A stretch of DNA of 64,000 nucleotides from a virus. Lineage: Duplodnaviria > Heunggongvirae > Uroviricota > Caudoviricetes. Position 1 is the stretch's first letter; every line of letters begins with the position of its first letter. The notes below the pieces were generated by a model that was not told the origin of the DNA, searched no databases, and saw only the letters and a program-made list of their open reading frames with translations. The stretch is taken from the IMG/VR virus record IMGVR_UViG_3300021255_002129; one strand, written 5' to 3'. Shown in pieces: positions 1 through 64,000 of this stretch. The translations under genes were made by a program, and so were the position numbers.

Positions 1-1
1 T

Positions 2-1303
2 ATTAATTGTAATATAGATGGAGAACAATTTAATTTTTATTCTCAAAATGGATTAAATGATTTAGTTGATAAGGCTGTAAAAGATAAAGAAATAATAAAT
101 AACAGATTTAATATGAATTTTACAGAAGGTAAAAATAAAATGGATATGGTATTAACATATACCTCTAATTATTCATTAACATTAATTCCTTATGTAAATA
201 CAGGTCTTACGGAAAAAGGACCTCATATAACTCAAGTTAAAACTATTATTACAAGAGAGTTTAATAAATTCTTTAGAGATAAAAAATGGTTAAAAGATAA
301 AGATGAAAATTTAACTGGAGATGATATTCAAGAGGGAATGTATATAGTGTTTAATATCACAGCCCCTAACATCGGATATGATGCTCAAGTTAAATCAACA
401 GTAACTAAAATAGATATGACACCATTTACTCAAACATTGGCAGATACTTTATCAGTATGGTTTAATAATAATGAAAAAGAAGTAAAAAATATATTTGATA
501 AAGCGGCAGCCGCTAGAAAAGCTAGAGAGGCAGCTAAAAATGCTCGTGAGAGAGTAAGAGAAACAAATAAGAAAAAAGAAAAAGCATTAAAATTTGATAG
601 TAAACTTGCAGATTGCTATTCAAAAGATAGAAGTAAATGTGAGATATATATTACAGAGGGAGATTCAGCAAGTGGAAACTTAAAGTCTGCTCGTAATAAT
701 GAATTTCAAGCAGTAATGCCTGTTCGTGGTAAAATACTTAATACTCAAAAAGCAAGTTTAGATAAGATACAAAAAAATGCAGAAATTATGACAATGATTG
801 ATGCTTTTGGATTATACATTGATACTAAAACTATGCAAGTTACTTATGATAAAGATAGTTTAAGATATGGCAAAATTATTATTGAATCTGATGCTGATGT
901 TGACGGAGCGCATATTAAAAACTTATTTTATACTTTTATATGGAATTTCTGCCCTCAATTAATTGAAGATGGATATATATATGCAGGAGTTCCACCACTA
1001 TATAAAGTAACAATAGGTAAAGAATATAAATATATTAAAAATGATGAAGAATTAGAAGAATTTAAAAAATCAATAGGTGACAAAAAAATAACTGTTAATC
1101 GTATGAAAGGTTTAGGTGAAATGTCCGTTGATGAAACTGAAGAAACATTAACTGATCCTGATAATAGAATAATTAAACAAATAACAGTTGAAGATGCGGC
1201 GGCCGCAAATAAATTGTTTAATGATTTAATGGGAACTGCTATTGTTGCTAGAAAGGATTTTATTAAAGAACATAGTAAGGAGGCTACATACAATGCAGAA
1301 TAG
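2..1303 (+). CDS. Type II topoisomerase (gyrase B / T4 gp39-like) large subunit, C-terminal TOPRIM part; 5' end lies upstream of the window
   Basis: Frame is open from position 2. TOPRIM motifs 'YITEGDSA', 'PVRGKILN' and 'ESDADVDGAHI' are present. No in-frame TGA. Confidence 0.85.
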   Translation: MNCNIDGEQFNFYSQNGLNDLVDKAVKDKEIINNRFNMNFTEGKNKMDMVLTYTSNYSLTLIPYVNTGLTEKGPHITQVKTIITREFNKFFRDKKWLKDKDENLTGDDIQEGMYIVFNITAPNIGYDAQVKSTVTKIDMTPFTQTLADTLSVWFNNNEKEVKNIFDKAAAARKAREAAKNARERVRETNKKKEKALKFDSKLADCYSKDRSKCEIYITEGDSASGNLKSARNNEFQAVMPVRGKILNTQKASLDKIQKNAEIMTMIDAFGLYIDTKTMQVTYDKDSLRYGKIIIESDADVDGAHIKNLFYTFIWNFCPQLIEDGYIYAGVPPLYKVTIGKEYKYIKNDEELEEFKKSIGDKKITVNRMKGLGEMSVDETEETLTDPDNRIIKQITVEDAAAANKLFNDLMGTAIVARKDFIKEHSKEATYNAE

Positions 1304-1419
1304 ATGTGTATATTTAAGACCTTTCTTATTTAATGCTTTAAAAAATTTTTTAAATATTGAAATGAATACAAATAAAATTAACTATTTAGGTTATATATTT
1401 ATAAAGGAGGCTACTTATA

Positions 1420-3759
1420 ATGCAGAATAATGATATTTTAAATGAATTAAGCACAAATTTTATTGAATATGCTGTTGCAGTTAATACAGACCGTGCAATT
1501 CCAGATGCAACAAGTGGTCTTAAACCTGTTCATAGAAGAATTTTATGGGGAGCATATGAAAAAGGTTATACTTTTAGTAAACCTCATGTAAAGTCAGCAA
1601 AAATTGTTGGAGATGTAATGGGTACATATCACCCACATGGAGATTCTTCAATATATGGTGCTCTTGTAAGATTGTCACAACCTTGGGTTATGAGATATCC
1701 TCTTATAGATTGGCACGGTTCAAATGGTAATATTGATGGCGATGGACCAGCTCATATGCGTTATACTGAAGCAAGACTTTCAAAACTTGCAGAAGATGGT
1801 ATGTTATTTGGAATAAAGAAAAGAAATGTAGATTTTATTCCTAACTATTCTGAAGATGCAGAAGAACCAGTTACATTACCTGCTATATTTCCTAATTTAT
1901 TATGTAATCCAAACACTGGTATTGGAGTTGCTATGGCTTGTAACTTTGCTCCACATAATTTAAAAGAAGTGGCTCAAGCTATTCATGATTATGTTGAAGG
2001 TAAAGAGCCTATGTTACCTGGGCCAGATTTTCCAACAGGTGGAATCATTATTAATATGAATGATATTCCTGCAATTATGAATACTGGGCATGGTGGCGTA
2101 AAAGTTAGAGCAAAATATAAAGTAGAAAAACAAAATTTAGTATTTTATGAAATTCCTTATGGAACATCTACTGAAGCATTAATTGCGGAAATAGGTAAAG
2201 TAGCAGAAGAAGAATTAAGTGAAATTACTAATATTAGAAATGAAAGTAATAAAAAAGGATTAAGAATTGTTATAGAGTGTAAAAAAGATGTTAATCCTGA
2301 TGCAATAGCAAATAAATTATTTGCAAAAACTAATTTACAAACAAGTTTTTCATATAATCAAGTTGCTTTAATAAATAAAACTCCAACAGAGGTTAATTTA
2401 AAAGATTGTATTAAAATATACCTAAATCATAATATTGAATGTTTAATAAAAGAGTGCGATTTTGATTTAAAGAAGGCGGAAGCCCGCCTAGAAATAGTAG
2501 AAGGTTTATTAAAAGCATTACAAGATATTGATACTATAATTACATTTATTAAAAAGTCTGCTAGTAGTGCTGCCGCAAAAGATGGATTAGTAAGTGATTT
2601 TGGATTTACTGAACCTCAAGCAAAATCTATCGTAGCTATGAGATTAGGTAGTTTAGCTAAACTTGAGGGTGTTGAACTTAATGATGAAAAAGCTAAATTA
2701 AATGAAACAATAGATGATTTAAATAGAATATTAGGTTCAGAAACTGAACAATTAAATGTTATTCTAGGTAGATTAGATGATTTAGTTAAAAAATATGGAG
2801 ATGCAAGAAGAACTGAACTAGCACAAATCGAAGTTCCAAAAGAAGAAAAAGAAATTGCAGAAGTTATTCCTGAAGATGTTGTTGTTATGCTATCACAAAC
2901 AGGAGACATTAAAAGAATACCTAAAGCTAGTTTTAGAACACAAAGAAAAGGCGGAAAAGGAGTTAAAACTGCAGACGATGCGGTAATGGCTACTATTAGA
3001 ACTAATACTATTGATGCTTTATTATTATTTACAAACAAAGGAAAAATGTATAGAATTATAGTAGATAATATACCTATTGGAACAAACGTATCAAAAGGTT
3101 CTAATGTATCAACATTAATTAATTTAGAAAATGATGAAAAAGTTATTGCTATAACTAATTTAGCAAGAGGAAATGAAAATAAATATGTCGTATTTATTAC
3201 AAAGAATGGTTTATTTAAGAAAACATCAATAGAAGAATATACTAAAACTAAAAGAAGTACAGGTATAGCCGCTATAAATCTTAAAGATGGAGATAGTATT
3301 GCTAATATAGAACTAATGAATGATGAAGATATGATTATAATAACTAAAAAAGGTTATTCAATTCATTTTGAAACTAAAGAGATTGCGGCAATCGGTAGAG
3401 TTACTGCTGGAGTTAAGGCGATTAAATTAGCAGATGATGATGAAGTATTAGTAGGTTTACCTATAAGAGATAAAAAAGAAACTATTGCAGTATTTAGTTC
3501 ATTTGGAAATGCTAAAAAAACTAGTATAGATGAATTCCCATTACAAGCTAGAGCTGGGAAAGGCGTGGTTGCTTATAAAGTTAGTCCAGCTACAGGAGAC
3601 GTAGTAGGAGCTACTATGATAAATAATGAAGATAATATCTTATTAGTAGGAAAAACTTCTATATGCGTTGCCGCAACAGATATACCTCAATTAGGTAGAG
3701 CTGCAACAGGAAATATAATGATTAAAAATAGTCAAATAAATTCAGTAACAAAATTATAG
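1420..3759 (+). CDS. Type II topoisomerase subunit A (GyrA/ParC-like)
   Basis: N-terminal 'AVNTDRAIPDATSGLKPVHRRILW' and 'HMRYTEARLS' (active-site Tyr region) match the GyrA signature. RBS AAAGGAGG lies upstream. No in-frame TGA. Confidence 0.9.
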   Translation: MQNNDILNELSTNFIEYAVAVNTDRAIPDATSGLKPVHRRILWGAYEKGYTFSKPHVKSAKIVGDVMGTYHPHGDSSIYGALVRLSQPWVMRYPLIDWHGSNGNIDGDGPAHMRYTEARLSKLAEDGMLFGIKKRNVDFIPNYSEDAEEPVTLPAIFPNLLCNPNTGIGVAMACNFAPHNLKEVAQAIHDYVEGKEPMLPGPDFPTGGIIINMNDIPAIMNTGHGGVKVRAKYKVEKQNLVFYEIPYGTSTEALIAEIGKVAEEELSEITNIRNESNKKGLRIVIECKKDVNPDAIANKLFAKTNLQTSFSYNQVALINKTPTEVNLKDCIKIYLNHNIECLIKECDFDLKKAEARLEIVEGLLKALQDIDTIITFIKKSASSAAAKDGLVSDFGFTEPQAKSIVAMRLGSLAKLEGVELNDEKAKLNETIDDLNRILGSETEQLNVILGRLDDLVKKYGDARRTELAQIEVPKEEKEIAEVIPEDVVVMLSQTGDIKRIPKASFRTQRKGGKGVKTADDAVMATIRTNTIDALLLFTNKGKMYRIIVDNIPIGTNVSKGSNVSTLINLENDEKVIAITNLARGNENKYVVFITKNGLFKKTSIEEYTKTKRSTGIAAINLKDGDSIANIELMNDEDMIIITKKGYSIHFETKEIAAIGRVTAGVKAIKLADDDEVLVGLPIRDKKETIAVFSSFGNAKKTSIDEFPLQARAGKGVVAYKVSPATGDVVGATMINNEDNILLVGKTSICVAATDIPQLGRAATGNIMIKNSQINSVTKL

Positions 3760-3770
3760 AAAGGAGCTTT

Positions 3771-4022
3771 ATGGAGCAAGAGTATTATATAAAAGAAGGA
3801 GATAAATTTATACAAATTGGTTCTCCCTCTTTGCTAGGAGAAAAGATTACAATTCCTTTTGAAGAATATAAAGAACTTTTAATAATTAAAGGTCGTTATG
3901 AAGAATTAAAATCTCAACAAAATATGCCATGGACAGTTAAACCAAATGGAACAACTATAACATATACAAATACAAGAGAACAAGATAAAGAACTAACTCC
4001 TCCATATAAGGTAACTTGTTAA
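3771..4022 (+). CDS. hypothetical protein (83 aa)
   Basis: ORF with RBS AAAGGAGC 6 nt upstream. No similarity recognised. Confidence 0.4.
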   Translation: MEQEYYIKEGDKFIQIGSPSLLGEKITIPFEEYKELLIIKGRYEELKSQQNMPWTVKPNGTTITYTNTREQDKELTPPYKVTC

Positions 4023-4035
4023 AAGTTGCCTTATT

Positions 4036-4064
4036 TTGACTTTTTATAAAAATTTTGATATAAT
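4036..4064 (+). promoter_or_regulatory. sigma-70-type early promoter (TTGACT-N17-TATAAT, extended TG)
   Basis: TTGACT at 4036-4041, 17-nt spacer ending in TG, TATAAT at 4059-4064. It is one member of a 12-copy family in this window. Confidence 0.6.
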
Positions 4065-4096
4065 TTTTATATAAACTTGGAAAGGAGATTTTAAAT

Positions 4097-4393
4097 ATGT
4101 TTAAAGAAGAAGATTTAGTTATTAAAGAAAATTATTTTATTTATAAAGGAAATGCTTATACAGACAAAGAAGATATTACTTACAGTAAAGCAAATTTTTT
4201 AATTAATGAGGAAACTGGTAAAGAATATGATTTAGGATACTGTATTAAAGATGATATATCAGAAGGAACTATTTTTAAATTTAAAAATAAATATAAAGTT
4301 TCTAGAGGATATCGAGAATTAGAAATATTTGATACAGAAGAAGAAGCAAAATATTTTATAGATTTAATAACTAACAAAGAAGAAACTGAATAA
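4097..4393 (+). CDS. hypothetical protein (98 aa)
   Basis: ORF with RBS GGAAAGGAG, located downstream of the 4036 promoter. Confidence 0.45.
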   Translation: MFKEEDLVIKENYFIYKGNAYTDKEDITYSKANFLINEETGKEYDLGYCIKDDISEGTIFKFKNKYKVSRGYRELEIFDTEEEAKYFIDLITNKEETE

Positions 4394-4413
4394 GTTTCTT
4401 TTTGTTTTTTTAT
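4383..4413 (+). terminator. weak rho-independent terminator overlapping the next promoter
   Basis: Hairpin GAAAC-TGAATAA-GTTTC followed by TTTTTGTTTTTTT. Confidence 0.35.
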
Positions 4414-4430
4414 AAAAAATATGATATAAT
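4401..4430 (+). promoter_or_regulatory. early promoter (weak -35 TTTGTT, extended -10 TGATATAAT)
   Basis: TGATATAAT at 4422-4430, the same -10 element as the other family members. Confidence 0.45.
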
Positions 4431-4448
4431 TATTATATAAAAAGGAGA

Positions 4449-4658
4449 ATGCATATGAAAATAAATAATGATAAAATAATTAACTTTTATATTAAAAATA
4501 GTGCAACAATAGAAGAAGTAATTGAATTGCGTAAATATTTAGATGAATTAGAAGATGCCGCAAATAAATATTATGCTCTTGAGGCTGGTGGTGTAGATAA
4601 TTGGGATGGATATTCATACGCTATGGAAGAGTTAAAAGAAAATGAAAAGGAGGACTAA
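4449..4658 (+). CDS. hypothetical protein (69 aa)
   Basis: ORF with RBS AAAGGAGA. Confidence 0.4.
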   Translation: MHMKINNDKIINFYIKNSATIEEVIELRKYLDELEDAANKYYALEAGGVDNWDGYSYAMEELKENEKED

Positions 4659-4660
4659 TT

Positions 4661-4969
4661 ATGTTTTTATTAATCGAAGGTTCAAAAGATAGTTATGAAA
4701 GACCTATTGTTATATCCATTGTTGGAGAATATAAAACATTAGAAGAGGCTTCGGAAGAATTAAAATCTATTTGTTATAATTATGACTATGATTATGAAAA
4801 TAAACTTGATGAAGCTATTAAAAATCATAAAAAATATTATAAAAATGACTATGGAGATTATAGATATTTAGATTATACAGAAAATTATTTAACATATTAT
4901 TCAACAGGTTGTCCAGCTGATAATGAATATGATGGTCGAAGCTATGAAATATTTAAGGTAGGTGAATAA
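4661..4969 (+). CDS. hypothetical protein (102 aa), Tyr/Asp-rich
   Basis: ORF with RBS AAGGAGGA. It is translationally coupled to the preceding gene. Confidence 0.4.
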   Translation: MFLLIEGSKDSYERPIVISIVGEYKTLEEASEELKSICYNYDYDYENKLDEAIKNHKKYYKNDYGDYRYLDYTENYLTYYSTGCPADNEYDGRSYEIFKVGE

Positions 4970-4972
4970 GAT

Positions 4973-6928
4973 ATGGATCCAGATAAGATACATGAATATA
5001 AAATTCAAGAATTAGTTGATAAATTAAATTATTATACTAAACTATATGATGAAGGTCATCCCGCAATTAGTGATAAAGAATGGGATGATATGTATTTTGG
5101 ATTACAACAGTTAGAAAATTATTATGGTATTTATCTCCCAGACAGTCCAACTCAAAAAGTTAATTATCAAGTTGTAAATAAATTAAATAAAGTAAAGCAT
5201 AATCATCCTATGTTATCGCTTGATAAAACTAAATCAATAGATGCAATTAAATCTTTTTTAGGAAATAAAGATTTTATTTGTATGGCAAAAATGGACGGTC
5301 TGACTTGTTCTTTAAGATATTTAGATGGAAAATTAGTATCTGCGGAAACCCGCGGAAATGGTATTGAAGGAGAAGATATTTTTCATAATGCTTTACAAGT
5401 AAAAAATATTCCTAATAAAATTAACTATAAAGAAGAATTAATTATAGATGGAGAAATAATTTGTACTTATAATGATTTTAAAAATTTTGAAAAAGAATAT
5501 AAAAACCCTAGAAATTTTGCAAGTGGTAGTATAAGATTATTAGACAGTAAAGAAAGTTCTATGAGAAATCTTACTTTTATAACATGGGATATTATAAAAG
5601 GTCTAGATGAAGATAGATTAAGTAGCAAATTATTAAAGGCAGATGAATTAGGTTTTACTATTGTTCCTTTTGAAATTAATTTACCTGAATATGAAACAAT
5701 AGAGCAAATTATGGAGATAGTAAAAAAATCTAGCTCTATATATCCAATTGATGGACTTGTTTTTAAGTATGATAATTGTGATGAATATATTGCCGCAGGT
5801 AAAACCGACCATCATTTTAAGGGTGGATTGGCATATAAGTTTTATGATGAAGAATATGAAACTACTTTACAAAATATAGAATGGACTATGGGAAGAACTG
5901 GAGTACTAACTCCCGTAGCTATATTTGAACCTATTGATATAGATGGAACTGAAGTATCAAGAGCTAATTTATTTAATTTAAGTGTGGCTAGAGAGACTCT
6001 TCATGGTACTCAATACAGACTTGGTTGGAAAGGACAAAAAATAAATGTTTTTAAAGCTAATCAAATTATCCCTCAATTAAGTTGGTCAGAAGAAGATGAT
6101 GAGAAAACTAAAGAATATTTTTCTTATCCTGCAAGTTGCCCTATTTGCGGCTATTCAACAAAAATAAAAAAAGAAAATGATGTTGAAGTATTATTTTGCG
6201 ATAATGAACAATGTGAAGGTAAATTATTAAATAGAGTAGAACATTTCTTTAGTAAAAAAGGTTTAAATGCAAAGGGTTTATCAAAAGCAACAATAGAAAA
6301 ATTAATAGATTGGGGATGGATTAATGGAATCAAAGATGTATTCATACTTGATGCGTATGCAGAGGATTGGAAGAAAAAGGCAGGTTTTGGAGAAAAGTCT
6401 GTTAACAATATTATCACATCCATCAGAGAAAATAGTAATACTGACCTCGAATCCGTTATTAGTGCAGCAGGAATTCCACTTATTGGTAGAACAGTGGCTA
6501 GACAAATCGCAAGCATCTTCAATACATACGAGGATTTTAGAAAAGCAATCGGGAATTTTGATTTTTCAGAAATAGATGGCTTTGGATATGAAATGAATAA
6601 ATCATTAAAAAATTATAATTATGATGAATTAGATTATATTGTAGAAAATTTCTTAACTATAAATAATAAAATAGAAGAAAGGAAAGAACAAAAATTAGAA
6701 GGTTTAACTTTTTGTGTAACCGGAAAAATCAAACAATGGAAGAACAGAGATGAACTATCTAGTTTTATTACTTCACTAGGCGGAAAGGTAGTGGGTTCAG
6801 TTTCCGCAAATATGGATTATTTAATAAATAACGACATTAATTCAACATCAAGTAAAAATTTAAGAGCTAAAGAATTGGGCAAACAGATTATTGATGAGCA
6901 AACTTTCATGGATATGTTTGATTTATAA
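4973..6928 (+). CDS. ligA: NAD-dependent DNA ligase
   Basis: Adenylation motif 'MAKMDGL', OB/Zn-finger 'CPICG...C..C' and C-terminal BRCT ('LTFCVTGKI...') are all present. No TGA. Confidence 0.9.
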   Translation: MDPDKIHEYKIQELVDKLNYYTKLYDEGHPAISDKEWDDMYFGLQQLENYYGIYLPDSPTQKVNYQVVNKLNKVKHNHPMLSLDKTKSIDAIKSFLGNKDFICMAKMDGLTCSLRYLDGKLVSAETRGNGIEGEDIFHNALQVKNIPNKINYKEELIIDGEIICTYNDFKNFEKEYKNPRNFASGSIRLLDSKESSMRNLTFITWDIIKGLDEDRLSSKLLKADELGFTIVPFEINLPEYETIEQIMEIVKKSSSIYPIDGLVFKYDNCDEYIAAGKTDHHFKGGLAYKFYDEEYETTLQNIEWTMGRTGVLTPVAIFEPIDIDGTEVSRANLFNLSVARETLHGTQYRLGWKGQKINVFKANQIIPQLSWSEEDDEKTKEYFSYPASCPICGYSTKIKKENDVEVLFCDNEQCEGKLLNRVEHFFSKKGLNAKGLSKATIEKLIDWGWINGIKDVFILDAYAEDWKKKAGFGEKSVNNIITSIRENSNTDLESVISAAGIPLIGRTVARQIASIFNTYEDFRKAIGNFDFSEIDGFGYEMNKSLKNYNYDELDYIVENFLTINNKIEERKEQKLEGLTFCVTGKIKQWKNRDELSSFITSLGGKVVGSVSANMDYLINNDINSTSSKNLRAKELGKQIIDEQTFMDMFDL

Positions 6929-6946
6929 AAAATTTTTTGTTATAAT
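6918..6946 (+). promoter_or_regulatory. early promoter TTGATT-N17-TATAAT (extended TG)
   Basis: TTGATT at 6918-6923 and TGTTATAAT ending at 6946. It overlaps the ligA stop codon. Confidence 0.5.
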
Positions 6947-6952
6947 ATATTT

Positions 6953-7138
6953 ATGAAAGATGAGAAAAAACTAAAAGAGTTGACGGAACAAATAATTAAA
7001 TATGAAAAAGAATGCCAACTCGGAAATAACGTTCAAGAAAATATGAGTAAGATAGAGCAACTTATTCAATCTCTTTCAGTAGAAGAAATGCTCGCTATAG
7101 ATGCATATATAACTAATGAAAATTTTTTGACAAAGTAA
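6953..7138 (+). CDS. hypothetical protein (61 aa)
   Basis: Short ORF downstream of a promoter. Confidence 0.35.
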   Translation: MKDEKKLKELTEQIIKYEKECQLGNNVQENMSKIEQLIQSLSVEEMLAIDAYITNENFLTK

Positions 7139-7155
7139 AATTTTTATGATATAAT
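7127..7155 (+). promoter_or_regulatory. early promoter TTGACA-N17-TATAAT (consensus)
   Basis: TTGACA at 7127-7132 and TGATATAAT ending at 7155. Confidence 0.6.
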
Positions 7156-7218
7156 ATATATGTAAAATGAAAAAGATGAAAAACATCAAAATAGAATAAA
7201 AAAAGGAGAGAAAGAATT

Positions 7219-7491
7219 ATGTTAAAACCAAATAGTAGAACAGTTTATGAATTTGTAAAAGCTAATGACGGTAAGAATATTACTGCAGCTGATATCGCAG
7301 AAAGAACAGGATTAGATACTAAACAAGTAAATGGTATCGTTACATCTGCATTCCAAAGAAAAGGATTAATGGAAAGAATTCCTGCTGAAATCGAATTAGA
7401 AGATGGAAGTCATAAATCAGTTAAATTCATCAGATTAACTGACGAAGGAAAAGCTTTTAATCCAGATGCTGAAGAAACAAAAGCTGAATAA
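7219..7491 (+). CDS. hypothetical protein (90 aa), possible HTH DNA-binding protein
   Basis: RBS AAAGGAGAG. It is followed by a terminator. Confidence 0.4.
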   Translation: MLKPNSRTVYEFVKANDGKNITAADIAERTGLDTKQVNGIVTSAFQRKGLMERIPAEIELEDGSHKSVKFIRLTDEGKAFNPDAEETKAE

Positions 7492-7513
7492 TTTTTAATA
7501 AAAATCTAACATA

Positions 7514-7552
7514 GGAAAGCGGAGGAGGTAATCCTCTGCTTTCCTTTATTTT
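7514..7552 (+). terminator. rho-independent terminator
   Basis: GGAAAGCGGAGG...CCTCTGCTTTCC hairpin followed by TTTATTTT. Confidence 0.6.
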
Positions 7553-7567
7553 AAAAAGGTGATGTAA

Positions 7568-8500
7568 ATGTATTTTATAATATTTCTATTATTATGTATT
7601 TCTTGTTTACTATTTTATTTATATTACAAAGAAAAAAACAAAACAAGAGAAATAGATGAAATAAATGAAAATATTAAAAAAGAAAATGAAAAAATAGAAG
7701 ATGAAAATAAATACTTAAATGAGAAAAAAGATTTTATACAAAAAGAAATTGAAAATAAACAAAATATTTTAAATAAAGTTCAACAATCAATAGAAAGTTC
7801 GGAACAAGTATCCAGAAATGCGTTTGAAAATTATATGGATACTTTAGATAAAGAATACGAGTTAAAAGAAAAAGAATATTATGCGGCAATAGATTTATTA
7901 AACAAAAGTTATGGAGATATACAAAATAAAGTTAATGCGGAAATCGATCAAATCCGTATAGACCTAGATAAAATTTCTGCAACCCGCACCGCCGCAATTC
8001 AAGCACAATTAGAAGAAGAAAAAATACAACAACAAGCAGAATATTATTCTTTATCTATTGATGATGTAGATAAACGAGAAACAAAAATATTGCAATCTAT
8101 TGAAAATGAACTCCGTGATCCTAGGCCTATCCGCATGATTATATGACAAACATATTATTCTAAAAAAGCAAATGAACTTGCTGCAAGAGTATTAGGAACA
8201 GAGGAAAAATGCGGAATATATAAAATTACAAATAAAACAAATAAACTATGTTATATAGGACAAGCTAAAAAAATTAGAGAAAGATGGCGTGAACATATGA
8301 AATGCGGTCTTGGAATAGACACTCCCGCAAATAATAAATTATATCAAGCTATGTATAAAGAAGGAATTGATAACTTTACTTTTGAAATGCTTGAGGAGTG
8401 CGCTACCGCAGATTTAAATGAAAAAGAAGCCTTTTATATTAATTTATATAATTCATATGATTATGGATATAATTCTAATAAGGGAATTAGAAATTCCTAA
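7568..8500 (+). CDS. membrane-anchored coiled-coil protein with a C-terminal GIY-YIG / T5orf172-like nuclease domain (DUF4041-like architecture); contains one in-frame TGA (Trp) at 8144-8146
   Basis: N-terminal TM 'MYFIIFLLLCISCLLFYLYY' is followed by a long coiled coil. The in-frame TGA is followed by 'GIYKITNKTNKLCYIGQAKKIRERWREH', a GIY-YIG/T5orf172 motif. Track ORFs 7568..8146 and 8297..8500 are in the same frame. Confidence 0.55.
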
Positions 8501-8501
8501 T

Positions 8502-8530
8502 TTGATTTATTAAATAAAAAATGATATAAT
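8502..8530 (+). promoter_or_regulatory. early promoter TTGATT-N17-TATAAT
   Basis: TTGATT at 8502-8507 and TGATATAAT ending at 8530. Confidence 0.55.
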
Positions 8531-8560
8531 ATAATTAGAAAATGAAAGGAGAAAAATAAT

Positions 8561-9199
8561 ATGTGGTTATCTTTTCTAAAAAGAATGAACAAAAATAAAC
8601 AATATATTACTTCTCTTGAAGATATTCCAAAATATATGAAAATTAGCAATAGAGAATTACAATTAGATACTTTGACACCTCAAATAGCTGAGTCTATTGA
8701 TGCTTATATTAGATTTTGGAATTTAGCAGATGACGAAATGGGAATTTTATTATCTGAAAGAGAACCTATTAAACTTTATATAAACTCAATTGGTGGAAGT
8801 TTAGATGCAGCAATTACAATTGCTAATTCAATTCAAATATCTAAAACACCTGTTTATACTTTTAATATTGGCTCTGTGCATAAAGAGAGTTTTTTGGTGT
8901 ACTTAGCTGGGCATAAAAGATTTACTTATGTTGATTCAACATTTATGTTTACAGACAGTATTTTTCAAAAGCCAGTTGAAGAAGAAAATGAGTCTACTTT
9001 TTATAGTAAAAATATGTTATTAACTGCTATTCAAGCAAATATAAAAACTTCTTTAATTGAAAAAACAGGAATTACAGAAGCTCAATATGATAAGCATTGC
9101 AAAAATGAATGGTGGTTTAATACTGATGATGCATTTAAATTACATATATGCAACGAAATATCAAGAAGTCATTATCATTATATAAAGAAAGATAGATAG
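8561..9199 (+). CDS. ClpP/S49-like serine peptidase family protein
   Basis: 'YINSIGGSLDAAITIANSIQ' resembles the ClpP 'INSPGGSV' region. The catalytic residues are not confidently assigned. Confidence 0.5.
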   Translation: MWLSFLKRMNKNKQYITSLEDIPKYMKISNRELQLDTLTPQIAESIDAYIRFWNLADDEMGILLSEREPIKLYINSIGGSLDAAITIANSIQISKTPVYTFNIGSVHKESFLVYLAGHKRFTYVDSTFMFTDSIFQKPVEEENESTFYSKNMLLTAIQANIKTSLIEKTGITEAQYDKHCKNEWWFNTDDAFKLHICNEISRSHYHYIKKDR

Positions 9200-9212
9200 G
9201 GAGGGAAATAAT

Positions 9213-9542
9213 ATGACAATGAATGAATTTTTAAAAGAATTAGAAATATATACAAAATATTTTAGTCCTGCGGCAATGGATTTTTATACCGAATTAAAAG
9301 AAAAAACTCAAAATACTTTTACTGAAAATGGTAGAAAAATACTTATTTGTATGCAACAAAATCAAGCAACATATAAAACTTTTAGTTCAAAACAATTAGG
9401 AGAATTATTATTTATACCTCCACGCTCAGTATCTGGAGCTATGAAAAAGTTACTTAATGAGGGGTATTGCCGCAAACAAGCTACAAACCCTGTGACATAT
9501 GAGTTGACAACTTTAGGCAGTGAAACTCAGCTTGACGATTAA
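9213..9542 (+). CDS. hypothetical protein (109 aa)
   Basis: RBS GGGAGGGA. Confidence 0.4.
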   Translation: MTMNEFLKELEIYTKYFSPAAMDFYTELKEKTQNTFTENGRKILICMQQNQATYKTFSSKQLGELLFIPPRSVSGAMKKLLNEGYCRKQATNPVTYELTTLGSETQLDD

Positions 9543-9560
9543 AAAAATTTTTGATATAAT
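9532..9560 (+). promoter_or_regulatory. early promoter TTGACG-N17-TATAAT
   Basis: TTGACG at 9532-9537 and TGATATAAT ending at 9560. Confidence 0.55.
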
Positions 9561-9615
9561 ATTAATATAGAAAAATGAAAATTAAAAGAATAATTAGAAA
9601 AGGAGAAGAAAGTAA

Positions 9616-10578
9616 ATGAAAAAAATGATTAATACTGAAAGAGTAGAAGGTAGAATTTATCAACATAATTTAGTAAAGAAAACTGTACAAAATCAAGCAT
9701 CTCAAAACTTTGGTAAAGAATTTATATCAGGCAATATTGAAGTTGCTGTTGATGAAGAAGGATTAGTAGTAATTCCAGTACACTTTACATATGTTGTAGA
9801 AACAACTAACTCAGGAAATAAAAATGCAACTTATACAAATTTAGATAGAATTATCAATGGTGGCAAAACTTGGGTTACAGATGGAAAAGACGAAGCATTA
9901 AAAGTAAGAATTGATACTGCATTAGCATTAAATGATTTTTATACACAAGATGATAGATTAGTATCAACTAAAGTAAATGAAGGTGGATTTGTTACAATCA
10001 TATCTGACTTAGGTCCAGAAAATGAAAGAAATACATTTACAACCGATATGTTAATCACAAATGTAACAAGAGTTGAAGCTGACCCTGAAAAAAATATAGA
10101 TAAAGATTATGTAGTAGTAAAAGGTGCTATATTTAATTTTAGAAATGCATTATTACCTGTTGATTTTATCGTTAGAAATGATGAAGGTATGGAATATTTT
10201 GAAGATTTAAACGCATCTCAAAATGAACCAGTATTCACAAAAGTATGGGGTAGAATTAATTGTGGTTCAATCGCAAATGAAGTAAAAGAAGAAACTGCAT
10301 TTGGTGAAGAAGCTGTTAGAACTTTTGAAAGAAAAATAAGAGAATGGATTATCACAGGGACATCAAAAGTACCATATGATTTTGGAGATGAAACTGTATT
10401 AACTGTTGCTGAAGTTCAAAAGGCTATGCAAGATAGAGAATTAATGTTAGCAGACACAAAGAAACGTAGTGAAGAATATAGAGCTCAAAAAGACAGAGGA
10501 TCTACTTCAGCTCCAGCAGCTACACCATCAACTACAACTACTACTGTAACTGCAGCTAAAGGAACATTTAATTTTTAA
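9616..10578 (+). CDS. hypothetical protein (320 aa); possibly a single-strand DNA-binding/annealing partner of the downstream ATPase
   Basis: Large ORF with RBS AAAGGAGAAG and a Ser/Thr/Pro/Ala-rich tail ('STSAPAATPSTTTTTVTAAK'). The function is inferred only from its position next to the Sak4-like gene. Confidence 0.4.
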   Translation: MKKMINTERVEGRIYQHNLVKKTVQNQASQNFGKEFISGNIEVAVDEEGLVVIPVHFTYVVETTNSGNKNATYTNLDRIINGGKTWVTDGKDEALKVRIDTALALNDFYTQDDRLVSTKVNEGGFVTIISDLGPENERNTFTTDMLITNVTRVEADPEKNIDKDYVVVKGAIFNFRNALLPVDFIVRNDEGMEYFEDLNASQNEPVFTKVWGRINCGSIANEVKEETAFGEEAVRTFERKIREWIITGTSKVPYDFGDETVLTVAEVQKAMQDRELMLADTKKRSEEYRAQKDRGSTSAPAATPSTTTTTVTAAKGTFNF

Positions 10579-10593
10579 TAAAACTCTATAAAT

Positions 10594-10620
10594 GGAGGAG
10601 CGTAGCCTCCTCCTTATTTA
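10594..10620 (+). terminator. rho-independent terminator
   Basis: GGAGGAG-CGTAGC-CTCCTCC followed by TTATTTA. Confidence 0.6.
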
Positions 10621-10654
10621 ATATATAAGAATAAAGAAGAAGGAGAAATATAAA

Positions 10655-11647
10655 ATGGCTATAGATTTACAAAAATTAACACCTCATAAAGTAAGTAGAG
10701 ATTTAAGTGGATATATTACTTATATATATGGAGCGCCAAAAGTAGGTAAAACTTCTTTAGGTGCAGATATGCCTAAACCATTATTACTAGCATTTGAACG
10801 CGGTTATAATGCTTTAGCTGGAATTATTGCTCAAGATATTTCATCTTGGTCAGAAATTAAACAAGTAGTAAGAGAATTAAAGAAACCTGAAAATAAAGAA
10901 AGCTTCTCAACTATTATAGTAGATACCGTAGATGTTGCGGCAATTCAATGCGAAAAATATATATGCGGACAAAATGGAGTTAATGCTCTAGGAGAAATTC
11001 CTTATGGTCAAGGATGGACTTTACTTAAAAAGGAATTTGAAGAAGTATTCCGTTCAATAGCTCAATTAGGATATGCAGTATATTTCATTGCTCACTATAA
11101 AGAAGGTAGCTTTAAGAAATCAGATGGCTCTGAATTTTCAATTATCAGACCTTCTGTATCAGATACTTATAATAGAATAATTGAAAATATGGCTGATATT
11201 TATGGTTATATGTATGCAGATACAACAGATGGAGTAACAACTCGTAAAATTAGATTACGTTCTCAAGATGGTAGTGTAACATGTGGTTGCCGCTTCAAAC
11301 ATATGGTAGAAGAAGTACCTGCTAATTATGATGCTCTTGTAAAGGCACTTAATGATGCTATAGATGCTGCCGCAAAAGAAAAAGGTGCAGAATTTGTAAC
11401 TAATGAAAAGAATGAATTTAAAGTAGAAGAATTAGATTTTGATACTGTAAAAGCAAAATTTGAAGAAATAGTTACAAAAATTATAACTTCTCATACTGAA
11501 AAAGAAATGGAAGAAGTATGGACACCTAAAATTACACAAATTACTGAAAAGTATCTTGGTAAAGGCAAAAAAGCTAGTCAATGTACAAGAGACCAAGTTG
11601 AAATGCTTAATCTTATTGTAATTGATTTAGAAGATTTGATAAAATAA
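10655..11647 (+). CDS. RecA-like/Sak4-like AAA ATPase (phage recombination protein)
   Basis: Walker A 'GAPKVGKTS' and Walker B 'TIIVDTVD' are present. The ~330-aa size and context are typical of Sak4/AAA_24 phage recombinases. Confidence 0.6.
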   Translation: MAIDLQKLTPHKVSRDLSGYITYIYGAPKVGKTSLGADMPKPLLLAFERGYNALAGIIAQDISSWSEIKQVVRELKKPENKESFSTIIVDTVDVAAIQCEKYICGQNGVNALGEIPYGQGWTLLKKEFEEVFRSIAQLGYAVYFIAHYKEGSFKKSDGSEFSIIRPSVSDTYNRIIENMADIYGYMYADTTDGVTTRKIRLRSQDGSVTCGCRFKHMVEEVPANYDALVKALNDAIDAAAKEKGAEFVTNEKNEFKVEELDFDTVKAKFEEIVTKIITSHTEKEMEEVWTPKITQITEKYLGKGKKASQCTRDQVEMLNLIVIDLEDLIK

Positions 11648-11666
11648 GAATAAAGAGGAGTGATAA

Positions 11667-11712
11667 AGAGAAGATATCTAGACACAAATTATATCTTCTC
11701 TTTTTTGATTTT
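11667..11712 (+). terminator. rho-independent terminator
   Basis: AGAGAAGATAT...ATATCTTCTCT hairpin followed by TTTTTTGATTTTT. Confidence 0.6.
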
Positions 11713-11732
11713 TACTTAAAATTATGTTATAA
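11704..11732 (+). promoter_or_regulatory. early promoter TTGATT-N17-TATAAT
   Basis: TTGATT at 11704-11709 and TGTTATAAT ending at 11732. It overlaps the preceding terminator. Confidence 0.55.
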
Positions 11733-11764
11733 TATAATAAAGAAGAAAAGAAGGTGTATAGAGT

Positions 11765-12270
11765 ATGGCACATTTTGTTACTTGTAAATATTGCGGGATC
11801 CGCTTTGATAGAGATTTAGAACCGGCTATAGAAGTTAGTTCTAGACGATATGCGCATAAGACTTGCGCCGAAAAAGTAGAAGCCACAATTCCGCAAGATG
11901 AAAAAGATTATAACAGTTTAGAATTATATATAAAAAAATTATTTAAAGTAAATACTATTAATGCAAAAACAAGAAAACAAATTAAAGATTTTAGAGAAGA
12001 ATATGGATATAGTTATTCTGGAATGCTAAAGACTTTATATTGATGGTATGAAATACAAGGACATACAACAGAATTAGCTAAAGATGGTATTGGAATAGTC
12101 CCATATGTTTATGATGATGCCGAAAAATATTATTATACACTATATTTGGCAAAATTAGTTAATGATAATATTGGAGAATATAAGCCTAAAGTTGAGGAAG
12201 TAGAAATTGCATCTCCGCGTGTTTATACAAATCCAACAAAATTATTTAAGATAGATGATAATGAAGATTA
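11765..12270 (+). CDS. hypothetical Cys-rich (zinc-finger-like) protein, 168 aa with one in-frame TGA at 12041
   Basis: 'CKYCGIRFD...HKTCAEK' motif. The reading frame continues through TGA ('KTLYWWYEIQG...') to TAG at 12268, and the next RBS follows directly. Confidence 0.45.
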
Positions 12271-12282
12271 GGAGGGTAGCAA

Positions 12283-13818
12283 ATGGCGAAATATGTAGAT
12301 TTATCAGCAACTATTCAAGTGATAGGGTGCATCTATCAAAATCCTTCTTTATTAGATGATGAAAGATATTTCTTCAATGAAGATGATTTTACTGAAGAAT
12401 TTCATAAAATATTATTTGGTTCTATTTACAATCTCCATGCTCTTGGAGCAAAAGAGGTTAATGTTAATACAATAGAAGATTATTTAAAAGATAGACCTAA
12501 AAGTTTAGCAACTTATAAAACATATAAAGGTGCAGAATATTTACAAAAGATAACAAAAAATATACAATTATCAACTTTTGATTATTATTATCAAAGAGTT
12601 AAAAAGATGACTTTACTGCGTATGTATAGCAATGCGGGAATGGATTTATCTTGGTTATATGATATTAATAATATATTAGATGTTAAAAAGAAACAAGCTC
12701 AAGAGGATTGGTTAGACAATTCATCTCTTGATAGTATTGCAGATTTAATAGATAAAAAAATTACTGAAATAAGAATGAAATACGTAGATGACTCAAATGA
12801 AGATTTTATCCAAGCTGGAGATAGAATGGTTGAATTAATTGAAAATCTTCAAAAACGACCTGAGATTGGATATCCAATGTATGGACCTCTCATTAATACA
12901 GTCACACGTGGAGCTCGTTTAAAAAAGTTTTATTTAAGGTCTGCGGCAACAGGTGTTGGTAAAACTCGTAGTATGATTGCAGATGCTTGTTCAATAGCTT
13001 GTGATAAAATATATGATTCAGACTTAGGTAAATGGGTTGAAAATGGAACTAAAGAACCTACTATGTTTATAACAACAGAGCAAGAGGTTGATGAAATACA
13101 AACTATGATGTTAGCATTTTTATCTGATGTAAATGAAAACCATATTATATATAATGCATATGAAGTTGGAGAATTAGAACGTGTTATTTATGCGGCTGAG
13201 CTTATTAAAAAGTGTCCGCTATATATTAAAAAATTACCTGACTTCTCAATGAAAGATATTGAAAATACTATTAAATTTGGTATTCATGAGTGGGATGTTA
13301 GATATGTATTCTTTGACTATTTACATACTTCAATGAAAATATTAAGTGAAGTAACTTCAAAAACTGGAATTAAAGGTTTAAGAGAAGACAATGTATTATT
13401 TATGATTTCAATTAAATTAAAAGATATATGTAATGAATATGGAGTATTTATTCTTACCGCTACTCAGCTTAATGCAGATTATACTACCGCACAACAATAT
13501 GACCAAAACCTATTACGTGGAGCAAAGTCAATAGCAGATAAAATTGATTTAGGTATGATTATGCTTAAGACAAGTAAAGAAGATAAAGAAGCGTTAAGAG
13601 AAGTTATAGCAAGATTTAAGTTTGAAGAACCCGCAATTAAAATATCTGTTTATAAAAATCGTAGAGGTCAATATAAAGATATTTTATTATGGTGTAAAGC
13701 AAATCAAGCCACTTGCCGCGTAATACCTATGTTTGCTACCGATTATAATTATCAATTAGTAGATTTACCTGATTTCAAAATAAATGTTAATCCTAAGTTG
13801 CAAGTTTCTGCTTTCTAA
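12283..13818 (+). CDS. DnaB-like replicative DNA helicase
   Basis: DnaB-like N-terminal domain plus a RecA-like core with 'AATGVGKT' Walker A. No TGA. Confidence 0.8.
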   Translation: MAKYVDLSATIQVIGCIYQNPSLLDDERYFFNEDDFTEEFHKILFGSIYNLHALGAKEVNVNTIEDYLKDRPKSLATYKTYKGAEYLQKITKNIQLSTFDYYYQRVKKMTLLRMYSNAGMDLSWLYDINNILDVKKKQAQEDWLDNSSLDSIADLIDKKITEIRMKYVDDSNEDFIQAGDRMVELIENLQKRPEIGYPMYGPLINTVTRGARLKKFYLRSAATGVGKTRSMIADACSIACDKIYDSDLGKWVENGTKEPTMFITTEQEVDEIQTMMLAFLSDVNENHIIYNAYEVGELERVIYAAELIKKCPLYIKKLPDFSMKDIENTIKFGIHEWDVRYVFFDYLHTSMKILSEVTSKTGIKGLREDNVLFMISIKLKDICNEYGVFILTATQLNADYTTAQQYDQNLLRGAKSIADKIDLGMIMLKTSKEDKEALREVIARFKFEEPAIKISVYKNRRGQYKDILLWCKANQATCRVIPMFATDYNYQLVDLPDFKINVNPKLQVSAF

Positions 13819-13847
13819 TTGATTATATAAATAATTTTTGTTATAAT
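13819..13847 (+). promoter_or_regulatory. early promoter TTGATT-N17-TATAAT
   Basis: TTGATT at 13819-13824 and TGTTATAAT ending at 13847. Confidence 0.55.
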
Positions 13848-13875
13848 ATAATTATATGAAAAGGAGTGAATAGTA

Positions 13876-14970
13876 ATGGATAATATAAAAGAATGGTCTG
13901 AAAATATTAAAAATAGTTTAACAATAGAACAAATAAAAGAATTACTATATGCTCTTGGCGGCGACCCAATACTTAAAGGTGATATTATTATATCTAGGAC
14001 TATATGCCATGGAGGTCAAAGCCACAAATTATATTATTATGACAATACTAAATTATTTAGATGTTATACTGAATGTAGTGACATATTTGATATATATGAT
14101 TTTATTATAAAAAATAAAAAATTAGAAGGTATTGATTTTACTTTATTCCAAGCTATTCAATTTGTAATTACTTTTTTCAATTTGGCAATCTCAAATGAAA
14201 ATTTTGTTTACAGTAATGAAGAAGTAGGGGATTGGCAAATTCTTAATAAATATGAACAAAATAGTTCTCAAGAAAAACAAGAAAAAATAATTGAGTTTAA
14301 ATTTTATGATGATAAAATTTTAAAATATTTGCCAAGACCAAAAATTCCTATGTGGCTAAAAGAAGGTATATCTCAAGAAGCAATGGATAATTGTGGAATT
14401 GCATTTGATCCAGTTTCATGGGGAATAGTAATCCCGCATTATAATATCGATGGTAAATTAATTGGAATTAGAGAAAGAACATTAATTAAAGAAGAAGAGG
14501 AAAATGGAAAATATAAACCTGCTATTTTAAATTATCAAATGTATAATCACCCATTAGGTTTTAATTTATATAATTTAAATAATAGTAAAGATAATATTAG
14601 AAAAATAAAAAAAGCGATTGTATTTGAAGGAGAAAAAAGCTGTTTATTATATCAATCTTATTTTGGAATTGATAATGATATTAGTGTTGCAGTGTGCGGA
14701 AGCAACTTGACAAACTATCAAATACAACTTTTAAAGTCTTTAGATGTTGAAGAAATTGTAATTGCTTTTGATAAGCAATTTAAAGAAATAGGAGATAAAG
14801 AATGGAAGGGCTGGGTTAAAAAATTAACCGATATAAATAAAAAATATAGTTCTATTATTCAAATTAGTTTTATGTTTGATAAATGGAATTTATTAGGATA
14901 TAAAGATGCTCCAATTGATTGCGGTCCTGAAATCTTTACTCAACTTTTTGAAAGGAGAGTAATGTTATAA
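13876..14970 (+). CDS. DNA primase (DnaG-like zinc-binding + TOPRIM)
   Basis: 'CHGGQSHKLYYYDNTKLFRCYTEC' zinc-binding region and 'IVFEGEKS' TOPRIM-like motif, positioned directly after the helicase gene. Confidence 0.6.
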   Translation: MDNIKEWSENIKNSLTIEQIKELLYALGGDPILKGDIIISRTICHGGQSHKLYYYDNTKLFRCYTECSDIFDIYDFIIKNKKLEGIDFTLFQAIQFVITFFNLAISNENFVYSNEEVGDWQILNKYEQNSSQEKQEKIIEFKFYDDKILKYLPRPKIPMWLKEGISQEAMDNCGIAFDPVSWGIVIPHYNIDGKLIGIRERTLIKEEEENGKYKPAILNYQMYNHPLGFNLYNLNNSKDNIRKIKKAIVFEGEKSCLLYQSYFGIDNDISVAVCGSNLTNYQIQLLKSLDVEEIVIAFDKQFKEIGDKEWKGWVKKLTDINKKYSSIIQISFMFDKWNLLGYKDAPIDCGPEIFTQLFERRVML

Positions 14971-15053
14971 TGCAAAATAATTTTGCTGGTTTTATGATAG
15001 GCATTATTTGTGGTTATTTACTTTGATTTTTCGTAGATGATGATGATGAATAA
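14970..15053 (+). CDS. possible 27-aa membrane peptide (contains one TGA)
   Basis: ATG overlaps the primase stop. 'MQNNFAGFMIGIICGYLLWFFVDDDDE'. This is a weak call. Confidence 0.25.
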
Positions 15054-15229
15054 AATAAAAGAATATAGAACAATACATAAAAAATGTAAATGATGCAAAT
15101 ATTATAAATATTATTTATATCCTCATTGATTAACAATAGGATATGGGAAATGTTTATTAAAAGATAAAATAATTAATTATGAAAGTTTGCCGAGATTATG
15201 TAAATATTATGACTTAAAGGAGGATAATA

Positions 15230-15430
15230 ATGACTCAAGAAAAAATTAATGAACTTATAGTTAAAGAGTTAATGGTAAATCAGCAAATGTTAAAAGCAAT
15301 TATTATATTATTATCCCCATCAAGAACAGATGGTATAAAAATAATCAATGAATGTAGAACTAATATTGAAGAAGCATTTAAAATAACAAAGGAGGATAAT
15401 AATGAGATACCAACTAATAAATCCAATTAA
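15230..15430 (+). CDS. hypothetical protein (66 aa)
   Basis: RBS AAGGAGGATAATA. Confidence 0.35.
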   Translation: MTQEKINELIVKELMVNQQMLKAIIILLSPSRTDGIKIINECRTNIEEAFKITKEDNNEIPTNKSN

Positions 15431-17150
15431 TCCAAAATATTCTACAATAGAAACAATATTAACAAATAGACATATTCCACTTGCGGAAGTAGCTCATTAT
15501 TTAAATACCACTGATGAAGATATTAATAAACCAGAAGCATTTGGTCAAAATTGTTTGACACAAGCCGCTCAATGTTTAATACAACACATTGCTGCAGGAA
15601 GTCGTGCTTTAGTCATTGTAGACTGCGATTGTGATGGTTTTACCTCTGCCGCATTACTTATTAATTATCTTCATGACCTAGTCCCAAGTTGGGTAGAGTC
15701 AAATCTTAAATGATGGGTTCATGAAGGAAAGCAACATGGATTAAATGATTGTATGGATTATATTAATTCACATACTTTTGATTTGGTATTAATCCCTGAT
15801 GCTGGGTCAAATGATTATGAAGCCCATGCCGCACTTAAAAAGAAAAATATTGATACAATAATATTAGACCACCACTTAGCTGATAAATTAAGTGATGATG
15901 CTATTGTAATTAATAATCAATTATCAAACTATCCAAACAAAGAATTATCAGGTGTTGGTGTTGTCTATCAATTTTGTAGATATATAGATGAAAAAATGAA
16001 AACTCATTTTGCAGATTATTATTTAGATTTAGTAGCATTAGGTCTTACTGGAGATATGATGTCATTAACATCAATAGAAACAAAGCATTTGATTATGAAA
16101 GGCTTTGAACCTGAAAATATACACAATCCATATATCTATGAAATGTGGCAAAAGAATAAATTTAAACTAGGTGAGCATATTACTTCAATAGATGCAGCGT
16201 TTTATATAGTCCCTATGATTAATGCAGTTCAACGTAGTGGAGAAATTGAAGAAAAAGAATTATTATTCAAATCAATGTTAAAACATGAAGCTTTTGAAAT
16301 GATACCATCTAATAAACGCGGACATGCTTCAGGTGAAATGGAAAGATTAGTAGACCAAGCAGTTCGTATGTCTACAAACGTTAAAAATAGACAAACAAGA
16401 GAACAAGATAAAACAATGGAAGAACTAGAGCTTTTGATAGAAGATTCAGGTTTGTTAGACCATAAAGTTATATTATTTACTCTTGATGATAAAGAATTAA
16501 ATAGAAATATTGCAGGATTAATTGCAAATAAAATTGCTAATAAATATCAAAGACCTTGTTGTATATTAAGTAAAACCTTAGAAATCGATCCTGGACATAC
16601 AACTATGTTGCAAGATGGAACTGAAGTTTTTGTAACTAGTGCTAGTAGAGTATTATATCAAGGTAGCGCAAGAGGGTATGAAGCAACAGGCGTAACTAAT
16701 TTTAAAACTATATGTGAGGCGGCTGGGGCTGAATGGTGCCAAGGTCATGAGAATGCATTTGGTATGTGTCTTGCGGAAGATCAGATTGAAAGATTTTTAA
16801 CTGAGACTGATGCTGCATTAGCAGATATTTCCGCAGAGCCTATATATTATGTAGATTATATTTACAATGGAGCAGATGTTCAAGCAAGTGACATTTTAAC
16901 TATTGCTAATTTAGGTAATTTATGGGGAAAAGACTTTGATGAAGCTCTTGTGGCTGTTGAAAATTTAAAAATAAGTAAAGATATGATAACTGTATATAGA
17001 AAAACAGGAAATACATTAAAAATATCTTTACCAAATAAAATAAGTTTAATGAAATTTAATGCAACTGATGAAGAATGCTTCAAACTAGAAAACTTTGAAG
17101 GTGCATATTTGTCATTAAACATTGTAGGAAAATGTAATCAAAATGAATGA
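15402..17150 (+). CDS. RecJ-like DHH-family single-strand exonuclease; one in-frame TGA (Trp) at 15711
   Basis: DHH motifs 'LVIVDCDCDGFTSAAL' and 'TIILDHH' are present. Track ORFs 15402..15713 and 15753..17150 share a frame and are joined as '...SNLKWVHEGKQHGLN...'. Confidence 0.8.
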
Positions 17151-17222
17151 ATGGGTAATATATCTCCACAAATATTTATAGAAGATTATGAAATTACCGG
17201 TTCAGGAAAATATCTCTTTTAA

Positions 17223-17251
17223 TTGATTTTATTAAATAAAAATGATATAAT
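17223..17251 (+). promoter_or_regulatory. early promoter TTGATT-N17-TATAAT
   Basis: TTGATT at 17223-17228 and TGATATAAT ending at 17251. Confidence 0.55.
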
Positions 17252-17269
17252 ATAAATATATGAAAAGAG

Positions 17270-17545
17270 ATGATAATATTGAATAATAATAATATAAACA
17301 GGAATTTTGATATATTAGATTTTTTATCTTTAATTAGTTTTTTTGCTCAAATGAAAAATATGAATGATGATGATATTGCCGCTTTAAAAAATAATAAAGT
17401 AATTCAAGCAGTTGCAAATGAAGTAGATAAATTACATAAAGAAAATGATGATATTATTAACTATTTAAAAAGAGTAGATGATGATGAGCAAAAAATTATA
17501 AGGAGATTAGATAGTCTAATTACTATATTAGAAAGGAGACTATAA
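17270..17545 (+). CDS. hypothetical protein (91 aa)
   Basis: ORF downstream of a promoter, with a coiled-coil-like C-terminus. Confidence 0.35.
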   Translation: MIILNNNNINRNFDILDFLSLISFFAQMKNMNDDDIAALKNNKVIQAVANEVDKLHKENDDIINYLKRVDDDEQKIIRRLDSLITILERRL

Positions 17546-18739
17546 ATGGAGCTTAATGACAAACAAAAGCAGGGTTTAGATATAGCAGTAGATAGATATA
17601 AACGAAAAGAACGTTACACAGTTATATCTGGATATGCGGGAACAGGTAAGTCGACACTAGTTAAATTTATAGTCGCCGCTTTACCTAATATCAATCCAGA
17701 TGAAGATGTTATATATACATCTTTCACAGGTAAAGCAACACAAGTTTTACAAAAAAAAGGTAATAAAAATGTAAGCACATTACATAAATTATTATTTGAA
17801 AGTATCCCTAAGCCAGATGGAACTTTCTTTCGTAAACCTGTAGAGTTTATACCATATAAAATAGTTATAGTAGATGAATGTAGCATGGTACCAAAAGAGC
17901 TTTTACAACGATTAATTAAATATAATGTTCATATTATATGCTTAGGAGATCCAGGTCAATTGCCACCAATAAATAAAAATGAAGATAATCATTTACTAGA
18001 CCATCCACATATATTCCTAGATGAAATTATGCGTCAAGAGGCAGAAAGTGAAATTATTAATTTAACCATGGATATAAGGGCGGGAAAACCTTTAACTCGT
18101 TATCAAGGAAAAGAAGTTCAAGTTTTAAATAAAGATGAATTAACAACAGGTATGCTATTATGGGCAGACCAGATAATTTGTGCAAAAAATGAAACTAGAA
18201 TAGCTTTAAATAATCAAATGAGAGATTTGCTTGGTAGAAGCGGAGGTCCGCAAAATGGGGATAAAGTTATTTGTTTAAAAAATAATTGGGATATATATTC
18301 AGTTAATGATAACCCTCTTGTTAATGGAACTATTGGATATTTAAAAGATAGTTTTAGTACATATATTAATTTACCTAGACAAATAACTAGTGATGGACAG
18401 CCAAAAAAATTAGATATATTAACTGCTAATTTTATATCGGATACAGAAGAAGATTATGGTATATTAAATATGGATAAACAATTAATCACTACTGGAGTTC
18501 CAGGTTTAGATTGGAAAACAAGTTATAAGATGGGTAGAAATTGGAGATTTCAAGATAAAATTCCAGACCAGTTTACTTATGGTTATGCTATTACCTGTCA
18601 TAAATCACAAGGTTCAGAATGGGATAATGTACTTGTTATAGAAGAAGGTTTCCCTTTTGAAAAAGAAGAACATAAACAATGGTTATATACAGCTGCGACT
18701 AGGGCTGCTAAAAAACTAGTTATTATAAAGAAAGATTAG
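17546..18739 (+). CDS. Dda/RecD-like superfamily 1 DNA helicase
   Basis: Walker A 'GYAGTGKST', Walker B 'IVIVDECSMV', and 'ITCHKSQGSEWDNVLVI' (RecD/Dda motif VI-like). Confidence 0.8.
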   Translation: MELNDKQKQGLDIAVDRYKRKERYTVISGYAGTGKSTLVKFIVAALPNINPDEDVIYTSFTGKATQVLQKKGNKNVSTLHKLLFESIPKPDGTFFRKPVEFIPYKIVIVDECSMVPKELLQRLIKYNVHIICLGDPGQLPPINKNEDNHLLDHPHIFLDEIMRQEAESEIINLTMDIRAGKPLTRYQGKEVQVLNKDELTTGMLLWADQIICAKNETRIALNNQMRDLLGRSGGPQNGDKVICLKNNWDIYSVNDNPLVNGTIGYLKDSFSTYINLPRQITSDGQPKKLDILTANFISDTEEDYGILNMDKQLITTGVPGLDWKTSYKMGRNWRFQDKIPDQFTYGYAITCHKSQGSEWDNVLVIEEGFPFEKEEHKQWLYTAATRAAKKLVIIKKD

Positions 18740-18752
18740 AGGAGAGATTTTA

Positions 18753-19082
18753 ATGAATAAAAAATATAAATTTGATAGACTAATGTTTGATAGATACGCA
18801 GTGTGGTATATGGAAACACCAAAAGATAAAAGTAAATTAGGAGTATGGAAAATTATAGATTGCTTCCCTGGAACTAGACCAGCTAAATTTGCTTTTAGAT
18901 GGAAAGTAAAAGGAAAAGATAAAACACAAGAGCAATTAGATGAACAAATATTAAGTAATGCTACAAGAAACTTTTACAAACCTACTAATGTATTCCGCGG
19001 AAACCGCTCAATGGAGAGTCAAGCTCAGAGTAGAGCTGCACAATCTGCAACCGCAAAGGAGGAAAAATGCAAAAAATTATAA
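18753..19082 (+). CDS. hypothetical protein (109 aa)
   Basis: RBS GAGGAGAG. Trp is encoded by TGG here. Confidence 0.4.
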   Translation: MNKKYKFDRLMFDRYAVWYMETPKDKSKLGVWKIIDCFPGTRPAKFAFRWKVKGKDKTQEQLDEQILSNATRNFYKPTNVFRGNRSMESQAQSRAAQSATAKEEKCKKL

Positions 19083-19375
19083 TTCCTACTTATATTGAAT
19101 ATAATGCTTGTCAATTAACCATTGATAATTTAGATAATTTTAAAAAATTTATTTCAAAAGATGCTTATGATATTAGAATAACATATAAAGAAATGAAAAA
19201 TAAGAATATTCCTGTGGAAATAAGTTTTAGATGAAATCCTCATGGAGATGATTATCCTCCTACTATTTGTGTTCAATTAAATCAATATTTTCTTTATGAA
19301 GAAGAAGAACCAGATAGTTATTGAGTTTTAAATTCAGAAGATATAAGAAGGGAATGATATATTCATGAAAATTAG
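19067..19375 (+). CDS. hypothetical protein (102 aa) containing three in-frame TGA codons
   Basis: ATG at 19067 is preceded by AAGGAGGAAAA. The frame is continuous to TAG at 19373 only if TGA encodes an amino acid ('FRWNPHG', 'SYWVLN', 'REWYIH'). Confidence 0.35.
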
Positions 19376-19880
19376 AACAAGTTATTTTTATCAAATTAGA
19401 AATTTTAAAAAAAATATGATTCCAGTCTCTACTGCAATATGAGATCCAAAGTGGTTTCACGCATTCACTGGGGACTATTTTTATCTATTTAAAGATAAAA
19501 GAGATATATTAAATGGATTGCGCATAGAGCCTATCATTGAACAAGGTAGACAGTCTAATCACGGTCCAGAGATATGTCCATGTGAAGATAAAAATTATAA
19601 TACTTGTTCTTTTTTGCGTCAGTATCGTGAAAACTTAGAAAAAATAGACTTTGATAAAATGATGGCAGATATGGAAGATTTAGCTAATCGCTATGCTATT
19701 GCTAATAAAATAAATGAAGAGATTATAATAGTTCTTATAGTATATGAAACTCCAACTAACCCATGCAGTGAACGTAAGCCGCTACAAGATTTCTTTAATG
19801 CACATGGAGTAGAATGTAAAGAGTTAGATTATCCGATTAATAACCTAGCTTCAATCAAGGACGAACCATTTGATTTTTAA
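19365..19880 (+). CDS. hypothetical protein (171 aa), one in-frame TGA
   Basis: 'MKIRTSYFYQIRNF...STAIW(TGA)DPKWF...' is in frame with track ORF 19518..19880. Confidence 0.45.
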
Positions 19881-19898
19881 GAAAAATAATGATATAAT
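19870..19898 (+). promoter_or_regulatory. early promoter TTGATT-N17-TATAAT
   Basis: TTGATT at 19870-19875 and TGATATAAT ending at 19898. Confidence 0.55.
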
Positions 19899-19930
19899 AT
19901 ATATAGATAAAGTGAAGGAGGAATGATAAT

Positions 19931-22900
19931 ATGGATTGGAGTAAAAGATTTGAAGTACATAGTCATACGCATTATAGTAATTTAAGATTATTAGACTCCA
20001 TTAATCGTCCTAAAGATTTAATTAATCGAGCAATAGAATTAGGATTAGCTGGTATTGCAATTACAGACCATGAAGCATTATGTTCACATCCTGAGATTAA
20101 TTTTTATCAAAAGGAAATAGAAGAAAAAAATCCTGATTTTAAAATTGCTTTAGGAAATGAAATATATTTAACAGATACTCGTGATATGGGACAAAGATAT
20201 TATCACTTTATTTTAATTGCAAAAAATAAAGAAGGTCATAGAGCTTTAAGAGAGTTATCTTCAAGAGCTTGGATGAATAGTTATTGGGATAGAGGTCTTG
20301 AAAGAGTTCCAACTTTAAAAAGTGATTTAGAAGAAATATTATCAAAATATCCAAATAGTTTAATAGGAACAACCGCTTGTTTAGGTGGAGAATTAAGTGT
20401 TAACACTTTAGCATTAATTAACGCAGAAAAGACAGGAGATACAAATGGTGCGGCAACCGCACATAATAATATAGTAAACTTTTTATTATGGTGTAAAGAA
20501 GTATTTGGAGAAGATAATTTTTATATAGAATGTGCACCAGGGGCTAGCCGCGATCAAGTATTAGTAAATAAAAGATTTCCTGCTATTGCAAAAGCATTTG
20601 ATTTAAAAATGGTTATAGGTTCAGATGCACATTATCTTAAAAAAGAAGATAGATATGTTCATAAAGCATATCTTAATAGTAAATTTGGTGAACGTGAAGT
20701 AGATGAGTTTTATGAATTTGCATATCTTCAAGATAATGAAGAAATAAAAGAAAATTTATATGCATCAGAGTTTAGTGATGAATTTATAAATGAAATGTTT
20801 GCAAACAGTTATAACATTTATAATAAGATAGAAAAATTTAGTTTAGCACATAATCAAACTATTCCAAAAGTAGAAGTAGAAGATTATTCAAAAGAAATAA
20901 GAAAAGAATTTGAAGTTGGTTATCCGATATTGGCGGAAATGCTTAACTCAGATGATAAAGTTGAAAGATATTGGGTAAATAAATGTTTAAAAAGATTACA
21001 AAAATTAGATTTATATAATGAAACTTATTTAGATAGACTTGAAGAAGAAGCAGATATAAAAAAGACAATAAGTGAAAAGTTAGGAACTAATATGTTTAGT
21101 TATCCTGTAACTTTGGAACATTATGTTAATTTATTCTGGGAGTGCGGAAGTATGGTAGGTGCAGGTCGTGGTTCAAGTTGTTCAGGATTAAATCACTATC
21201 TTTTAGGAATAACTCAACTTGACCCAATTAAATGGAACTTACCATTCTGGAGATACTTAAATAAAGAACGTGTTGAATTAGGAGATATAGATTTAGATTT
21301 ATGTCCAAGTAAAAGACCAAGAATTTTAAATGAAATTAAAAAAGAAAGAGGTCAAAACTTTAATAAAGACATAGATGAATTAAGTAAAAAGAATTTAGGT
21401 TGTACTTTAATAGCAACTTTTGGAACTGAAGGAACTCGTTCAACAATTTTAACAGCTTGCCGCGGTTATCGTAGTGCAGAATATCCTGATGGTATTGATG
21501 TTGATACAGCACAATATTTAAGTTCATTAATTCCAAGTGAACGTGGTTTTTTATGGTCGTTAGATGATGTTATAAATGGTAATGAAGATAAAGGTAGAAA
21601 GCCAATTAAAATGTTTATTAATGAAGTAAATACATATCCAGGATTGTTAGAAATAATGGAAGGTATTGAAGGTTTAATTAACAAGCGTAGTAGTCATGCA
21701 TCAGGAGTAATATTATTTGATGAAGACCCATATGAATTTGGAACATTTATGAGAACTCCAAAAGGTGAAGTTATAACAGCTTATGATTTACATATGTGTG
21801 AAGCTTGTGGTATGACTAAATATGACTTTTTAGTAACAGAAGTTCAAGATAAATTATGTGAAGCAATAAGATTATTACAAGAGTATAATGAAATAGATAA
21901 TTCTTTGACATTAAGAGAAGTTTATGATAAATATTTTCACCCAAATGTATTGCCTATTGATAATCAAGAGATATGGAAAGCGCTTCAAGAAAATAGTGTA
22001 TTAAATATCTTTCAGTTTGATAGTGAAGTAGGTTCTCAGGCAGCAAAGAAAATTAAACCTAAATCAATGTTGGAGATGGCGGATGCAAATGGTTTAATGA
22101 GACTTATGACTGCAGAAAAGGGACAAGAGTCTCCAATGGAAAAATATATTAAGTTTAAAAATGATATATCATTATGGTATAAAGAAATGAGAGAATATGG
22201 ACTAACTCAAGCAGAACAAAAAACATTAGAGCCATATTTTAAAAGTTCATATGGAGTCCCACCTAGTCAAGAGCAATTAATGAGAATGTTAATGGATGAA
22301 AATATATGCGGATTTACTTTAGCAGAAGCTAACGCCGCACGTAAGATAGTTGGTAAAAAACAAATGAGTAAAATTCCTGAATTAAGAGATAAGGTTTTGA
22401 CACAAGCGAAGTCATCTTGTTTGGGGCATTATGTATGGGCATGCGGAATTGGACCTCAAATGGGTTATTCATTTAGTGTTATTCATGCTCTTGCATATTC
22501 ATTTATAGGTTTTCAAACTATGTTTATAGCAACTAATTGGAATCCGATATATTGGAACACAGCATGTTTAATTGTTAATAGCGGGGGACTTGAAGAAGAA
22601 AGTGACTTTGAAGAAGATGACGATGGATATGTTGTAGAAAAGAAAGAAAAAGCAACTGATTATGGTAAAATTGCAAAGGCTATTGGAGATATAACATCAA
22701 GAGGTATTCAGGTTAGTTTGGTTGATATTAATAAGTCAAGTTATAGTTTTAAGCCAGATGTTGAAAATAATGAAATATTATTTGGTATGAAAGCATTAAG
22801 TAATATAAATGGCCCAACAATAGAACAAATAATAAGTCATAGACCATATGCGGGAATAGCTGATTTTATGTCAAAATGTCCATTAAATAAAAGTGCAATG

Positions 22901-23887
22901 TTTAGTTTAATAAAAGCTGGAGCTTTTGATAAATTAGAAAAAACTTGGGCTGAAGAACTTCACACTACCGCACGTAATGTAACAATGATATATTATATAT
23001 CTAAAGTATGTGAAGCAAAGAAAAGAATAACTTTACAAAACTTTAATGGATTAATTCAACATGATTTAATACCCGCAGAATTAGATTTACAAAAGCAAAC
23101 TTATTTATTCACAAAATATTTAAAAGCAAATAAAAAAGTTGGTAAATATTATGTGTTTGATAATGTTTGTGAAGAATTTTATAATAAGCATTTTGATTTA
23201 GACCAGTTAGAAGTAATTAATGGATTAACTTGTATTTTACAAACTAATTGGGAAAAAATTTATCAAAATGTTATGGATAAAGCTAGAGATTGGGTTAAAG
23301 ATAATCAGGCGGAAATTCTTAATAGATTTAATAATATGTTATTTAAAGAGTGCTGGGATAAATATGCAACAGGAAATATAAGTTCATATGAAATGGAAGC
23401 ATTATGTTTCTATTATCATGAACATGAATTAATAAATGTCAATAATGATAAATATGGTATTGTAGATTTTAATGAATTAGCATCTAATCCTGTTATTGAT
23501 TACTTCTTTAAAAGAAATGGTAGAGATATTCCTATTTATAAAATATATAAAATTGTTGGAACTGTAATTGGAAAAAATGATAATCGTTCATCTATAACAC
23601 TATTAACCCCAACAGGTGTTGTTAATGTTAAGTTTACAAAAGAATATTATGCAATGTTTAATAGACAAATCAGTGAACTTGGTGAAGATGGTATTAAACA
23701 CGTAGTTGAAAAAGGTTGGTTCACAAGAGGAGTTAAATTATTAGTTGCGGGTTTCCGCAGAGATGATACTTTTGTAGGAAAAACATATAAAAATAATGGT
23801 TTTCATCAATTATATAAAATAATTGAAGTATATGATAATGGAGATATTAAATTAACTCATGATAGAGAAGGGTTAGAGACTGAATAA
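19931..23887 (+). CDS. DNA polymerase III alpha subunit (DnaE-type, N-terminal PHP domain)
   Basis: 1318 aa. PHP motif 'FEVHSHTHYS...IAITDHEAL' and polymerase core homology. There is no TGA; every Trp is TGG. Confidence 0.9.
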   Translation: MDWSKRFEVHSHTHYSNLRLLDSINRPKDLINRAIELGLAGIAITDHEALCSHPEINFYQKEIEEKNPDFKIALGNEIYLTDTRDMGQRYYHFILIAKNKEGHRALRELSSRAWMNSYWDRGLERVPTLKSDLEEILSKYPNSLIGTTACLGGELSVNTLALINAEKTGDTNGAATAHNNIVNFLLWCKEVFGEDNFYIECAPGASRDQVLVNKRFPAIAKAFDLKMVIGSDAHYLKKEDRYVHKAYLNSKFGEREVDEFYEFAYLQDNEEIKENLYASEFSDEFINEMFANSYNIYNKIEKFSLAHNQTIPKVEVEDYSKEIRKEFEVGYPILAEMLNSDDKVERYWVNKCLKRLQKLDLYNETYLDRLEEEADIKKTISEKLGTNMFSYPVTLEHYVNLFWECGSMVGAGRGSSCSGLNHYLLGITQLDPIKWNLPFWRYLNKERVELGDIDLDLCPSKRPRILNEIKKERGQNFNKDIDELSKKNLGCTLIATFGTEGTRSTILTACRGYRSAEYPDGIDVDTAQYLSSLIPSERGFLWSLDDVINGNEDKGRKPIKMFINEVNTYPGLLEIMEGIEGLINKRSSHASGVILFDEDPYEFGTFMRTPKGEVITAYDLHMCEACGMTKYDFLVTEVQDKLCEAIRLLQEYNEIDNSLTLREVYDKYFHPNVLPIDNQEIWKALQENSVLNIFQFDSEVGSQAAKKIKPKSMLEMADANGLMRLMTAEKGQESPMEKYIKFKNDISLWYKEMREYGLTQAEQKTLEPYFKSSYGVPPSQEQLMRMLMDENICGFTLAEANAARKIVGKKQMSKIPELRDKVLTQAKSSCLGHYVWACGIGPQMGYSFSVIHALAYSFIGFQTMFIATNWNPIYWNTACLIVNSGGLEEESDFEEDDDGYVVEKKEKATDYGKIAKAIGDITSRGIQVSLVDINKSSYSFKPDVENNEILFGMKALSNINGPTIEQIISHRPYAGIADFMSKCPLNKSAMFSLIKAGAFDKLEKTWAEELHTTARNVTMIYYISKVCEAKKRITLQNFNGLIQHDLIPAELDLQKQTYLFTKYLKANKKVGKYYVFDNVCEEFYNKHFDLDQLEVINGLTCILQTNWEKIYQNVMDKARDWVKDNQAEILNRFNNMLFKECWDKYATGNISSYEMEALCFYYHEHELINVNNDKYGIVDFNELASNPVIDYFFKRNGRDIPIYKIYKIVGTVIGKNDNRSSITLLTPTGVVNVKFTKEYYAMFNRQISELGEDGIKHVVEKGWFTRGVKLLVAGFRRDDTFVGKTYKNNGFHQLYKIIEVYDNGDIKLTHDREGLETE

Positions 23888-23999
23888 TTCTAACTCTTTT
23901 TCTGCCCTTAACCAGATTAGTTTAATCTATTAAAGAAAATTTTAAAATAAATTAAAAGGTTAAATCCTTTAAGATAATTAAATAACTAAGGAGGAACTT

Positions 24000-26249
24000 A
24001 TGAAAGTCATTAAAAGAGACGGTCGTATCGTAGATTTTGATGCGACAAAAATCGAGAGAGCTATTCTCGCAGCATTCCAAGACGTAGATGGTGAAATTAC
24101 TGACTACGCAAAAGAAAAAGCTGAAAATATAGCAAGTTATATTGAAGGGTATTATTTAGATGTAGATGAAACACCTGGAATTGAAGAAATTCAAGATTTA
24201 GTTGAAAAAGGTTTAATGTCAACAAAAAGAAAAGATGTTGCTAAAAATTATATCCTTTATAGAGAAGAAAGAACAAAAATAAGAAATGCAAATAGTAAAT
24301 TGATGCAAAATATTAAAGAGAAGATTGAAGCCTCAGATGTACAAAATCAAAATGCTAATGTTGATGAACATTCATTTGGTGGTCGTATGGGAGAAGCTAG
24401 ATCTGAATTAATGAAAGATTATGCTCTTAATTATATTGTATCTCCTATGGCAAGAGAAAATCATTTAAATAATGAAATATATATTCATGATTTAGATGCG
24501 TATGCAGTTGGTATGCATAACTGTTTAACTGTTCCTTTTGATAAATTATTAGCAGAAGGTTTTAATACTAGACAAACAGATGTAAGACCAGCCCGTTCAA
24601 TTAATACTGCATTTCAATTAGTTGCGGTATTATTCCAATTACAATCTTTACAACAATTTGGCGGAGTTAGTGCGAGTCATTTAGATTGGACTATGGTTCC
24701 ATATGTAAGATTATCATTTAAAAAACATTTTAGAGATGGTATGAAATATTTATGTGATATTGAATTAGATGAAATACCTGATGATACATCCATTGACAAT
24801 GAAATGTATTTAGCATCTCCAAAAGTATATAAGTATGCTATGGATATGACTGAAAAAGAGTTAATGCAAGCTGTCCAAGGAATGTATCATAATTTAAATA
24901 CATTACAAAGTAGAAGCGGAAACCAATTACCATTTACTTCAATTAATTATGGAACTTGTACTTTACCTGAAGGTAGAATGGTTACAAAAGCATTATTAGA
25001 AGGTTCTATTGAAGGTGTTGGTAAAGTTAGAAAAACTCCAATATTCCCATGTGGTATCTTTCAATGTATGAAAGGTGTTAACCGCAAACCAGGAGATCCT
25101 AACTACGATTTATTTAAATTAGCACTTAAATCAACAGCTCAAAGATTGTATCCTAATTATGTTAATGTAGATTGGTCAGTAAATGCTGGATATGATATTA
25201 ACGACCCTAAAACTTATGTTTCAACAATGGGATGCAGAACATACAATGGTGCAGATATCAACGCAGAGCCTGGAACTAATCCTCAAACAAAGGATGGCCG
25301 CGGAAATATTTGTCCTGTTACTATCGTTATGCCGACCTTGGCTATGAAAGCAAAAGAAAAAGCTATTGCAGAAGGTTTTGGAACCACAGACAAAGATTGC
25401 TTAGACCCAGTTAGTGCTTTTATGGAATTATTAGATAAAAAAATTCATGAAGCAAAAGATATGTTATTAGAGAGGTATCATTGGATTATAAATCAATCAC
25501 CTGAAAGTGCTAAGTTTATGTATGAAAATAACATTATGTTAGGTTATGATGGAAAAACAATAGAAAGTGCTATGAAACATGGAACTCTTGTTATTGGTCA
25601 AATAGGTTTGGCGGAAACGCTTCAAATTTTAATTGGTAAAGACCATACAACAAAGGAAGGTATGGAACTTGCTAAAAGAATTGAACAATTATTTAAAGAT
25701 AGATGTGCAGAATTTAAAAAAGATTTGCACTTAAATATAGGGGTATATTATACACCTGCTGAAAATATGTGTTATACTTCAATGAAAAAATTTAAAAAGG
25801 CTTATGGAATTATTCCTAATGTAAGTGATAGAGATTATTTTACAAATAGTATTCATGTTCCAGTATGGAAAGAGATGAGTCCATTTGATAAAATAGACAT
25901 AGAGAGTCAGTTAACTGGTTATAGTAATGCTGGATGTATTACTTATGTAGAATTAGAGGGCGGAGTTAAAAATAATTTAGATGCTCTTGAAGAAATAATT
26001 AATTATGCTATGGATAAAGATATTCCATATTTTGCAATTAATGTTCCAAATGATACTTGTTTAGATTGCGGTTATACTGATGAATTTAATGATAAATGTC
26101 CAATGTGCGGAAGTGAACATATACAACAACTTAGACGTGTTACAGGATATTTAACAGGAGATTACAAAACTGCATTTAATAAAGGAAAACAACAAGAGAC
26201 TGAACAAAGATATAAACATTCTAAAAAATTGGAGAATTGGAATGATTAG
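24000..26249 (+). CDS. nrdD: anaerobic ribonucleoside-triphosphate reductase (class III)
   Basis: N-terminal ATP-cone, C-terminal Zn ribbon 'CLDCGY...CPMCG' and glycyl-radical region 'RRVTGYL'. No TGA. Confidence 0.92.
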   Translation: MKVIKRDGRIVDFDATKIERAILAAFQDVDGEITDYAKEKAENIASYIEGYYLDVDETPGIEEIQDLVEKGLMSTKRKDVAKNYILYREERTKIRNANSKLMQNIKEKIEASDVQNQNANVDEHSFGGRMGEARSELMKDYALNYIVSPMARENHLNNEIYIHDLDAYAVGMHNCLTVPFDKLLAEGFNTRQTDVRPARSINTAFQLVAVLFQLQSLQQFGGVSASHLDWTMVPYVRLSFKKHFRDGMKYLCDIELDEIPDDTSIDNEMYLASPKVYKYAMDMTEKELMQAVQGMYHNLNTLQSRSGNQLPFTSINYGTCTLPEGRMVTKALLEGSIEGVGKVRKTPIFPCGIFQCMKGVNRKPGDPNYDLFKLALKSTAQRLYPNYVNVDWSVNAGYDINDPKTYVSTMGCRTYNGADINAEPGTNPQTKDGRGNICPVTIVMPTLAMKAKEKAIAEGFGTTDKDCLDPVSAFMELLDKKIHEAKDMLLERYHWIINQSPESAKFMYENNIMLGYDGKTIESAMKHGTLVIGQIGLAETLQILIGKDHTTKEGMELAKRIEQLFKDRCAEFKKDLHLNIGVYYTPAENMCYTSMKKFKKAYGIIPNVSDRDYFTNSIHVPVWKEMSPFDKIDIESQLTGYSNAGCITYVELEGGVKNNLDALEEIINYAMDKDIPYFAINVPNDTCLDCGYTDEFNDKCPMCGSEHIQQLRRVTGYLTGDYKTAFNKGKQQETEQRYKHSKKLENWND

Positions 26250-26748
26250 GGTTGCAGGTATTAATGGTAATGATTTCGTCAATGGAGAAGGGGTAAGCGT
26301 TAGTTTATTCCTTCAAGGTTGCCATTTTCATTGTCAGGGATGCCATAATCCAGAAACTTGAGATCCTAACGGCGGAAATATTTGAGATTGAAATGATTTA
26401 ATAAATCATATTATTGAATTAATTTCCGCAAATGGAATACAAAGAAATTTAAGTATTTTAGGTGGAGAACCTTTAGATACTTATGATAAAAGAGATTTCA
26501 TAAAATTACTATTAAAAGTAGTAAAAAATAAATTCCCAAATATTAAAATCTGTTTGTGGACAGGATATACTTTATCTCAATTAAGAGAAGATACTAATTT
26601 AATTGGGGTTGGGGAAATATTAACAACTATAGATTATTTGATTGAAGGCCCTTTTAAACTTAAAGAACGCGACATAACATTAAAATGGCGCGGCAGTCGC
26701 AATCAAAATATTATAAATATGAAAACAGGAGAGATAGAAAATGATTAA
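26242..26748 (+). CDS. nrdG: anaerobic RNR activating protein (radical SAM); three in-frame TGA = Trp
   Basis: 'CHFHCQGCHNPETW' carries the conserved NrdG Trp, which is encoded by TGA. 'NIWDWND' has two more. The ATG overlaps the nrdD end. Confidence 0.85.
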
Positions 26749-26902
26749 CTTTTTAAAAATATTTTTTCCAGCATTAATGGTTACAGGAGCTCTTGGTAGT
26801 TTAATCTTAAATATAATTACTAACAAAACTGAATGACCTGTTTCGTTACAATGGTTTGGAGCAGCATTATTATATACAGCATTATTATTTAGAAATAAAT
26901 AG
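26741..26902 (+). CDS. small two-TM membrane protein (53 aa), one TGA
   Basis: 'MINFLKIFFPALMVTGALGSLILNII...W(TGA)PVSLQWFGAALLY'. It overlaps the nrdG stop. Confidence 0.35.
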
Positions 26903-26907
26903 CAAAG

Positions 26908-26950
26908 GAGGTTAAGTAAGAAATAAAAAATTACTTAACCTCTTTTTTTG
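26908..26950 (+). terminator. rho-independent terminator
   Basis: Perfect 12-bp stem GAGGTTAAGTAA/TTACTTAACCTC followed by TTTTTTTG. Confidence 0.7.
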
Positions 26951-26975
26951 TTATGTTGATAGGAGAGTGTAACAA

Positions 26976-27395
26976 GTGCGAAAAATTACAAAAGAAATGA
27001 TTAAATTATATAATATTAAAAAATTAGGTTATGATTTTATGGGATATACTTTTAGAAATATTAATGAATTAAGTTTTCATCATTTAATAGTTCCTTATAG
27101 AAATTGTAAAAGAGAAGGTCTTGGAGAAGGATATCTATTATGAAATGGTGCAATTCTTAAACAAGAAACTTCCCATGAATATTTACATACTATTGAATTA
27201 TATGATAGAGAATTATTTTTACGAATAACAAAATATATGATACAGGAAAATGAAAATATGAAAATTGATATAGATAATTTAAAAAAAATACGAGAATTAC
27301 TTTTATATTTTGAAGCTGAACATTTAAACGATACAAACAAAAAAGGTAAAAAATTAATTAAAAGAAATTATCTAACAGACCGCATACATTTATAA
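26976..27395 (+). CDS. hypothetical protein (~139 aa), one in-frame TGA at 27141
   Basis: RBS AGGAGAG at 26961, then GTG at 26976 (or ATG at 26997). The frame was verified codon by codon to TAA at 27393. Confidence 0.4.
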
Positions 27396-27397
27396 TT

Positions 27398-27426
27398 TTG
27401 ACTTTTTTTAAAAATAATGATATAAT
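27398..27426 (+). promoter_or_regulatory. early promoter TTGACT-N17-TATAAT
   Basis: TTGACT at 27398-27403 and TGATATAAT ending at 27426. Confidence 0.6.
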
Positions 27427-27456
27427 ATTTATATAAGAATGAAAGGAAGAGTGTAA

Positions 27457-27900
27457 ATGATAAAAAGAATATTAAACTATAGAAATAAAGAAGATAAAGA
27501 GATACTTTCTCAAAAAAGTGAAACAGTAGAAAATATAGATGAAGTAAAAGACCTTATTCAAGATTTAAAAGATACATTACACGCAATTCCAGATGCAAAA
27601 GGACTTTCTGCAATTCAATTAGGAGTTAACAAAAAAGTATGTCTTTGTTCATGGGGCGGTGATGAGATACTACTTATAAACCCAGTTATTACGCGCAGCC
27701 GCGGAGAGCAAGAATATTTAGAAGGTTGTTTAAGTGTCCCTGGAGTATATAAAAAAATAACTAGATTTCAAAAAGTATGGTGTTCATATTTAAATGAAAA
27801 TGGTGAACAACAAGAAATAGCACAGGGTGGTCGTATGAGCGATATTATTCAACATGAGCTAGATCATTTTGAAGGCAAGTGTAAACTATATAATGAATAA
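27457..27900 (+). CDS. def: peptide deformylase
   Basis: Motifs 'EGCLSVPG' and 'HELDH'. Confidence 0.85.
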   Translation: MIKRILNYRNKEDKEILSQKSETVENIDEVKDLIQDLKDTLHAIPDAKGLSAIQLGVNKKVCLCSWGGDEILLINPVITRSRGEQEYLEGCLSVPGVYKKITRFQKVWCSYLNENGEQQEIAQGGRMSDIIQHELDHFEGKCKLYNE

Positions 27901-27916
27901 GAAAGAAGGTATTCAA

Positions 27917-28804
27917 ATGGCAGAGATGAAAATTAAAGGTCTGAAAATGGTTTATTCAGCATCAGAATTAACTATCATCGATAGCTATCAAATTAATAAT
28001 ATTAAAAAAATGAAAAATATTCTAACAGAGGCTTTGGAAAAGGCTGAAACATATATGACCAATAGAAATATGAATTCTCTAATTAATGAATGAATAGCTC
28101 ATAATACTTTTTATAAATTACATTTATTTAGAAAATATACTAAAAATTGTAGTTTTAAAAGAACACAAAATAAAATATTAAATATTATTTATTTTATTTT
28201 TAATATACCAACTAAAATAAAATATAATATAAAAAAATTTAAAGACAATAGAAAAATAAAAAAGCAAGAAAAAAATTATAAAAATTATATAAAAGAACAT
28301 CAAGAAAATGTTAGAAAAGCATTTGAAGAAATTAAAGAAAATCCTATTATATATCAAAGATACAGTGGTGAAATTTTAGATGCTCTATGGGGACGAGTTT
28401 TAATTCACGATAAAAGTAAATATTCTGAAGAAGAATTTGTACCTTATAGAAAAAATTTCTATCCAATAAATGCCGAAGAAAAAGAAGAAAATAAACCAAA
28501 TTTTGATAAAGCCTGGGAGCATCATTGGAAAAACAATTCTCACCATTGGCAATATAGGAAAAATAAAACTTCTTTTGATAAAAATAATAAGGAAGAAGTT
28601 CTTGATGTTTTAGAAAATATATTAGATTGAATTGCTATGGGATATAAATTCAATGACCGCCCATATCAATATTATGAAAATAATAAAAATAATATAATAT
28701 TATGTGAAGATGAAAGAAAATATTTAGAAGATTTAATATATAATGTTATTGATATTGATTATATACAAAAGGAGGATTCAGACGATAATGGAACAAGAGA
28801 ATAA
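27917..28804 (+). CDS. hypothetical protein (295 aa), two in-frame TGA
   Basis: RBS GAAAGAAGG, then ATG at 27917. The frame is open to TAA at 28802 only with TGA read as an amino acid ('LINEWIAHN', 'ILDWIAMG'). The C-terminal part is clearly protein-like. Confidence 0.45.
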
Positions 28805-29201
28805 TGAAAAAAAAGAAATAGAGTTTGGAACTCTTTATGATATAAATAAAAACATAGTAAAACAAAATGAAATAAAATTAAGTGAAGGAGTTTTAAATAG
28901 TAAAAAACAAATTATCGCTGATTTTATTAAAAAATGTAATAACTATTATTATATGTTATTATGCAACGAAAGAAAAGATTATACTGTGTTCCGTTGGGTT
29001 AATATATCTAATGATAATGATGCAAAAGAGATTGCTCAAATACTAGTTGATGAATGCTTAACTAATAGAGGCGAAATCCGCGGAATTGATTTAACAAAAA
29101 CTAAAGATGCTATTGAAATATGGATGGTAATAGATGATGAAGCCTATGTGTATTACTTCTTCCCATATGATAATGCAATAATAGAGGTAGGAGGATTTTA
29201 A
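28788..29201 (+). CDS. hypothetical protein (137 aa)
   Basis: RBS AAAAGGAGGA, then 'MEQENNEKKEIEF...'. Confidence 0.4.
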   Translation: MEQENNEKKEIEFGTLYDINKNIVKQNEIKLSEGVLNSKKQIIADFIKKCNNYYYMLLCNERKDYTVFRWVNISNDNDAKEIAQILVDECLTNRGEIRGIDLTKTKDAIEIWMVIDDEAYVYYFFPYDNAIIEVGGF

Positions 29202-29203
29202 TA

Positions 29204-29470
29204 ATGAAAAAAATTGTTAGTGTTATTAAACCATTTATAGTAAATCAAAATGTTTTTGTTTATGAAGATGGAAATAAAATAGACGTTTTATCTGTGCCTT
29301 TAAATGATATTCAAAACATTTTAGTTAATACAGCTACTCAATATGAAGTAACTGATATAGAATTAATAGGTTCTAAAAAATACTTAAATGGTATTGTTAA
29401 TAAAATTAAAGAAACAGAAATGTCTCAATATAATGAACATAAATTAAATATTAATATAATTAATGGATAG
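29204..29470 (+). CDS. hypothetical protein (88 aa)
   Basis: RBS GGAGGA. Confidence 0.4.
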   Translation: MKKIVSVIKPFIVNQNVFVYEDGNKIDVLSVPLNDIQNILVNTATQYEVTDIELIGSKKYLNGIVNKIKETEMSQYNEHKLNINIING

Positions 29471-29479
29471 GAGGTAAAC

Positions 29480-29731
29480 ATGAAATATCTTATAACTACA
29501 ACTGAAGTTTATAGATTTAGTAGTGAAGATGAAGCAACTAATTTTATTGAAGCTGCAAAGAAAGAGTCTGGATACGTATTAACTAAACATACAGTTGAAT
29601 ATAAAGAAAGAAAACAAAAAGGTGAAGTAATTGATTTTTGGTGAAAGGTTACCCTTGTTAAAAGTTTTAATAATGAAAAAGAACCTGAAACTGATGTTGA
29701 TGTAGAATATAAAGTAGGGAGTGCATTTTAA
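29480..29731 (+). CDS. hypothetical protein (83 aa), one TGA ('DFWW')
   Basis: RBS GGAGGTAAACA, then ATG. Confidence 0.4.
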
Positions 29732-29732
29732 T

Positions 29733-30203
29733 ATGTTTGGAATAGATATACTTGGTAGATATGAAGATAAATTAATTAAATATACAAAATTAAATGAATA
29801 CGCACAAGAGCCAACTAGAGGAAGTGCGGCAGCAGCTGGCTATGACCTTTATGCTGCGATTAGTGATTCTGTAACGATTCCCGCACATTCAACAGTAAAA
29901 ATAGGAACAGGATTAGCTTTTGCATTACCTGATAATACTTTTGCGGCAATATTTGCTAGAAGTGGTCTTGCAACAAAGCAAGGTTTAAGACCTGCTAATT
30001 GCGTTGGTGTATGCGATAGCGATTATCGCGGAGAATATATAGTAGCAGTTCATAATGATACTAATGAAGAAAAAATAATTGAACCAAATGAAAGAATTGC
30101 TCAAATGATATTAATGCCATATATCCCAATGATGTTTGGAGAGGTTGAATCTCTAGATGAAACAGAACGCGGAGAAGGCGGATTTGGAAGCACAGGTGTT
30201 TAA
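29733..30203 (+). CDS. dut: dUTP diphosphatase
   Basis: Motifs 'AAGYDLYA', 'RSGLA', 'DSDYRGE' and 'RGEGGFGSTG'. Confidence 0.9.
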   Translation: MFGIDILGRYEDKLIKYTKLNEYAQEPTRGSAAAAGYDLYAAISDSVTIPAHSTVKIGTGLAFALPDNTFAAIFARSGLATKQGLRPANCVGVCDSDYRGEYIVAVHNDTNEEKIIEPNERIAQMILMPYIPMMFGEVESLDETERGEGGFGSTGV

Positions 30204-30204
30204 T

Positions 30205-30507
30205 ATGGATAAAATACAAAGACATCAAGAATTATTAAATACAATGCATGAATTATACGTAACTAAAAATCATGATTATGGAGATAGTGTTCATGATACA
30301 TATTTAAAATATGGTTTAACATCTTTTTTAGTACGTTTAGAAGATAAGTTAAATAGAGCAAGAACAATTAGTCAAAAAGAACAATTAGTAAAAGACGAAA
30401 AAATTAAAGATACTTTATTAGATTTAGCTAATTATGCAACATTAGCAGTATTAGAATTAGAATGGGAGGAAAGTCAACGTGTACAAGGTGGAGATACAAA
30501 CAACTAA
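30205..30507 (+). CDS. putative MazG-like nucleotide pyrophosphohydrolase-domain protein
   Basis: 'HDYGDSVHDTYLKYGL...FLVRLEDKLNRA' resembles small MazG-like phage proteins. The call rests on recalled motifs only. Confidence 0.35.
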   Translation: MDKIQRHQELLNTMHELYVTKNHDYGDSVHDTYLKYGLTSFLVRLEDKLNRARTISQKEQLVKDEKIKDTLLDLANYATLAVLELEWEESQRVQGGDTNN

Positions 30508-31261
30508 AGGTCAAGTTACAGTAGAAATTAATGACATGACAGAATTGGGAAAAGCATTAGCTCCTTATGAAGATATATACATTAGCTGTAGAGCAAAATA
30601 TTGTGATGGTGTAGCAGAACCTTTAAAAGAAATAAAAAAACCTAAAAAAGAATATAATACAAATGTAACAATTACTAATTTTAATATTGATTGAATGAAA
30701 ATTAAATCAGCATGTATGACTACTATTTCTAAACAAGCTGGAGATAAAGAGCCTTCAGATAACTGGAAAAAGAAATTATTATTAGCAGAGCACTCACCTA
30801 TTAGAAGAGGACAAATAAGTTGGAAATGGGATGAGATTCCTTATGCTATTTCAACTCACTTTGCTAGACATCACGAAGGATGTGAAAAATTTGTAGGAAC
30901 TTCAAGAGAAGATAGAACTGGTGTAGATAGAACAACTCGCTCTCAAATGGATTGTGTTCCTATGGAAATGGATGCTAATATACAAGCATTAATTAACATA
31001 TCTTGGCGTAGATTATGTACATGTGCAGATCCAACTACTAGAAAGTATTGGGAAGCAGTATTAGAAGCTATTAGAGAATATGATGAAAATATTTATTGGG
31101 CTTGTGTTCCTCAATGCATAAGATGCGGCGGATGTGTAGAATTTTCTAATTGTGGTTTCTATGACACATTAATGAAAGATAGTCAACCAGAAGAACAAAA
31201 AGTATTAAAATTAAGATACGATAAATACAATCAATTTAGAGATAAGAAAAATCATAGATAA
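30479..31261 (+). CDS. ThyX-like flavin-dependent thymidylate synthase (divergent), one in-frame TGA at 30692
   Basis: GTG start after GGAGGA. N-terminus 'MYKVEIQTT...CRAKYCDG' and 'LAEHSPIRR...THFARHHEG...TSRE' resemble ThyX. Track ORFs 30479..30694 and 30695..31261 are contiguous in one frame. Confidence 0.5.
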
Positions 31262-31294
31262 AAAATTTTTGGAGATAAAAGGAGAAAAAAGAGA

Positions 31295-32743
31295 ATGAAT
31301 TTAATATTATTAGGAATTATTATTGCAGTAATTATTTTAGTGAGCATATTAGTTGCTGTTAGTTATGTAAAATGCCCGCCCGACATGGTATTTTTAATCT
31401 CAGGTATTAAAAAAGAGCCTAGAGTTATTACAGGAAAGGCCGCATTTAGAATACCTTTCTTTGAAAGGATAGATAAAATACCTTTAAAATTAATTCAAAT
31501 AGATGTTAGAGCAAACAGAGTTCCAACAAATGATTTTATTAATGTTGATGTAGATGCAGTAGCAAATGTAAGAATTTCAACTAAAAATGAATTAATACAA
31601 ATTGCTGCAAAACATTTCTTAAATCAAACAACAAAAGATATTGCAACTAATGTTCAACAAATACTTGAAGGTAATATGCGTGAGATTATTGGACAAATGA
31701 TACTTACTGATTTAGTAAATAATAAACAATTATTCTCACAAAAAATACAAGAAAATGCAATAGATGATATTGAAAAATTAGGACTTGAAATTGTAAATTT
31801 AAATGTTCAAAATGTATCCGATGAAAATGGAGCTATTACAGATTTAGGAATTGATAATCTATCACAAATTAAGAAAAATGCTAAAATAGCAAAAGCTCAA
31901 GCTGATAAAGAAGTAAAAGTTGCTGAAGCGGCGGCAGATGAAGAAGGAGCTCGTGCACGTGCGGAAGCTGACGAAAAAATAGCAGAACAACAAAAAAATT
32001 TATCAATTAAAAAAGCCGAATACAAAATTGAACAGGATAAAAAACAAGCTGATGCAGATGCTGCATATGATATCCAAAAAGCAATACAACAAAAAACTAT
32101 TAACGAAAAACAAGTTGATGCTCAAATAACTAAAACTGAAAAATCAACTGAATTAAAACAAAAAGAAGTCGCTCTAAAAGAGCAAGAACTTGAAGCTGAA
32201 ATTAAAAAACAAGCAGATGCAGAAAAATACGCTGCAGAAATCCAAGCTGAAGTTGATAAAACTCGTGCTATAAAAGCTGCAGAAGCTAAAGCCCAAGCTC
32301 GTATTGCTGAAGCGGAAGCAGAAAAAGAAGCCAATATTAAAGAAGCTGAGGGAATTAAAGCAAAATTATTAGCAGAGGCCGAAGGTAAAAAAGCTATCCT
32401 TCAAGCTGAAGCAGAAGGTATTCGTGCTAAAGGTGTTGCAGAAGCTGAAGGTATTGAAAAGAAAGCTGAGGCTCAAAAGAAAATGGGTGAAGCGTCTATC
32501 GTTGAAATGATTATGAATGCCTTACCACAAGTTGCAAAAGAAGTATCTGCTCCATTAGCTAACGTAGATAATATTACAATGTATGGTGACCAATCAACTA
32601 AACTTATTGAAAATAATACACAAAAAATAGACCAAGTATTAAAAGTAGCTCAAGATAGTTTAGGATTAGACTTAAAGAGTCTTATAGCAGGGTTTGCCGC
32701 AAATAAAGTAATACAAGATAATAAAAAGAAAAGTGATGAATAA
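31295..32743 (+). CDS. SPFH/band-7 flotillin-like membrane protein
   Basis: N-terminal TM segment, an SPFH core ('KCPPDMVFLISGIKK...') and a long Ala/Glu/Lys-rich coiled coil typical of FloT/YuaG. Confidence 0.8.
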   Translation: MNLILLGIIIAVIILVSILVAVSYVKCPPDMVFLISGIKKEPRVITGKAAFRIPFFERIDKIPLKLIQIDVRANRVPTNDFINVDVDAVANVRISTKNELIQIAAKHFLNQTTKDIATNVQQILEGNMREIIGQMILTDLVNNKQLFSQKIQENAIDDIEKLGLEIVNLNVQNVSDENGAITDLGIDNLSQIKKNAKIAKAQADKEVKVAEAAADEEGARARAEADEKIAEQQKNLSIKKAEYKIEQDKKQADADAAYDIQKAIQQKTINEKQVDAQITKTEKSTELKQKEVALKEQELEAEIKKQADAEKYAAEIQAEVDKTRAIKAAEAKAQARIAEAEAEKEANIKEAEGIKAKLLAEAEGKKAILQAEAEGIRAKGVAEAEGIEKKAEAQKKMGEASIVEMIMNALPQVAKEVSAPLANVDNITMYGDQSTKLIENNTQKIDQVLKVAQDSLGLDLKSLIAGFAANKVIQDNKKKSDE

Positions 32744-32760
32744 TCACTTTTTTATTTTAT
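32728..32760 (+). terminator. rho-independent terminator overlapping the flotillin stop
   Basis: AAGTGAT-GAATA-ATCACTT followed by TTTTATTTTAT. Confidence 0.5.
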
Positions 32761-32767
32761 ATAAATT

Positions 32768-32796
32768 TTGACAGTTCTAGAATTTTATGATATAAT
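32768..32796 (+). promoter_or_regulatory. promoter TTGACA-N17-TATAAT (consensus)
   Basis: TTGACA at 32768-32773 and TGATATAAT ending at 32796. It drives the glycosylation cluster. Confidence 0.6.
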
Positions 32797-32823
32797 GTAA
32801 ATATAAAGAAAGAAGGCTTTACT

Positions 32824-33768
32824 ATGAATGATAAAATAGATATAGTAGTTACATACTTAAATGATCAAGACCAGCAGTGACAAGAAGAATTTAATAAATA
32901 TAAACAATATGAAGTTTCTAAAGGATGAATAAATCCCAATAGTATTCAAGCCTTCGGAGAAGAAAGAATAAGAAATTGAGATTTTACTCAGTATTGGTTT
33001 AGAGGAGTAGAAAAATGCTGCCCATGAGTTAATAAAATATTTTTTATAATTCAAAATGAACATCATATTCCAGAATGATTAAATACTACTAATCCAAAAA
33101 TTCGTATAGTATATCATAATGAGTTTATACCAAAAGAATTATTACCTACATTTAATCCTATGACTATTGGATTATATATTAATCAAATTAAAGATTTAAG
33201 CGATAATTATATTATGTGTGACGATGATTATTTCTTTTTAAATCCGATAGATGAAACTAAGTTTTTTATAAATAATAAACCTCAGCATGAAGATAACCAA
33301 GCTCCATATGGATACTTTTACGATGGTGATGAATTTTTACATATAATGAATAATTGCTTTGATTTTGAAAAAAAATATGACGATGGTAAAACAAAATATC
33401 ATTTTTATCATTTACCGACAGCAAGAAATAAAACATTAGAACAAAAAATTTTAAAAGATAATTATAATGATATATTAAATTCTCAAAGAGTTAGTAGATT
33501 TAGATACCCAACTAATTTAGATGCAAATATTTATTCTAATATTTTAAAATTAACTCACAATGCAGATATCCTACCAAAAGGTACTATCTATGGAAATAGT
33601 GCTTATGTTGCATTACAACCAAATATTGATTTTTATCAATATAAAGATAAAGAAATGGTTTGTTTCAATGACGTAGATTTAGTAACAGGGCATTTTGAAG
33701 AAATACAAAAATCTCTTATTGAATTTTTAAAATATAAATTCCCAAATAAGAGTTCGTTTGAGGTGTAA
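32824..33768 (+). CDS. Stealth-family (CR1-CR4) sugar-phosphate transferase; at least six in-frame TGA
   Basis: 'IDIVVTYLNDQDQQW' (CR1-like) and '[37 protein letters not shown]' (CR2-like). In frame with track ORF 33160..33768. Confidence 0.6.
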
Positions 33769-33770
33769 AA

Positions 33771-34565
33771 ATGAAAGAAAAATTTTTTAGTGTTATAATT
33801 CCTAATTACAATAATTCAACATATTTAGAAAAATGTTTAAAATCAGTATTAAATCAAACTTTTACTAATTATGAATTAATTGTAATAGATGATGTTTCAA
33901 CAGATAATAGTGTTGAAATAATTAAAAATATTTTTAATGAATACAAAGATAAAGATACAAAATTAATTGAATTAAAAGAAAAAGCTTGAAATGGCGGTAG
34001 CCGCAATATTGGTATTAAACAAGCTACCGGAAAATATTTTCTATTTTTAGATAGCGACGATTGATTTATGAATAATACTATATTCCAACAAGTCTATGAT
34101 TTTATCATAAGTAAAAATAACCCAGAATTAATTAGACTTTCTTTTGATATATTAACAAAAGATAATTGGCAATTTACAGTATGACTAGATGAAAAAGATT
34201 TAGATGAATTAGCAAATACTTGTTATGTAGCTTCTTGAATAAAATGCATTAGAGCAGATAAAATGATACCCTTTGAAGAAGATACATTAATGGAAGATGC
34301 AATTCAACATATTAAACAAATTGATGTCTTAACTAATTTTGAAGTTTTAAAAATATCCGCCGTATGTCATAATACTCAAAATCCAAATCAATGTAGCTCA
34401 CAAGAAAATAAAAAATTACAAGATGCTAAATGAGAAAAATCAATGCATAAATTTTATCAAAGTTTATTAGATTTAAAATGTAATCACGACTATTGTGAAA
34501 AAAGAAGATTATGAAAAATAGAAGAAGCAAAAGGCCATATTGAAAGAGGAGAGGCTTGACAATAA
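33771..34565 (+). CDS. family 2 glycosyltransferase (GT-A); about seven in-frame TGA
   Basis: 'FSVIIPNYNNSTYLEKCLKSVLNQT...IVIDDVSTD' followed by 'FLDSDD'. Confidence 0.7.
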
Positions 34566-35140
34566 TGAAATTATCAATAATAACACCATATTATAATTGT
34601 CTAAACTATCTTCAAAACTTAGTAAAGGTTTTAGAACCACAATTAACCAATGAAGTCGAATGAATTATTATTGATGATGGCTGCCATGAACAAGAACTTG
34701 ATAAAATTAAAGCAACTATAATACATTTATTAAATAATAGCGGATGTGCAGGAGTCCCTCGCAATTATGGATTAGATATTGCAAAAGGAGATTATATAAC
34801 TTTCGTTGATGCAGATGATTTAGTTTCTAAAGATTTTGTATCTAAAATAATAAATAAAATAAATTTAACAACATTTGATTATTGTTTAATGAGTTGAGAA
34901 AAAATAGATAAATCATTTTATGTAGACGTAACAACTGGAAGACCAGATTGAAACTGTAGTGTGTGAGGTATTATATATAACAAAAATAATTTAAAAAATG
35001 TGCGTTTTAATAATAAAAAATTTGCAGAAGATTATGATTTTAATCAAATAGCATTAAAAGGAAAAGAAGAGAGAATACTTGATTACTTATATTTTTATAA
35101 TAGCAATGAAAATGGACTATCTGCAAATTGGGAAGGATAG
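34565..35140 (+). CDS. family 2 glycosyltransferase (GT-A); four in-frame TGA
   Basis: 'LSIITPYYNC...IIIDDGC...FVDADD'. The ATG overlaps the preceding TAA. Confidence 0.7.
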
Positions 35141-35143
35141 AGT

Positions 35144-36256
35144 ATGGAAAATCAAGAACAATTTTATACAAATATATTCTATTTTGATAGAATAAATAAA
35201 ATAGGCGGAGTTGAGACTTTCTTTTACGAAATAGCAAAAAAATATTGTAATAATGATATTACTGTATTTTATTCTTTTGGAGATTTAAAACAAATCCAAA
35301 GATTAAAAAAGCTTATAAGAGTAGTTAAATACACAGGACAAAAAATAAAATGTAAAAAAGCATTTTTCAATTACAGTTTAAAGCCTATCGACAATATACA
35401 GGCGGAAAAATATTATGAAATTATCCATGCTAATTATAAAGATTTAGGTATTTATCCTAATGTTAGTCCAAAAATAGATGAATATATTGGAGTTAGTCAA
35501 TCTGTATGCAATGCATTTACAGAATTAACTGGTTTACCTTGCACGCTATGTTATAACCCAATTACAATAGATAAGCCTAAAAGAGTATTATATCTTATTT
35601 CTGCAACTAGATTAACAAGAGAAAAAGGAAAAGATAGAATATTAAAACTTGCAAAAGCATTAGATGATGCGAAAATCCCCTATGTTTGAACTATATTTAC
35701 AAATGATACTAAAGAGATAAAACATCCCAGAATAATCTTTATGGAGCCACAATTAAATATTAGAGATTATATCGCTAAATCAGATTATACTGTTCAATTA
35801 AGTGATACAGAAGCTTATTGTTACACGATGATTGAAAGTTTATTATTAAACGTCCCTATTATTGTAACTCCATGAAAATGTTTAAAAGAGTTAAATATAA
35901 CAGAAGAATATGGATTTATATTACCTTTTGATATGGAAGATATTCCTGTAAAAGATATTTATAATAAAGAATTTAATTTTAAATATAAATTAATTCCAGA
36001 TACTTGAAATAAAATAATTGAACCAAGCAAATCTACTTATCAAGAAGAATTAAATGCCAAATATATTGTAGAAGCATTAAAAACATATCAAGATAGAAAT
36101 TTCAAAGATGTTCAATTAGGAATTATTCCTAGTCCTGGTTCTAGATGGACGGTTACAAAAGATAGATTGGATTTATTGTTAGGAGAAAATGAAAATCAAG
36201 AGGCTTATGTAAAATTAATTGACATAGTTAAAGATGATAAAGGAGATGATATATAA
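35144..36256 (+). CDS. GT-B fold (GT1/GT4-like) glycosyltransferase; three in-frame TGA
   Basis: 'GGVETFFYEIAKK', 'ISATRLTREKGKDRIL' and an E-X7-E-like 'ESLLLNVPIIVTP' motif. Confidence 0.65.
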
Positions 36257-36762
36257 TGAATATCTTATCATTAGACCTTTCAACCAAATCAAGCGGCTGA
36301 GCTTATTTTGAAGATGGAGAACTTAAAGATCATGGATGCATTACATCTGCATCTACTGATTTAATTAAAAGAATATATATTATGAGAGATGGGATTGCGG
36401 AAATCCTTGATAAATATGCTGTAACCAAGATTGTTGTAGAAGAAGTTAGACCTGAAGGTGGTTACGGAGTAGGCAATACAAAAACTCATCGAGCTTTAAT
36501 GTGACTTCAGGCAGCAACCGCATTTTTAATTCATGATAATTACCCTTCTATTGAAATAGAATATATATATCCAAGTTCATGACGTGCAGCTTTAGGTATT
36601 AAAAATGGTCGCGGAATAAAGAGGACATCATTAAAAGAGCAAGATATACAATATGTTCAAGATAAATATAATATAAATGTAAATGATGATGAAGCAGATG
36701 CAATATGCATAGGTTTATCACAATATAAAGAAAAAGATGATAATGAAATAAATTGAGCATAA
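36256..36762 (+). CDS. RuvC-like Holliday-junction resolvase; three in-frame TGA
   Basis: 'LSLDLSTKSSGWAYF' (RuvC motif I-like) and 'DDEADAICIG' (catalytic Asp pair). It is the last gene before the convergent terminator. Confidence 0.7.
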
Positions 36763-36801
36763 AAAAAAAGAGGTGGATTAATTTCCACCTCTTTTTTATT
36801 T
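36762..36801. terminator. bidirectional rho-independent terminator at the early/late convergence point
   Basis: A7-AGAGGTGGA-TTAATT-TCCACCTCT-T6ATTTTTATT: a perfect 9-bp stem flanked by an A-tract and a T-tract. Confidence 0.8.
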
Positions 36802-36804
36802 TTA

Positions 36805-37380
36805 TTATAATTCAGCTACAGTTTTTACATTAGTTAAATTAGAAAATTTACTTGTTATCCATCTTTTTGCATTATCATCTGCAACAATTATTTTACAATC
36901 ACTAGGTACGCTATTAAACATTCCAGTATATGAAGTAACATTACCAAAATTAAAATTGCGAATATCTAATAATGTTAATCTTTCACAATTTGCAAACATA
37001 TAGCTCATATCCGTAACCCTATTAGTATTAAAATTACTTAAATCTAAATTAATAATATGATTACAAGCATAGAACATATATCTCATATTATTAACATTTT
37101 CTGTATTAAAAGTACTTACATTTAAACTTGCTAAAACATCACAGTAATAAAACATTTGTGCCATAGTTGTCATTTTAGAAGTATCTAATGCAGCCAATTC
37201 AGGATTTAAGTCTCCTCCCTTATATTCCCTAAAAGATATAAATCTTGGAGAGTATGTAGTAGTAATACTATCAATAGCTTCACTCATATCTTCTGGTTTA
37301 TATTTAGTTGTATTTCCTTTTTTGCCACGAATACTATTTGCAATATTAGTTAAGTATTCTTTAGTTACTAATACTTTCAT
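36805..37380 (-). CDS. DUF285 (BspA/'Mycoplasma-type') repeat protein
   Basis: Tandem ~25-aa repeats such as 'NFNTNRVTDMSYMFANC' and 'NMRYMFYACNHIINLDLSNF' are characteristic of PF03382. Confidence 0.6.
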   Translation of the reverse strand: MKVLVTKEYLTNIANSIRGKKGNTTKYKPEDMSEAIDSITTTYSPRFISFREYKGGDLNPELAALDTSKMTTMAQMFYYCDVLASLNVSTFNTENVNNMRYMFYACNHIINLDLSNFNTNRVTDMSYMFANCERLTLLDIRNFNFGNVTSYTGMFNSVPSDCKIIVADDNAKRWITSKFSNLTNVKTVAEL

Positions 37381-37919
37381 TAAAATTCCACCTCGTCTCC
37401 ATCGATAATTGAATTAATTGCTGCCTCGATTGCCGCTTTCATTTCACTAGTAGTAGGATAATTTGATAAATCAACAGTTTGTGTTCCTAATTTTTCCCAT
37501 TGAGTTGTATATATATATTCATCATATAAATTACTTGTTTCTCCACTATTATTAGGTACTAAATATACAGTAGTTGTACTTATATCTAAAACAGGTAACG
37601 TTTCTACAACAGCAATAGCAAATTTAGGGATAACACTAATCATATTATCTACTTCTGCTTTTGTATATCTGTCATCAATTTCTTCTCTTAATTCAGTATC
37701 ATCATATTCAACTGAGTCCCCTTTTGGACCTTTTAATATAGGAGAAGTATATACATTTCCATTAGTTAAAGTTATTATTAATTCATACTCCGCATTCATT
37801 GTGATTGATGCAATACCTACACCATCTTCACCTTTAGGACCAGCGACACCTAAGTTAGCAAGAGTTAAACCTTTAATTTTATTTCCTGTTTTTCCATTTA
37901 AATCTGCCATCCTACGCAT
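37380..37919 (-). CDS. hypothetical protein with short collagen-like G-X-Y stretches
   Basis: Contains 'GVAGPKGEDGVG' and 'GPKGDS'. Confidence 0.45.
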   Translation of the reverse strand: MRRMADLNGKTGNKIKGLTLANLGVAGPKGEDGVGIASITMNAEYELIITLTNGNVYTSPILKGPKGDSVEYDDTELREEIDDRYTKAEVDNMISVIPKFAIAVVETLPVLDISTTTVYLVPNNSGETSNLYDEYIYTTQWEKLGTQTVDLSNYPTTSEMKAAIEAAINSIIDGDEVEF

Positions 37920-38298
37920 CCTCCTTTATACTTTCTGGATATAGTTTAAAAATCTTTGGACCTTCATCATCATAACCTAAAAGCATTTGTGCGATTGATG
38001 AATCTGGATTTAATTCTATATCATACCAATAATCAGTTGGTTTGTTAATCACAGTTCCTATTTTTGAATCGAAGCTAGTTATAGAAATAGTTACTTCTTC
38101 AGTATCTTCTTCTACTATTGTATCAACAGACATTACAACCATATTTTCTTTGCCTTCTTTTGTAACATTTAATCTAACAACATCTCCTGCAACAAAAGTA
38201 TATGGTTCGCCTTCAGGTGTCAATGCACCAAAAGTAATAGAACCAGATTGACCTCTAGTTACTTTTAAAGTTGTGCCGTCTTCATCTATTATAAACAT
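37912..38298 (-). CDS. hypothetical protein (128 aa)
   Basis: RBS AAAGGAGGCTGG. A TATAAATA element lies upstream. Confidence 0.45.
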   Translation of the reverse strand: MFIIDEDGTTLKVTRGQSGSITFGALTPEGEPYTFVAGDVVRLNVTKEGKENMVVMSVDTIVEEDTEEVTISITSFDSKIGTVINKPTDYWYDIELNPDSSIAQMLLGYDDEGPKIFKLYPESIKEDA

Positions 38299-38369
38299 AA
38301 TATCCAGCCTCCTTTTGAATCTTCTATTTATAAATAAAAACTATCTTTTGTATATTTATTATTTTTACC

Positions 38370-38407
38370 CAAAAAAAAGAAAGCTACAACTAAATATGTT
38401 GTAGCTT
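38370..38407 (-). terminator. rho-independent terminator (minus strand) followed by a conserved TTTTGGGTAAA element
   Basis: AAGCTACAAC...GTTGTAGCTT hairpin, then a T-tract on the minus strand. Confidence 0.6.
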
Positions 38408-38704
38408 ATAGAACACTTTATTTGTTATATTAATTATTTCTTCGCCATAAGTAGCAATAATATCTGCAATTACTTCTTCCTGTTCAAGAGAAAGATAGAC
38501 ATTATAGGAGAACATTGCGGCATGCACTAACTCATGACAAATAACTTTCTTTAGCATACTTCCTTCTAAATTCTCTGCTAAATATATGGTTTTAGTATCT
38601 TTATCGCACATTCCTAATGTACGAACTCCATCCTCGCGGATAAGTATCTCATCTCAAGGATGAACGAATTTCACTCTCCATCCTATTCCATTAATTGTAA
38701 TCAT
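38390..38704 (-). CDS. ImmA/IrrE-family (DUF955) zinc metallopeptidase-like protein, one in-frame TGA
   Basis: HEXXH motif 'ICHELVHAAM' with upstream 'GWRVKFVHPW(TGA)DEI...IYLAENL'. It is extended 5' of track ORF 38390..38611 through the TGA to the ATG at 38702-38704. Confidence 0.55.
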
Positions 38705-39291
38705 TATTTAATTTTTTCTGCTAAAGTGCTTAATTTTTGAGAAAGAATTTCTTTTTCTTCTGGAGTGGCATCATTAATCATTTCCATCATATCTCCGCTT
38801 AATTCTTTCATATATTTTTCTAATTCCATCATTTGTTTTTCTTTTCCTTCATGCATTTCTTTAGATTCCATATACATACGTCTTGAATTGCCACTTCTAC
38901 CTTCGCGGTAATCTCTTAATTCTCTAGGATATACATTTCCATAGTCACGCATTCCGCGGCTATATGCATCTCCATAGTAATAAGGTTCAGGATAATAATA
39001 TCTACCATCTGAATATCCTCTTCCATTACCACGAGCGTTATTTCCCACAGAACCACTTGACATATCTCCACCATTATAATACATAACTGGATAATACATC
39101 ATATTACGAGTTGGTTCTTTTTCTTTATCTTCCATTGCTTCTACGACAGTGCAATAATAAATAGTTTCCTCCAAGTCTTTAATCATATCAACAACTTCGC
39201 CTAATTCTTCAGCATTAGTTTTTGATAAATCTCCCATTTGGCTTTCTACACAAGACATTAGTCTTTCTTTCATTGCTTTTAATCTCTCCAT
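38704..39291 (-). CDS. hypothetical Tyr/Gly/Arg-rich intrinsically disordered protein
   Basis: Low-complexity core 'YYPVMYYNGGDMSSG...RGNGRGYSDGRYYYPEPYYYGDAYSRGMRDYG' flanked by helical Met/Glu/Lys-rich ends. Confidence 0.45.
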   Translation of the reverse strand: MERLKAMKERLMSCVESQMGDLSKTNAEELGEVVDMIKDLEETIYYCTVVEAMEDKEKEPTRNMMYYPVMYYNGGDMSSGSVGNNARGNGRGYSDGRYYYPEPYYYGDAYSRGMRDYGNVYPRELRDYREGRSGNSRRMYMESKEMHEGKEKQMMELEKYMKELSGDMMEMINDATPEEKEILSQKLSTLAEKIK

Positions 39292-39292
39292 A

Positions 39293-39718
39293 TTACGCCA
39301 CCCTTTCCACGATTAAATTAGCGTTTTCCACTAATATATCGTCTGCACTTGTATTTTCTACACTAACTTGAGCGCAACATCCTGCAGGAACATCAATATT
39401 AACATCTCTGCTTACATTGAAAAATTCTTCTACTGCAGCTGGAGTAACTATCATTTTTGTACTAGCAACAGGTTCTCCATCAATAGCAATAGCTACTGAA
39501 ATTGCATCTACAGTTCCTCCTGTTGGTATAGCGATATTACCTCCAAAAGACACTTTAAATCTTGCACGAGGTTGGCAGCAAGTTAGTCCTCTTAAAGAAA
39601 CTAACCCACTTCCATCTCTATGCATTATGGAGTTATTACCACGCACTGGGGTATCTGTAAATAAAATAACTTGATTTGGTTCAACTGTTTGTTGAGCCAC
39701 AGCTGTAAATTCTGCCAT
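39293..39718 (-). CDS. hypothetical protein, possibly a TNF/C1q-like beta-sandwich, with paired Cys-Cys motifs
   Basis: 'LRGLTCCQPRARFKVSFGG' and 'PAGCCAQVSV'. The fold assignment is a guess. Confidence 0.4.
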   Translation of the reverse strand: MAEFTAVAQQTVEPNQVILFTDTPVRGNNSIMHRDGSGLVSLRGLTCCQPRARFKVSFGGNIAIPTGGTVDAISVAIAIDGEPVASTKMIVTPAAVEEFFNVSRDVNIDVPAGCCAQVSVENTSADDILVENANLIVERVA

Positions 39719-39745
39719 ATTTTTATTACCTCCATTTAATTAATT

Positions 39746-40579
39746 TTAATAATTATAGTTGTTAAAGCATCCACCATTGCAGCAATAAGGATTTGGTACA
39801 TTATATGCTGGGATTGGACATGGTCTTAATTGGTCAACTAAATAATTATTTTGTGCGGCTTGAGATGCAGCAAATTTTAATGCTTGATTTTCATCTCTTA
39901 AATCAGCCATCTTATCACTAGTTAATCTATCTAAGATAGCTCTAGTGTTTGCGTTTTGATTTTCTACGATGTCTCTAGTTTGGTCGCAAATATCTTGTCT
40001 AATTCCATTTACTTGAGTTGCTAAGTTGTAATTAGTGTCTGAGAAACCTTTTTCAACTTGGTATCTCATATCGCAGCAGCAACTAGCCATTTGATTTCCT
40101 AATGCAGTAATTTGTGAACCAATAGCATAAGTATTTTGCATATTATTAACATTAACGTCATTAATACCAGATTGTAATTGATATCCTAAATTAGATATAT
40201 TGGTATTAATTGAATTAACACCACTATTAATAGTACCATTTAAATCACAAATACCTTGAATAACATTTGTAGATAAGTTATGATAATCATTACTTAAGTC
40301 TACTCTAGTATCTCTAACTGCATGGTCTAAATCAGAGAAGTTAATTTCATCGGTTAAATCGGCTCTAGTTAAAGCACCTTGCATTGCGGCACTATTGAAA
40401 CTTCCATTTCCGTTACCGAACCAACCTCCATTTCCTCCCCATCCGCCAAATGCGAATAAGAATAAGATGATAATCCACCATCCATCTCCACCGAAGCCAT
40501 TACCAAAGAATCCGCCACGGTTTCCATCTGTTACTGCAGCTATATCTGCTAAACTGTAACCATTATTTGAGCTAAACAT
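39746..40579 (-). CDS. hypothetical Gly/Trp-rich membrane protein with Cys-rich C-terminus
   Basis: 'GFFGNGFGGDGWWIIILFLFAFGGWGGNGGWFGNGNG' (TM segment), 'ASCCCDMRY' and 'PYCCNGGCFNNYNY'. Confidence 0.45.
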   Translation of the reverse strand: MFSSNNGYSLADIAAVTDGNRGGFFGNGFGGDGWWIIILFLFAFGGWGGNGGWFGNGNGSFNSAAMQGALTRADLTDEINFSDLDHAVRDTRVDLSNDYHNLSTNVIQGICDLNGTINSGVNSINTNISNLGYQLQSGINDVNVNNMQNTYAIGSQITALGNQMASCCCDMRYQVEKGFSDTNYNLATQVNGIRQDICDQTRDIVENQNANTRAILDRLTSDKMADLRDENQALKFAASQAAQNNYLVDQLRPCPIPAYNVPNPYCCNGGCFNNYNY

Positions 40580-40619
40580 ACAAACTCTCCTTTCCTATAA
40601 ATATATTATATCTATATCT

Positions 40620-40871
40620 TTAAAGCTTAAAGGTATCCCTAAAAGCTTTAAATTCTTTATCATAATCCATACCACGCTCTTTAGCAATATTACGAACAAC
40701 TTTTTCTATTTCTTCTGTTTTTCCTTCTTTGATTAGATTTGCTAAATTTTGCATGATTGGATTTCCTTGACTTGCAGCTTCATTAACCATGTTTGAAACA
40801 AGAGCTGATGGATCTTGACTCTTAAAGCTACTAATCAATCTAAACATATCTTGAGGACTTCTAATAAGCAT
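40620..40871 (-). CDS. hypothetical protein (83 aa)
   Basis: ORF overlapping the upstream gene's end by 11 nt. Confidence 0.4.
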   Translation of the reverse strand: MLIRSPQDMFRLISSFKSQDPSALVSNMVNEAASQGNPIMQNLANLIKEGKTEEIEKVVRNIAKERGMDYDKEFKAFRDTFKL

Positions 40872-41274
40872 TTACTTTCACATCCTTTGCGGCGGCAGGT
40901 GCTGCAGGCGTAGGGGCTTGCTTTGCCGTACTATTCATCAACGCATCTAATTTTTCATTTAAAGCATTGATTTTTTCTAATAATTCATCTCTTGATGAGA
41001 TTTCTTTTGCTTCCTTAGTTTCCTCTACAGGAATAGGTTTATAAGTGTTGATTTGAGTAGTTCCATTATTATTCCATGACTTGACATAGATTTCACTTAG
41101 GTCTCCTTTTGGGAATACTCCAAATCCGCCAAATGGAACTTCATTCACTCTAACCATATCTACGCTATCAACCACTTTTCCTTGTAATGCGGCAACCGCA
41201 GGTTGAGCTTGTTGAGGCTGATACATATTGCCATACGAATAGTTTTGATAAAAATTATTTGGATAATAGTTCAT
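40861..41274 (-). CDS. hypothetical protein with Q/N/Y-rich N-terminus
   Basis: 'MNYYPNNFYQNYSYGNMYQPQQAQP'. RBS GAAAGGAG, with a TATAAT-like element just upstream. Confidence 0.45.
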   Translation of the reverse strand: MNYYPNNFYQNYSYGNMYQPQQAQPAVAALQGKVVDSVDMVRVNEVPFGGFGVFPKGDLSEIYVKSWNNNGTTQINTYKPIPVEETKEAKEISSRDELLEKINALNEKLDALMNSTAKQAPTPAAPAAAKDVKVNAY

Positions 41275-41480
41275 AATTTTAAATACTCCTTTCTATTATA
41301 TCCTTTCCTTTCACTAATATCTGAGTTTTTATCAAAACTTATTTTTCAAGTTTGACTAAGTTTTTATTAAAACTTTTAAATTTAGCAGGTAGTAAATTTT
41401 ATTTACAACTTACGATTAAAAGTTTATCATTACAAACAAAAAAATGCTCAGAAAGTGGAAATTAATCCAAATTCTGAGCA

Positions 41481-41520
41481 TAAAAAAAGAGGATAACTTA
41501 ATTTTATAAGTTATCCTCTT
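41481..41520 (-). terminator. rho-independent terminator (minus strand)
   Basis: Perfect 13-bp stem AGAGGATAACTTA/TAAGTTATCCTCT flanked by an A/T tract. Confidence 0.65.
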
Positions 41521-41797
41521 TACTAACTTGTATAGTATAATCTATAATACTATTTTCATCTGTATTTTGAGCAAAATATATTGAAGTAATTTCAGTATTT
41601 CCTATTTCATAAATACCTGTTTTACCAATTTCATATTCTTTGCCATTTATATAAATGTAATTTCTTACATCAGTTTGTACACCAATATGACTCACATAGT
41701 CGATCGGATAGGCGGCTGCCGCAACTATTTTATCATATAATTCATCATTTGCAGTGAAAGGCCCGATTAATTGACCTGTATATCCATTAACGCCCAT
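41504..41797 (-). CDS. small tail-fibre-like protein (97 aa)
   Basis: C-terminal 'EIGKTGIYEIGNTEITSIYF' motif is shared with the 43085..43789 protein. Confidence 0.45.
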   Translation of the reverse strand: MGVNGYTGQLIGPFTANDELYDKIVAAAAYPIDYVSHIGVQTDVRNYIYINGKEYEIGKTGIYEIGNTEITSIYFAQNTDENSIIDYTIQVSKEDNL

Positions 41798-43071
41798 TAA
41801 ATACTACCTGGCTCTCCGTCATCTTCTACGATTAACCAAGCACTATATGGTGGCATCGTATTAGCAACAGATGTAACTCCACTATCGCTTTCCTCTCCAG
41901 CAATAGCTCCAACTCCAGTTCCATTACCAATATAGCCTAAATCCGCCCAATCATTTTTACCATTATAAGTTGCTTTTGGTGAGAATGCACTTCTTTTTGC
42001 AGGATCTGCATAATAAACTAATAAATGATATCTATTATCAATAGCAGTAGCCATAATATAATTTAATGGTTGACCAATTTCTTCAGTGTCTCCATTTGCA
42101 TACGTAATAACTACTTTTTGAGTTCCTGTACCTTCAGTAGAACCAGTATTAATACTAACACTTGTAGGTATTCTTAATTGATAAGCATCATTATCATCAT
42201 GAGTATATTCAATAGTAACCAAACCTGTTGCGGAAACTGTAATATTACTAATTTTATTATAATCTCCTACGTAATAAGTTTTCATATCACCATTTTCTTT
42301 TTCATCATAATGATAATAATCATATACTAATACTTGTCTATTATTAGCAATATCGTCCGCTTGTCCTGTATAATTTTGAATAGTGTTATCGGCAACCATT
42401 ACTCTAAAATTCTTAAAAGCATCTCCCTTAACACCTTTAGGAATTGAAATGTTTCATTTTTCATAAAATGGATGAGATCCATCATCTATCCTCATTGCGG
42501 CTGATGTATCTGCATAATTTCCATTTTCATAAGTACTAACTGAAGTAGTTGTATAATCAATTACTGTATATGGGAATTTAAATCCAATATGAGCAGTTGA
42601 TTCATGAGAGTTCATATCTCTTACTGAACAATAAGCCCAAGAAATTTTATCATTATATTTGATAATTCCAGTTCCTGGTTCTACATATTTACCTGGAATA
42701 ATATTCTCACCAATTGGACTATATTCTCCACTTCCACGTCTATAAGTAAAATCTTCCCTTTGTTCAATTTGTTCTACTTCATCGATAGTATGCATTTCAG
42801 TATGTGGAGCTAATCCTGCAGGTCCAACTATTTGACCTTCATATATAGCACCACCCATAGAGTTGTTGTATTCATAACCCCTACGATATATCTTACCATT
42901 ATCTGGGTTATTTTTATTTTCAGTATCAATTAAAACATATTCATCATAATTAACAGTTTTGTAATCTCCACCTTGACTAAAGGCGGCAACCATTTCTGCA
43001 ATTGTTGAATATCTTTTGGCTATAACGAAGGAAGCACCTCTTCTTCCTCCATAAAAACTATTATATTCCAT
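41797..43071 (-). CDS. tail-fibre/baseplate-associated structural protein (424 aa), one in-frame TGA at 42454
   Basis: Track ORFs 42454..43071 and 41797..42399 share a frame. The junction reads '...HPFYEKW(TGA)NISIPKGVKG...'. Confidence 0.5.
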
Positions 43072-43084
43072 GTGCTTACCCTCC

Positions 43085-43789
43085 TTAATATTGATAATCT
43101 AGAATAAAGTATTTTTCATCAGCTTCAACTATAAAACCAATAAAAGTTGTATTTATTCCATTATTTATCTCATATAGTCCACTTCTACCAATTCTAATGG
43201 CTTCACCATTAATGCTCATTAATAATCCTGGAGGCCCTTGAACACCAATTTGTTTTAATGTGCCTTTATTATCAATAGAAGTATTTAAATAATTTATAAC
43301 ATTATATATTTCATCTAATCTATCTATTGAAATATTCATTTCTCGTCCATAAGTTCCATCTGGTTTTAAAGTATTATAATCAATCAATTCTCTATTTAAT
43401 TGAAAATAAATTTGATTATAAGTATGATTATCATTAGGACTTAACACTAATTCAAATATATCATAATCAGTTGGGTTTCCCGCTGGTATTTCAATATCTT
43501 CAATTAGTTGTGTATTATCTGACGTTTTTTCTGTATTAACAAGTCTTACAGTTATTTTTTGAACAGTATCTAGTTTATATATTTTAAATCTTATATAATA
43601 ACTTCTTTGTTTTCCATCACTTGTTAATGCTTGTAATATATTATCTCCATCTAAGTCAATACCTTTATCTATAAAAACTACACCTGTAGAAAGACTTGAT
43701 TCAACTCTTAAATCATTAAGAGTATAGTCTAAAGGTGATAAATAATCAGAGTATTGACTCTTACGGAATTGTCCAAATTTGTAACTCAT
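43085..43789 (-). CDS. tail-fibre-like structural protein
   Basis: RBS AAAAGGAGTG, then ATG ('MSYKFGQF...'). C-terminal 'RIGRSGLYEINNGINTTFIGF' motif. Confidence 0.5.
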   Translation of the reverse strand: MSYKFGQFRKSQYSDYLSPLDYTLNDLRVESSLSTGVVFIDKGIDLDGDNILQALTSDGKQRSYYIRFKIYKLDTVQKITVRLVNTEKTSDNTQLIEDIEIPAGNPTDYDIFELVLSPNDNHTYNQIYFQLNRELIDYNTLKPDGTYGREMNISIDRLDEIYNVINYLNTSIDNKGTLKQIGVQGPPGLLMSINGEAIRIGRSGLYEINNGINTTFIGFIVEADEKYFILDYQY

Positions 43790-43808
43790 TCTAAACACTC
43801 CTTTTTAT

Positions 43809-45860
43809 CTAAAATCTTTCTAAAGCTCTTGTAGCTGATATTGACATCGTACTACTTATATCAAGAGGAATAGAAATACTTGAAATCATATAATCTCCAT
43901 AAATATCACTTTCAATATCCCTAACCCCAATTCTTGTATTCGGTTCTAAATGATAGATTGGAATACTTTGAATAGTAATACTTTCATTATAACTTGTATA
44001 TTCATGCAACATCATTTTTATTTCATTAAATGCTGAATTGGATGTTCCACCAAGAGCAAGTAAGTTAAATATTCCTGTAGTTACTTGAATATAGTTTTGA
44101 CCTTTAGCTTCACATTCTGCGCGTTTTTCATCAGTATCAGGTTGACCTAATTCTATAATAATAAAATCAGGTATATCTGGTTCAAATACGCAATTTATAT
44201 CATTTCTATTAACGACTTGACTGCGGCGACCGATATTACGAACACTGAACTTCGATATTGCTGCAGCAGAGTCTATAAAATCTAAATAGTAATCTATATC
44301 ACTAGGTGTTTTTAAGACCTCATCATAAAAGCCACCTGTATAAATAGTTTCACCTTTATCATCTATGTAAAAATCCTTTTGTAGATTATACAGCTTTGGC
44401 CACTCGTTCATTAATTCAGTATAGTAGTAATTAGAATCTATGCCCAGTGGCTCAGCTTGAACTCCTTGTAAATATAATTCACTTCTTCAATCTGTTGTTT
44501 TAACTTTAACAAATTGAGTTGTTTCACTATCTACTTCAACATATTGTTTTAAATCTCCATCTCAATAGTAAATAGTTCCTGTACTAGTGTCTTTATAATA
44601 TACACCTGCCGCACCATCAGTTTTAACTATTTCTGCATAACTACTATATAATATAGGCATTTTTGCTTTTGTTAATCCATCATCTGGGTCTTCATAGAAA
44701 AATACATCATATATATTTCCAATAGCAGGTTTAGTATCAATAGCTAAATGATATCTAATAGGAACATCGTTACCATTAGCATTTTTTCTAATTCCCCAAA
44801 CTACAAAATCATTTTTAATTTTATTAAATTGAGGACTATTAGAAAATGATGTAACTAAATTACTATTATTAAATTCATATACTGTTTTACCTTTACTAGC
44901 ATCAATTAAATAATCATTCTTATTCATTGTTTCTAAATCTAATGTTGCTTTTGTTGTGTTTAAATAATTTTTAATTTCTTGCCAATGAAAATTTCCTTCT
45001 GTATCATAAAAATATTCATAATTACCTAGCATATTTTTAATTTTATCTAAGATAACACACACATTATCTCCAGCATTTCCAATTAATTCACTAGGGCAAG
45101 TAAAGTTTGTAAACATATAACCAATATCTTCACCATACTCAAACATTTGATAAGTATGACCCGCGGCGTCCGCATAATTAGTTGACATTGTGTATGAACC
45201 ACTATCTTCAATTAAATACAATGGTGTATTTCCAATTCATTTCATTACTTTTTTTATTCTTGAAGGTACATCAGATATAATTATCTTACTTAATTGTTCT
45301 CCTCCAAAATGATTAACTACCTCCCTAATAATTTGTTCAAAGGTAGGTTTTGATATAACTCAATTTCCATTCTCGTCAATGGTTTCATATTGATCGAATT
45401 GCGTTGATGCAGGAATCACACCTCCGCATTCTCCATTTAACAAACACATTTTATCTCTTAATGAAACTTGTAATGAAGCTCCTCCAGTCGAACGGCTTAA
45501 TGAAGGAGCTATCATAACAAATGTCCCTTGTGGAAATCAAATCTTTTTATGTCTAATATATTGGTCTGTTGTATTAACATAACCAATTTCTAAATACATT
45601 TTTTTATTTATTGAAAACAAATTATCTAAACTTGTTATATTTGCATTTTCTTCTTTATCTATATAGCAAGATAAATTGACAGTTCTTCTTACATTTGAAT
45701 TACCATCTAAATTAAGATTGCCACCTGTTACAATTCCTTGAACTTCTTGTATAGGTCTTTCTTCTCAATCTAATATGGTGATTTTAACAAACTGTTCTTT
45801 TAAATGTTCATTATCTATTAGTTCTAAAAAACTTTTATCACTAGAATATTCATATACTTT
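43809..45860 (-). CDS. large tail tip/baseplate hub (Tal-like) structural protein, 683 aa with at least five in-frame TGA
   Basis: Continuous hand translation from the ATG at 45858-45860 (overlapping the upstream TAA) to TAG at 43809. It incorporates track ORFs 44562..45221 and 43809..44411, which share a frame. Confidence 0.5.
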
Positions 45861-48800
45861 TTTCATTACTCTGCATACCTACCTTTCATAATTTCACAAT
45901 GATAATCAATCAAGGCTTCAACAGGACAAAGTAAATCATCATTATTTGTAAATAGCCATCATTGGTCATTATGCCAAATAAATCTACTATTTGCTTCATC
46001 TATTAATCTTTGTAATATTAAAGCATATTGTCTATCTATTTCTTTATTTAATACTAAATGATAATAATCATCATAAGCTCTATCTAAACTAATAGTATAT
46101 GTTGAACCTAATTTTGACAATTGATCTGGATCTGTGGAAGCAGTCGCCTCATCAGGCCACTGTTCACGAGATTTCATTATATAAACTCCATCTCTATATT
46201 GTCTATCACCTGTTGGTATTAAATCTTCTTCATGATTTAAATTATTTTGAGTTTCATTTTCCTCATCTTTAGTTCCATCAATATATAATGAGCCTGTCCA
46301 TACATCTCCACCAACTTGTTCAATTCATTCTTCGTCTACTATTAATCCACCATCATCATCAATAGGTTGCAATACTCTATCAAATAATAATGTATAACTT
46401 GATGAAGGATGTTCTATATTATCTTGATTAACTGATGCAGTGTATTGTTCTGGTCATTGTTCTTTAGATTTAATGCTATATCATCCAGCAAATTGGTCAA
46501 TAGCTTCTAAATAATCATCTGCAAGAGTATAAACCCCATTTTTAATTAATTGAGATGTATCACTTACATATTTATCTAATATTATATTTGTTTCAATATA
46601 TTTATTATCGGGTAATGTTTCTCTTTCTTGCTCTGCGGCAGTAGCAGGTTCAAGATGGATACCAGCGAAATATAATCCCTCAATAGCAGAGCCCTCCGCA
46701 TCAAGAGCTAAAGTATGTGTTGGTCCAATAACATGTCTTTCAAAATCTGTATCTGCAGACTCTTTAACAAATATTACAGTACCTGGTTCAGCTTCAATTT
46801 TTACTCCATCTAAAGATAACATTATTTGTTGATAATTTGAATATTTTTCAAAATATTTATTCCATATATTTTGATAGATTGAATCATTTGGTTTAAATGC
46901 TCCTCATTTTTGTCCAACTCTTCTATAAAAACTACTAGTTTGAAATACTTTACTAGTATCTTCAGTTTGTTGTAAATTAATATGGTACTCTAAATTAACT
47001 TGAGTATCAACAGGAAAAAATAATGAAGTAATTTCTACGTTCTCACCTTTTAATTCATATATACCTTCTGGATTTATTATAATAGGTTTATTATTAACAT
47101 AAACTAAATAACCTAAGATTGCGGAATCTGGATTTTCTTTATCATCACCAAGATCATCTACTACACAGGGGCCATCTTCACCCTCTTTAATTAGGTATGG
47201 GTCACTTTCAAATTCTAATCTTAAGAAATCTAAATTTTGAATTGCAATTTTATAATTTTCTTTTGCATATTTTTCATATTTCTTTTGAATTAAACTTAAA
47301 GCCTCTGTATTTGCAGGTATTATTTCATTATATTGTCCTACATAATCACTAGCAAATTGTAATAATGTATCATAAGTTCCTAATGGAGAAATATTATATT
47401 TATCATAATTTTTAATTGTTGCCGCATCCACTTCATAAGCAGTTGCTGTAAATGAATATATTCTTCTACCTAATGTTGAATTAGGTGTTAAATTAATATC
47501 CATAATTTTAACAAGTATATTTCCTTCAGTAGCTGACCTGAATAATCTAACTTTATTTGCATATAAGAAATCCATAACTTTTTCTCTGAATTCACGCTCA
47601 TAAGTCCAATCGTTAAAATCATCTATTCTTACATTTTTATCTTTATTAAATTCAATATAATTATCTAGGCTGTCTCTAAACATTTCTTCTTTTGATGTTA
47701 TTAGATGTGATGGATCCATTAAATGAGTTATCGTACCTCCAATAGGAAATTGTCTATATTCAACATAGCCATTTCTTTTAATATATGGATATTTACTTCC
47801 TATTGTATCTGTGCGGGATTCACTTACTGTACGTTTGAACGAACTTACTGATGGATCAAATCTAATATTAAGTTGCCCATCTCCGCCAGTTAAATACATA
47901 TCATCAAATAACATCATGAATGGTTCATCCTCTGCGTGAATTGCGATACCTCTATTTCCAACACTACTTCTTCTTTGTGCTATATATTTATAATACACTC
48001 CACTTTTAATAGTATAGTCATATCAAGTATAATTTAATTTACTATTTTCTTCAAAAGACTCTGTATGAACATCTTCTCATATTGTAAAATTACTTTCACT
48101 TGATGTTCTTCTAATAGTTATATTACCAATAAAAGAATCGTCATCATCTTTGCTTTTAACATTAAGTACAATACAACCATTAATATTATCAAGAGTAGCA
48201 GTTAATGTAGCTTCAAGTTTATCAGCGTTTTCTTGGACTACCATAAATTCATATGTATCTTTTTCAGTATACATATTAGCAGTTTCATATTCAAAAGTAA
48301 AATAATAGCTTTCTCCTTCATTAAAAGCATATTCAAAAGTATAGTTAAATTCATTAATATTAAAATAAATATTTGAATATATTACACCACTATCTGATAA
48401 TAATTGATTATTTATATCGTATAATTTTATTTGATAACTTTTTAATGTATCTGTTTCCGCGGAATCCGCATATGTTAATCTACCAACCACATCTACATTA
48501 TTTAATGACCATAACGTTGTGTCTGCGGAAATATCGAATCCTGAAACACTAAGACTAGGTACACTAATCCCTCTAACTAAACATACTGTTGATCATTCAG
48601 AGAAGTTTGATAAATTTGCAGCAAGCCAGCTATCGATCGCTTGAGGCGTGTTTAAAGATACATCGGCGGCGCCTGCCGCAGTAAATCTAATTTGAACTTT
48701 GTAATATTGATTTATTTGAAAACCTTCTTCAATATCACTAGTTTTTATCTCAATATAATATTTATTATCTGATACTCTTGTTAAATCAGTTTTAATGTCA

Positions 48801-49024
48801 GTTAACATAATTTCACAAGGATATTTGCTTTTATCTAATACAGATAAATTGGTATTTTGATTAACAACTGTTACTTGTGCATTTTTTATATCATTTAAAC
48901 TATTATATAAAGAAATAGAGAAATATACTCTACAAGTATTTTTTTGTATATCACTACTTCCTACTAAAAACGCAGGCATGTAGGTATCCACAACTGGTGG
49001 ATATAAATTAATATTAACTGCCAT
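45861..49024 (-). CDS. very large tail/baseplate structural protein (~1054 aa, Dit-like position) with at least five in-frame TGA
   Basis: Track ORFs 48593..49024, 48077..48490, 46904..47998, 46481..46822 and 45959..46177 all share a frame and are each bounded by TGA. Gaps read without TAA/TAG. An internal repeat 'KSKEQWPEQYTAS'/'KSREQWPDEATAS' is present. Confidence 0.5.
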
Positions 49025-49055
49025 ATCATCTCTCTCCTTTTTCTCTTAATCTTTA

Positions 49056-49508
49056 TTACTTATTTTCTTCTTTTTTATGAATTACTGATACTATTGGTAA
49101 TACTCTTATATCTTTCATAAAACCATCTATAAAAGTATTTCCGTTTTCTTCTTTATAATGTTTGTATCTAGCTTCTATACATTGAAGATTATAGTCATCA
49201 ATATAACCTAAATCATAACAAAAATAATGATGTTTTTCAGTAATCCAAGCTTTAATATCGTCTTTATCTGACTCTATTAAAACACTAATTGATTTAGCCA
49301 TTTTATCAATTTGTTTATTATGTGATTCTAACGTATCTATCATCTTTTGATGTAATTCTTCTACCGATTGTTGCTTACTTGTTGTTTTTGTTATTCTATT
49401 TTTTGCTCAATCATAAAAATCAACAACACCCTTAATAGCAAATGCTAACATTACAACAAAAATAGCTATATCAGTTAATGAATAATTTTTAAGTAAATCT
49501 AACATTCT
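49056..49508 (-). CDS. N-terminally membrane-anchored protein (150 aa), one TGA; possible lysis-associated protein
   Basis: Strong RBS GGAAGGAGATATAGA, then ATG. TM segment 'IAIFVVMLAFAIKGVV', then 'DFYDW(TGA)AKN...', in frame with track ORF 49056..49343. Confidence 0.45.
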
Positions 49509-49589
49509 ATATCTCCTTCCTATATAATTCTCATAATTCTATCTAATAATATATAAAAGTTACAGAAGAAAGATTAGATAAATTAGACC

Positions 49590-49630
49590 AAAATAAAAAA
49601 GATACTTTGCTTTATAAAGCAAAGTATCTA
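49590..49630 (-). terminator. rho-independent terminator (minus strand)
   Basis: GATACTTTGC...GCAAAGTATC hairpin with a flanking A/T tract. Confidence 0.6.
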
Positions 49631-49648
49631 TTATTTATAAAAATATTT

Positions 49649-49867
49649 TTAATTATTACTTTCTTCTAATGCTTCTAACCTTTCAATTATATTTTTTAAT
49701 TGTTCAGCAATACTACCATCTCTATCTACATTAATATCTCCAATAGTATCTTGTAAATCTTTACCATTTTTCATATCAACATCTTTAGCATCAACTGAAA
49801 TAGTATAAGTTTCTTCACTAACTGAACCGTCTGGATTTTTTATCTTAACAGTTTTAATTTTATCCAT
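49649..49867 (-). CDS. 72-aa protein consisting of the receptor-binding-protein N-terminal anchor module plus a short coiled coil
   Basis: 'MDKIKTVKIKNPDGSVSEETYTI' matches the N-termini of the 52379..54190 and 54889..57066 products. Confidence 0.4.
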   Translation of the reverse strand: MDKIKTVKIKNPDGSVSEETYTISVDAKDVDMKNGKDLQDTIGDINVDRDGSIAEQLKNIIERLEALEESNN

Positions 49868-49943
49868 AAATTAAACCTCCTTTTACGTCTTTGTTTCTAA
49901 TACTATGTGAAAAAGGATTAATTAAGATGGGTTATTTTTGACC

Positions 49944-49976
49944 AAAATAAAAAAGAGGAGTATTTAGTTACTCCTC
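49944..49976 (-). terminator. rho-independent terminator after the holin gene
   Basis: GAGGAGTA-TTTAGT-TACTCCTC with a flanking A/T tract. Confidence 0.6.
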
Positions 49977-50393
49977 ATCATCTTTAACTTCCCAAGTAAT
50001 GACTTCAGTGTCTGAACTAATATTTGCTAAATCTACAACTCCTTGAATTGCTTTCTTTCCTTGTGCCACAATAGTTGCAGTGACTACACCTAATACTGCA
50101 ACACTTGATAATGTATTAAGTAATTCGCTTGATAATAATATTACTCCAAATGCACTTGTAATCATTTTATTAATAAATGGTAACATAGTAAATGCAACAG
50201 CAACAAACACTGAGCATACATAAAACGCTAATATTTTTGTAATACCTTTAATCATTTTCTTTCCATTAAAAGTTTCTTTTCCTGACCAAATATTAATTAA
50301 TGTTCCAGTTACAATATTAACAATAGCAAGAATAGCTAATGCAATACCTAACCATCCCATTATTTGTAAAGTTTTTAAAATTGCTTCTACCAT
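49968..50393 (-). CDS. holin (multi-TM)
   Basis: 141 aa with three or four predicted TM helices and a charged C-terminus, located next to the endolysin. Confidence 0.6.
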   Translation of the reverse strand: MVEAILKTLQIMGWLGIALAILAIVNIVTGTLINIWSGKETFNGKKMIKGITKILAFYVCSVFVAVAFTMLPFINKMITSAFGVILLSSELLNTLSSVAVLGVVTATIVAQGKKAIQGVVDLANISSDTEVITWEVKDDEE

Positions 50394-50767
50394 AATATCA
50401 TGCGGCGGTCGTCGGTCTTAGAACTTTTAGTCTTGCTCTTACGCATGCCTGATCGGCTCCCGCGCCTCCTTTCCTTATTGTTTCCGCACTCTCCACCTTT
50501 AGTGCAATTATAACCAAAAAGTGGAATATTACTTTTGTAATAACCTATTAAATATTTTTCTAACCTAACAGCTTGCTCTTGTGTCAATCCACTAGATATT
50601 ACAATGTGTTTAATGTTTTTTCAGCCATATTTTTTAATAGGTTTATAGACTAACTGGCCTTTATAGCCTCGCCCATTTTTCCATCTAGACTCAGGTTTTT
50701 GGCCAGTTAATCCAATATATCGTTTCCCATTAGGGAAAATTAATTCATATACACAATAATTATGCAT
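50387..50767 (-). CDS. GIY-YIG homing-endonuclease-like protein inserted between endolysin and holin; at least one in-frame TGA
   Basis: 'VYELIFPNGKRYIGLTGQKPESRWKNGRGY' is a GIY-YIG motif and '...LEKYLIGYYKS...FGYNCTKGG' is I-TevI-like. The ATG overlaps the endolysin TAA, and the TAG stop overlaps the holin start. The C-terminal basic tail is encoded by an anomalously GC-rich patch (~50400-50480). Confidence 0.55.
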
Positions 50768-51945
50768 TATAGTTTTTGTAGACTTGATGCTGGGTAGAAT
50801 CCTGTAGTTCCAGATCCATTTCCAACTTGATATGGATAAGGTCTTCCATCCCAAATTCTTAAAATTTGTCTAGTCCATCCAATACCATATGCAGTATTAC
50901 TTCCACCATAAGAACTTCCATTACCAGTTCCTATAATCTTAACTTTATCTCCTACTTGTAATCCAGTTGGTTGTGGTGTAGGTTGTGGAGCAGGTTCATC
51001 ATATTTTTTAATTGAACTTTGATCCATCCATCCTAAGTCTCCTGTTGTATTATATGGATGCGCGCTTCCTGGGTTTTTTCTTGTAATATAAGTAACTTTA
51101 TTACTTACACTTCCTGCAGGACTAGCTGCATTAGAATTAACATATAGAGGTCCATTGATTATTACATGGTCTCCAATATTAAATGCATCACTTGGACCTG
51201 GAGTAGGTGTAGGGGCAGGACTTCCGCCATCTATTAATTTTTGAACGTCATCTGGTAAATATATAAAACATCTAAAGTAATAATTACTTGAACATCCCCA
51301 TCTACCATTATTATTTGTTCTAATTTGGTTCCAGAATATTGTGCTTGAGCCCCATCCAGATTCAGATGTATAAACTTGATTATTACTATCTACTCTTTCA
51401 ACGATTGCTACATGACCAGCGCCTGAGTTTCCCCAGCACATAATTGCTCCACGTTTTGGGGTTGAACCAGTTTTAAGCCCCGCTGTCTCCGCTCTTTCTT
51501 TAAAATTAATAGCATTGCAATTTAAAGTTTTATAAGTACATCCGCTTGTATCTCTTGCAATATTTATAATTTCATTAAATCTACCACTTGCATAACCTAC
51601 GCAGTTTGCTAATGCATTTGCTGGTGCATATAATGGATTACCTTTGATACAAGTATTCCATCCACCAGAACCTGTAACTATAAAGTTTTTGTTATTAGCA
51701 GGTCTGCTAATTCTCATTATAAAACCCGCAGCACCTATACCTTCAGGTTCATCTGCGTTAAGGTTTTCAATTTCATAATGCTCATCCGCATCATTTAATT
51801 CTTCAGGTGTGTCTGTGTTAAATAAATATTGAACATTTTCGTCATCAATATCATCTCTTAAAAAAGCTTTAGCAACCATAGTTTGCACTTCTGTAGGTGC
51901 CATTTCCACTCTTTTAATTCTTTCTTCACTTGATAATTGTGCCAT
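50767..51945 (-). CDS. endolysin: CHAP-domain peptidoglycan hydrolase with two C-terminal SH3b-like cell-wall-binding domains
   Basis: CHAP catalytic Cys 'ANCVGYASGRF' and His 'GAGHVAIVERVD'. A Pro/Thr linker 'PAPTPTPGP' precedes two SH3b-like repeats ('GDHVIINGPLYV...', 'LQVGDKVKIIGTGNG...'). Confidence 0.8.
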   Translation of the reverse strand: MAQLSSEERIKRVEMAPTEVQTMVAKAFLRDDIDDENVQYLFNTDTPEELNDADEHYEIENLNADEPEGIGAAGFIMRISRPANNKNFIVTGSGGWNTCIKGNPLYAPANALANCVGYASGRFNEIINIARDTSGCTYKTLNCNAINFKERAETAGLKTGSTPKRGAIMCWGNSGAGHVAIVERVDSNNQVYTSESGWGSSTIFWNQIRTNNNGRWGCSSNYYFRCFIYLPDDVQKLIDGGSPAPTPTPGPSDAFNIGDHVIINGPLYVNSNAASPAGSVSNKVTYITRKNPGSAHPYNTTGDLGWMDQSSIKKYDEPAPQPTPQPTGLQVGDKVKIIGTGNGSSYGGSNTAYGIGWTRQILRIWDGRPYPYQVGNGSGTTGFYPASSLQKL

Positions 51946-52029
51946 AGATTTTTACCTCCTTTATATAATTTGTAAAAAATAAAAACAACAATTAAAATAT
52001 TATCTTTCTCTTAATTATTTTTGAAATTT

Positions 52030-52060
52030 TAATTAAAATTATTATATATTTTAGCCCAAA
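52030..52060 (-). promoter_or_regulatory. candidate late promoter element (minus strand GGGCTAAAATATATAAT)
   Basis: One of three near-identical TTTTGGGYWAAAWATAWATAAT elements found just downstream of minus-strand terminators. Confidence 0.3.
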
Positions 52061-52378
52061 AAAAAAGAAGCAAAAACAATTTTACTTTTCCTTTTATTAT
52101 AGTAATTCTAGAATCTAACTTATTTTGTTCTTCTTTCGCATATTTTATCTTAATAATAAGTTTTTCTGTAGATATAGCTGTAGTATTAACTCTATCAAAT
52201 GTTTTTTAAGTCCTTTACATTGTTTTTTAATCATCAAATTTATGTCTAAAAGTTTTTCTTTCATATTTTGTGACATTCTTTACTCTTTCTTTTTTTATTA
52301 ACTATTATACAAAATATTTATTAGCAATAGTTGGTAAAGTTTTAATAGTTTTTATTTTGCTTCTTTTTTAAATATTAA

Positions 52379-54190
52379 TTAGGATGTTGTTTTTTGTATT
52401 GTAACACTTGCCAAGATATTACCCGATTCTATACTTTCAGCAGACGGAAATCGTTTTCTATATGAAAAAATAGGCACATTCGATGAATCTATACTTATAT
52501 TAGTGTTAACATCATTTGTTAAAGCATTATTTCCTACTTGTGCATATAAATCGTATACGTCTATAGATGAGTCATTACTAAAAGTAATAGTTCTTTTTTT
52601 AACCATTACAAAAGTCCACGTTCTAATATATGAATTGTATTTGTCAATTACTTCAATTGTGTTTGAATTGCGAATTTTTATTGTTGCATCAAAAACTATT
52701 CCATTTCTGATTCTTATTATTGGCGAATTTAAAGTAGTAGAAAGTATAAAACTACATAAATAATAATACGAATTTAAATCAAACGTTTGTCCACTATAAT
52801 ATGGTGTTATTTCAGAATTATTATTTAACTGTAAACAATATGCTGGATCATCATAATTAACTAAATTATTAGTATTATTAAATTTATTATTGGACAAATG
52901 AATATTATCATTAGCTATCATATATCTATAATCACTAGCATGATTAAATCTTATAAAAGCACAATCACCTTTTAAAGCTGAATTAAACTTACTATTTGTA
53001 ATTGAAATATATGCTTGTTTTCTTTCTCCAATATAAATTGCTGAAGTTTCACTATTTTCACTAAATGCATCATAATAATACACACAACAATTTGTTAAAA
53101 AGTAGTTTCCATTATCATTATCAAATTCAAAACCTCTAGCATAAGTATCAGCATAACAATTTGAAAGAACAGCACTCCCTTGTGTAAACAAAAAACCAAT
53201 AGTCGTATTTTTTAAATCATCTGTAGATTGGCTATTATATAAAGCTGTACAATGAATATCATCAAACGTTTGAAAACCACCTGTCATTTTAATACCAATC
53301 TGACATCCATCAATTCTTATATGAACTATTTCATTATCATAAGAGTCAATCTTAATAGCTGTTCCTTGATTACTATCTTTTCTAAAAAAATCACAATATG
53401 ATACTTTTACATCACCACTTGTATAACGTTGGTTAAGAGATAAATACAACCCAAAATCTTCTATATTTTTAAATACTGTTTTTGCTAATTGCACTAGTTG
53501 TCTACCACTGTCTATTACCATACCTTTTGATACATTAGAACAATCAATAATACCGCCTTCAACAAAAATAACATTATTAGCCTTTGTTCTACTATAAGTT
53601 CCTTTAGTATCATCTAAGCCAATTTCAATCAATGTCTCTAGTTTTTCATTAGAAATATTTTTAATTAGTGCATTTTCATCTAGTTTAAGATTTACACCAT
53701 AATTATTAGCTTGATAAACTATAATTTTATTTGTTATTCCATAGTCTCCTTTTGGGAAATAAATTGTCTTTAGAGGGTTCTCATCAATAGCTTTTTGAAT
53801 GGCTTGTATATCATCATGTATTCCATCGCCATAAGCACCATATTGTTTAATATTAATAAAATCTTCAGCAATCAATGTAGCATATTTATCATTGCTTAAT
53901 ACTTCTTGATAATCAGTTTCACTTTTTTCATCAGTTATCTTATATGTAGCTCCACCACCATCATTAATCTCATAATATCCAAGCGTTACTACCATATCTC
54001 CAACTTTTAATTTCGTATCAGCTTTCATGTCTGCAACACTGTTATAATAATAAGGTTTTTTATTCAACTTTAATTGAACAGACTCACCATCACTAGTCGA
54101 TACATTCTGAGCTTCTGCTCCAATAGGAATATAATCAGTAAAAGTGCCATCTTGTTTTTTTATTTTAATTTTCTTAAATAAATCTGCCAT
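52379..54190 (-). CDS. tailspike/receptor-binding protein with pectate-lyase-superfamily (right-handed beta-helix) depolymerase domain
   Basis: 'IKQYGAYGDGIHDDIQAIQKAID' is the hallmark motif of PF12708. The N-terminal anchor 'MADLFKKIKIKKQDGTFTDYIPI' is shared with the other fibre proteins. Confidence 0.7.
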   Translation of the reverse strand: MADLFKKIKIKKQDGTFTDYIPIGAEAQNVSTSDGESVQLKLNKKPYYYNSVADMKADTKLKVGDMVVTLGYYEINDGGGATYKITDEKSETDYQEVLSNDKYATLIAEDFINIKQYGAYGDGIHDDIQAIQKAIDENPLKTIYFPKGDYGITNKIIVYQANNYGVNLKLDENALIKNISNEKLETLIEIGLDDTKGTYSRTKANNVIFVEGGIIDCSNVSKGMVIDSGRQLVQLAKTVFKNIEDFGLYLSLNQRYTSGDVKVSYCDFFRKDSNQGTAIKIDSYDNEIVHIRIDGCQIGIKMTGGFQTFDDIHCTALYNSQSTDDLKNTTIGFLFTQGSAVLSNCYADTYARGFEFDNDNGNYFLTNCCVYYYDAFSENSETSAIYIGERKQAYISITNSKFNSALKGDCAFIRFNHASDYRYMIANDNIHLSNNKFNNTNNLVNYDDPAYCLQLNNNSEITPYYSGQTFDLNSYYYLCSFILSTTLNSPIIRIRNGIVFDATIKIRNSNTIEVIDKYNSYIRTWTFVMVKKRTITFSNDSSIDVYDLYAQVGNNALTNDVNTNISIDSSNVPIFSYRKRFPSAESIESGNILASVTIQKTTS

Positions 54191-54327
54191 AAAGCGCGTC
54201 TCCTTTCATTCTTTTAAATTAAAACTAATGTATAATAAAATTATATATACTATAATTCATTCTTTCTAATTCTATTTAAATATTGATTAAAATAAATGAG
54301 TTGTTTTTGTCCAACCAATGTTTAAAC

Positions 54328-54370
54328 AAAATAAAAAAGACTGCGGCAATCACAGTCTTTTTTATTTTTA
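54328..54370. terminator. bidirectional-looking rho-independent terminator
   Basis: AAGACTG-CGGCAATCA-CAGTCTT with an A-tract 5' and a T-tract 3'. Confidence 0.5.
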
Positions 54371-54392
54371 TATACTTTATTTCAATAGTAAA

Positions 54393-54870
54393 ATTATCTC
54401 TTGCTAAATGCCCATCTTTCTATAACTATATTTACAGCCTCATATAGCGACTTTCTAACACATCTAAAGGAATTTATATTAGCTATATTAGAAAGTGTTG
54501 TAAAAGGGCTATGATTATCTATTGTACTATTCAAATGGTCTAAAACATCATTACAATTTTTATCTACAACAGAACTATCTGCAATTAAGTAGTTCTTATT
54601 ATCATAAAATACATGATATGCTCTAACTTTTATTTTACTTTTAGTTTTTTCTGGATTAGATAATCTAAAAGCTTGTCCACCTTGTGGGTAGCAGCAACTA
54701 TTATATTTCCCTGTACTAAATCATTTACATATTCAAGTCCAGTTTCTAAATCTAAATAGTATGTTCCATTATCTTCTTTATGAATTTTAAGCTTCAGTCG
54801 GAATTATTATTTTATCTCCATTTGATGAAAACAACTTGTCTGTTGAATTAAATAATTTAATCTTAAATTA
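54393..54870 (-). pseudogene. disrupted small gene downstream of the M14 fibre gene (possible fibre-assembly chaperone remnant or -1 frameshift site)
   Basis: Two protein-like minus-strand frames abut at an A6 run (~54640-54660) and there is no clean start (ATG-GAG-ATA-AAA-TAA-TAA). The downstream frame ends with '...VNIVIERWAFSKR*'. Confidence 0.3.
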
Positions 54871-54888
54871 AATAGTTTAAATATAAAA

Positions 54889-57066
54889 TTAGTCAATAAC
54901 ACTAACTTCATTAAATTTATAATCATTCTCACAAATATACTTATTCTTTATAATAACATTTTCAAGTAATGAAACAACTGTTGTTATTGCAATTTTCCTC
55001 ATGTCATCTCTACTTCCTGTATAATCATCACCAGACGTTGTAGCAAGTTCAATTAAAAAACCATGCAAATTCATAACACCACTATACCATTCATCAAAAG
55101 AACCATGAAACTCACCAGTTTTCTTTAAAGTAAAGCAATTTTGGTTATTTGTATATTCTGTTTTTAACCAATCAAAATTAGAACGCATTTGTGAATTTAA
55201 GGCTTTAATGGTAGAATAACCAATATCCAAATCTGATTTAAAGCCACTTGCAAAATATCCAATAACACCACCAGCAGTCAAAGAAGCTGTTGAATGTCTA
55301 TTAATAACTAAGAATATTTTATCTTTGTTGTTACGAATATAGTCACATAATATTTGAGTTTCAATTTCACTTTCAGGATATTGTCCTGAAGAATTGTATT
55401 CATTATCACTATATACCCAATTTGCATTGAAATTTCTATTAATATTCACATTATTTCCATTATTTCTTATATGGTGTTCATAACCATATGGGTTTATTGT
55501 TGGTATTACTTCAAATATGACATTATCAAATAAATTCTTTAAAGCATCATTTGTACCATAATTGTCCAATATGTCTTTAAACATCATATAGTCATCTAAT
55601 GCAATAGTTTCTTCATTACCATGCATTGAACCAACATATAGAATTGTTAATTTTTGTTTTGGTATCTGTTGTAATGCTATATTTTCATTGTGTGAATTAA
55701 TAGTGTATTTTCTTATTTCTAGGTTATCTGTAGTAGTCCCAAGAACTGTTTTAGTAATAAATGATGAATAAGTATTTAGTAACCCATCCCATAAATCATA
55801 TAATGTTGATAATTTATTTGTAGTATAATATGGAACAATTGCCTGATTAAAATTATATTTAGAAAATTGAGAGCAAATTTCTATAATTTTACTTATATTA
55901 TTATTTTCAGGATTAATTATATATTTATCATAGTATAAATTTAATGTCATATGATTTAATGCATTATTTACTCTTTTGGCATTAAAATTTTCAGATGATG
56001 AACCATCATCGATTGAAAATCTAATATAACAATCTTGATTAATGATGAATTTATCTATTCCATATGTTCTATAATCTATTAAATACGATGAATCTTTATC
56101 ACTAAAAGTACAAATATTAAATTGAACATTGCCATCACTACTAATTGATGAACCTTTTAACACTTTAATATAATCAATTGTTCTAAAACGTGATGGGAAT
56201 GTATTATTAATTCCTGTTGATGAAATTTGACCCTGTTCAAAATTTGAATATGATAAATTATGTTTATTATACAAATTATCATTAATATTTTGTATTCTGT
56301 TCTCTATGTCTGTATTTTTTGATTCTTCTAATAAATTTAATGTTATATGAGATAAAGCTGAGTCTACTCTTTCTTCATTAAATGTTTCAGATGAGCTACC
56401 ATCATTAATTGAAAATCTAATATAACAGTTTTGAGAAACAATGTAAATGTTTGTTGAAAATGTTCTATACTCTAACAAAGAGCTTGTATTTTTATCACTA
56501 AAAGTACAAATATTAAATTGAACATTGCCATCTGTTTCAATAGAAGTTCCTTTAAGCACTTTAATATAATCTTTAGTTCTAAATCGTGATGGAAATGTTG
56601 TGTTTATTCCAGAAGAACTTATTTGACCTTGTTCAAATTTTGAATATGATAAATTATACTTATTATACGAATTATCAATAATATTTTGTATTTTTTTATC
56701 GTCTTCATTTAATCTTTCATTAATTTCTTCATAATCGCTACTTGCTTGATAAAGTCCACCATCTACCCAAGTTGTACCATTGTAATAATACCAATGACCA
56801 TCAATAGTTAAAACATAAACTCTTGTTGTATCAGTCATTTTACTTATTGAATTTGCTACTAATGGGCTTCCACTTGCTAAGCTATTTATTTGATTTTGTA
56901 AACTATTGATACTAGAATTAACATTTATAACATTAGCTTTATTATTTAATTCATTAGTCAATGTATTTCCATTAACATCGACATGGTCACTATCAACAGC
57001 TAATGGAATACTATCACTATATGAACCATCTTTATTTTCTAATTTAACATATTTTAATTTATCCAT
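54889..57066 (-). CDS. tail fibre with internal duplicated domain and C-terminal M14 zinc-carboxypeptidase-like domain
   Basis: Shared N-terminal anchor 'MDKLKYVKLENKDGSYSDSIPL'. Two ~120-aa repeats are ~70% identical ('NLSYSKFEQGQISSSGINTTFPSRFRT...' and 'NLSYSNFEQGQISSTGINNTFPSRFRT...'). M14 motifs 'SMHGNEET' (HxxE), 'NPYG', 'NRNF' and 'INRHS' are present. Confidence 0.7.
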   Translation of the reverse strand: MDKLKYVKLENKDGSYSDSIPLAVDSDHVDVNGNTLTNELNNKANVINVNSSINSLQNQINSLASGSPLVANSISKMTDTTRVYVLTIDGHWYYYNGTTWVDGGLYQASSDYEEINERLNEDDKKIQNIIDNSYNKYNLSYSKFEQGQISSSGINTTFPSRFRTKDYIKVLKGTSIETDGNVQFNICTFSDKNTSSLLEYRTFSTNIYIVSQNCYIRFSINDGSSSETFNEERVDSALSHITLNLLEESKNTDIENRIQNINDNLYNKHNLSYSNFEQGQISSTGINNTFPSRFRTIDYIKVLKGSSISSDGNVQFNICTFSDKDSSYLIDYRTYGIDKFIINQDCYIRFSIDDGSSSENFNAKRVNNALNHMTLNLYYDKYIINPENNNISKIIEICSQFSKYNFNQAIVPYYTTNKLSTLYDLWDGLLNTYSSFITKTVLGTTTDNLEIRKYTINSHNENIALQQIPKQKLTILYVGSMHGNEETIALDDYMMFKDILDNYGTNDALKNLFDNVIFEVIPTINPYGYEHHIRNNGNNVNINRNFNANWVYSDNEYNSSGQYPESEIETQILCDYIRNNKDKIFLVINRHSTASLTAGGVIGYFASGFKSDLDIGYSTIKALNSQMRSNFDWLKTEYTNNQNCFTLKKTGEFHGSFDEWYSGVMNLHGFLIELATTSGDDYTGSRDDMRKIAITTVVSLLENVIIKNKYICENDYKFNEVSVID

Positions 57067-57121
57067 TAAAATCTTCTCTCCTTTCTTAAGATTGAGATTA
57101 TATATCTCATTTCTAAATCTA

Positions 57122-57163
57122 TATCAAAAGAAGGGACAAATAATTATCTTATTTTGTCCCTTC
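57122..57163 (-). terminator. rho-independent terminator (minus strand)
   Basis: Perfect 11-bp stem GAAGGGACAAA/TTTGTCCCTTC flanked by an A/T tract. Confidence 0.6.
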
Positions 57164-57406
57164 TTCATTAATACTTGCGGCAACCGACTCTTCGGTTTTA
57201 GAATTAGATTCTTCATTTGTTTGGCTAGCTTTCAATTCTTTTTTAGCCATTTCTGCACGTTCTATATCTTCTTTTTTACAAAATTCAAAATATTGTTGTT
57301 CAATTTCTGTCATTATACTTTTCATAATAAAATATATTGCATCTATTGATATTCCACTTTCATTTAAATCCTGTACAATTTTTTGTTCTAAATCTCTAAA
57401 TATCAT
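57149..57406 (-). CDS. hypothetical protein (85 aa)
   Basis: RBS AAAGGAGTAAAAAG, then ATG. True TAA stop. Confidence 0.45.
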   Translation of the reverse strand: MIFRDLEQKIVQDLNESGISIDAIYFIMKSIMTEIEQQYFEFCKKEDIERAEMAKKELKASQTNEESNSKTEESVAASINEEGTK

Positions 57407-57425
57407 ATCTTTTTACTCCTTTAAA

Positions 57426-60400
57426 CTAATAATCTTTAACCGCAACAAGAATTCCATTTGTAAAACGTAATCCAATAACACTATTATCTGTTTTTCTAAT
57501 AATAATTTCATTTGTTGCTTGGCCAGTCTCTCCAGAAGAAGTATGTAAATTTCCAATATTATACAATCCATTTCCATTCATTTGAATAGCTCCTCTAACA
57601 TTTAAACCAGATACTTTTGGATGATTAGTTTCTATTCCCATTTCAAGATAATATTCTCCCTTATGAATACTAATACTTCCACCTGTAATAGTAGCTCCTC
57701 CAACAGTACCTCCATTAATACTAGAACCACTAATATTTCCACTAAACTGTCCATTACTAGCATGAAGAGTTCCATTACTTTCAATTCTAAAACGAGTACC
57801 ATAATTAATTAAATCAGCAGTCCCTTGTGACCATCCACCATTATCTATTCTAATATTTTTAAAGTGGGCGTTTCCTGCTGCATTAATCTCTCAATTTGGT
57901 CCTTTAAGAGTTCCATTTGCAGAGATATGTGTATTTCCATTATTGCTTTGTAATTCAGTTCCATTAATAGTTCATCCACCTATTTGACCGCTAGACGAAT
58001 ATAAAGCCCCATCTTTATCAACAGCAAATTTATTGTTAATAGCTAAATTTAAGTTATCTCTATTAGTTCCATTAATAGTTCTACTAAATAATCCATTATT
58101 ACTTGAAAATCTAATATTTGCAGAACTACTTTTTGTTCCCGTATAAATTGAATCATCATCAATATTAAACCCAGCTAAAGTACCTCCGCCTTTTGCAGTT
58201 AGATGTCCATCTTTATCAACTTTAAAATTACCATTTCCTCATTCAATTAATGGCGTAGTTAAATCAATTAACATTCCTTGATTATTTTTATTTCCAACGC
58301 CATAATTTAAAGGTTTTCCACTATCATCATAATTTTTTCAATAAGCGCTACTATATAACATAGCTTTTTCTGCGGCGGGGTCTAAAATAATTTGACCTGG
58401 GCCATGTTTACCAAATATTGCAGATCCATCTTCTGCATTTAAGAACATTGTACGTTCACCAAAATTATATCCAAACATACCAATATCTTTTTTATTTTTA
58501 CCAGCTTCTTTAACACTACCCATTAACATACCAGTAAAACTATTATCTGCTTCTTTTTGACCTGCACCAACTTGTGGAGCTAATATAACTCCATTACCAT
58601 TTTTATCTATGCTAACACTATTACCATCTCATCCGTTAATAGCTGCATTTCCATATTTATTTAATAATAAATGAATTGGTATATGAATTCTAGCAACTTC
58701 ATTTGCACTCTTATCTATTATGATACATTCAAGAGCATTAGTTACACACTCACCATCAAAATCATCTATTGGTTTATATGATTTTGTATTCCTTGCTGCG
58801 GGAATATCACCTCTTGAATATTCTTTTAAGAATTCTTTATTTATCCAACTTCTATTAACTGAGTCATATATTCTTCCTCGAATATTCCAATCATAATTAA
58901 CTCCATTAGTTTTAGTTAATACGCTGATATCTTCAGTGATATTATTTATTACTTTCGTTACTTTTAATTCAAAAGGCTTTGAATTATCATATTGCGGCTT
59001 GCGGCCATCTGCACTATAAGTCGCATATCTAAATCCTGTGTCTTCAACTAATGAAACTCCATATCCGCTTACCGCAGTTGCAGTTATAACAGGCATTGTA
59101 GCATAATATTCAATATTATCATAAGTAATTATAACTTTAACAATATTAGCAGGTGAATTAACACCTTTATATCCGCTATAACTAAATGTTCCATTATCTG
59201 TAACACCTAAACTAGTTTCATCATAAACATTGCTTGTGTATTTATTTTGTAAAATAGTTCATTTAACATTTGCAGTTTTTCCTTCAGTAGTATTACCACT
59301 TGAACTACCATCAAATATTTTTTCTCCACTATGCCATAATTGAGCATTAAACCATTTATTATTTTGTCTTGGAGTATAATTAATATTTCCATTTAATATC
59401 ATTGGATATCCAAAACCAGTGTTTTGAGTATTAGGAACTATTTTACATACGAATTCAGTTCCATTAGTTCCTGGTTCTCCTTCTTTAACAAAAGTAAAAT
59501 CAGTTTCCGCAACTAAATTCATATCTTTATAATCAACCGTTAATTTAATTTTATTATTGTTCTTTTTAATATCATACTTATCTCTAATTGTATATTGAAG
59601 ATACATTTCTCCTTCAACTGTTTTATAATCATCTTGAACAATCCAATCATAGCTATCAGGAACTTTTAGCATCGTATCTTCAAGAGGAACTGTTCAACTA
59701 AACTTACATTTATCTATAATATCATCTGCTAAAGCATTACCTAAATTATCATAAACTGTAAAACTTAATGGTAATATAACTTGAGGATTATCTAAACTAT
59801 CACTTACAGGTGATATACCAGCCTCATCGTATTTAAAAGTTTGTGTTCCATTATTTATAATTAAAGTATAAGCATCTTTTTTATCTAAATCATTTCTAAT
59901 AACAATAGAAGCAGTTCCAATATATATTCCATTGTGGTAAACTGAACATTTATAAGTACTAAAATTAGTTATTGTATTCACTTGTAAATGATGTATTTTT
60001 CTACCTTCTACTCTCATTATTTTATCATATCTATTTATAATTGTCAAGTATTGATTTAATTGTCCTTGACTTGCTGCGGCCATAGCTCTTTCTGCAGCAA
60101 TGTCAGCTTTAAGTTGCGTATAACCGACAACTGCATTGTTATATTCTGTATTATCTTCAGTGGTTTCCGTCAAAGCATAGAAATTATTATTATTATCTAT
60201 TTCAACTCATTGATAAGTATATTCATTACTAGTTGACTCTTGACCATTAATTTTACAAGTTAATGTAGGATTTCCAATATCATAATAGAATTGTTCGCCC
60301 TTATCGCTTTCAATACTAATCTCATAATTAGATGAATAATTAGTAACAGTAATAACCCTACTTAATTGAATATTATTATAAATAACAACACATTTATATT

Positions 60401-61559
60401 TAGTTTCTTTTGCTTCGCTATCGCTTTTCTTTACAATATATTTAAAATCTGCGGGAATCCATTCTACTACAGGTGCAGTTCCAGCAGATGCGTTTTTAAT
60501 TACGTTCTTTTGATTTAAACATTTCCATCCTTGTCCGCCATAAGCATTAAAATCTTCACTTAAACTAGTTACACCATTGTTTTCAACAAACCAATAATAT
60601 GGTAATCTTTGACTATCAGGATTAATATATTTACCTTTAACTCTTACTTGTGCCATTAATGTTCTAGTTGCACTAGGTAAATCATTTTCATCAAAATAAA
60701 CTCCTTGTGGAGTAACAAAACTTAAACTACATGACTCTAGGTCTACTGCACTTAAAGCCTGACTTCCGCATATTTCAAAATCTTTAATAAATATATCATT
60801 AAGTTTTGTTTCATCTTGATTTGGAAAATCATAACAGAATAGAGATATTTTATTTATATATTGAAAATTAACACCATCTATATCAAATATTCCAACTTGT
60901 CTTTTGAAATTAGGTATTTTATATGGATTACCTTCGAATTGATTAACATCAAGAGCATAATTTCTAGTAACTAATTCTTCACTAGCATTATCTTTAAAAA
61001 CCATTTCATATAAAATTCCGTAGTTTCCTCTAAATTGTTGTTCAGTAGGTAAGCTAGTTTTTATTGTAGCTGCTAAAAGTATTGATGTAGATGACTTTAT
61101 ATATTCGTTTATACTTTTTAGGTTAAGTCTTAAATTATTAGCAGAACTGCTATTTCTATCATATATTACATATTCATTAGTAGTTTTATATGAACATAAT
61201 TCATATTGGTTATTACTTTCTACACAGTTATTACCAATTATTTCAAAAGCCTCTTCACCTTCTGCGGCAACCGCATAATTCTTTCCTAATCGACTTACCG
61301 CACCTAGAATAGTTTTATCCCTACTCATATCATTATTAGGAATTAAAACATAGACTTCAGAGCCATTCATATAACTGATTTCAGAACTACCTGAATATGC
61401 ATAAAAATTACTATCTTGATATTGGACTTTGTATTTACCAATAGTTGGGTCTTCACAGTTAATAATCTTAGCTTGAACTGTCTTATCATATCCAGCATTT
61501 TTAACTCTTTGGTTTACAATAGTTTCAATAGCATCAAGTATTTGGTTTTCATATTTCAC
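57426..61559 (-). CDS. giant tail-tip structural protein (~1377 aa) with a C-terminal Gly/Asn-rich fibre-like repeat region; at least five in-frame TGA
   Basis: Six track ORFs (60207..61559, 59694..60173, 59259..59672, 58629..59096, 58338..58529, 57426..57641) share one frame and are each separated by a TGA. The gaps were translated by hand without TAA/TAG. Start is 'MKYENQILDAIE' after AAGGAG; stop is TAG at 57426. Confidence 0.5.
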
Positions 61560-61599
61560 TCCTTGTCATCTCCTTTTCTCTCTAAATTTCTTATTTTTT

Positions 61600-61640
61600 C
61601 TTCAATATTCTATTAGAAATATTATTTATATTTACCCAAA
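61600..61640 (-). promoter_or_regulatory. candidate late promoter element (minus strand GGGTAAATATAAATAAT) directly after the tape-measure terminator
   Basis: TATAAATA-like element in a conserved context that recurs at 52030-52060 and 38345-38370. Confidence 0.3.
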
Positions 61641-61673
61641 ATAAAAAAGAAGGTAACCTTCCGATTACCTTCT
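61638..61673 (-). terminator. rho-independent terminator overlapping the tape-measure stop codon
   Basis: GAAGGTAA...TTACCTTC hairpin with a flanking A/T tract. Confidence 0.5.
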
Positions 61674-64000
61674 GTTAGCTCTCATACTAGCCATATTAAC
61701 TAAGTTGTTTAGAGCTTCTTCTATTTCTCTTGAGTCTTTTACGTTAGGGAATTGAGCATCAATGTGAACATTTTGTTCTAATACATCTCCACCAACTTCA
61801 GTACCTAATCCTCCTGCGGTTGCCGCAGCAAGTTTTCCTAACACTGAACTTCCTAACATATTAGTTATATTTCTCATAATACTAATAGCATTTAACATAT
61901 TAGCAGTATCTTCTTTATTTAATACTAATTCCTTTTGATGTAATAGAGCTAGGCGACCATCACTTCCCCATTCGCCTGTGTATCCACCAGTATCATATCC
62001 AGATAATTGAGATTTCTTAACCCATCCAAGGTCTCTATATCTACCATCTGCACTATGAATATGAATACCATAAGGATTATTAGTAATTCTATCAACTACT
62101 ATACCATTAGCAACTCCTGAATATTTACTTCCAGTTGGACTAGAACCATAAGAGTCATAATAGTATCTACCAGAATATGTTGCGGTTTCACCTACAACTA
62201 AATTATTGTCTCCACCTAGTGCGGAACCTCCTCCAGCACCAGAGCCAGATGAGTCACTTCCTGAACCTGAACTTCCACTTCCAGATCCAGAACCTCCATT
62301 AGCATTACCGGCTGCTGCAGCAGCTTGTCTTTGTTGTTCTGACCAATATTCATAAGCAGCTTTAGTAGCAGCGATTGCCGCATCCTTAGCAGCATTATAT
62401 TTATTAACCAAATCATCAAGCTGAGCTATAACATTACCAATAGCAGTTAATTCTTGTTCATAACTATTGATTAATTCAGTATTATCACTAATTAATTGTT
62501 GAGTTCTATTGATATTTTCATCAATGCCTTCTCCAATACTTTCAAAATCAATTCTACCAGTATTTTCTAATTCATCTAATCCATCTTCATAATCTTTAGT
62601 TGCATCATGAAGTTGATCAAAGGCGTCTTTACATACTCCTAAGAATCCACCCTCCCCAGCAAACACATCAGTCATATGTTGAACTCCAGATTCCCAATAA
62701 GGTAATAAATCGCCCATTAATACATCTTTTTCTTCATCAGACATATTTTGGAAATTTGCAACATCTATATCATATAATCTAGATAAATCATTAAAAGCTG
62801 ACTCATGTAAATTATTTCTAACAGTTGTATTTTGTTCAGTTAAACCATTTATTAATTGTTCATATTGATTTTGTAATAATAGTTCTCTTTCACTTCTTGC
62901 AACTGGGTCATTGATTTGAGCGGCTTCAGCCATTTTTTCTTGGAATTCAACTCAAACGTCATACATTTGATTTAAGTTATCTTGATATCTTGCTTTATCA
63001 AAGTTATAAAGTGAATTATACATATCATTTAATTCGTCTTGTAATTGACCAATTTGGTCTCCATCCGCAGTATATTCATATCTATAATTACCTTGACTAT
63101 CTCTTCTTAATCTCATTTTAGATTTATTTTGTTGAGCTTCTTGAAGAGCAATTTGTTTTAAAGCAATTTCATATTTTTTATTAGCTCTTTCAATATCATA
63201 TTCAGTTAATTTATCTCTTTCACGTAAATCCGCAAGTTCTTCATCCATAATCTTTTTAAGTTGTCTTTGTGCGGAAATACTATCAGTTTGGTCTAAAGCA
63301 TCTAAATATTTACCTTCAAGTTTTTGAACTTCATATAATGAATTAATTGTATCTAAATATTGGTCTGCATTTTTATTAATTAAATTCCATTCTTCTTCAA
63401 TATATTCAAGTCCTAAATTATCAGTAATTTTATTATTTAAGTTTTGGAATATTAAATTAATTGCATTTAAATATTTATCTTGAAGATTTTGAATTGATTC
63501 TTCAATTAAATCATTCATTGATTGAACTGCATCAGCTCATTTTTCTCTTGCGTTTTCTCATTCATCAGAACCCTCTTCTAAAGTATCTAACTGTTGTCTC
63601 CAGAAATCCGCTTGTTGTCTTTGAAAATCTAATTGACTATTAAAGTTTTGTTGTTGTTTATCATAATATTTAGCTAATTGACTATAAGATTGTTCTCCAT
63701 ATACTAATGATATTACTTCCATATCATGTTCGATTAAATCACTAATCATTTCATATGCTTCAATTTGTTCATCAAATTTCTCTTGAGCCTCATCCATCAT
63801 ATCTATATAAGATTCATGAATTTCTTTTTGAAGTTCAAGCACGTCTGTAAGATTAGACATTAATTCTTCATAATATTTCTTTAAGTCATCTAATGCAGCA
63901 GTTCTATTATCACCATAAACATTAGACCAACCATTAGTATCCATTTGATTTAATTCAGCTAATGTATTATCTACTTGTTTTCTTAATGCTTGAACTATAC
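61665..64000 (-). CDS. tail tape-measure protein, C-terminal ~780 aa (5' end beyond window); at least two in-frame TGA
   Basis: Track ORFs 63558..63944, 62952..63518 and 61665..62933 share a frame and are bounded by TGA. Extensive coiled coil, a Gly/Ser linker 'GSGSGSGSSGSGSDSSGSGAGGG', and a true TAA stop at 61665. Confidence 0.6.

What the first reader, a model, noticed from the sequence alone, without database searches (positions are those of the whole stretch)
54889..57066. Tail fibre carrying an M14 zinc-carboxypeptidase-like domain and a recent internal tandem duplication
The C-terminal third has the HxxE ('SMHGNEET'), 'NPYG', 'NRNF' and downstream His motifs of M14 peptidases. That fold is shared with gamma-D-glutamyl-meso-DAP peptidases and with phage poly-gamma-glutamate hydrolase PghP, so this may be a peptidoglycan-stem-peptide or poly-gamma-glutamate capsule depolymerase built into the receptor-binding protein. 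Upstream of it, two ~120-aa segments are ~70% identical (DNA ~55940-56320 and ~56330-56700), indicating a recent domain duplication, perhaps of a carbohydrate-binding module.
Basis: partly seen in the sequence, partly recalled or inferred. Interest (0 to 1): 0.65.

Follow-up and report, generated by a model that had tools for sequence, protein, structure and literature searches.

The report
Phage tail fibre tipped with carboxypeptidase
This gene encodes a modular tail fibre of an uncultured gut or rumen phage whose tip is an apparently active zinc carboxypeptidase, an enzyme type not yet studied on phage fibres, so it probably trims a peptide on the host cell surface; the internal duplication is real but old and typical of the family.

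Summary
ORF 54889-57066 (-) encodes 725 aa. Its C-terminal 40% is a true Peptidase_M14 domain (Pfam E=1.9e-23) with all zinc and catalytic residues present. Upstream, a 396-nt (132-aa) unit occurs twice in tandem.

- The duplication is not recent. The copies differ at 24% of bases (dS 0.61), and both known close homologues also carry two copies.
- The unit belongs to a large, unannotated beta-sandwich module family (828 representative proteins) that usually occurs in arrays of 2-4.
- The M14 domain is closest to classical carboxypeptidases (CPA, CPB, CPO, CPT). It keeps their Asn-Arg carboxylate anchor. It does not match PghP, and matches MpaA only weakly.

The tail-fibre call is well supported. 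The gene follows the tape-measure gene. Its N-terminal 124 aa are shared with over 100 fibres carrying other enzymes (SGNH esterase, GDPD, phosphoesterase, deacetylase, beta-helix). The two-module-plus-M14 cassette recurs at 62-69% identity in appendage genes of phi29-like podoviruses.

The host phage is about 136 kb and reads TGA as Trp in late genes. The substrate is unknown; a cell-wall peptide is the best guess.

The parts
54889..57066 (-). Whole gene: 725-aa tail fibre with a C-terminal M14 carboxypeptidase domain
   Evidence: ORF listing. Exact protein P0001 lies on a 136,410-bp ENA metagenome contig. RBS AAAGGAGAG upstream of the ATG.
56695..57066 (-). N-terminal anchor region, aa 1-124: conserved start peptide, short coiled-coil-like stretch, small 'GHWYYY' beta domain
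   Evidence: 55-80% identical to the N-termini of about 110 of the 120 listed homologues, which carry different C-terminal enzymes. Aa 2-43 resemble the N-terminus of the neighbouring fibre 52379-54190 (30% identity, E=8e-6). Aa 64-110 match Lactococcus phage neck-passage and receptor-binding proteins. Unrelated to the N-termini of P0002 and P0003 (21-26% identity).
56299..56694 (-). Beta-sandwich module, copy 1 (aa 125-256)
   Evidence: TRF period 396. HMM match 1.8e-57. No Pfam family covers it.
55903..56298 (-). Beta-sandwich module, copy 2 (aa 257-388)
55021..55800 (-). Peptidase_M14 catalytic domain (Pfam envelope aa 423-682; the last helix runs to about aa 720)
   Evidence: Pfam E=1.9e-23. 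PDB sequence and profile hits to CPO, CPA, CPD, CPB, TAFI, CPT and MpaA. Model pLDDT 67, pTM 0.75, with Foldseek E about 1e-13 to CPB, CPO, CPT and CPA. dN/dS 0.14-0.19 against P0002 and P0003.
55612..55623 (-). HxxE zinc-binding motif (H482, E485), equivalent to CPA His69/Glu72
   Evidence: Aligned to the HxxE motif of CPD, CPO and CPA. E485 is invariant in alignment A3. H482 is conserved in 6 of 7 sequences; P0016 has Gln.
55435..55442 (-). N543-R544 of NRNF, equivalent to CPA Asn144/Arg145, the anchor for the substrate's terminal carboxylate
   Evidence: Invariant in A3. Aligned to NRNF/NRNW of carboxypeptidases. The role of these residues in CPA is as described in PMC6506827.
55294..55296 (-). 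H591, third zinc ligand (CPA His196 equivalent)
   Evidence: Invariant in A3. Aligned to the HS motif of CPA, CPB and CPO.
55048..55050 (-). E673, general base (CPA Glu270 equivalent)
   Evidence: Invariant in A3. Aligned to the Glu of 'FSFEL' in procarboxypeptidase A in the profile alignment.
57149..57406 (-). Small conserved ORF (85 aa) just upstream of the fibre gene; function unknown. A hairpin plus T-run follows it at about 57125-57160.
   Evidence: A 66-75-aa ORF occupies the same position in sister phages. No family hit. Hairpin GGGACAAA...TTTGTCCC followed by TTCTTTTG read directly from the sequence.
52379..54190 (-). Second fibre or tailspike (603 aa) with a pectate-lyase-like beta-helix
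   Evidence: PF12708 E=3.8e-11. PHROG 23059 tail fiber. Its N-terminus resembles that of the M14 fibre.
54394..54791 (-). Frameshifted, truncated relic of a siphophage 'antireceptor' N-terminus, between the two fibre genes. A hairpin plus T-run follows at about 54330-54360.
   Evidence: tblastn: 60-64% identity over 126 aa, E=1e-48, to the antireceptor genes of Lactobacillus delbrueckii phages PMBT4, Ld25A, phiLdb and c5. The three-frame translation shows stops and one frameshift. Sequence read.

Best explanation
The gene encodes a modular tail fibre (receptor-binding or receptor-processing protein) of an uncultured phage of about 136 kb. That phage most likely infects a low-GC Gram-positive-type bacterium and reads TGA as Trp in its late genes.

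The fibre has four parts:
1. A 124-aa N-terminal anchor that docks it to the baseplate. This anchor is shared with many sister fibres.
2. and 3. Two tandem 132-aa beta-sandwich modules that act as spacers and/or binding domains.
4. A distal, catalytically competent M14 zinc metallocarboxypeptidase.

Most likely mechanism: the M14 pocket binds a free C-terminal carboxylate through Asn543/Arg544. It then removes the terminal residue from a peptide exposed on the host envelope, using Zn (H482, E485, H591) and E673. The most plausible substrate is the un-cross-linked stem peptide of peptidoglycan.

On this reading the domain is a receptor-recognising and receptor-modifying enzyme. It would play the role that the SGNH esterase, GDPD phosphodiesterase, deacetylase or beta-helix lyase domains play on sister fibres in the same genomic slot.

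Shown: the domain identities, intact catalytic residues, purifying selection, the modular family, synteny, and exchange of the cassette between phage types.

Inferred: presence in the virion, enzymatic activity, the substrate, and the host.
For: M14 identity and intact active site.

Purifying selection: dN/dS is 0.14-0.19 on the M14 domain and about 0.37 on the modules.

Tail context: tape-measure protein at 61665-63944 (PHROG 34405 and 4211), then a 1377-aa protein, an 85-aa ORF, this gene, a pectate-lyase fibre, a CHAP lysin and a holin-like protein.

Same slot in sister phages:
- an SGNH fibre
- a deacetylase-like fibre
- a different M14 fibre, 33% identical in the M14 domain, followed by the same pectate-lyase fibre and CHAP

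N-terminal anchor: shared with about 36 SGNH, 14 GDPD, 4 metallophosphoesterase, 6-8 M14 and other enzyme fibres among the 120 listed hits.

Cassette exchange: the two-module-plus-M14 cassette is 62-69% identical in P0002 and P0003. Both lie next to the phi29 gp9-like tail knob and connector genes of phi29-like contigs, which is the appendage position.

Module fold: found in tail-fibre and enzyme proteins of Lactobacillus, Enterococcus, Bacillus and Clostridium phages.

Gram-positive-type host:
- CHAP, Amidase_2 and GH25-LysM lysins in the relatives
- GDPD fibres in the family
- structural genes related to Enterococcus phages of about 140 kb and to Phass-1

Classical exopeptidase rather than PghP-type: Asn-Arg is retained (PMC6506827).
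Against: - No experiment exists and no substrate is known.
- Removing a terminal residue from a stem peptide does not open the peptidoglycan mesh, so the benefit to the phage is not obvious.
- The equivalent of CPA Tyr248 and the S1' specificity residue (255) could not be placed reliably.
- The M14 model is only moderately confident: pLDDT 67, with the 150-188 loop below 50.
- One family member (P0016) has Gln in place of the first zinc His. Some M14 tips may therefore be binding-only.
- The host is not identified. The only genome-level clue is a related lysis cassette on a contig binned with an 'uncultured Mollicutes' MAG.
Confidence: 0.6

Rival explanations
1. Capsule depolymerase: the M14 tip hydrolyses poly-gamma-glutamate, as an exo- or endo-gamma-glutamyl hydrolase, to get through a PGA capsule. 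Functionally this would resemble phage PghP.
For: PghP and PghL share the carboxypeptidase-like zinc site and fold (PMC6506827). Every residue of gamma-PGA carries a free alpha-carboxylate that an Asn-Arg anchor could bind. Other M14 enzymes (MpaA, matched weakly) cleave gamma-glutamyl bonds.
Against: - No PF05908 match at E<=1.
- The top 50 structural matches are all classical carboxypeptidases, and none is PghP.
- PghP/PghL recognise the polymer with His/Thr/Ser where this protein keeps the classical Arg/Asn-Arg set (PMC6506827).
- There is no evidence that the unknown host makes PGA.
Confidence: 0.1
2. Virion-associated peptidoglycan hydrolase: the protein is mainly a wall-penetration enzyme, for example one cleaving gamma-D-Glu-diamino acid or L-Ala-D-Glu bonds in stem peptides, and is not the receptor-binding fibre.
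For: The T5 tape-measure protein pb2 carries a zinc-carboxypeptidase motif in its C-terminal part (10.1101/2022.09.20.507954). PMC11445458 notes the T5 motif and cites Boulanger 2008 for it. A weak local match to MpaA. In Stenotrophomonas phage BUCT702 an M14 protein follows a DD-metalloendopeptidase tail protein.
Against: The N-terminal anchor and the genomic slot are shared with esterase, phosphodiesterase and lyase fibres that act on surface glycopolymers, not with lysins. In phi29-like phages the cassette occupies the appendage (gp12) position, not the gp13 lysin position. A classical exopeptidase does not break cross-links.
Confidence: 0.15
3. Binding-only tip: the M14 fold is used as a lectin-like receptor-binding domain, and catalysis is irrelevant or lost.
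For: P0016 has lost the first zinc ligand. Enzyme folds are often re-used as binding domains in phage receptor-binding proteins (general knowledge).
Against: In this protein, P0002 and P0003, every zinc and catalytic residue and the whole MHGNEET, NINRNFNANW, INRHSTAS and LIELATTSG blocks are identical despite dS>1.
Confidence: 0.1
4. Not structural: a secreted or lysis-associated peptidase that happens to lie in the late region.
For: The lysis cassette (CHAP plus a holin-like protein) lies two genes downstream.
Against: There is no signal peptide-like N-terminus. Instead there is a conserved fibre anchor with similarity to Lactococcus and Streptococcus phage receptor-binding and neck-passage proteins. 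The modular architecture is typical of fibres.
Confidence: 0.05

Closest known systems
Classical M14 metallocarboxypeptidases (CPA, CPB, CPO, TAFI, bacterial CPT; CPD of the N/E subfamily)
   Same: A full-length match to the catalytic domain. The HxxE...H zinc site, catalytic Glu, Asn-Arg carboxylate anchor and fold are all present. The 'MHGNE' and 'NPxGYE' motifs look like the N/E (CPD-type) subfamily, while the overall fold matches rank M14A first.
   Different: There is no pro-peptide (PF02244) and no transthyretin-like domain. The domain is fused behind a phage fibre anchor and two beta-sandwich modules. Identity is only 12-19% structurally and about 30% to the nearest annotated phage M14 proteins. 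The Tyr248 and S1' positions are unresolved.
phi29 gp12 pre-neck appendage and other enzyme-tipped tail fibres or tailspikes of Gram-positive phages (GDPD, SGNH, pectate-lyase types)
   Same: An N-terminal virion anchor joined to a swappable C-terminal enzyme that acts on the cell envelope. The same cassette sits in the appendage position of phi29-like contigs. Sister fibres carry GDPD, SGNH or beta-helix domains.
   Different: The enzyme is a peptide exopeptidase, not a glycopolymer-degrading or deacylating enzyme. No characterised example was found in the searchable literature.
Phage PghP / B. subtilis PghL (MEROPS M86, PF05908) poly-gamma-glutamate hydrolases
   Same: Phage-borne zinc hydrolases with a carboxypeptidase-like zinc site and a distantly related fold (PMC6506827).
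   Different: They are small single-domain soluble enzymes. There is no sequence-family match here. Their substrate-recognition residues differ (His/Thr/Ser against Arg/Asn-Arg). They are not part of a fibre.
MpaA (murein tripeptide amidase) and M14C gamma-D-glutamyl-meso-DAP peptidase I
   Same: M14-clan enzymes that act on peptidoglycan stem peptides. There is a weak local match around NPYG...NRNF.
   Different: The score is far below the equivalog cut-off (23.9 against 157 bits), and the match covers only about 70 residues. MpaA is cytoplasmic and works in murein recycling.
M14 family metallopeptidases annotated in tail loci of cultured phages (Stenotrophomonas vB_SmeS_BUCT702/704, Acinetobacter AbIPP1, Halomonas YPHTV-1; PHROG 4722)
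   Same: An M14 domain encoded in the distal-tail or fibre region just before the lysis genes.
   Different: Identity is only about 30% over the domain. The N-terminal parts differ, the beta-sandwich module pair is absent, and the hosts are Gram-negative. All are automatic annotations; I found no functional study.
TGA-recoded 'Agate'-type gut phages (Borges et al. preprint 10.1101/2021.08.26.457843) and the Phassvirus group (PMC10607447)
   Same: A genome of about 130 kb. In-frame stop codons are confined to structural and lysis genes while replication genes use the standard code. Fibres with pectate-lyase domains are present. The 685-aa tail protein is 32% identical to that of Phass-1.
   Different: Phass-1 recodes TAG, whereas this phage recodes TGA. 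Membership of the Agate clade was not tested, because no terminase tree was built.

Membership tests
Peptidase family M14 (Pfam PF00246) | Significant match to the family HMM above the curated threshold, over most of the domain | tested here: met
   83.9 bits against a cut-off of 21.6, E=1.9e-23; aa 423-682 cover profile positions 2-269 of 286.
Peptidase family M14 (Pfam PF00246) | Zinc ligands His69, Glu72 (HxxE) and His196 | tested here: met
   H482, E485 and H591, aligned to the corresponding residues of CPO, CPD, CPA and CPB.
Peptidase family M14 (Pfam PF00246) | Catalytic general base Glu270 | tested here: met
   E673 aligns with the Glu of FSFEL in procarboxypeptidase A and is invariant in 7 family members.
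Peptidase family M14 (Pfam PF00246) | C-terminal carboxylate anchor Asn144-Arg145, plus Arg127 | tested here: met
   N543-R544 (NRNF) is invariant. R534 aligns with Arg127 in the CPO alignment, but ambiguously (Arg127 or Arg130) in the CPA alignment.
Peptidase family M14 (Pfam PF00246) | Tyr248 and the S1' specificity residue (position 255) | tested here: inconclusive
   The 640-660 region (KKTGEFHGSFDEWY) aligns in two different ways to IYQASGGSIDW. No coordinates were available for superposition.
Peptidase family M14 (Pfam PF00246) | Carboxypeptidase alpha/beta fold | tested here: met
   Foldseek E=7e-14 to 1e-10, TM 0.5-0.64 over about 330 columns to CPB, CPO, CPT, CPA and TAFI. The model has pLDDT 67 and pTM 0.75.
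Peptidase family M14 (Pfam PF00246) | Zinc-dependent release of C-terminal residues | not testable with these tools
   Needs a biochemical assay.
PghP / PghL poly-gamma-glutamate hydrolase (MEROPS M86, PF05908) | Match to the family HMM | tested here: not met
   PF05908 is not among the Pfam hits at E<=1. No PghP or PghL chain appears among the top 50 Foldseek PDB matches.
PghP / PghL poly-gamma-glutamate hydrolase (MEROPS M86, PF05908) | Polymer-recognition residues His78/Thr80/Ser81 in place of CPA Arg127/Asn144/Arg145 (PMC6506827) | tested here: not met
   The protein has the classical N543-R544 and R534.
MpaA murein tripeptide amidase (NCBIfam NF007897) | Score above the equivalog cut-off over the full length | tested here: not met
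   23.9 bits against a cut-off of 157; only aa 517-584 match. The PDB 5hxd match covers profile positions 130-203 only.
M14C gamma-D-glutamyl-meso-DAP peptidase I | Specific similarity to the Lysinibacillus ENP1-type enzyme | not tested
   No model or sequence of this subfamily was available in the libraries used.
Phage tail fibre or receptor-binding protein with an enzymatic tip | Encoded in the tail module downstream of the tape-measure and distal-tail genes | tested here: met
   TMP (PHROG 34405 and 4211) at 61665-63944; the order TMP, 1377-aa protein, 85-aa ORF, fibre, fibre, lysis genes is conserved in sister contigs.
Phage tail fibre or receptor-binding protein with an enzymatic tip | Conserved N-terminal virion anchor joined to interchangeable C-terminal domains | tested here: met
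   The N-terminal 124 aa are 55-80% identical in about 110 proteins with SGNH, GDPD, metallophosphoesterase, EEP, deacetylase, nucleoside-hydrolase-like, beta-helix or M14 C-termini.
Phage tail fibre or receptor-binding protein with an enzymatic tip | Physical presence in the virion; oligomeric fibre; host adsorption | not testable with these tools
   Needs virion proteomics, cryo-EM or adsorption assays on a cultured relative.
Stop-codon-recoded phage, genetic code 4 (TGA=Trp) in late genes | In-frame TGA restricted to structural and lysis genes, restoring long ORFs | tested here: met
   Eight in-frame TGA join five fragments into a 1377-aa ORF. Genes 45866-49024 (8 TGA) and 43809-45866 (6 TGA) behave likewise. 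Replication genes have none; the 1318-aa polymerase has 0 TGA and 19 TGG.
Stop-codon-recoded phage, genetic code 4 (TGA=Trp) in late genes | TGA positions align with Trp in standard-code or TAG-recoded relatives | tested here: met
   7 of 16 aligned residues are Trp and only 1 is Gly. Position 110 is Trp in all three relatives.
Stop-codon-recoded phage, genetic code 4 (TGA=Trp) in late genes | Phage-encoded suppressor tRNA | tested here: inconclusive
   No tRNA was found in the 64-kb window. The other 72 kb of the contig was not available.

The most novel reading that the evidence does not exclude
The M14 tip is an active exopeptidase that recognises and clips the free C-termini of un-cross-linked peptidoglycan stem peptides, or of another peptide-decorated wall polymer. 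That would make a peptide terminus, rather than a sugar or phosphate group, the primary phage receptor. It would define a new class of receptor-destroying enzyme on phage fibres. The class would be mobile between phages of about 136 kb and phi29-like podoviruses of about 15 kb that share a host.
Probability: 0.25. Interest if true: 0.7.

Novelty: new variant of a known kind. Interest (0 to 1): 0.45.

Why it matters
Enzyme-tipped fibres determine phage host range. They are also mined as depolymerases and enzybiotics. Almost all characterised examples act on sugars, acetyl groups or phosphodiesters.

A conserved, apparently active carboxypeptidase in the fibre slot suggests that a peptide terminus on the Gram-positive envelope can serve as the receptor or as a barrier. 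The domain is under strong purifying selection and has been exchanged between very different phages, which supports this.

The work also defines two things:
- a large, unannotated beta-sandwich module family typical of these fibres
- a fibre family with a common anchor and at least eight different enzyme tips, which is a natural toolkit for engineering receptor-binding proteins

The practical limit is that both the phage and its host are uncultured.

Tried and rejected
1. Homologue searches with the M14 domain. A homologous-protein search with the M14 domain alone returned nothing, not even the protein itself. A search with the 7-sequence M14 alignment returned only 4 weak hits. The word index evidently samples sparsely, so the M14 alignment stayed shallow and the M14 model reached only pLDDT 67.

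2. Collection scans with the close M14 cassette. Neither genome contigs nor viral contigs gave a confirmed relative. The 7-sequence alignment was too divergent to seed a scan. The specific cassette is therefore rare in reference collections.

4. Pfam on the intergenic relic, the 1377-aa protein and the 685-aa protein gave nothing significant.

5. Extending the gene upstream through TGA codons, to a GTG at 57258. Rejected because the ATG at 57066 has a strong RBS, homologues start at the same MDKLKY, and the extension overlaps the 85-aa ORF in another frame.

6. Orthology of module copies. The identity matrix is nearly star-like (62-79%). Only the Q-r2/P0002-r2 pair stands out at 79%. The duplication is therefore dated only as 'not recent'. 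It is roughly as old as the split from the phi29-like cassettes, possibly blurred by gene conversion: the intragenic dS of 0.61 compares with 0.74-0.87 between lineages.

7. Literature searches for a characterised M14 receptor-binding protein found none.
Full report
**1. The observation**

The minus-strand ORF 54889-57066 encodes 725 aa, with an ATG start and a TAA stop. It has a strong AAAGGAGAG ribosome-binding site. Its N-terminus, MDKLKYVKLE, is the conserved start of many homologues.

GFLIE (E673) adds the catalytic Glu.

The tandem duplication is real. Tandem Repeats Finder reports 55935-56692, period 396 nt, 1.9 copies, 79% matches and score 989. The repeat finder gives the same register. 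In protein terms aa 125-256 and 257-388 are 68-73% identical.

**2. The M14 domain**

- Pfam Peptidase_M14 matches aa 423-682 with E=1.9e-23, well above the curated cut-off.
- PHROG 4722 'zinc carboxypeptidase' also matches.
- The sequence alone hits solved carboxypeptidases O, D, B and A.
- A profile of seven fibre M14 domains aligns to procarboxypeptidase A across the whole catalytic domain, including Glu270, and more weakly and locally to MpaA.
- In that seven-sequence alignment E485, N543, R544, H591 and E673 are invariant. H482 is replaced by Gln only in P0016.
- An AlphaFold2 model (pLDDT 67, pTM 0.75; shallow alignment) matches CPB, CPO, CPT, CPA and TAFI at Foldseek E about 1e-13 over about 330 columns. 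The top 50 matches are all classical carboxypeptidases.
- Against its two close homologues the domain has dN/dS 0.14-0.19 with dS>1.

I conclude that it is a true and probably active M14 metallocarboxypeptidase.

**3. Which M14-like enzyme?**

PghP belongs to MEROPS M86 / PF05908, which does not match here. The PghL structure paper states that PghP/PghL recognise poly-gamma-glutamate with His/Thr/Ser residues. These occupy the space of Arg127/Asn144/Arg145 in carboxypeptidase A and are not conserved in classical enzymes (PMC6506827). This protein keeps the classical Asn-Arg. That points to an exopeptidase docking on a terminal carboxylate.

MpaA matches only locally, at 23.9 bits against a cut-off of 157.

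The positions equivalent to Tyr248 and the S1' determinant 255 could not be aligned unambiguously. Specificity is therefore open.

**4. The repeated module**

The two copies differ at 24.5% of bases, with dS 0.61, dN 0.24 and dN/dS 0.39. Both are therefore maintained by selection, and the duplication is not recent.

The only close homologues, P0002 and P0003, also have exactly two copies. The second copy of P0002 is closer to the query's second copy (79%) than the query's own copies are to each other (72%).

A profile of the module found 828 representative proteins at E<=1e-3 among 1.84 billion. Of the 156 module-bearing proteins retrieved, 82 have two copies, 40 have three and 2 have four, with a median spacing of 133 aa. 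Tandem arrays are thus the norm for this family.

The same tendency shows elsewhere. P0005 differs from P0006 only by a perfect tandem duplication of a different module of about 141 aa.

- Lactobacillus phage LP65 and Lb338-1
- Enterococcus phage EFP01
- Bacillus phage Page and Stahl
- Clostridium phage CPD2 and CPS1
- gut phage proteins annotated as metallophosphatase, GDPD or GDSL enzymes

A carbohydrate-binding role is possible but unsupported.

**5. Why it is a tail fibre**

Read with TGA as a sense codon, the neighbourhood is:

| Position | Product |
|---|---|
| 61665-63944 | tape-measure protein |
| 57426-61559 | 1377-aa protein |
| 57149-57406 | 85-aa ORF |
| 54889-57066 | this gene |
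| 52379-54190 | pectate-lyase-like fibre |
| 50767-51945 | CHAP lysin |
| 49968-50393 | membrane protein, holin-like |
| further downstream | more tail and baseplate genes |

The first 124 aa are 55-80% identical to the N-termini of about 110 other proteins. Their C-termini carry SGNH esterase (about 36), GDPD (about 14), metallophosphoesterase, endonuclease/exonuclease/phosphatase, polysaccharide deacetylase, nucleoside-hydrolase-like, beta-helix or other M14 domains.

In sister contigs of 135-141 kb the same slot holds an SGNH fibre or a deacetylase-like fibre. In a third contig it holds a different M14 fibre (33% identical M14, other middle modules), followed by the same pectate-lyase fibre and CHAP lysin.

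The first 43 aa also resemble the start of the neighbouring fibre. Aa 64-110 match Lactococcus phage receptor-binding and neck-passage proteins.

**6. A mobile cassette**

P0003 and P0002 share the two modules and the M14 domain with the query at 62-69% identity, but have an unrelated N-terminus of about 200 aa. They are encoded on phi29-like contigs. P0003's contig carries a protein-primed DNA polymerase, a gp9-like tail knob, a connector and a lower-collar-sized gene, and P0003 then sits in the position of the gp12 appendage. P0002's shorter contig shows only the gp9-like tail knob next to it.

The cassette has therefore moved between a phage of about 136 kb and podoviruses of about 15 kb, presumably because they share a host surface.

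In the window the gene looks like an independent unit. A hairpin plus T-run and a TATAAT-like box precede it.

Downstream lies a 400-nt relic that is frameshifted and truncated. It is 60-64% identical (E=1e-48) to the N-terminus of the 'antireceptor' of Lactobacillus delbrueckii siphophages. Another hairpin plus T-run follows it. This scar supports repeated recombination at the fibre locus.

**7. The phage**

Late genes contain in-frame TGA, while replication genes (topoisomerase, ligase, helicase, primase, polymerase, NrdD) contain none.

At TGA positions of the 685-aa tail protein, relatives have Trp at 7 of 16 aligned sites. This indicates code 4.

No tRNA lies in the window.

Relatives are an unannotated 176-kb faecal phage, Phass-1 (a TAG-recoded gut phage with a predicted Clostridia host, PMC10607447) and, more distantly, Enterococcus phages of about 140 kb.

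The pattern matches the TGA-recoded phages of about 127 kb, with recoding confined to structural and lysis genes, described by Borges et al. (10.1101/2021.08.26.457843). I did not test clade membership.

The lysis cassette is 62-80% identical to one on a 181-kb contig binned with an 'uncultured Mollicutes' gut MAG. This is a weak host clue.

**8. Mechanism and its limits**

The best-supported reading is a baseplate-anchored fibre whose distal M14 domain binds a free peptide C-terminus on the envelope and removes the terminal residue. It would act as a receptor-recognising and receptor-modifying enzyme, like the esterase and deacetylase tips of its sisters.

Peptidoglycan stem peptides are the most obvious carboxylate-terminated peptides on a Gram-positive wall. 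Poly-gamma-glutamate, surface proteins or peptide-decorated polymers are not excluded.

Everything beyond domain identity, conservation, synteny and modularity is inference.

**9. Novelty**

Enzyme-tipped fibres are well known. M14 genes are automatically annotated in the fibre loci of a few cultured phages: Stenotrophomonas BUCT702/704 and Acinetobacter AbIPP1. A PHROG also exists.

I found no paper that characterises such a protein. The nearest precedent is the zinc-carboxypeptidase motif in the T5 tape-measure protein (10.1101/2022.09.20.507954; PMC11445458).

I therefore rate it a new variant of a known kind, of moderate interest.

Noticed in passing
window 57426-61559 (-), 45866-49024 (-), 43809-45866 (-), 32824-36762 (+): In-frame TGA codons (up to 8 per gene) occur only in late and structural genes. 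Standard-code ORF calling breaks these genes into fragments. TGA aligns with Trp in relatives, which indicates code 4. Replication genes at 1-32000 have no TGA. No tRNA was found in the window.
   Followed up: partly
window ~54394-54791 (-): The 700-nt 'intergenic' gap between the two fibre genes holds a frameshifted, truncated relic. It is 60-64% identical over 126 aa (E=1e-48) to the N-terminus of the antireceptor of Lactobacillus delbrueckii siphophages (PMBT4, Ld25A, phiLdb, c5). A hairpin plus T-run follows at ~54330-54360. The identity is surprisingly high for a phage of such different size and GC content.
   Followed up: partly
L007 8001-10418 and L009 413-2806 (proteins P0003, P0002): The two-module-plus-M14 cassette also occurs, behind a different N-terminus, on phi29-like podovirus contigs. 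P0003's contig carries a protein-primed polymerase, gp9-like tail knob and connector, with P0003 in the appendage position. P0002's shorter contig shows only the gp9-like knob next to it.
   Followed up: partly
proteins P0005 (751 aa) and P0006 (610 aa): Two otherwise identical M14 fibres differ by a perfect tandem duplication of an unrelated module of about 141 aa. This is a truly recent duplication, or an assembly variant, in the same fibre family.
   Followed up: no
window 57426-61559 (-): The 1377-aa protein between the tape-measure gene and the fibres (read with 8 TGA as Trp) has no PHROG or Pfam match. Its size and position are conserved in sister phages (1293-1460 aa).
   Followed up: partly
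window 50767-51945 (-) and 49968-50393 (-); L014 2980-4674: The CHAP lysin, which has a repeated C-terminal SH3-like region, and a multi-TM holin-like protein sit in the middle of the tail genes. A cassette 62-80% identical lies on a 180,928-bp contig of the MAG 'uncultured Mollicutes bacterium UMGS1109'. That contig could be a prophage or a mis-binned phage, and is a possible host clue.
   Followed up: partly
window 54846-54887: A 20-nt AT-rich unit (AATTAAATAATTTAAACATA) is repeated 2.1 times immediately after the stop codon of the fibre gene.
   Followed up: no
window ~36000-37000: Gene orientation and GC skew switch sign here: the plus-strand early and replication block meets the minus-strand late block, and cumulative GC skew peaks near 36 kb.
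   Followed up: no
protein P0016 (880 aa): An M14 fibre of the same family has Gln in place of the first zinc-binding His (GQQGVEK). It carries three or more copies of a related W-E-x-G...R-x-R-T module. It may be a catalytically inactive, binding-only variant.
   Followed up: no
tool behaviour: the search for homologous proteins with the M14 domain alone did not return even the identical protein P0001. Negative results from that word-indexed search should not be read as absence.
   Followed up: no

What the first reader, a model, noticed from the sequence alone, without database searches (positions are those of the whole stretch)
57426..61559. A 4.1-kb open frame (about 1377 codons, five or more TGA, no TAA/TAG) directly after the tape-measure gene
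Six track ORFs are co-linear in one frame and separated only by TGA codons. The junctions translate smoothly, for example '...EYTYQW(TGA)VEIDNNNNFYALTETTED...'. The N-terminus ('...GSEVYVLIPNNDMSRDKTILGAV') resembles baseplate or distal-tail proteins. The C-terminal 450 aa is a Gly/Asn/Ser-rich repeat array ('NGTLHASNGQFSGNISGSSINGGTVGGATITGGSISIH...') typical of fibre shafts. It would be the largest virion protein in the window and would be completely fragmented under the standard code.
Basis: seen in the sequence. Interest (0 to 1): 0.6.

Follow-up and report, generated by a model that had tools for sequence, protein, structure and literature searches.

The report
TGA-recoded giant phage tail gene
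This is one 1,377-codon phage tail gene that reads as a single protein only if its eight in-frame TGA "stop" codons are translated as tryptophan, a trick already described for some gut phages and thought to hold back late proteins until the phage changes the cell's genetic code.

Summary
The gene runs from GTG at 61559 to TAG at 57426-57428. It has 1,377 sense codons, eight in-frame TGA and no TAA or TAG; the other five frames carry 40-194 TAA/TAG.

TGA means tryptophan here. Two standard-code orthologues carry the gene as one uninterrupted ORF with TGG at 8/8 and 6/8 of the window's TGA positions. Close relatives swap TGA and TGG at the same Trp columns. Gene order is conserved: tape measure, this gene, a small ORF, then lysis or tail genes.

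In-frame TGA is almost absent from replication genes (2 TGA / 68 TGG) but makes up 8 of 17 Trp codons here. That fits a phage-driven switch to code 4, not a code-4 host. The window has no tRNA. Its nearest relatives encode a Trp-type tRNA with anticodon UCA.

The protein matches no Pfam, PHROG, NCBIfam or PDB sequence family. Models show an N-terminal helix and OB-fold resembling baseplate central spikes, a carbohydrate-binding-like sandwich, Ig-like domains and a variable fibre-like C-terminus. It is a new member of a known kind ("Agate"-like TGA-recoded phages).

Side lead: the suppressor tRNA carries an extra arm that mimics a tRNA-Trp CCA anticodon loop.

The parts
57426..61559 (-). Complete gene: GTG start, 1,377 sense codons, eight in-frame TGA read as Trp, TAG stop. 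Product is a large tail-tip / central-fibre-type protein.
61570..61576 (-). Shine-Dalgarno-like AAAGGAG, 10 nt upstream of the GTG start.
   Evidence: Read directly from the sequence. The start position agrees with homologues that begin MKYENQ or VKYENQ.
61648..61673 (-). Terminator-like hairpin (11 bp stem followed by a T-run) overlapping the tape measure stop codon and ending 89 nt upstream of the GTG start of this gene.
   Evidence: It is a consensus match only. Five such sites were found in the 5 kb scanned, against 1.2 expected.
60207..60209 (-). In-frame TGA, codon 451. Trp is invariant at this column in homologues.
   Evidence: TGG in L001, L003 and L004; TGA in L209 and L210.
59694..59696 (-). 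In-frame TGA, codon 622 (Trp column).
   Evidence: TGG in L001, L003 and L209; TGA in L210 and L004.
59259..59261 (-). In-frame TGA, codon 767. Trp is invariant at this column.
58629..58631 (-). In-frame TGA, codon 977. Trp is invariant, within the motif NAAINGWDGNS of the most conserved region.
58338..58340 (-). In-frame TGA, codon 1074 (Trp column).
   Evidence: TGG in L001; gap in L003.
58239..58241 (-). In-frame TGA, codon 1107 (Trp or Phe column).
   Evidence: TGG in L001 and L210; TTT in L003 and L004.
57972..57974 (-). In-frame TGA, codon 1196, the W of the fibre repeat motif GQIGGWTI.
57891..57893 (-). In-frame TGA, codon 1223 (Trp column; nearly invariant in the 25-sequence alignment).
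57426..57428 (-). TAG stop codon. The next gene's AAAGGAG and ATG follow within 20 nt.
61299..61559 (-). aa 1-87: N-terminal alpha-helix (2-22) plus a five-stranded OB-fold (26-87) containing the motif GSEVYVLIPNNDMSRDKTILG. Highly conserved. Proposed attachment or plug domain at the tail tip.
60630..61247 (-). aa ~105-310: beta-sandwich (jelly-roll) domain resembling carbohydrate-binding modules.
60174..60602 (-). aa ~320-462: Ig-like beta-sandwich domains.
   Evidence: Boundaries approximate.
60033..60164 (-). aa ~466-509: alpha-helical hairpin (possible coiled-coil or trimerisation element).
   Evidence: Model of orthologue P0031, helices 166-187 and 197-209. Mapped to the window protein with an offset of about +300.
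58680..60017 (-). aa ~515-960: chain of beta-sandwich / Ig-like domains.
58170..58697 (-). aa ~955-1130: the most conserved segment of the family (ARIHIPIHLLLNKYGNAAINGWDGNS...ILAPQVGAGQKE.DNSFTG...GQIILDP). Beta-rich with no recognisable fold match. It is the only part with a hit in the phage collection.
   Evidence: Invariant columns. tblastn hit to phage phAss-1 at aa 964-1072, 35% identity. Model.
57429..58169 (-). aa ~1131-1377: Gly/Asn/Ser-rich C-terminal region, variable in length, with GxIGGW(T)I repeats. Presumed distal fibre and receptor-binding end.
   Evidence: Alignment length variation from 1,290 to 1,879 aa lies mostly here. Peptidase_S74 is found at this end in 2 of 25 homologues. 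Short-strand pattern. aa 1291-1377 were not modelled.
61665..63998 (-). Neighbour: C-terminal 777 codons of the tape measure gene. It runs off the window and has 3 in-frame TGA.
   Evidence: Full-length orthologues are 2,620-3,054 aa.
57149..57406 (-). Neighbour: 85-aa ORF immediately downstream. A small ORF of 58-96 aa occupies this position in all relatives examined. It may be an assembly chaperone, but this is not established.
   Evidence: No family hit.

Best explanation
The region is a single late structural gene of an uncultivated tailed phage. Related contigs are about 105-145 kb, and the window has about 29% G+C.

Shown:
- The gene is on the minus strand, directly after the tape measure gene.
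- It is one 1,377-codon frame.
- Its eight UGA codons stand for tryptophan.

Inferred: the UGAs are decoded by a phage-encoded tRNA with anticodon UCA. That tRNA has a tRNA-Trp-type acceptor stem (A1-U72, G2-G5 paired with C68-C71, discriminator G73). It is present in the nearest relatives next to an ordinary tRNA-Trp(CCA). It lies outside this 64-kb window.

Inferred, following the published model for alternatively coded phages: replication genes almost never use UGA, so they can be translated under the host's standard code. This gene and other late genes become translatable only once the suppressor tRNA has accumulated. Recoding would then act as a translational lock on late proteins.

Inferred from gene position, predicted folds and the conservation pattern: the product is a multi-domain tail-tip protein. 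Its conserved N-terminal helix and OB-fold would anchor it at the distal end of the tail next to the tape measure. A carbohydrate-binding-like sandwich and a run of Ig-like domains follow. A conserved beta-rich core leads into a variable, repeat-rich C-terminal fibre that most likely contacts the host surface.
For: Single frame: eight TGA, nine TGG, no TAA/TAG in 1,377 codons. The other five frames have 40-194 TAA/TAG. P is about 1e-44.

TGA = Trp:
- Orthologue L001 (54% identity) has 0 TGA and TGG at 8/8 of the window's TGA columns.
- L003 (47% identity) has 0 TGA and TGG at 6/8 columns, with one gap and one Phe.
- The close relatives L209 and L210 are recoded too, and they exchange TGA and TGG at the same columns.
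- Four of the eight positions are invariant Trp in the 25-homologue alignment; three remain invariant and W622 is at least 90% conserved in the 55-sequence alignment.

One product: 624 homologues, many of 1,300-1,760 aa. The order tape measure, this gene, small ORF is conserved in five loci.

Code switch rather than a uniform code:
- TGA makes up 2/70 Trp codons in eleven replication and nucleotide-metabolism genes, against 8/17 here (Fisher p = 1.5e-5).
- About 26 of 64 ORFs carry an in-frame TGA. That is within the 26-71% reported for recoded phages of standard-code hosts, against about 90% for phages of code-25 hosts (preprint 10.1101/2021.08.26.457843).
- The standard-code sister loci L001 and L003 have no in-frame TGA, and none of their 24 genes ends in TGA.

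Suppressor tRNA:
- A 94-97 nt tRNA with anticodon UCA sits beside tRNA-Trp(CCA) in contig IMGVR_UViG_3300037400_002591. That contig is 94-97% identical to window 48-9487. The tRNA is also in at least nine other contigs, six of them carrying a gene 83-100% identical to the window's first gene.
- The Rfam tRNA model scores it 60 bits with UCA in the anticodon position.
- Thirteen phage tRNAs with anticodon UCA were shown to insert Trp in a cell-free system (PMC12636597).

Against: No tRNA is found in the window. The suppressor is inferred from relatives, not from this genome.

Recoding does not follow a clean early/late split:
- A glycosyltransferase and RuvC block at 32.8-36.8 kb is the most heavily recoded part of the window (25 TGA / 4 TGG).
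- The CHAP endolysin, the pectate-lyase-like fibre and the M14 peptidase have almost no TGA.

No expression, proteomic or virion data exist.

The host is unknown, so 'standard-code host' is an inference.
Confidence: 0.82

Rival explanations
1. The host itself uses genetic code 4 (for example a Mollicutes-like bacterium or one of the newly reported code-4 Eggerthellaceae). The phage simply shares its host's code, so no code switch occurs and recoding has no regulatory role.
For: In-frame TGA also occurs in non-structural genes (glycosyltransferases, RuvC, a few replication-side ORFs). No gene in the window requires TGA as its stop. The same unusual tRNA(UCA) architecture occurs on contigs binned with code-4 Eggerthellaceae MAGs.
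Against: In a 29% G+C genome a free TGA Trp codon should dominate everywhere, yet eleven replication genes use 68 TGG and 2 TGA. Only about 40% of ORFs carry an in-frame TGA, against about 90% reported for phages of recoded hosts. Sister phages with the same gene order use no in-frame TGA at all. Relatives carry their own tRNA(UCA) and tRNA-Trp(CCA), which a code-4 host would make unnecessary.
Confidence: 0.1
2. UGA is read through at low efficiency by the host's ordinary tRNA-Trp(CCA) or another near-cognate tRNA, without a dedicated suppressor. Only a small fraction of ribosomes would complete the protein.
For: No tRNA lies in the window. Only 35% of TGA-recoded phage genomes had a detectable suppressor in the published survey.
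Against: Eight successive read-through events would leave essentially no full-length product of a structural protein. The nearest relatives do encode a tRNA with anticodon UCA.
Confidence: 0.04
3. TGA encodes something other than Trp: glycine (code 25) or selenocysteine.
For: ARAGORN labels the relatives' tRNA 'SeC' because of its UCA anticodon and its length.
Against: Standard-code orthologues have TGG, never GGN or TGY, at these columns. The tRNA has a Trp-type acceptor stem and discriminator and a normal D-arm, unlike the true tRNA-Sec genes found in the same scan.
Confidence: 0.01
4. The region is a decayed pseudogene or a row of separate small genes.
For: Under the standard code it is nine fragments.
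Against: No TAA/TAG occurs in 1,377 codons of an AT-rich genome (P about 1e-44). All interruptions are TGA at conserved Trp columns. Relatives conserve the full length. Most fragments lack their own start and ribosome-binding site.
Confidence: 0.01

Closest known systems
TGA-to-Trp (code 4) alternatively coded gut phages, especially the 'Agate' clade (Borges et al., preprint 10.1101/2021.08.26.457843)
   Same: Low-GC phage whose related contigs are about 105-145 kb. In-frame TGA aligns to Trp. Recoded and standard-code members are close relatives. Replication genes are essentially unrecoded. The GC-skew pattern indicates bidirectional replication. A heavily recoded tail gene lies just upstream of lysis genes. 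TGA is not needed as a stop codon.
   Different: Clade membership was not tested. No Agate sequences or terminase tree were available, and the terminase lies outside the window. Here the lysis genes themselves are hardly recoded, while a glycosyltransferase/RuvC block is the most recoded part.
crAss-like and Lak phages with TAG (code 15) or TGA recoding of late genes
   Same: The same principle: a stop codon is reassigned in late genes and phage-borne suppressor tRNAs decode it. Code 15 was validated experimentally by metaproteomics (PMC9523058, listed).
   Different: Unrelated lineages with Bacteroidota hosts, mostly TAG to Gln. No sequence similarity to this window.
Central spike proteins of contractile-tail baseplates (T4 gp5 / VgrG OB-fold, P2 gpV, Mu gp45, R2 pyocin spike, P1 gp5)
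   Different: No sequence-family match (Phage_base_V or Gp5 domains are absent). No C-terminal beta-helix with an apex domain was seen. The protein is 5-8 times longer. A very long tape measure of 2,620-3,054 aa suggests a long, probably non-contractile tail.
Central tail fibre / tip proteins of siphoviruses (lambda gpJ, T5 pb4, Tal proteins of Gram-positive phages)
   Different: No gp27-like hub domains were detected. There is no Dit gene between the tape measure and this gene. No sequence similarity.
Hypothetical protein WIC39565 of phage phAss-1 (OQ749652; 'Caudoviricetes code 15 clade')
   Same: The only hit in the phage collection: 35% identity over aa 964-1072, the family's most conserved core. 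That genome is also about 136 kb and recoded (PMC10607447).
   Different: phAss-1 recodes TAG, not TGA. Its region is annotated under the standard code as many small hypothetical ORFs. No further similarity.

Membership tests
Code-4 (TGA->Trp) alternatively coded phage | In-frame TGA in conserved genes, aligned to Trp (TGG) in standard-code homologues | tested here: met
   TGG at 8/8 (L001) and 6/8 (L003) columns. TGA and TGG swap among close relatives.
Code-4 (TGA->Trp) alternatively coded phage | Recoding is partial: in-frame TGA is frequent in this gene and other tail genes and nearly absent from early replication genes | tested here: met
   2/70 against 8/17 Trp codons, p = 1.5e-5. Other tail genes have 14/25. 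However, lysis genes have only 2/21, and a glycosyltransferase/RuvC block has 25/29.
Code-4 (TGA->Trp) alternatively coded phage | Phage-encoded suppressor tRNA with anticodon UCA | tested here: inconclusive
   None in the 64-kb window. Present in the nearest relative contig (94-97% nucleotide identity) and at least nine other viral contigs.
Code-4 (TGA->Trp) alternatively coded phage | TGA not used, or depleted, as a stop codon | tested here: met
   Every ORF on the coding strands can end at TAA or TAG. 0 of 24 genes in the standard-code sister loci stop at TGA. For three or four ORFs whose last TGA lies near the 3' end, a TGA stop cannot be excluded.
Code-4 (TGA->Trp) alternatively coded phage | Host uses the standard code | not testable with these tools
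   The host is unknown. CHAP, GH25/LysM and Amidase_2 lysins in this phage and its relatives suggest a Gram-positive host.
'Agate' clade (Borges et al.) | Placement in the terminase-based clade | not tested
   The terminase is outside the window and no reference sequences were available.
'Agate' clade (Borges et al.) | Genome about 127-154 kb, bidirectional replication, and standard and TGA-recoded members side by side | tested here: met
   Relatives' contigs are about 105-146 kb. Cumulative GC skew peaks near 36 kb, where transcription converges. Recoded and standard-code orthologous loci both exist. These features are consistent with the clade but not specific to it.
Baseplate central spike (gp5 / gpV / gp45 type) | N-terminal OB-fold of the spike type | tested here: inconclusive
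Baseplate central spike (gp5 / gpV / gp45 type) | C-terminal triple-stranded beta-helix ending in an apex domain | tested here: not met
   The models show a CBM-like sandwich, Ig-like domains and a helical hairpin after the OB-fold.
Siphovirus Tal / lambda gpJ-type tail tip protein | gp27-like hub domains at the N-terminus | tested here: not met
Siphovirus Tal / lambda gpJ-type tail tip protein | Encoded directly downstream of the tape measure gene | tested here: met
Tail fibre or spike with an intramolecular chaperone (Peptidase_S74) | C-terminal Peptidase_S74 domain | tested here: not met
   Absent from the window protein. Present in 2 of 25 homologues scanned and in several listed hits.

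The most novel reading that the evidence does not exclude
The eight UGAs of this gene, and those of its relatives, may be decoded by a previously undescribed kind of suppressor tRNA. It is a tRNA-Trp derivative whose true anticodon is UCA. Its long extra (variable) arm is a 4-7 bp stem with a 7-nt loop, U/C/G-U-CCA-A-A/C, which copies the tRNA-Trp anticodon loop.

If this pseudo-anticodon arm supplies the CCA identity element to the host's TrpRS, the phage could obtain efficient, Trp-specific opal suppression without its own synthetase.

Supporting observations:
- The motif was not imposed by the scan that found 25 such tRNAs.
- It is absent from all 47 other long-arm tRNAs in the same loci.
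- It appears with different, co-varying stems in several lineages, including contigs binned with code-4 Eggerthellaceae MAGs.

Four literature searches and the papers I opened did not describe it.
Probability: 0.3. Interest if true: 0.8.

Novelty: new member of a known kind. Interest (0 to 1): 0.3.

Why it matters
For annotation: under the standard code this 4.1-kb gene falls into nine meaningless ORFs, and the largest complete gene of the window is lost. The neighbouring tape measure and tail genes have the same problem. Any pipeline that handles such contigs needs code-4 or mixed-code gene calling.

For biology: the window adds a clear, comparatively validated example of TGA-to-Trp recoding in a large tail gene. 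Standard-code and recoded orthologues sit side by side, which is useful material for studying how code change begins.

The protein belongs to a large family (624 hits) of completely uncharacterised tail proteins. It is probably the host-recognition device of an abundant group of phages with genomes over 100 kb.

The more interesting consequence concerns the decoding machinery. The relatives' UCA tRNA with a CCA-presenting extra arm, if functional as proposed, would be a new solution to the identity problem of suppressor tRNAs. It would also be a ready-made part for genetic-code engineering.

Tried and rejected
- The + strand as given is not coding.
- Pfam, PHROGs and NCBIfam on the code-4 translation gave no significant family. 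There was only a sub-threshold DUF5513 hit.
- A PDB sequence search with a 25-sequence profile found nothing (best E = 0.41).
- The phage collection (INPHARED) had no nucleotide match for window 40-64 kb. By protein there was only a 109-aa hit to phAss-1.
I worked around this with the first 450 codons, which precede the first TGA, and with orthologue P0031.
- BFVD gave one uncharacterised homologue.
- A profile search with the N-terminal 100 aa, meant to reach Pfam-annotated relatives, returned only short fragments of the same family.
- An exact look-up of the window's first gene found no record.
- tRNA scans of the window and of loci L001-L004 found none.
- The selenocysteine and glycine readings were rejected on codon comparison.
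- The idea that the CCA hairpin is the real anticodon arm was rejected. That would put a 23-nt insertion between the D-arm and the anticodon arm. ARAGORN and the Rfam model both place UCA in the anticodon position.
- The promoter scan was uninformative: 32 sites found against 32.7 expected.
- The bacterial-genome scan for the tRNA pattern returned mostly true tRNA-Sec genes or chance matches in coding DNA. Four hits were Trp-like: two Coriobacteriia contigs, one Oscillospiraceae and one Treponema-binned contig.
Full report
**1. The observation**

The coordinates are right but the strand is the minus strand. The + strand translation is full of stops. The reverse complement of 57426-61559 is one open frame.

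- It begins at GTG 61559-61557, with a stop two codons upstream.
- It has 1,377 sense codons.
- It contains eight in-frame TGA, at codons 451, 622, 767, 977, 1074, 1107, 1196 and 1223.
- It contains nine TGG and no TAA or TAG, and it ends at TAG 57426-57428.

An AAAGGAG lies 10 nt upstream of the GTG. Homologues start at the same residue.

The other five frames of the same stretch contain 40-194 TAA/TAG each. With this base composition, a TAA/TAG-free run of 1,377 codons has a probability of about 1e-44. Under the standard code the gene appears as nine pieces. 'Five or more' TGA is eight.

**2. What TGA means**

A search of 5.8 billion proteins gave 624 homologues, many of them full length at 1,300-1,760 aa. 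I fetched the DNA of five.

- Two have the gene as one ORF with no TGA at all: L001 at 54% identity and L003 at 47% identity.
- At the window's eight TGA columns L001 has TGG eight times. L003 has TGG six times, one gap and one TTT.
- Three others are recoded: L209 with 8 TGA, L210 with 11 and L004 with 24.
- The closest relatives exchange TGA and TGG at the same columns. At codon 622, for example, the window and L210 have TGA and L209 has TGG.
- W451, W622, W767 and W977 are invariant in the 25-homologue alignment; W451, W767 and W977 stay invariant and W622 is at least 90% conserved in the 55-sequence alignment.

So TGA is a synonym of TGG here. Glycine, selenocysteine and pseudogene readings are excluded.

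**3. Genomic context**

The window has about 29% G+C. Genes lie on the + strand up to about 36.7 kb and on the minus strand beyond, and cumulative GC skew peaks there.

The + strand half encodes topoisomerase subunits, a ligase, DnaB, primase, RecJ-like and RecD-like proteins, a PolIII-alpha-like polymerase and NrdD. The ligase, helicase and primase assignments are read from the translations. The polymerase and NrdD were confirmed by PHROGs.

The minus strand half encodes, in order:
- the tape measure C-terminus;
- this gene;
- an 85-aa ORF;
- an M14 peptidase;
- a pectate-lyase-like fibre;
- a CHAP endolysin;
- membrane proteins;
- two large tail proteins of 1,052 and 685 aa, one of them matching phrog_1887 'tail protein'.

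The order tape measure (2,620-3,054 aa), this gene, small ORF is conserved in all five relatives. In L003 the homologues of the 1,052-aa and 685-aa tail proteins follow without an intervening lysis cassette. This gene is therefore the first gene of the tail-tip module.

A terminator-like hairpin (11 bp stem plus a T-run) sits between the tape measure stop and this gene.

**4. Code switch or code-4 host?**

- Eleven replication and nucleotide-metabolism genes use 68 TGG and 2 TGA. This gene uses 9 TGG and 8 TGA (Fisher p = 1.5e-5). The two other large tail genes use 11 TGG and 14 TGA. A glycosyltransferase/RuvC block uses 4 TGG and 25 TGA.
- About 26 of 64 ORFs have an in-frame TGA.
- In an AT-rich genome whose host read TGA as Trp, TGA should dominate everywhere. 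It does not.
- Standard-code sister phages exist that neither contain in-frame TGA nor stop at TGA.

This is the pattern published for alternatively coded gut phages, particularly the 'Agate' clade. Its published features are:
- genomes of about 127 kb;
- TGA-recoded and standard-code members with more than 90% ANI;
- bidirectional replication;
- unrecoded replication genes;

I could not test clade membership. The early/late split is not clean here, because the lysis genes are hardly recoded.

**5. The decoder**

The window has no tRNA. Using the window's first gene as an anchor I fetched 80 related viral loci, on contigs up to about 178 kb. Several have tRNA arrays 7-10 kb upstream of that gene.

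Following these arrays, I found a tRNA with anticodon UCA next to a normal tRNA-Trp(CCA). A pattern scan then found it in ten contigs. One is IMGVR_UViG_3300037400_002591, which is 94-97% identical to window 48-9487.

Its acceptor stem (A1-U72, G2-G5 paired with C68-C71) and discriminator G73 are the identity set described for bacterial tRNA-Trp (PMC9976931). Phage tRNAs with anticodon UCA insert Trp in vitro (PMC12636597). A phage-borne opal suppressor is therefore the most likely decoder. For this particular genome that remains an inference.

**6. The protein**

There is no match in Pfam, PHROGs, NCBIfam or PDB sequences.

AlphaFold on aa 1-450, with 55 homologues as the alignment, gave pLDDT 86. 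The model shows:
- a helix at aa 2-22;
- a five-stranded OB-fold at aa 26-87;
- a jelly-roll sandwich at about aa 105-310;
- Ig-like domains from about aa 320.

- ribosomal S17 and IF1 OB-folds at similar Z.

The spike resemblance is therefore suggestive, not proven. There is no Dit-like match.

Conservation is highest at the N-terminus and in the 955-1130 core. The C-terminus varies in length and repeat number, and it ends in a Peptidase_S74 chaperone domain in some homologues.

Together with the gene's position, this is the anatomy of a tail-tip or central-fibre protein: a conserved virion-proximal end and a variable receptor-proximal end. I put that assignment at about 0.6. The single-product, Trp reading I put at 0.95 or higher.

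**7. Side finding: the suppressor tRNA's extra arm**

The UCA tRNA is 93-97 nt long because its variable region is a hairpin whose 7-nt loop reads CUCCAAA, the anticodon loop of tRNA-Trp(CCA).

To remove the bias of my first pattern, I rescanned with the UCA arm alone.
- Among the UCA tRNAs recovered across the related and tRNA-scan loci, 35 distinct ones were 84 nt or longer.
- 25 of these are Trp-like and carry Y-CCA-A in the extra-arm loop, on different stems with compensatory changes.
- The other 10 are genuine tRNA-Sec-like genes without the motif.
- None of 47 Leu, Ser or Tyr long-arm tRNAs in the same loci has the motif.

The Rfam tRNA model places UCA in the anticodon position and the hairpin as a 23-nt insertion in the variable region. 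RNAalifold recovers the four canonical arms with covariation.

The same architecture occurs on contigs binned with code-4 Eggerthellaceae MAGs. The preprint describing those MAGs does not mention it. Four literature searches did not find it described (and the papers read in 75, 76, 81).

One obvious hypothesis is that the arm presents the CCA identity element to TrpRS while UCA reads the codon. Whether the geometry allows this is unknown.

**8. Verdict**

The observation and the main interpretation are correct. The phenomenon is already known, and this is a new, well-supported member. The protein family is uncharacterised. The tRNA architecture is the part that deserves follow-up.

Noticed in passing
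L089:290-385 (+), L085:533-629 (-), L091:8971-9066, L092:1638-1733, L095:1856-1951, L097:2161-2256 and others. Not in the window.: Relatives of this phage encode a 93-97 nt Trp-type tRNA with anticodon UCA. Its long variable arm is a hairpin whose 7-nt loop (CUCCAAA or GUCCAAA) copies the tRNA-Trp CCA anticodon loop. It usually lies next to a normal tRNA-Trp(CCA). The motif recurs on different, co-varying stems in 25 of 35 long UCA tRNAs and in none of 47 other long-arm tRNAs.
   Followed up: partly
L221 (JAUNQF010000023.1) and L211 (JAZUHG010000038.1): The same UCA tRNA with a GUCCAAA extra-arm loop occurs on contigs binned with Coriobacteriia / Phoenicibacter MAGs. JAUNQF01 is a genus placeholder in the Eggerthellaceae group recently reported to read UGA as Trp. 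Whether these short contigs are bacterial or phage-derived is unknown.
   Followed up: partly
L085:5530-5937 (-), L009:781-1189, L051:1345-1752, L086:4121-4529, L091:987-1411: Related phage contigs encode a tmRNA inside their tRNA arrays (Rfam RF00023, 90.6 bits; tag peptide ANKVKSLFSFNRVSFA). This is notable in phages that manipulate stop-codon reading.
   Followed up: no
L095:138-214 (-), L097:3898-3974 (+): Two relatives that carry the UCA tRNA also carry a tRNA with anticodon CUA, an amber-suppressor type that ARAGORN calls 'Pyl'.
   Followed up: no
window 32824-36762 (+): A block of five genes has the highest TGA share of Trp codons in the window: 25 TGA against 4 TGG. Three match glycosyltransferase families, one has no family hit, and the last is a RuvC-like resolvase. 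The share is higher than in the tail genes, so recoding is not confined to virion and lysis genes.
   Followed up: partly
window 49056-54190 (-) and 54889-57066 (-): The putative lysis and host-surface genes are almost unrecoded: 2 TGA against 19 TGG for the CHAP endolysin, small membrane proteins and pectate-lyase-like fibre, and 0 against 6 for the M14 peptidase. The published model stresses recoding of lysis genes, so this is unexpected.
   Followed up: no
window 54889-57066 (-): A 725-aa protein has a C-terminal M14 zinc carboxypeptidase domain (2.4e-23). It is preceded by two copies of a repeat of about 160 aa (…YNKYNLSYSKFEQGQISSSGINTTFPSRFRT…). It sits in the tail/lysis module and may be a virion-associated cell-wall peptidase.
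   Followed up: no
window 61648-61673 (-): A strong terminator-like hairpin (11 bp stem plus a T-run) overlaps the tape measure stop codon, ahead of the recoded gene. It suggests a separate or attenuated transcription unit.
   Followed up: no
window about 34000-37000: The cumulative GC skew maximum coincides with the point where + strand and minus strand genes converge. This fits a replication terminus in a bidirectionally replicating genome.
   Followed up: no
L001, L003, L209, L210 compared with window 49000-57400: The cargo between this gene and the next conserved tail genes differs in every relative. Examples are GH25-LysM or Amidase_2 or CHAP lysins, GDSL lipase, GH16, GH43, pectate-lyase fibres and GIY-YIG endonucleases. 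L003 has no lysis cassette there. The region is a hot spot for module exchange.
   Followed up: no
window 31295-32743 (+): A 482-aa protein with an N-terminal membrane anchor and a long Ala/Glu/Lys-rich coiled-coil region contains no Trp codon at all, neither TGG nor TGA. Its only family hit is weak (phrog_200 'lipoprotein').
   Followed up: no
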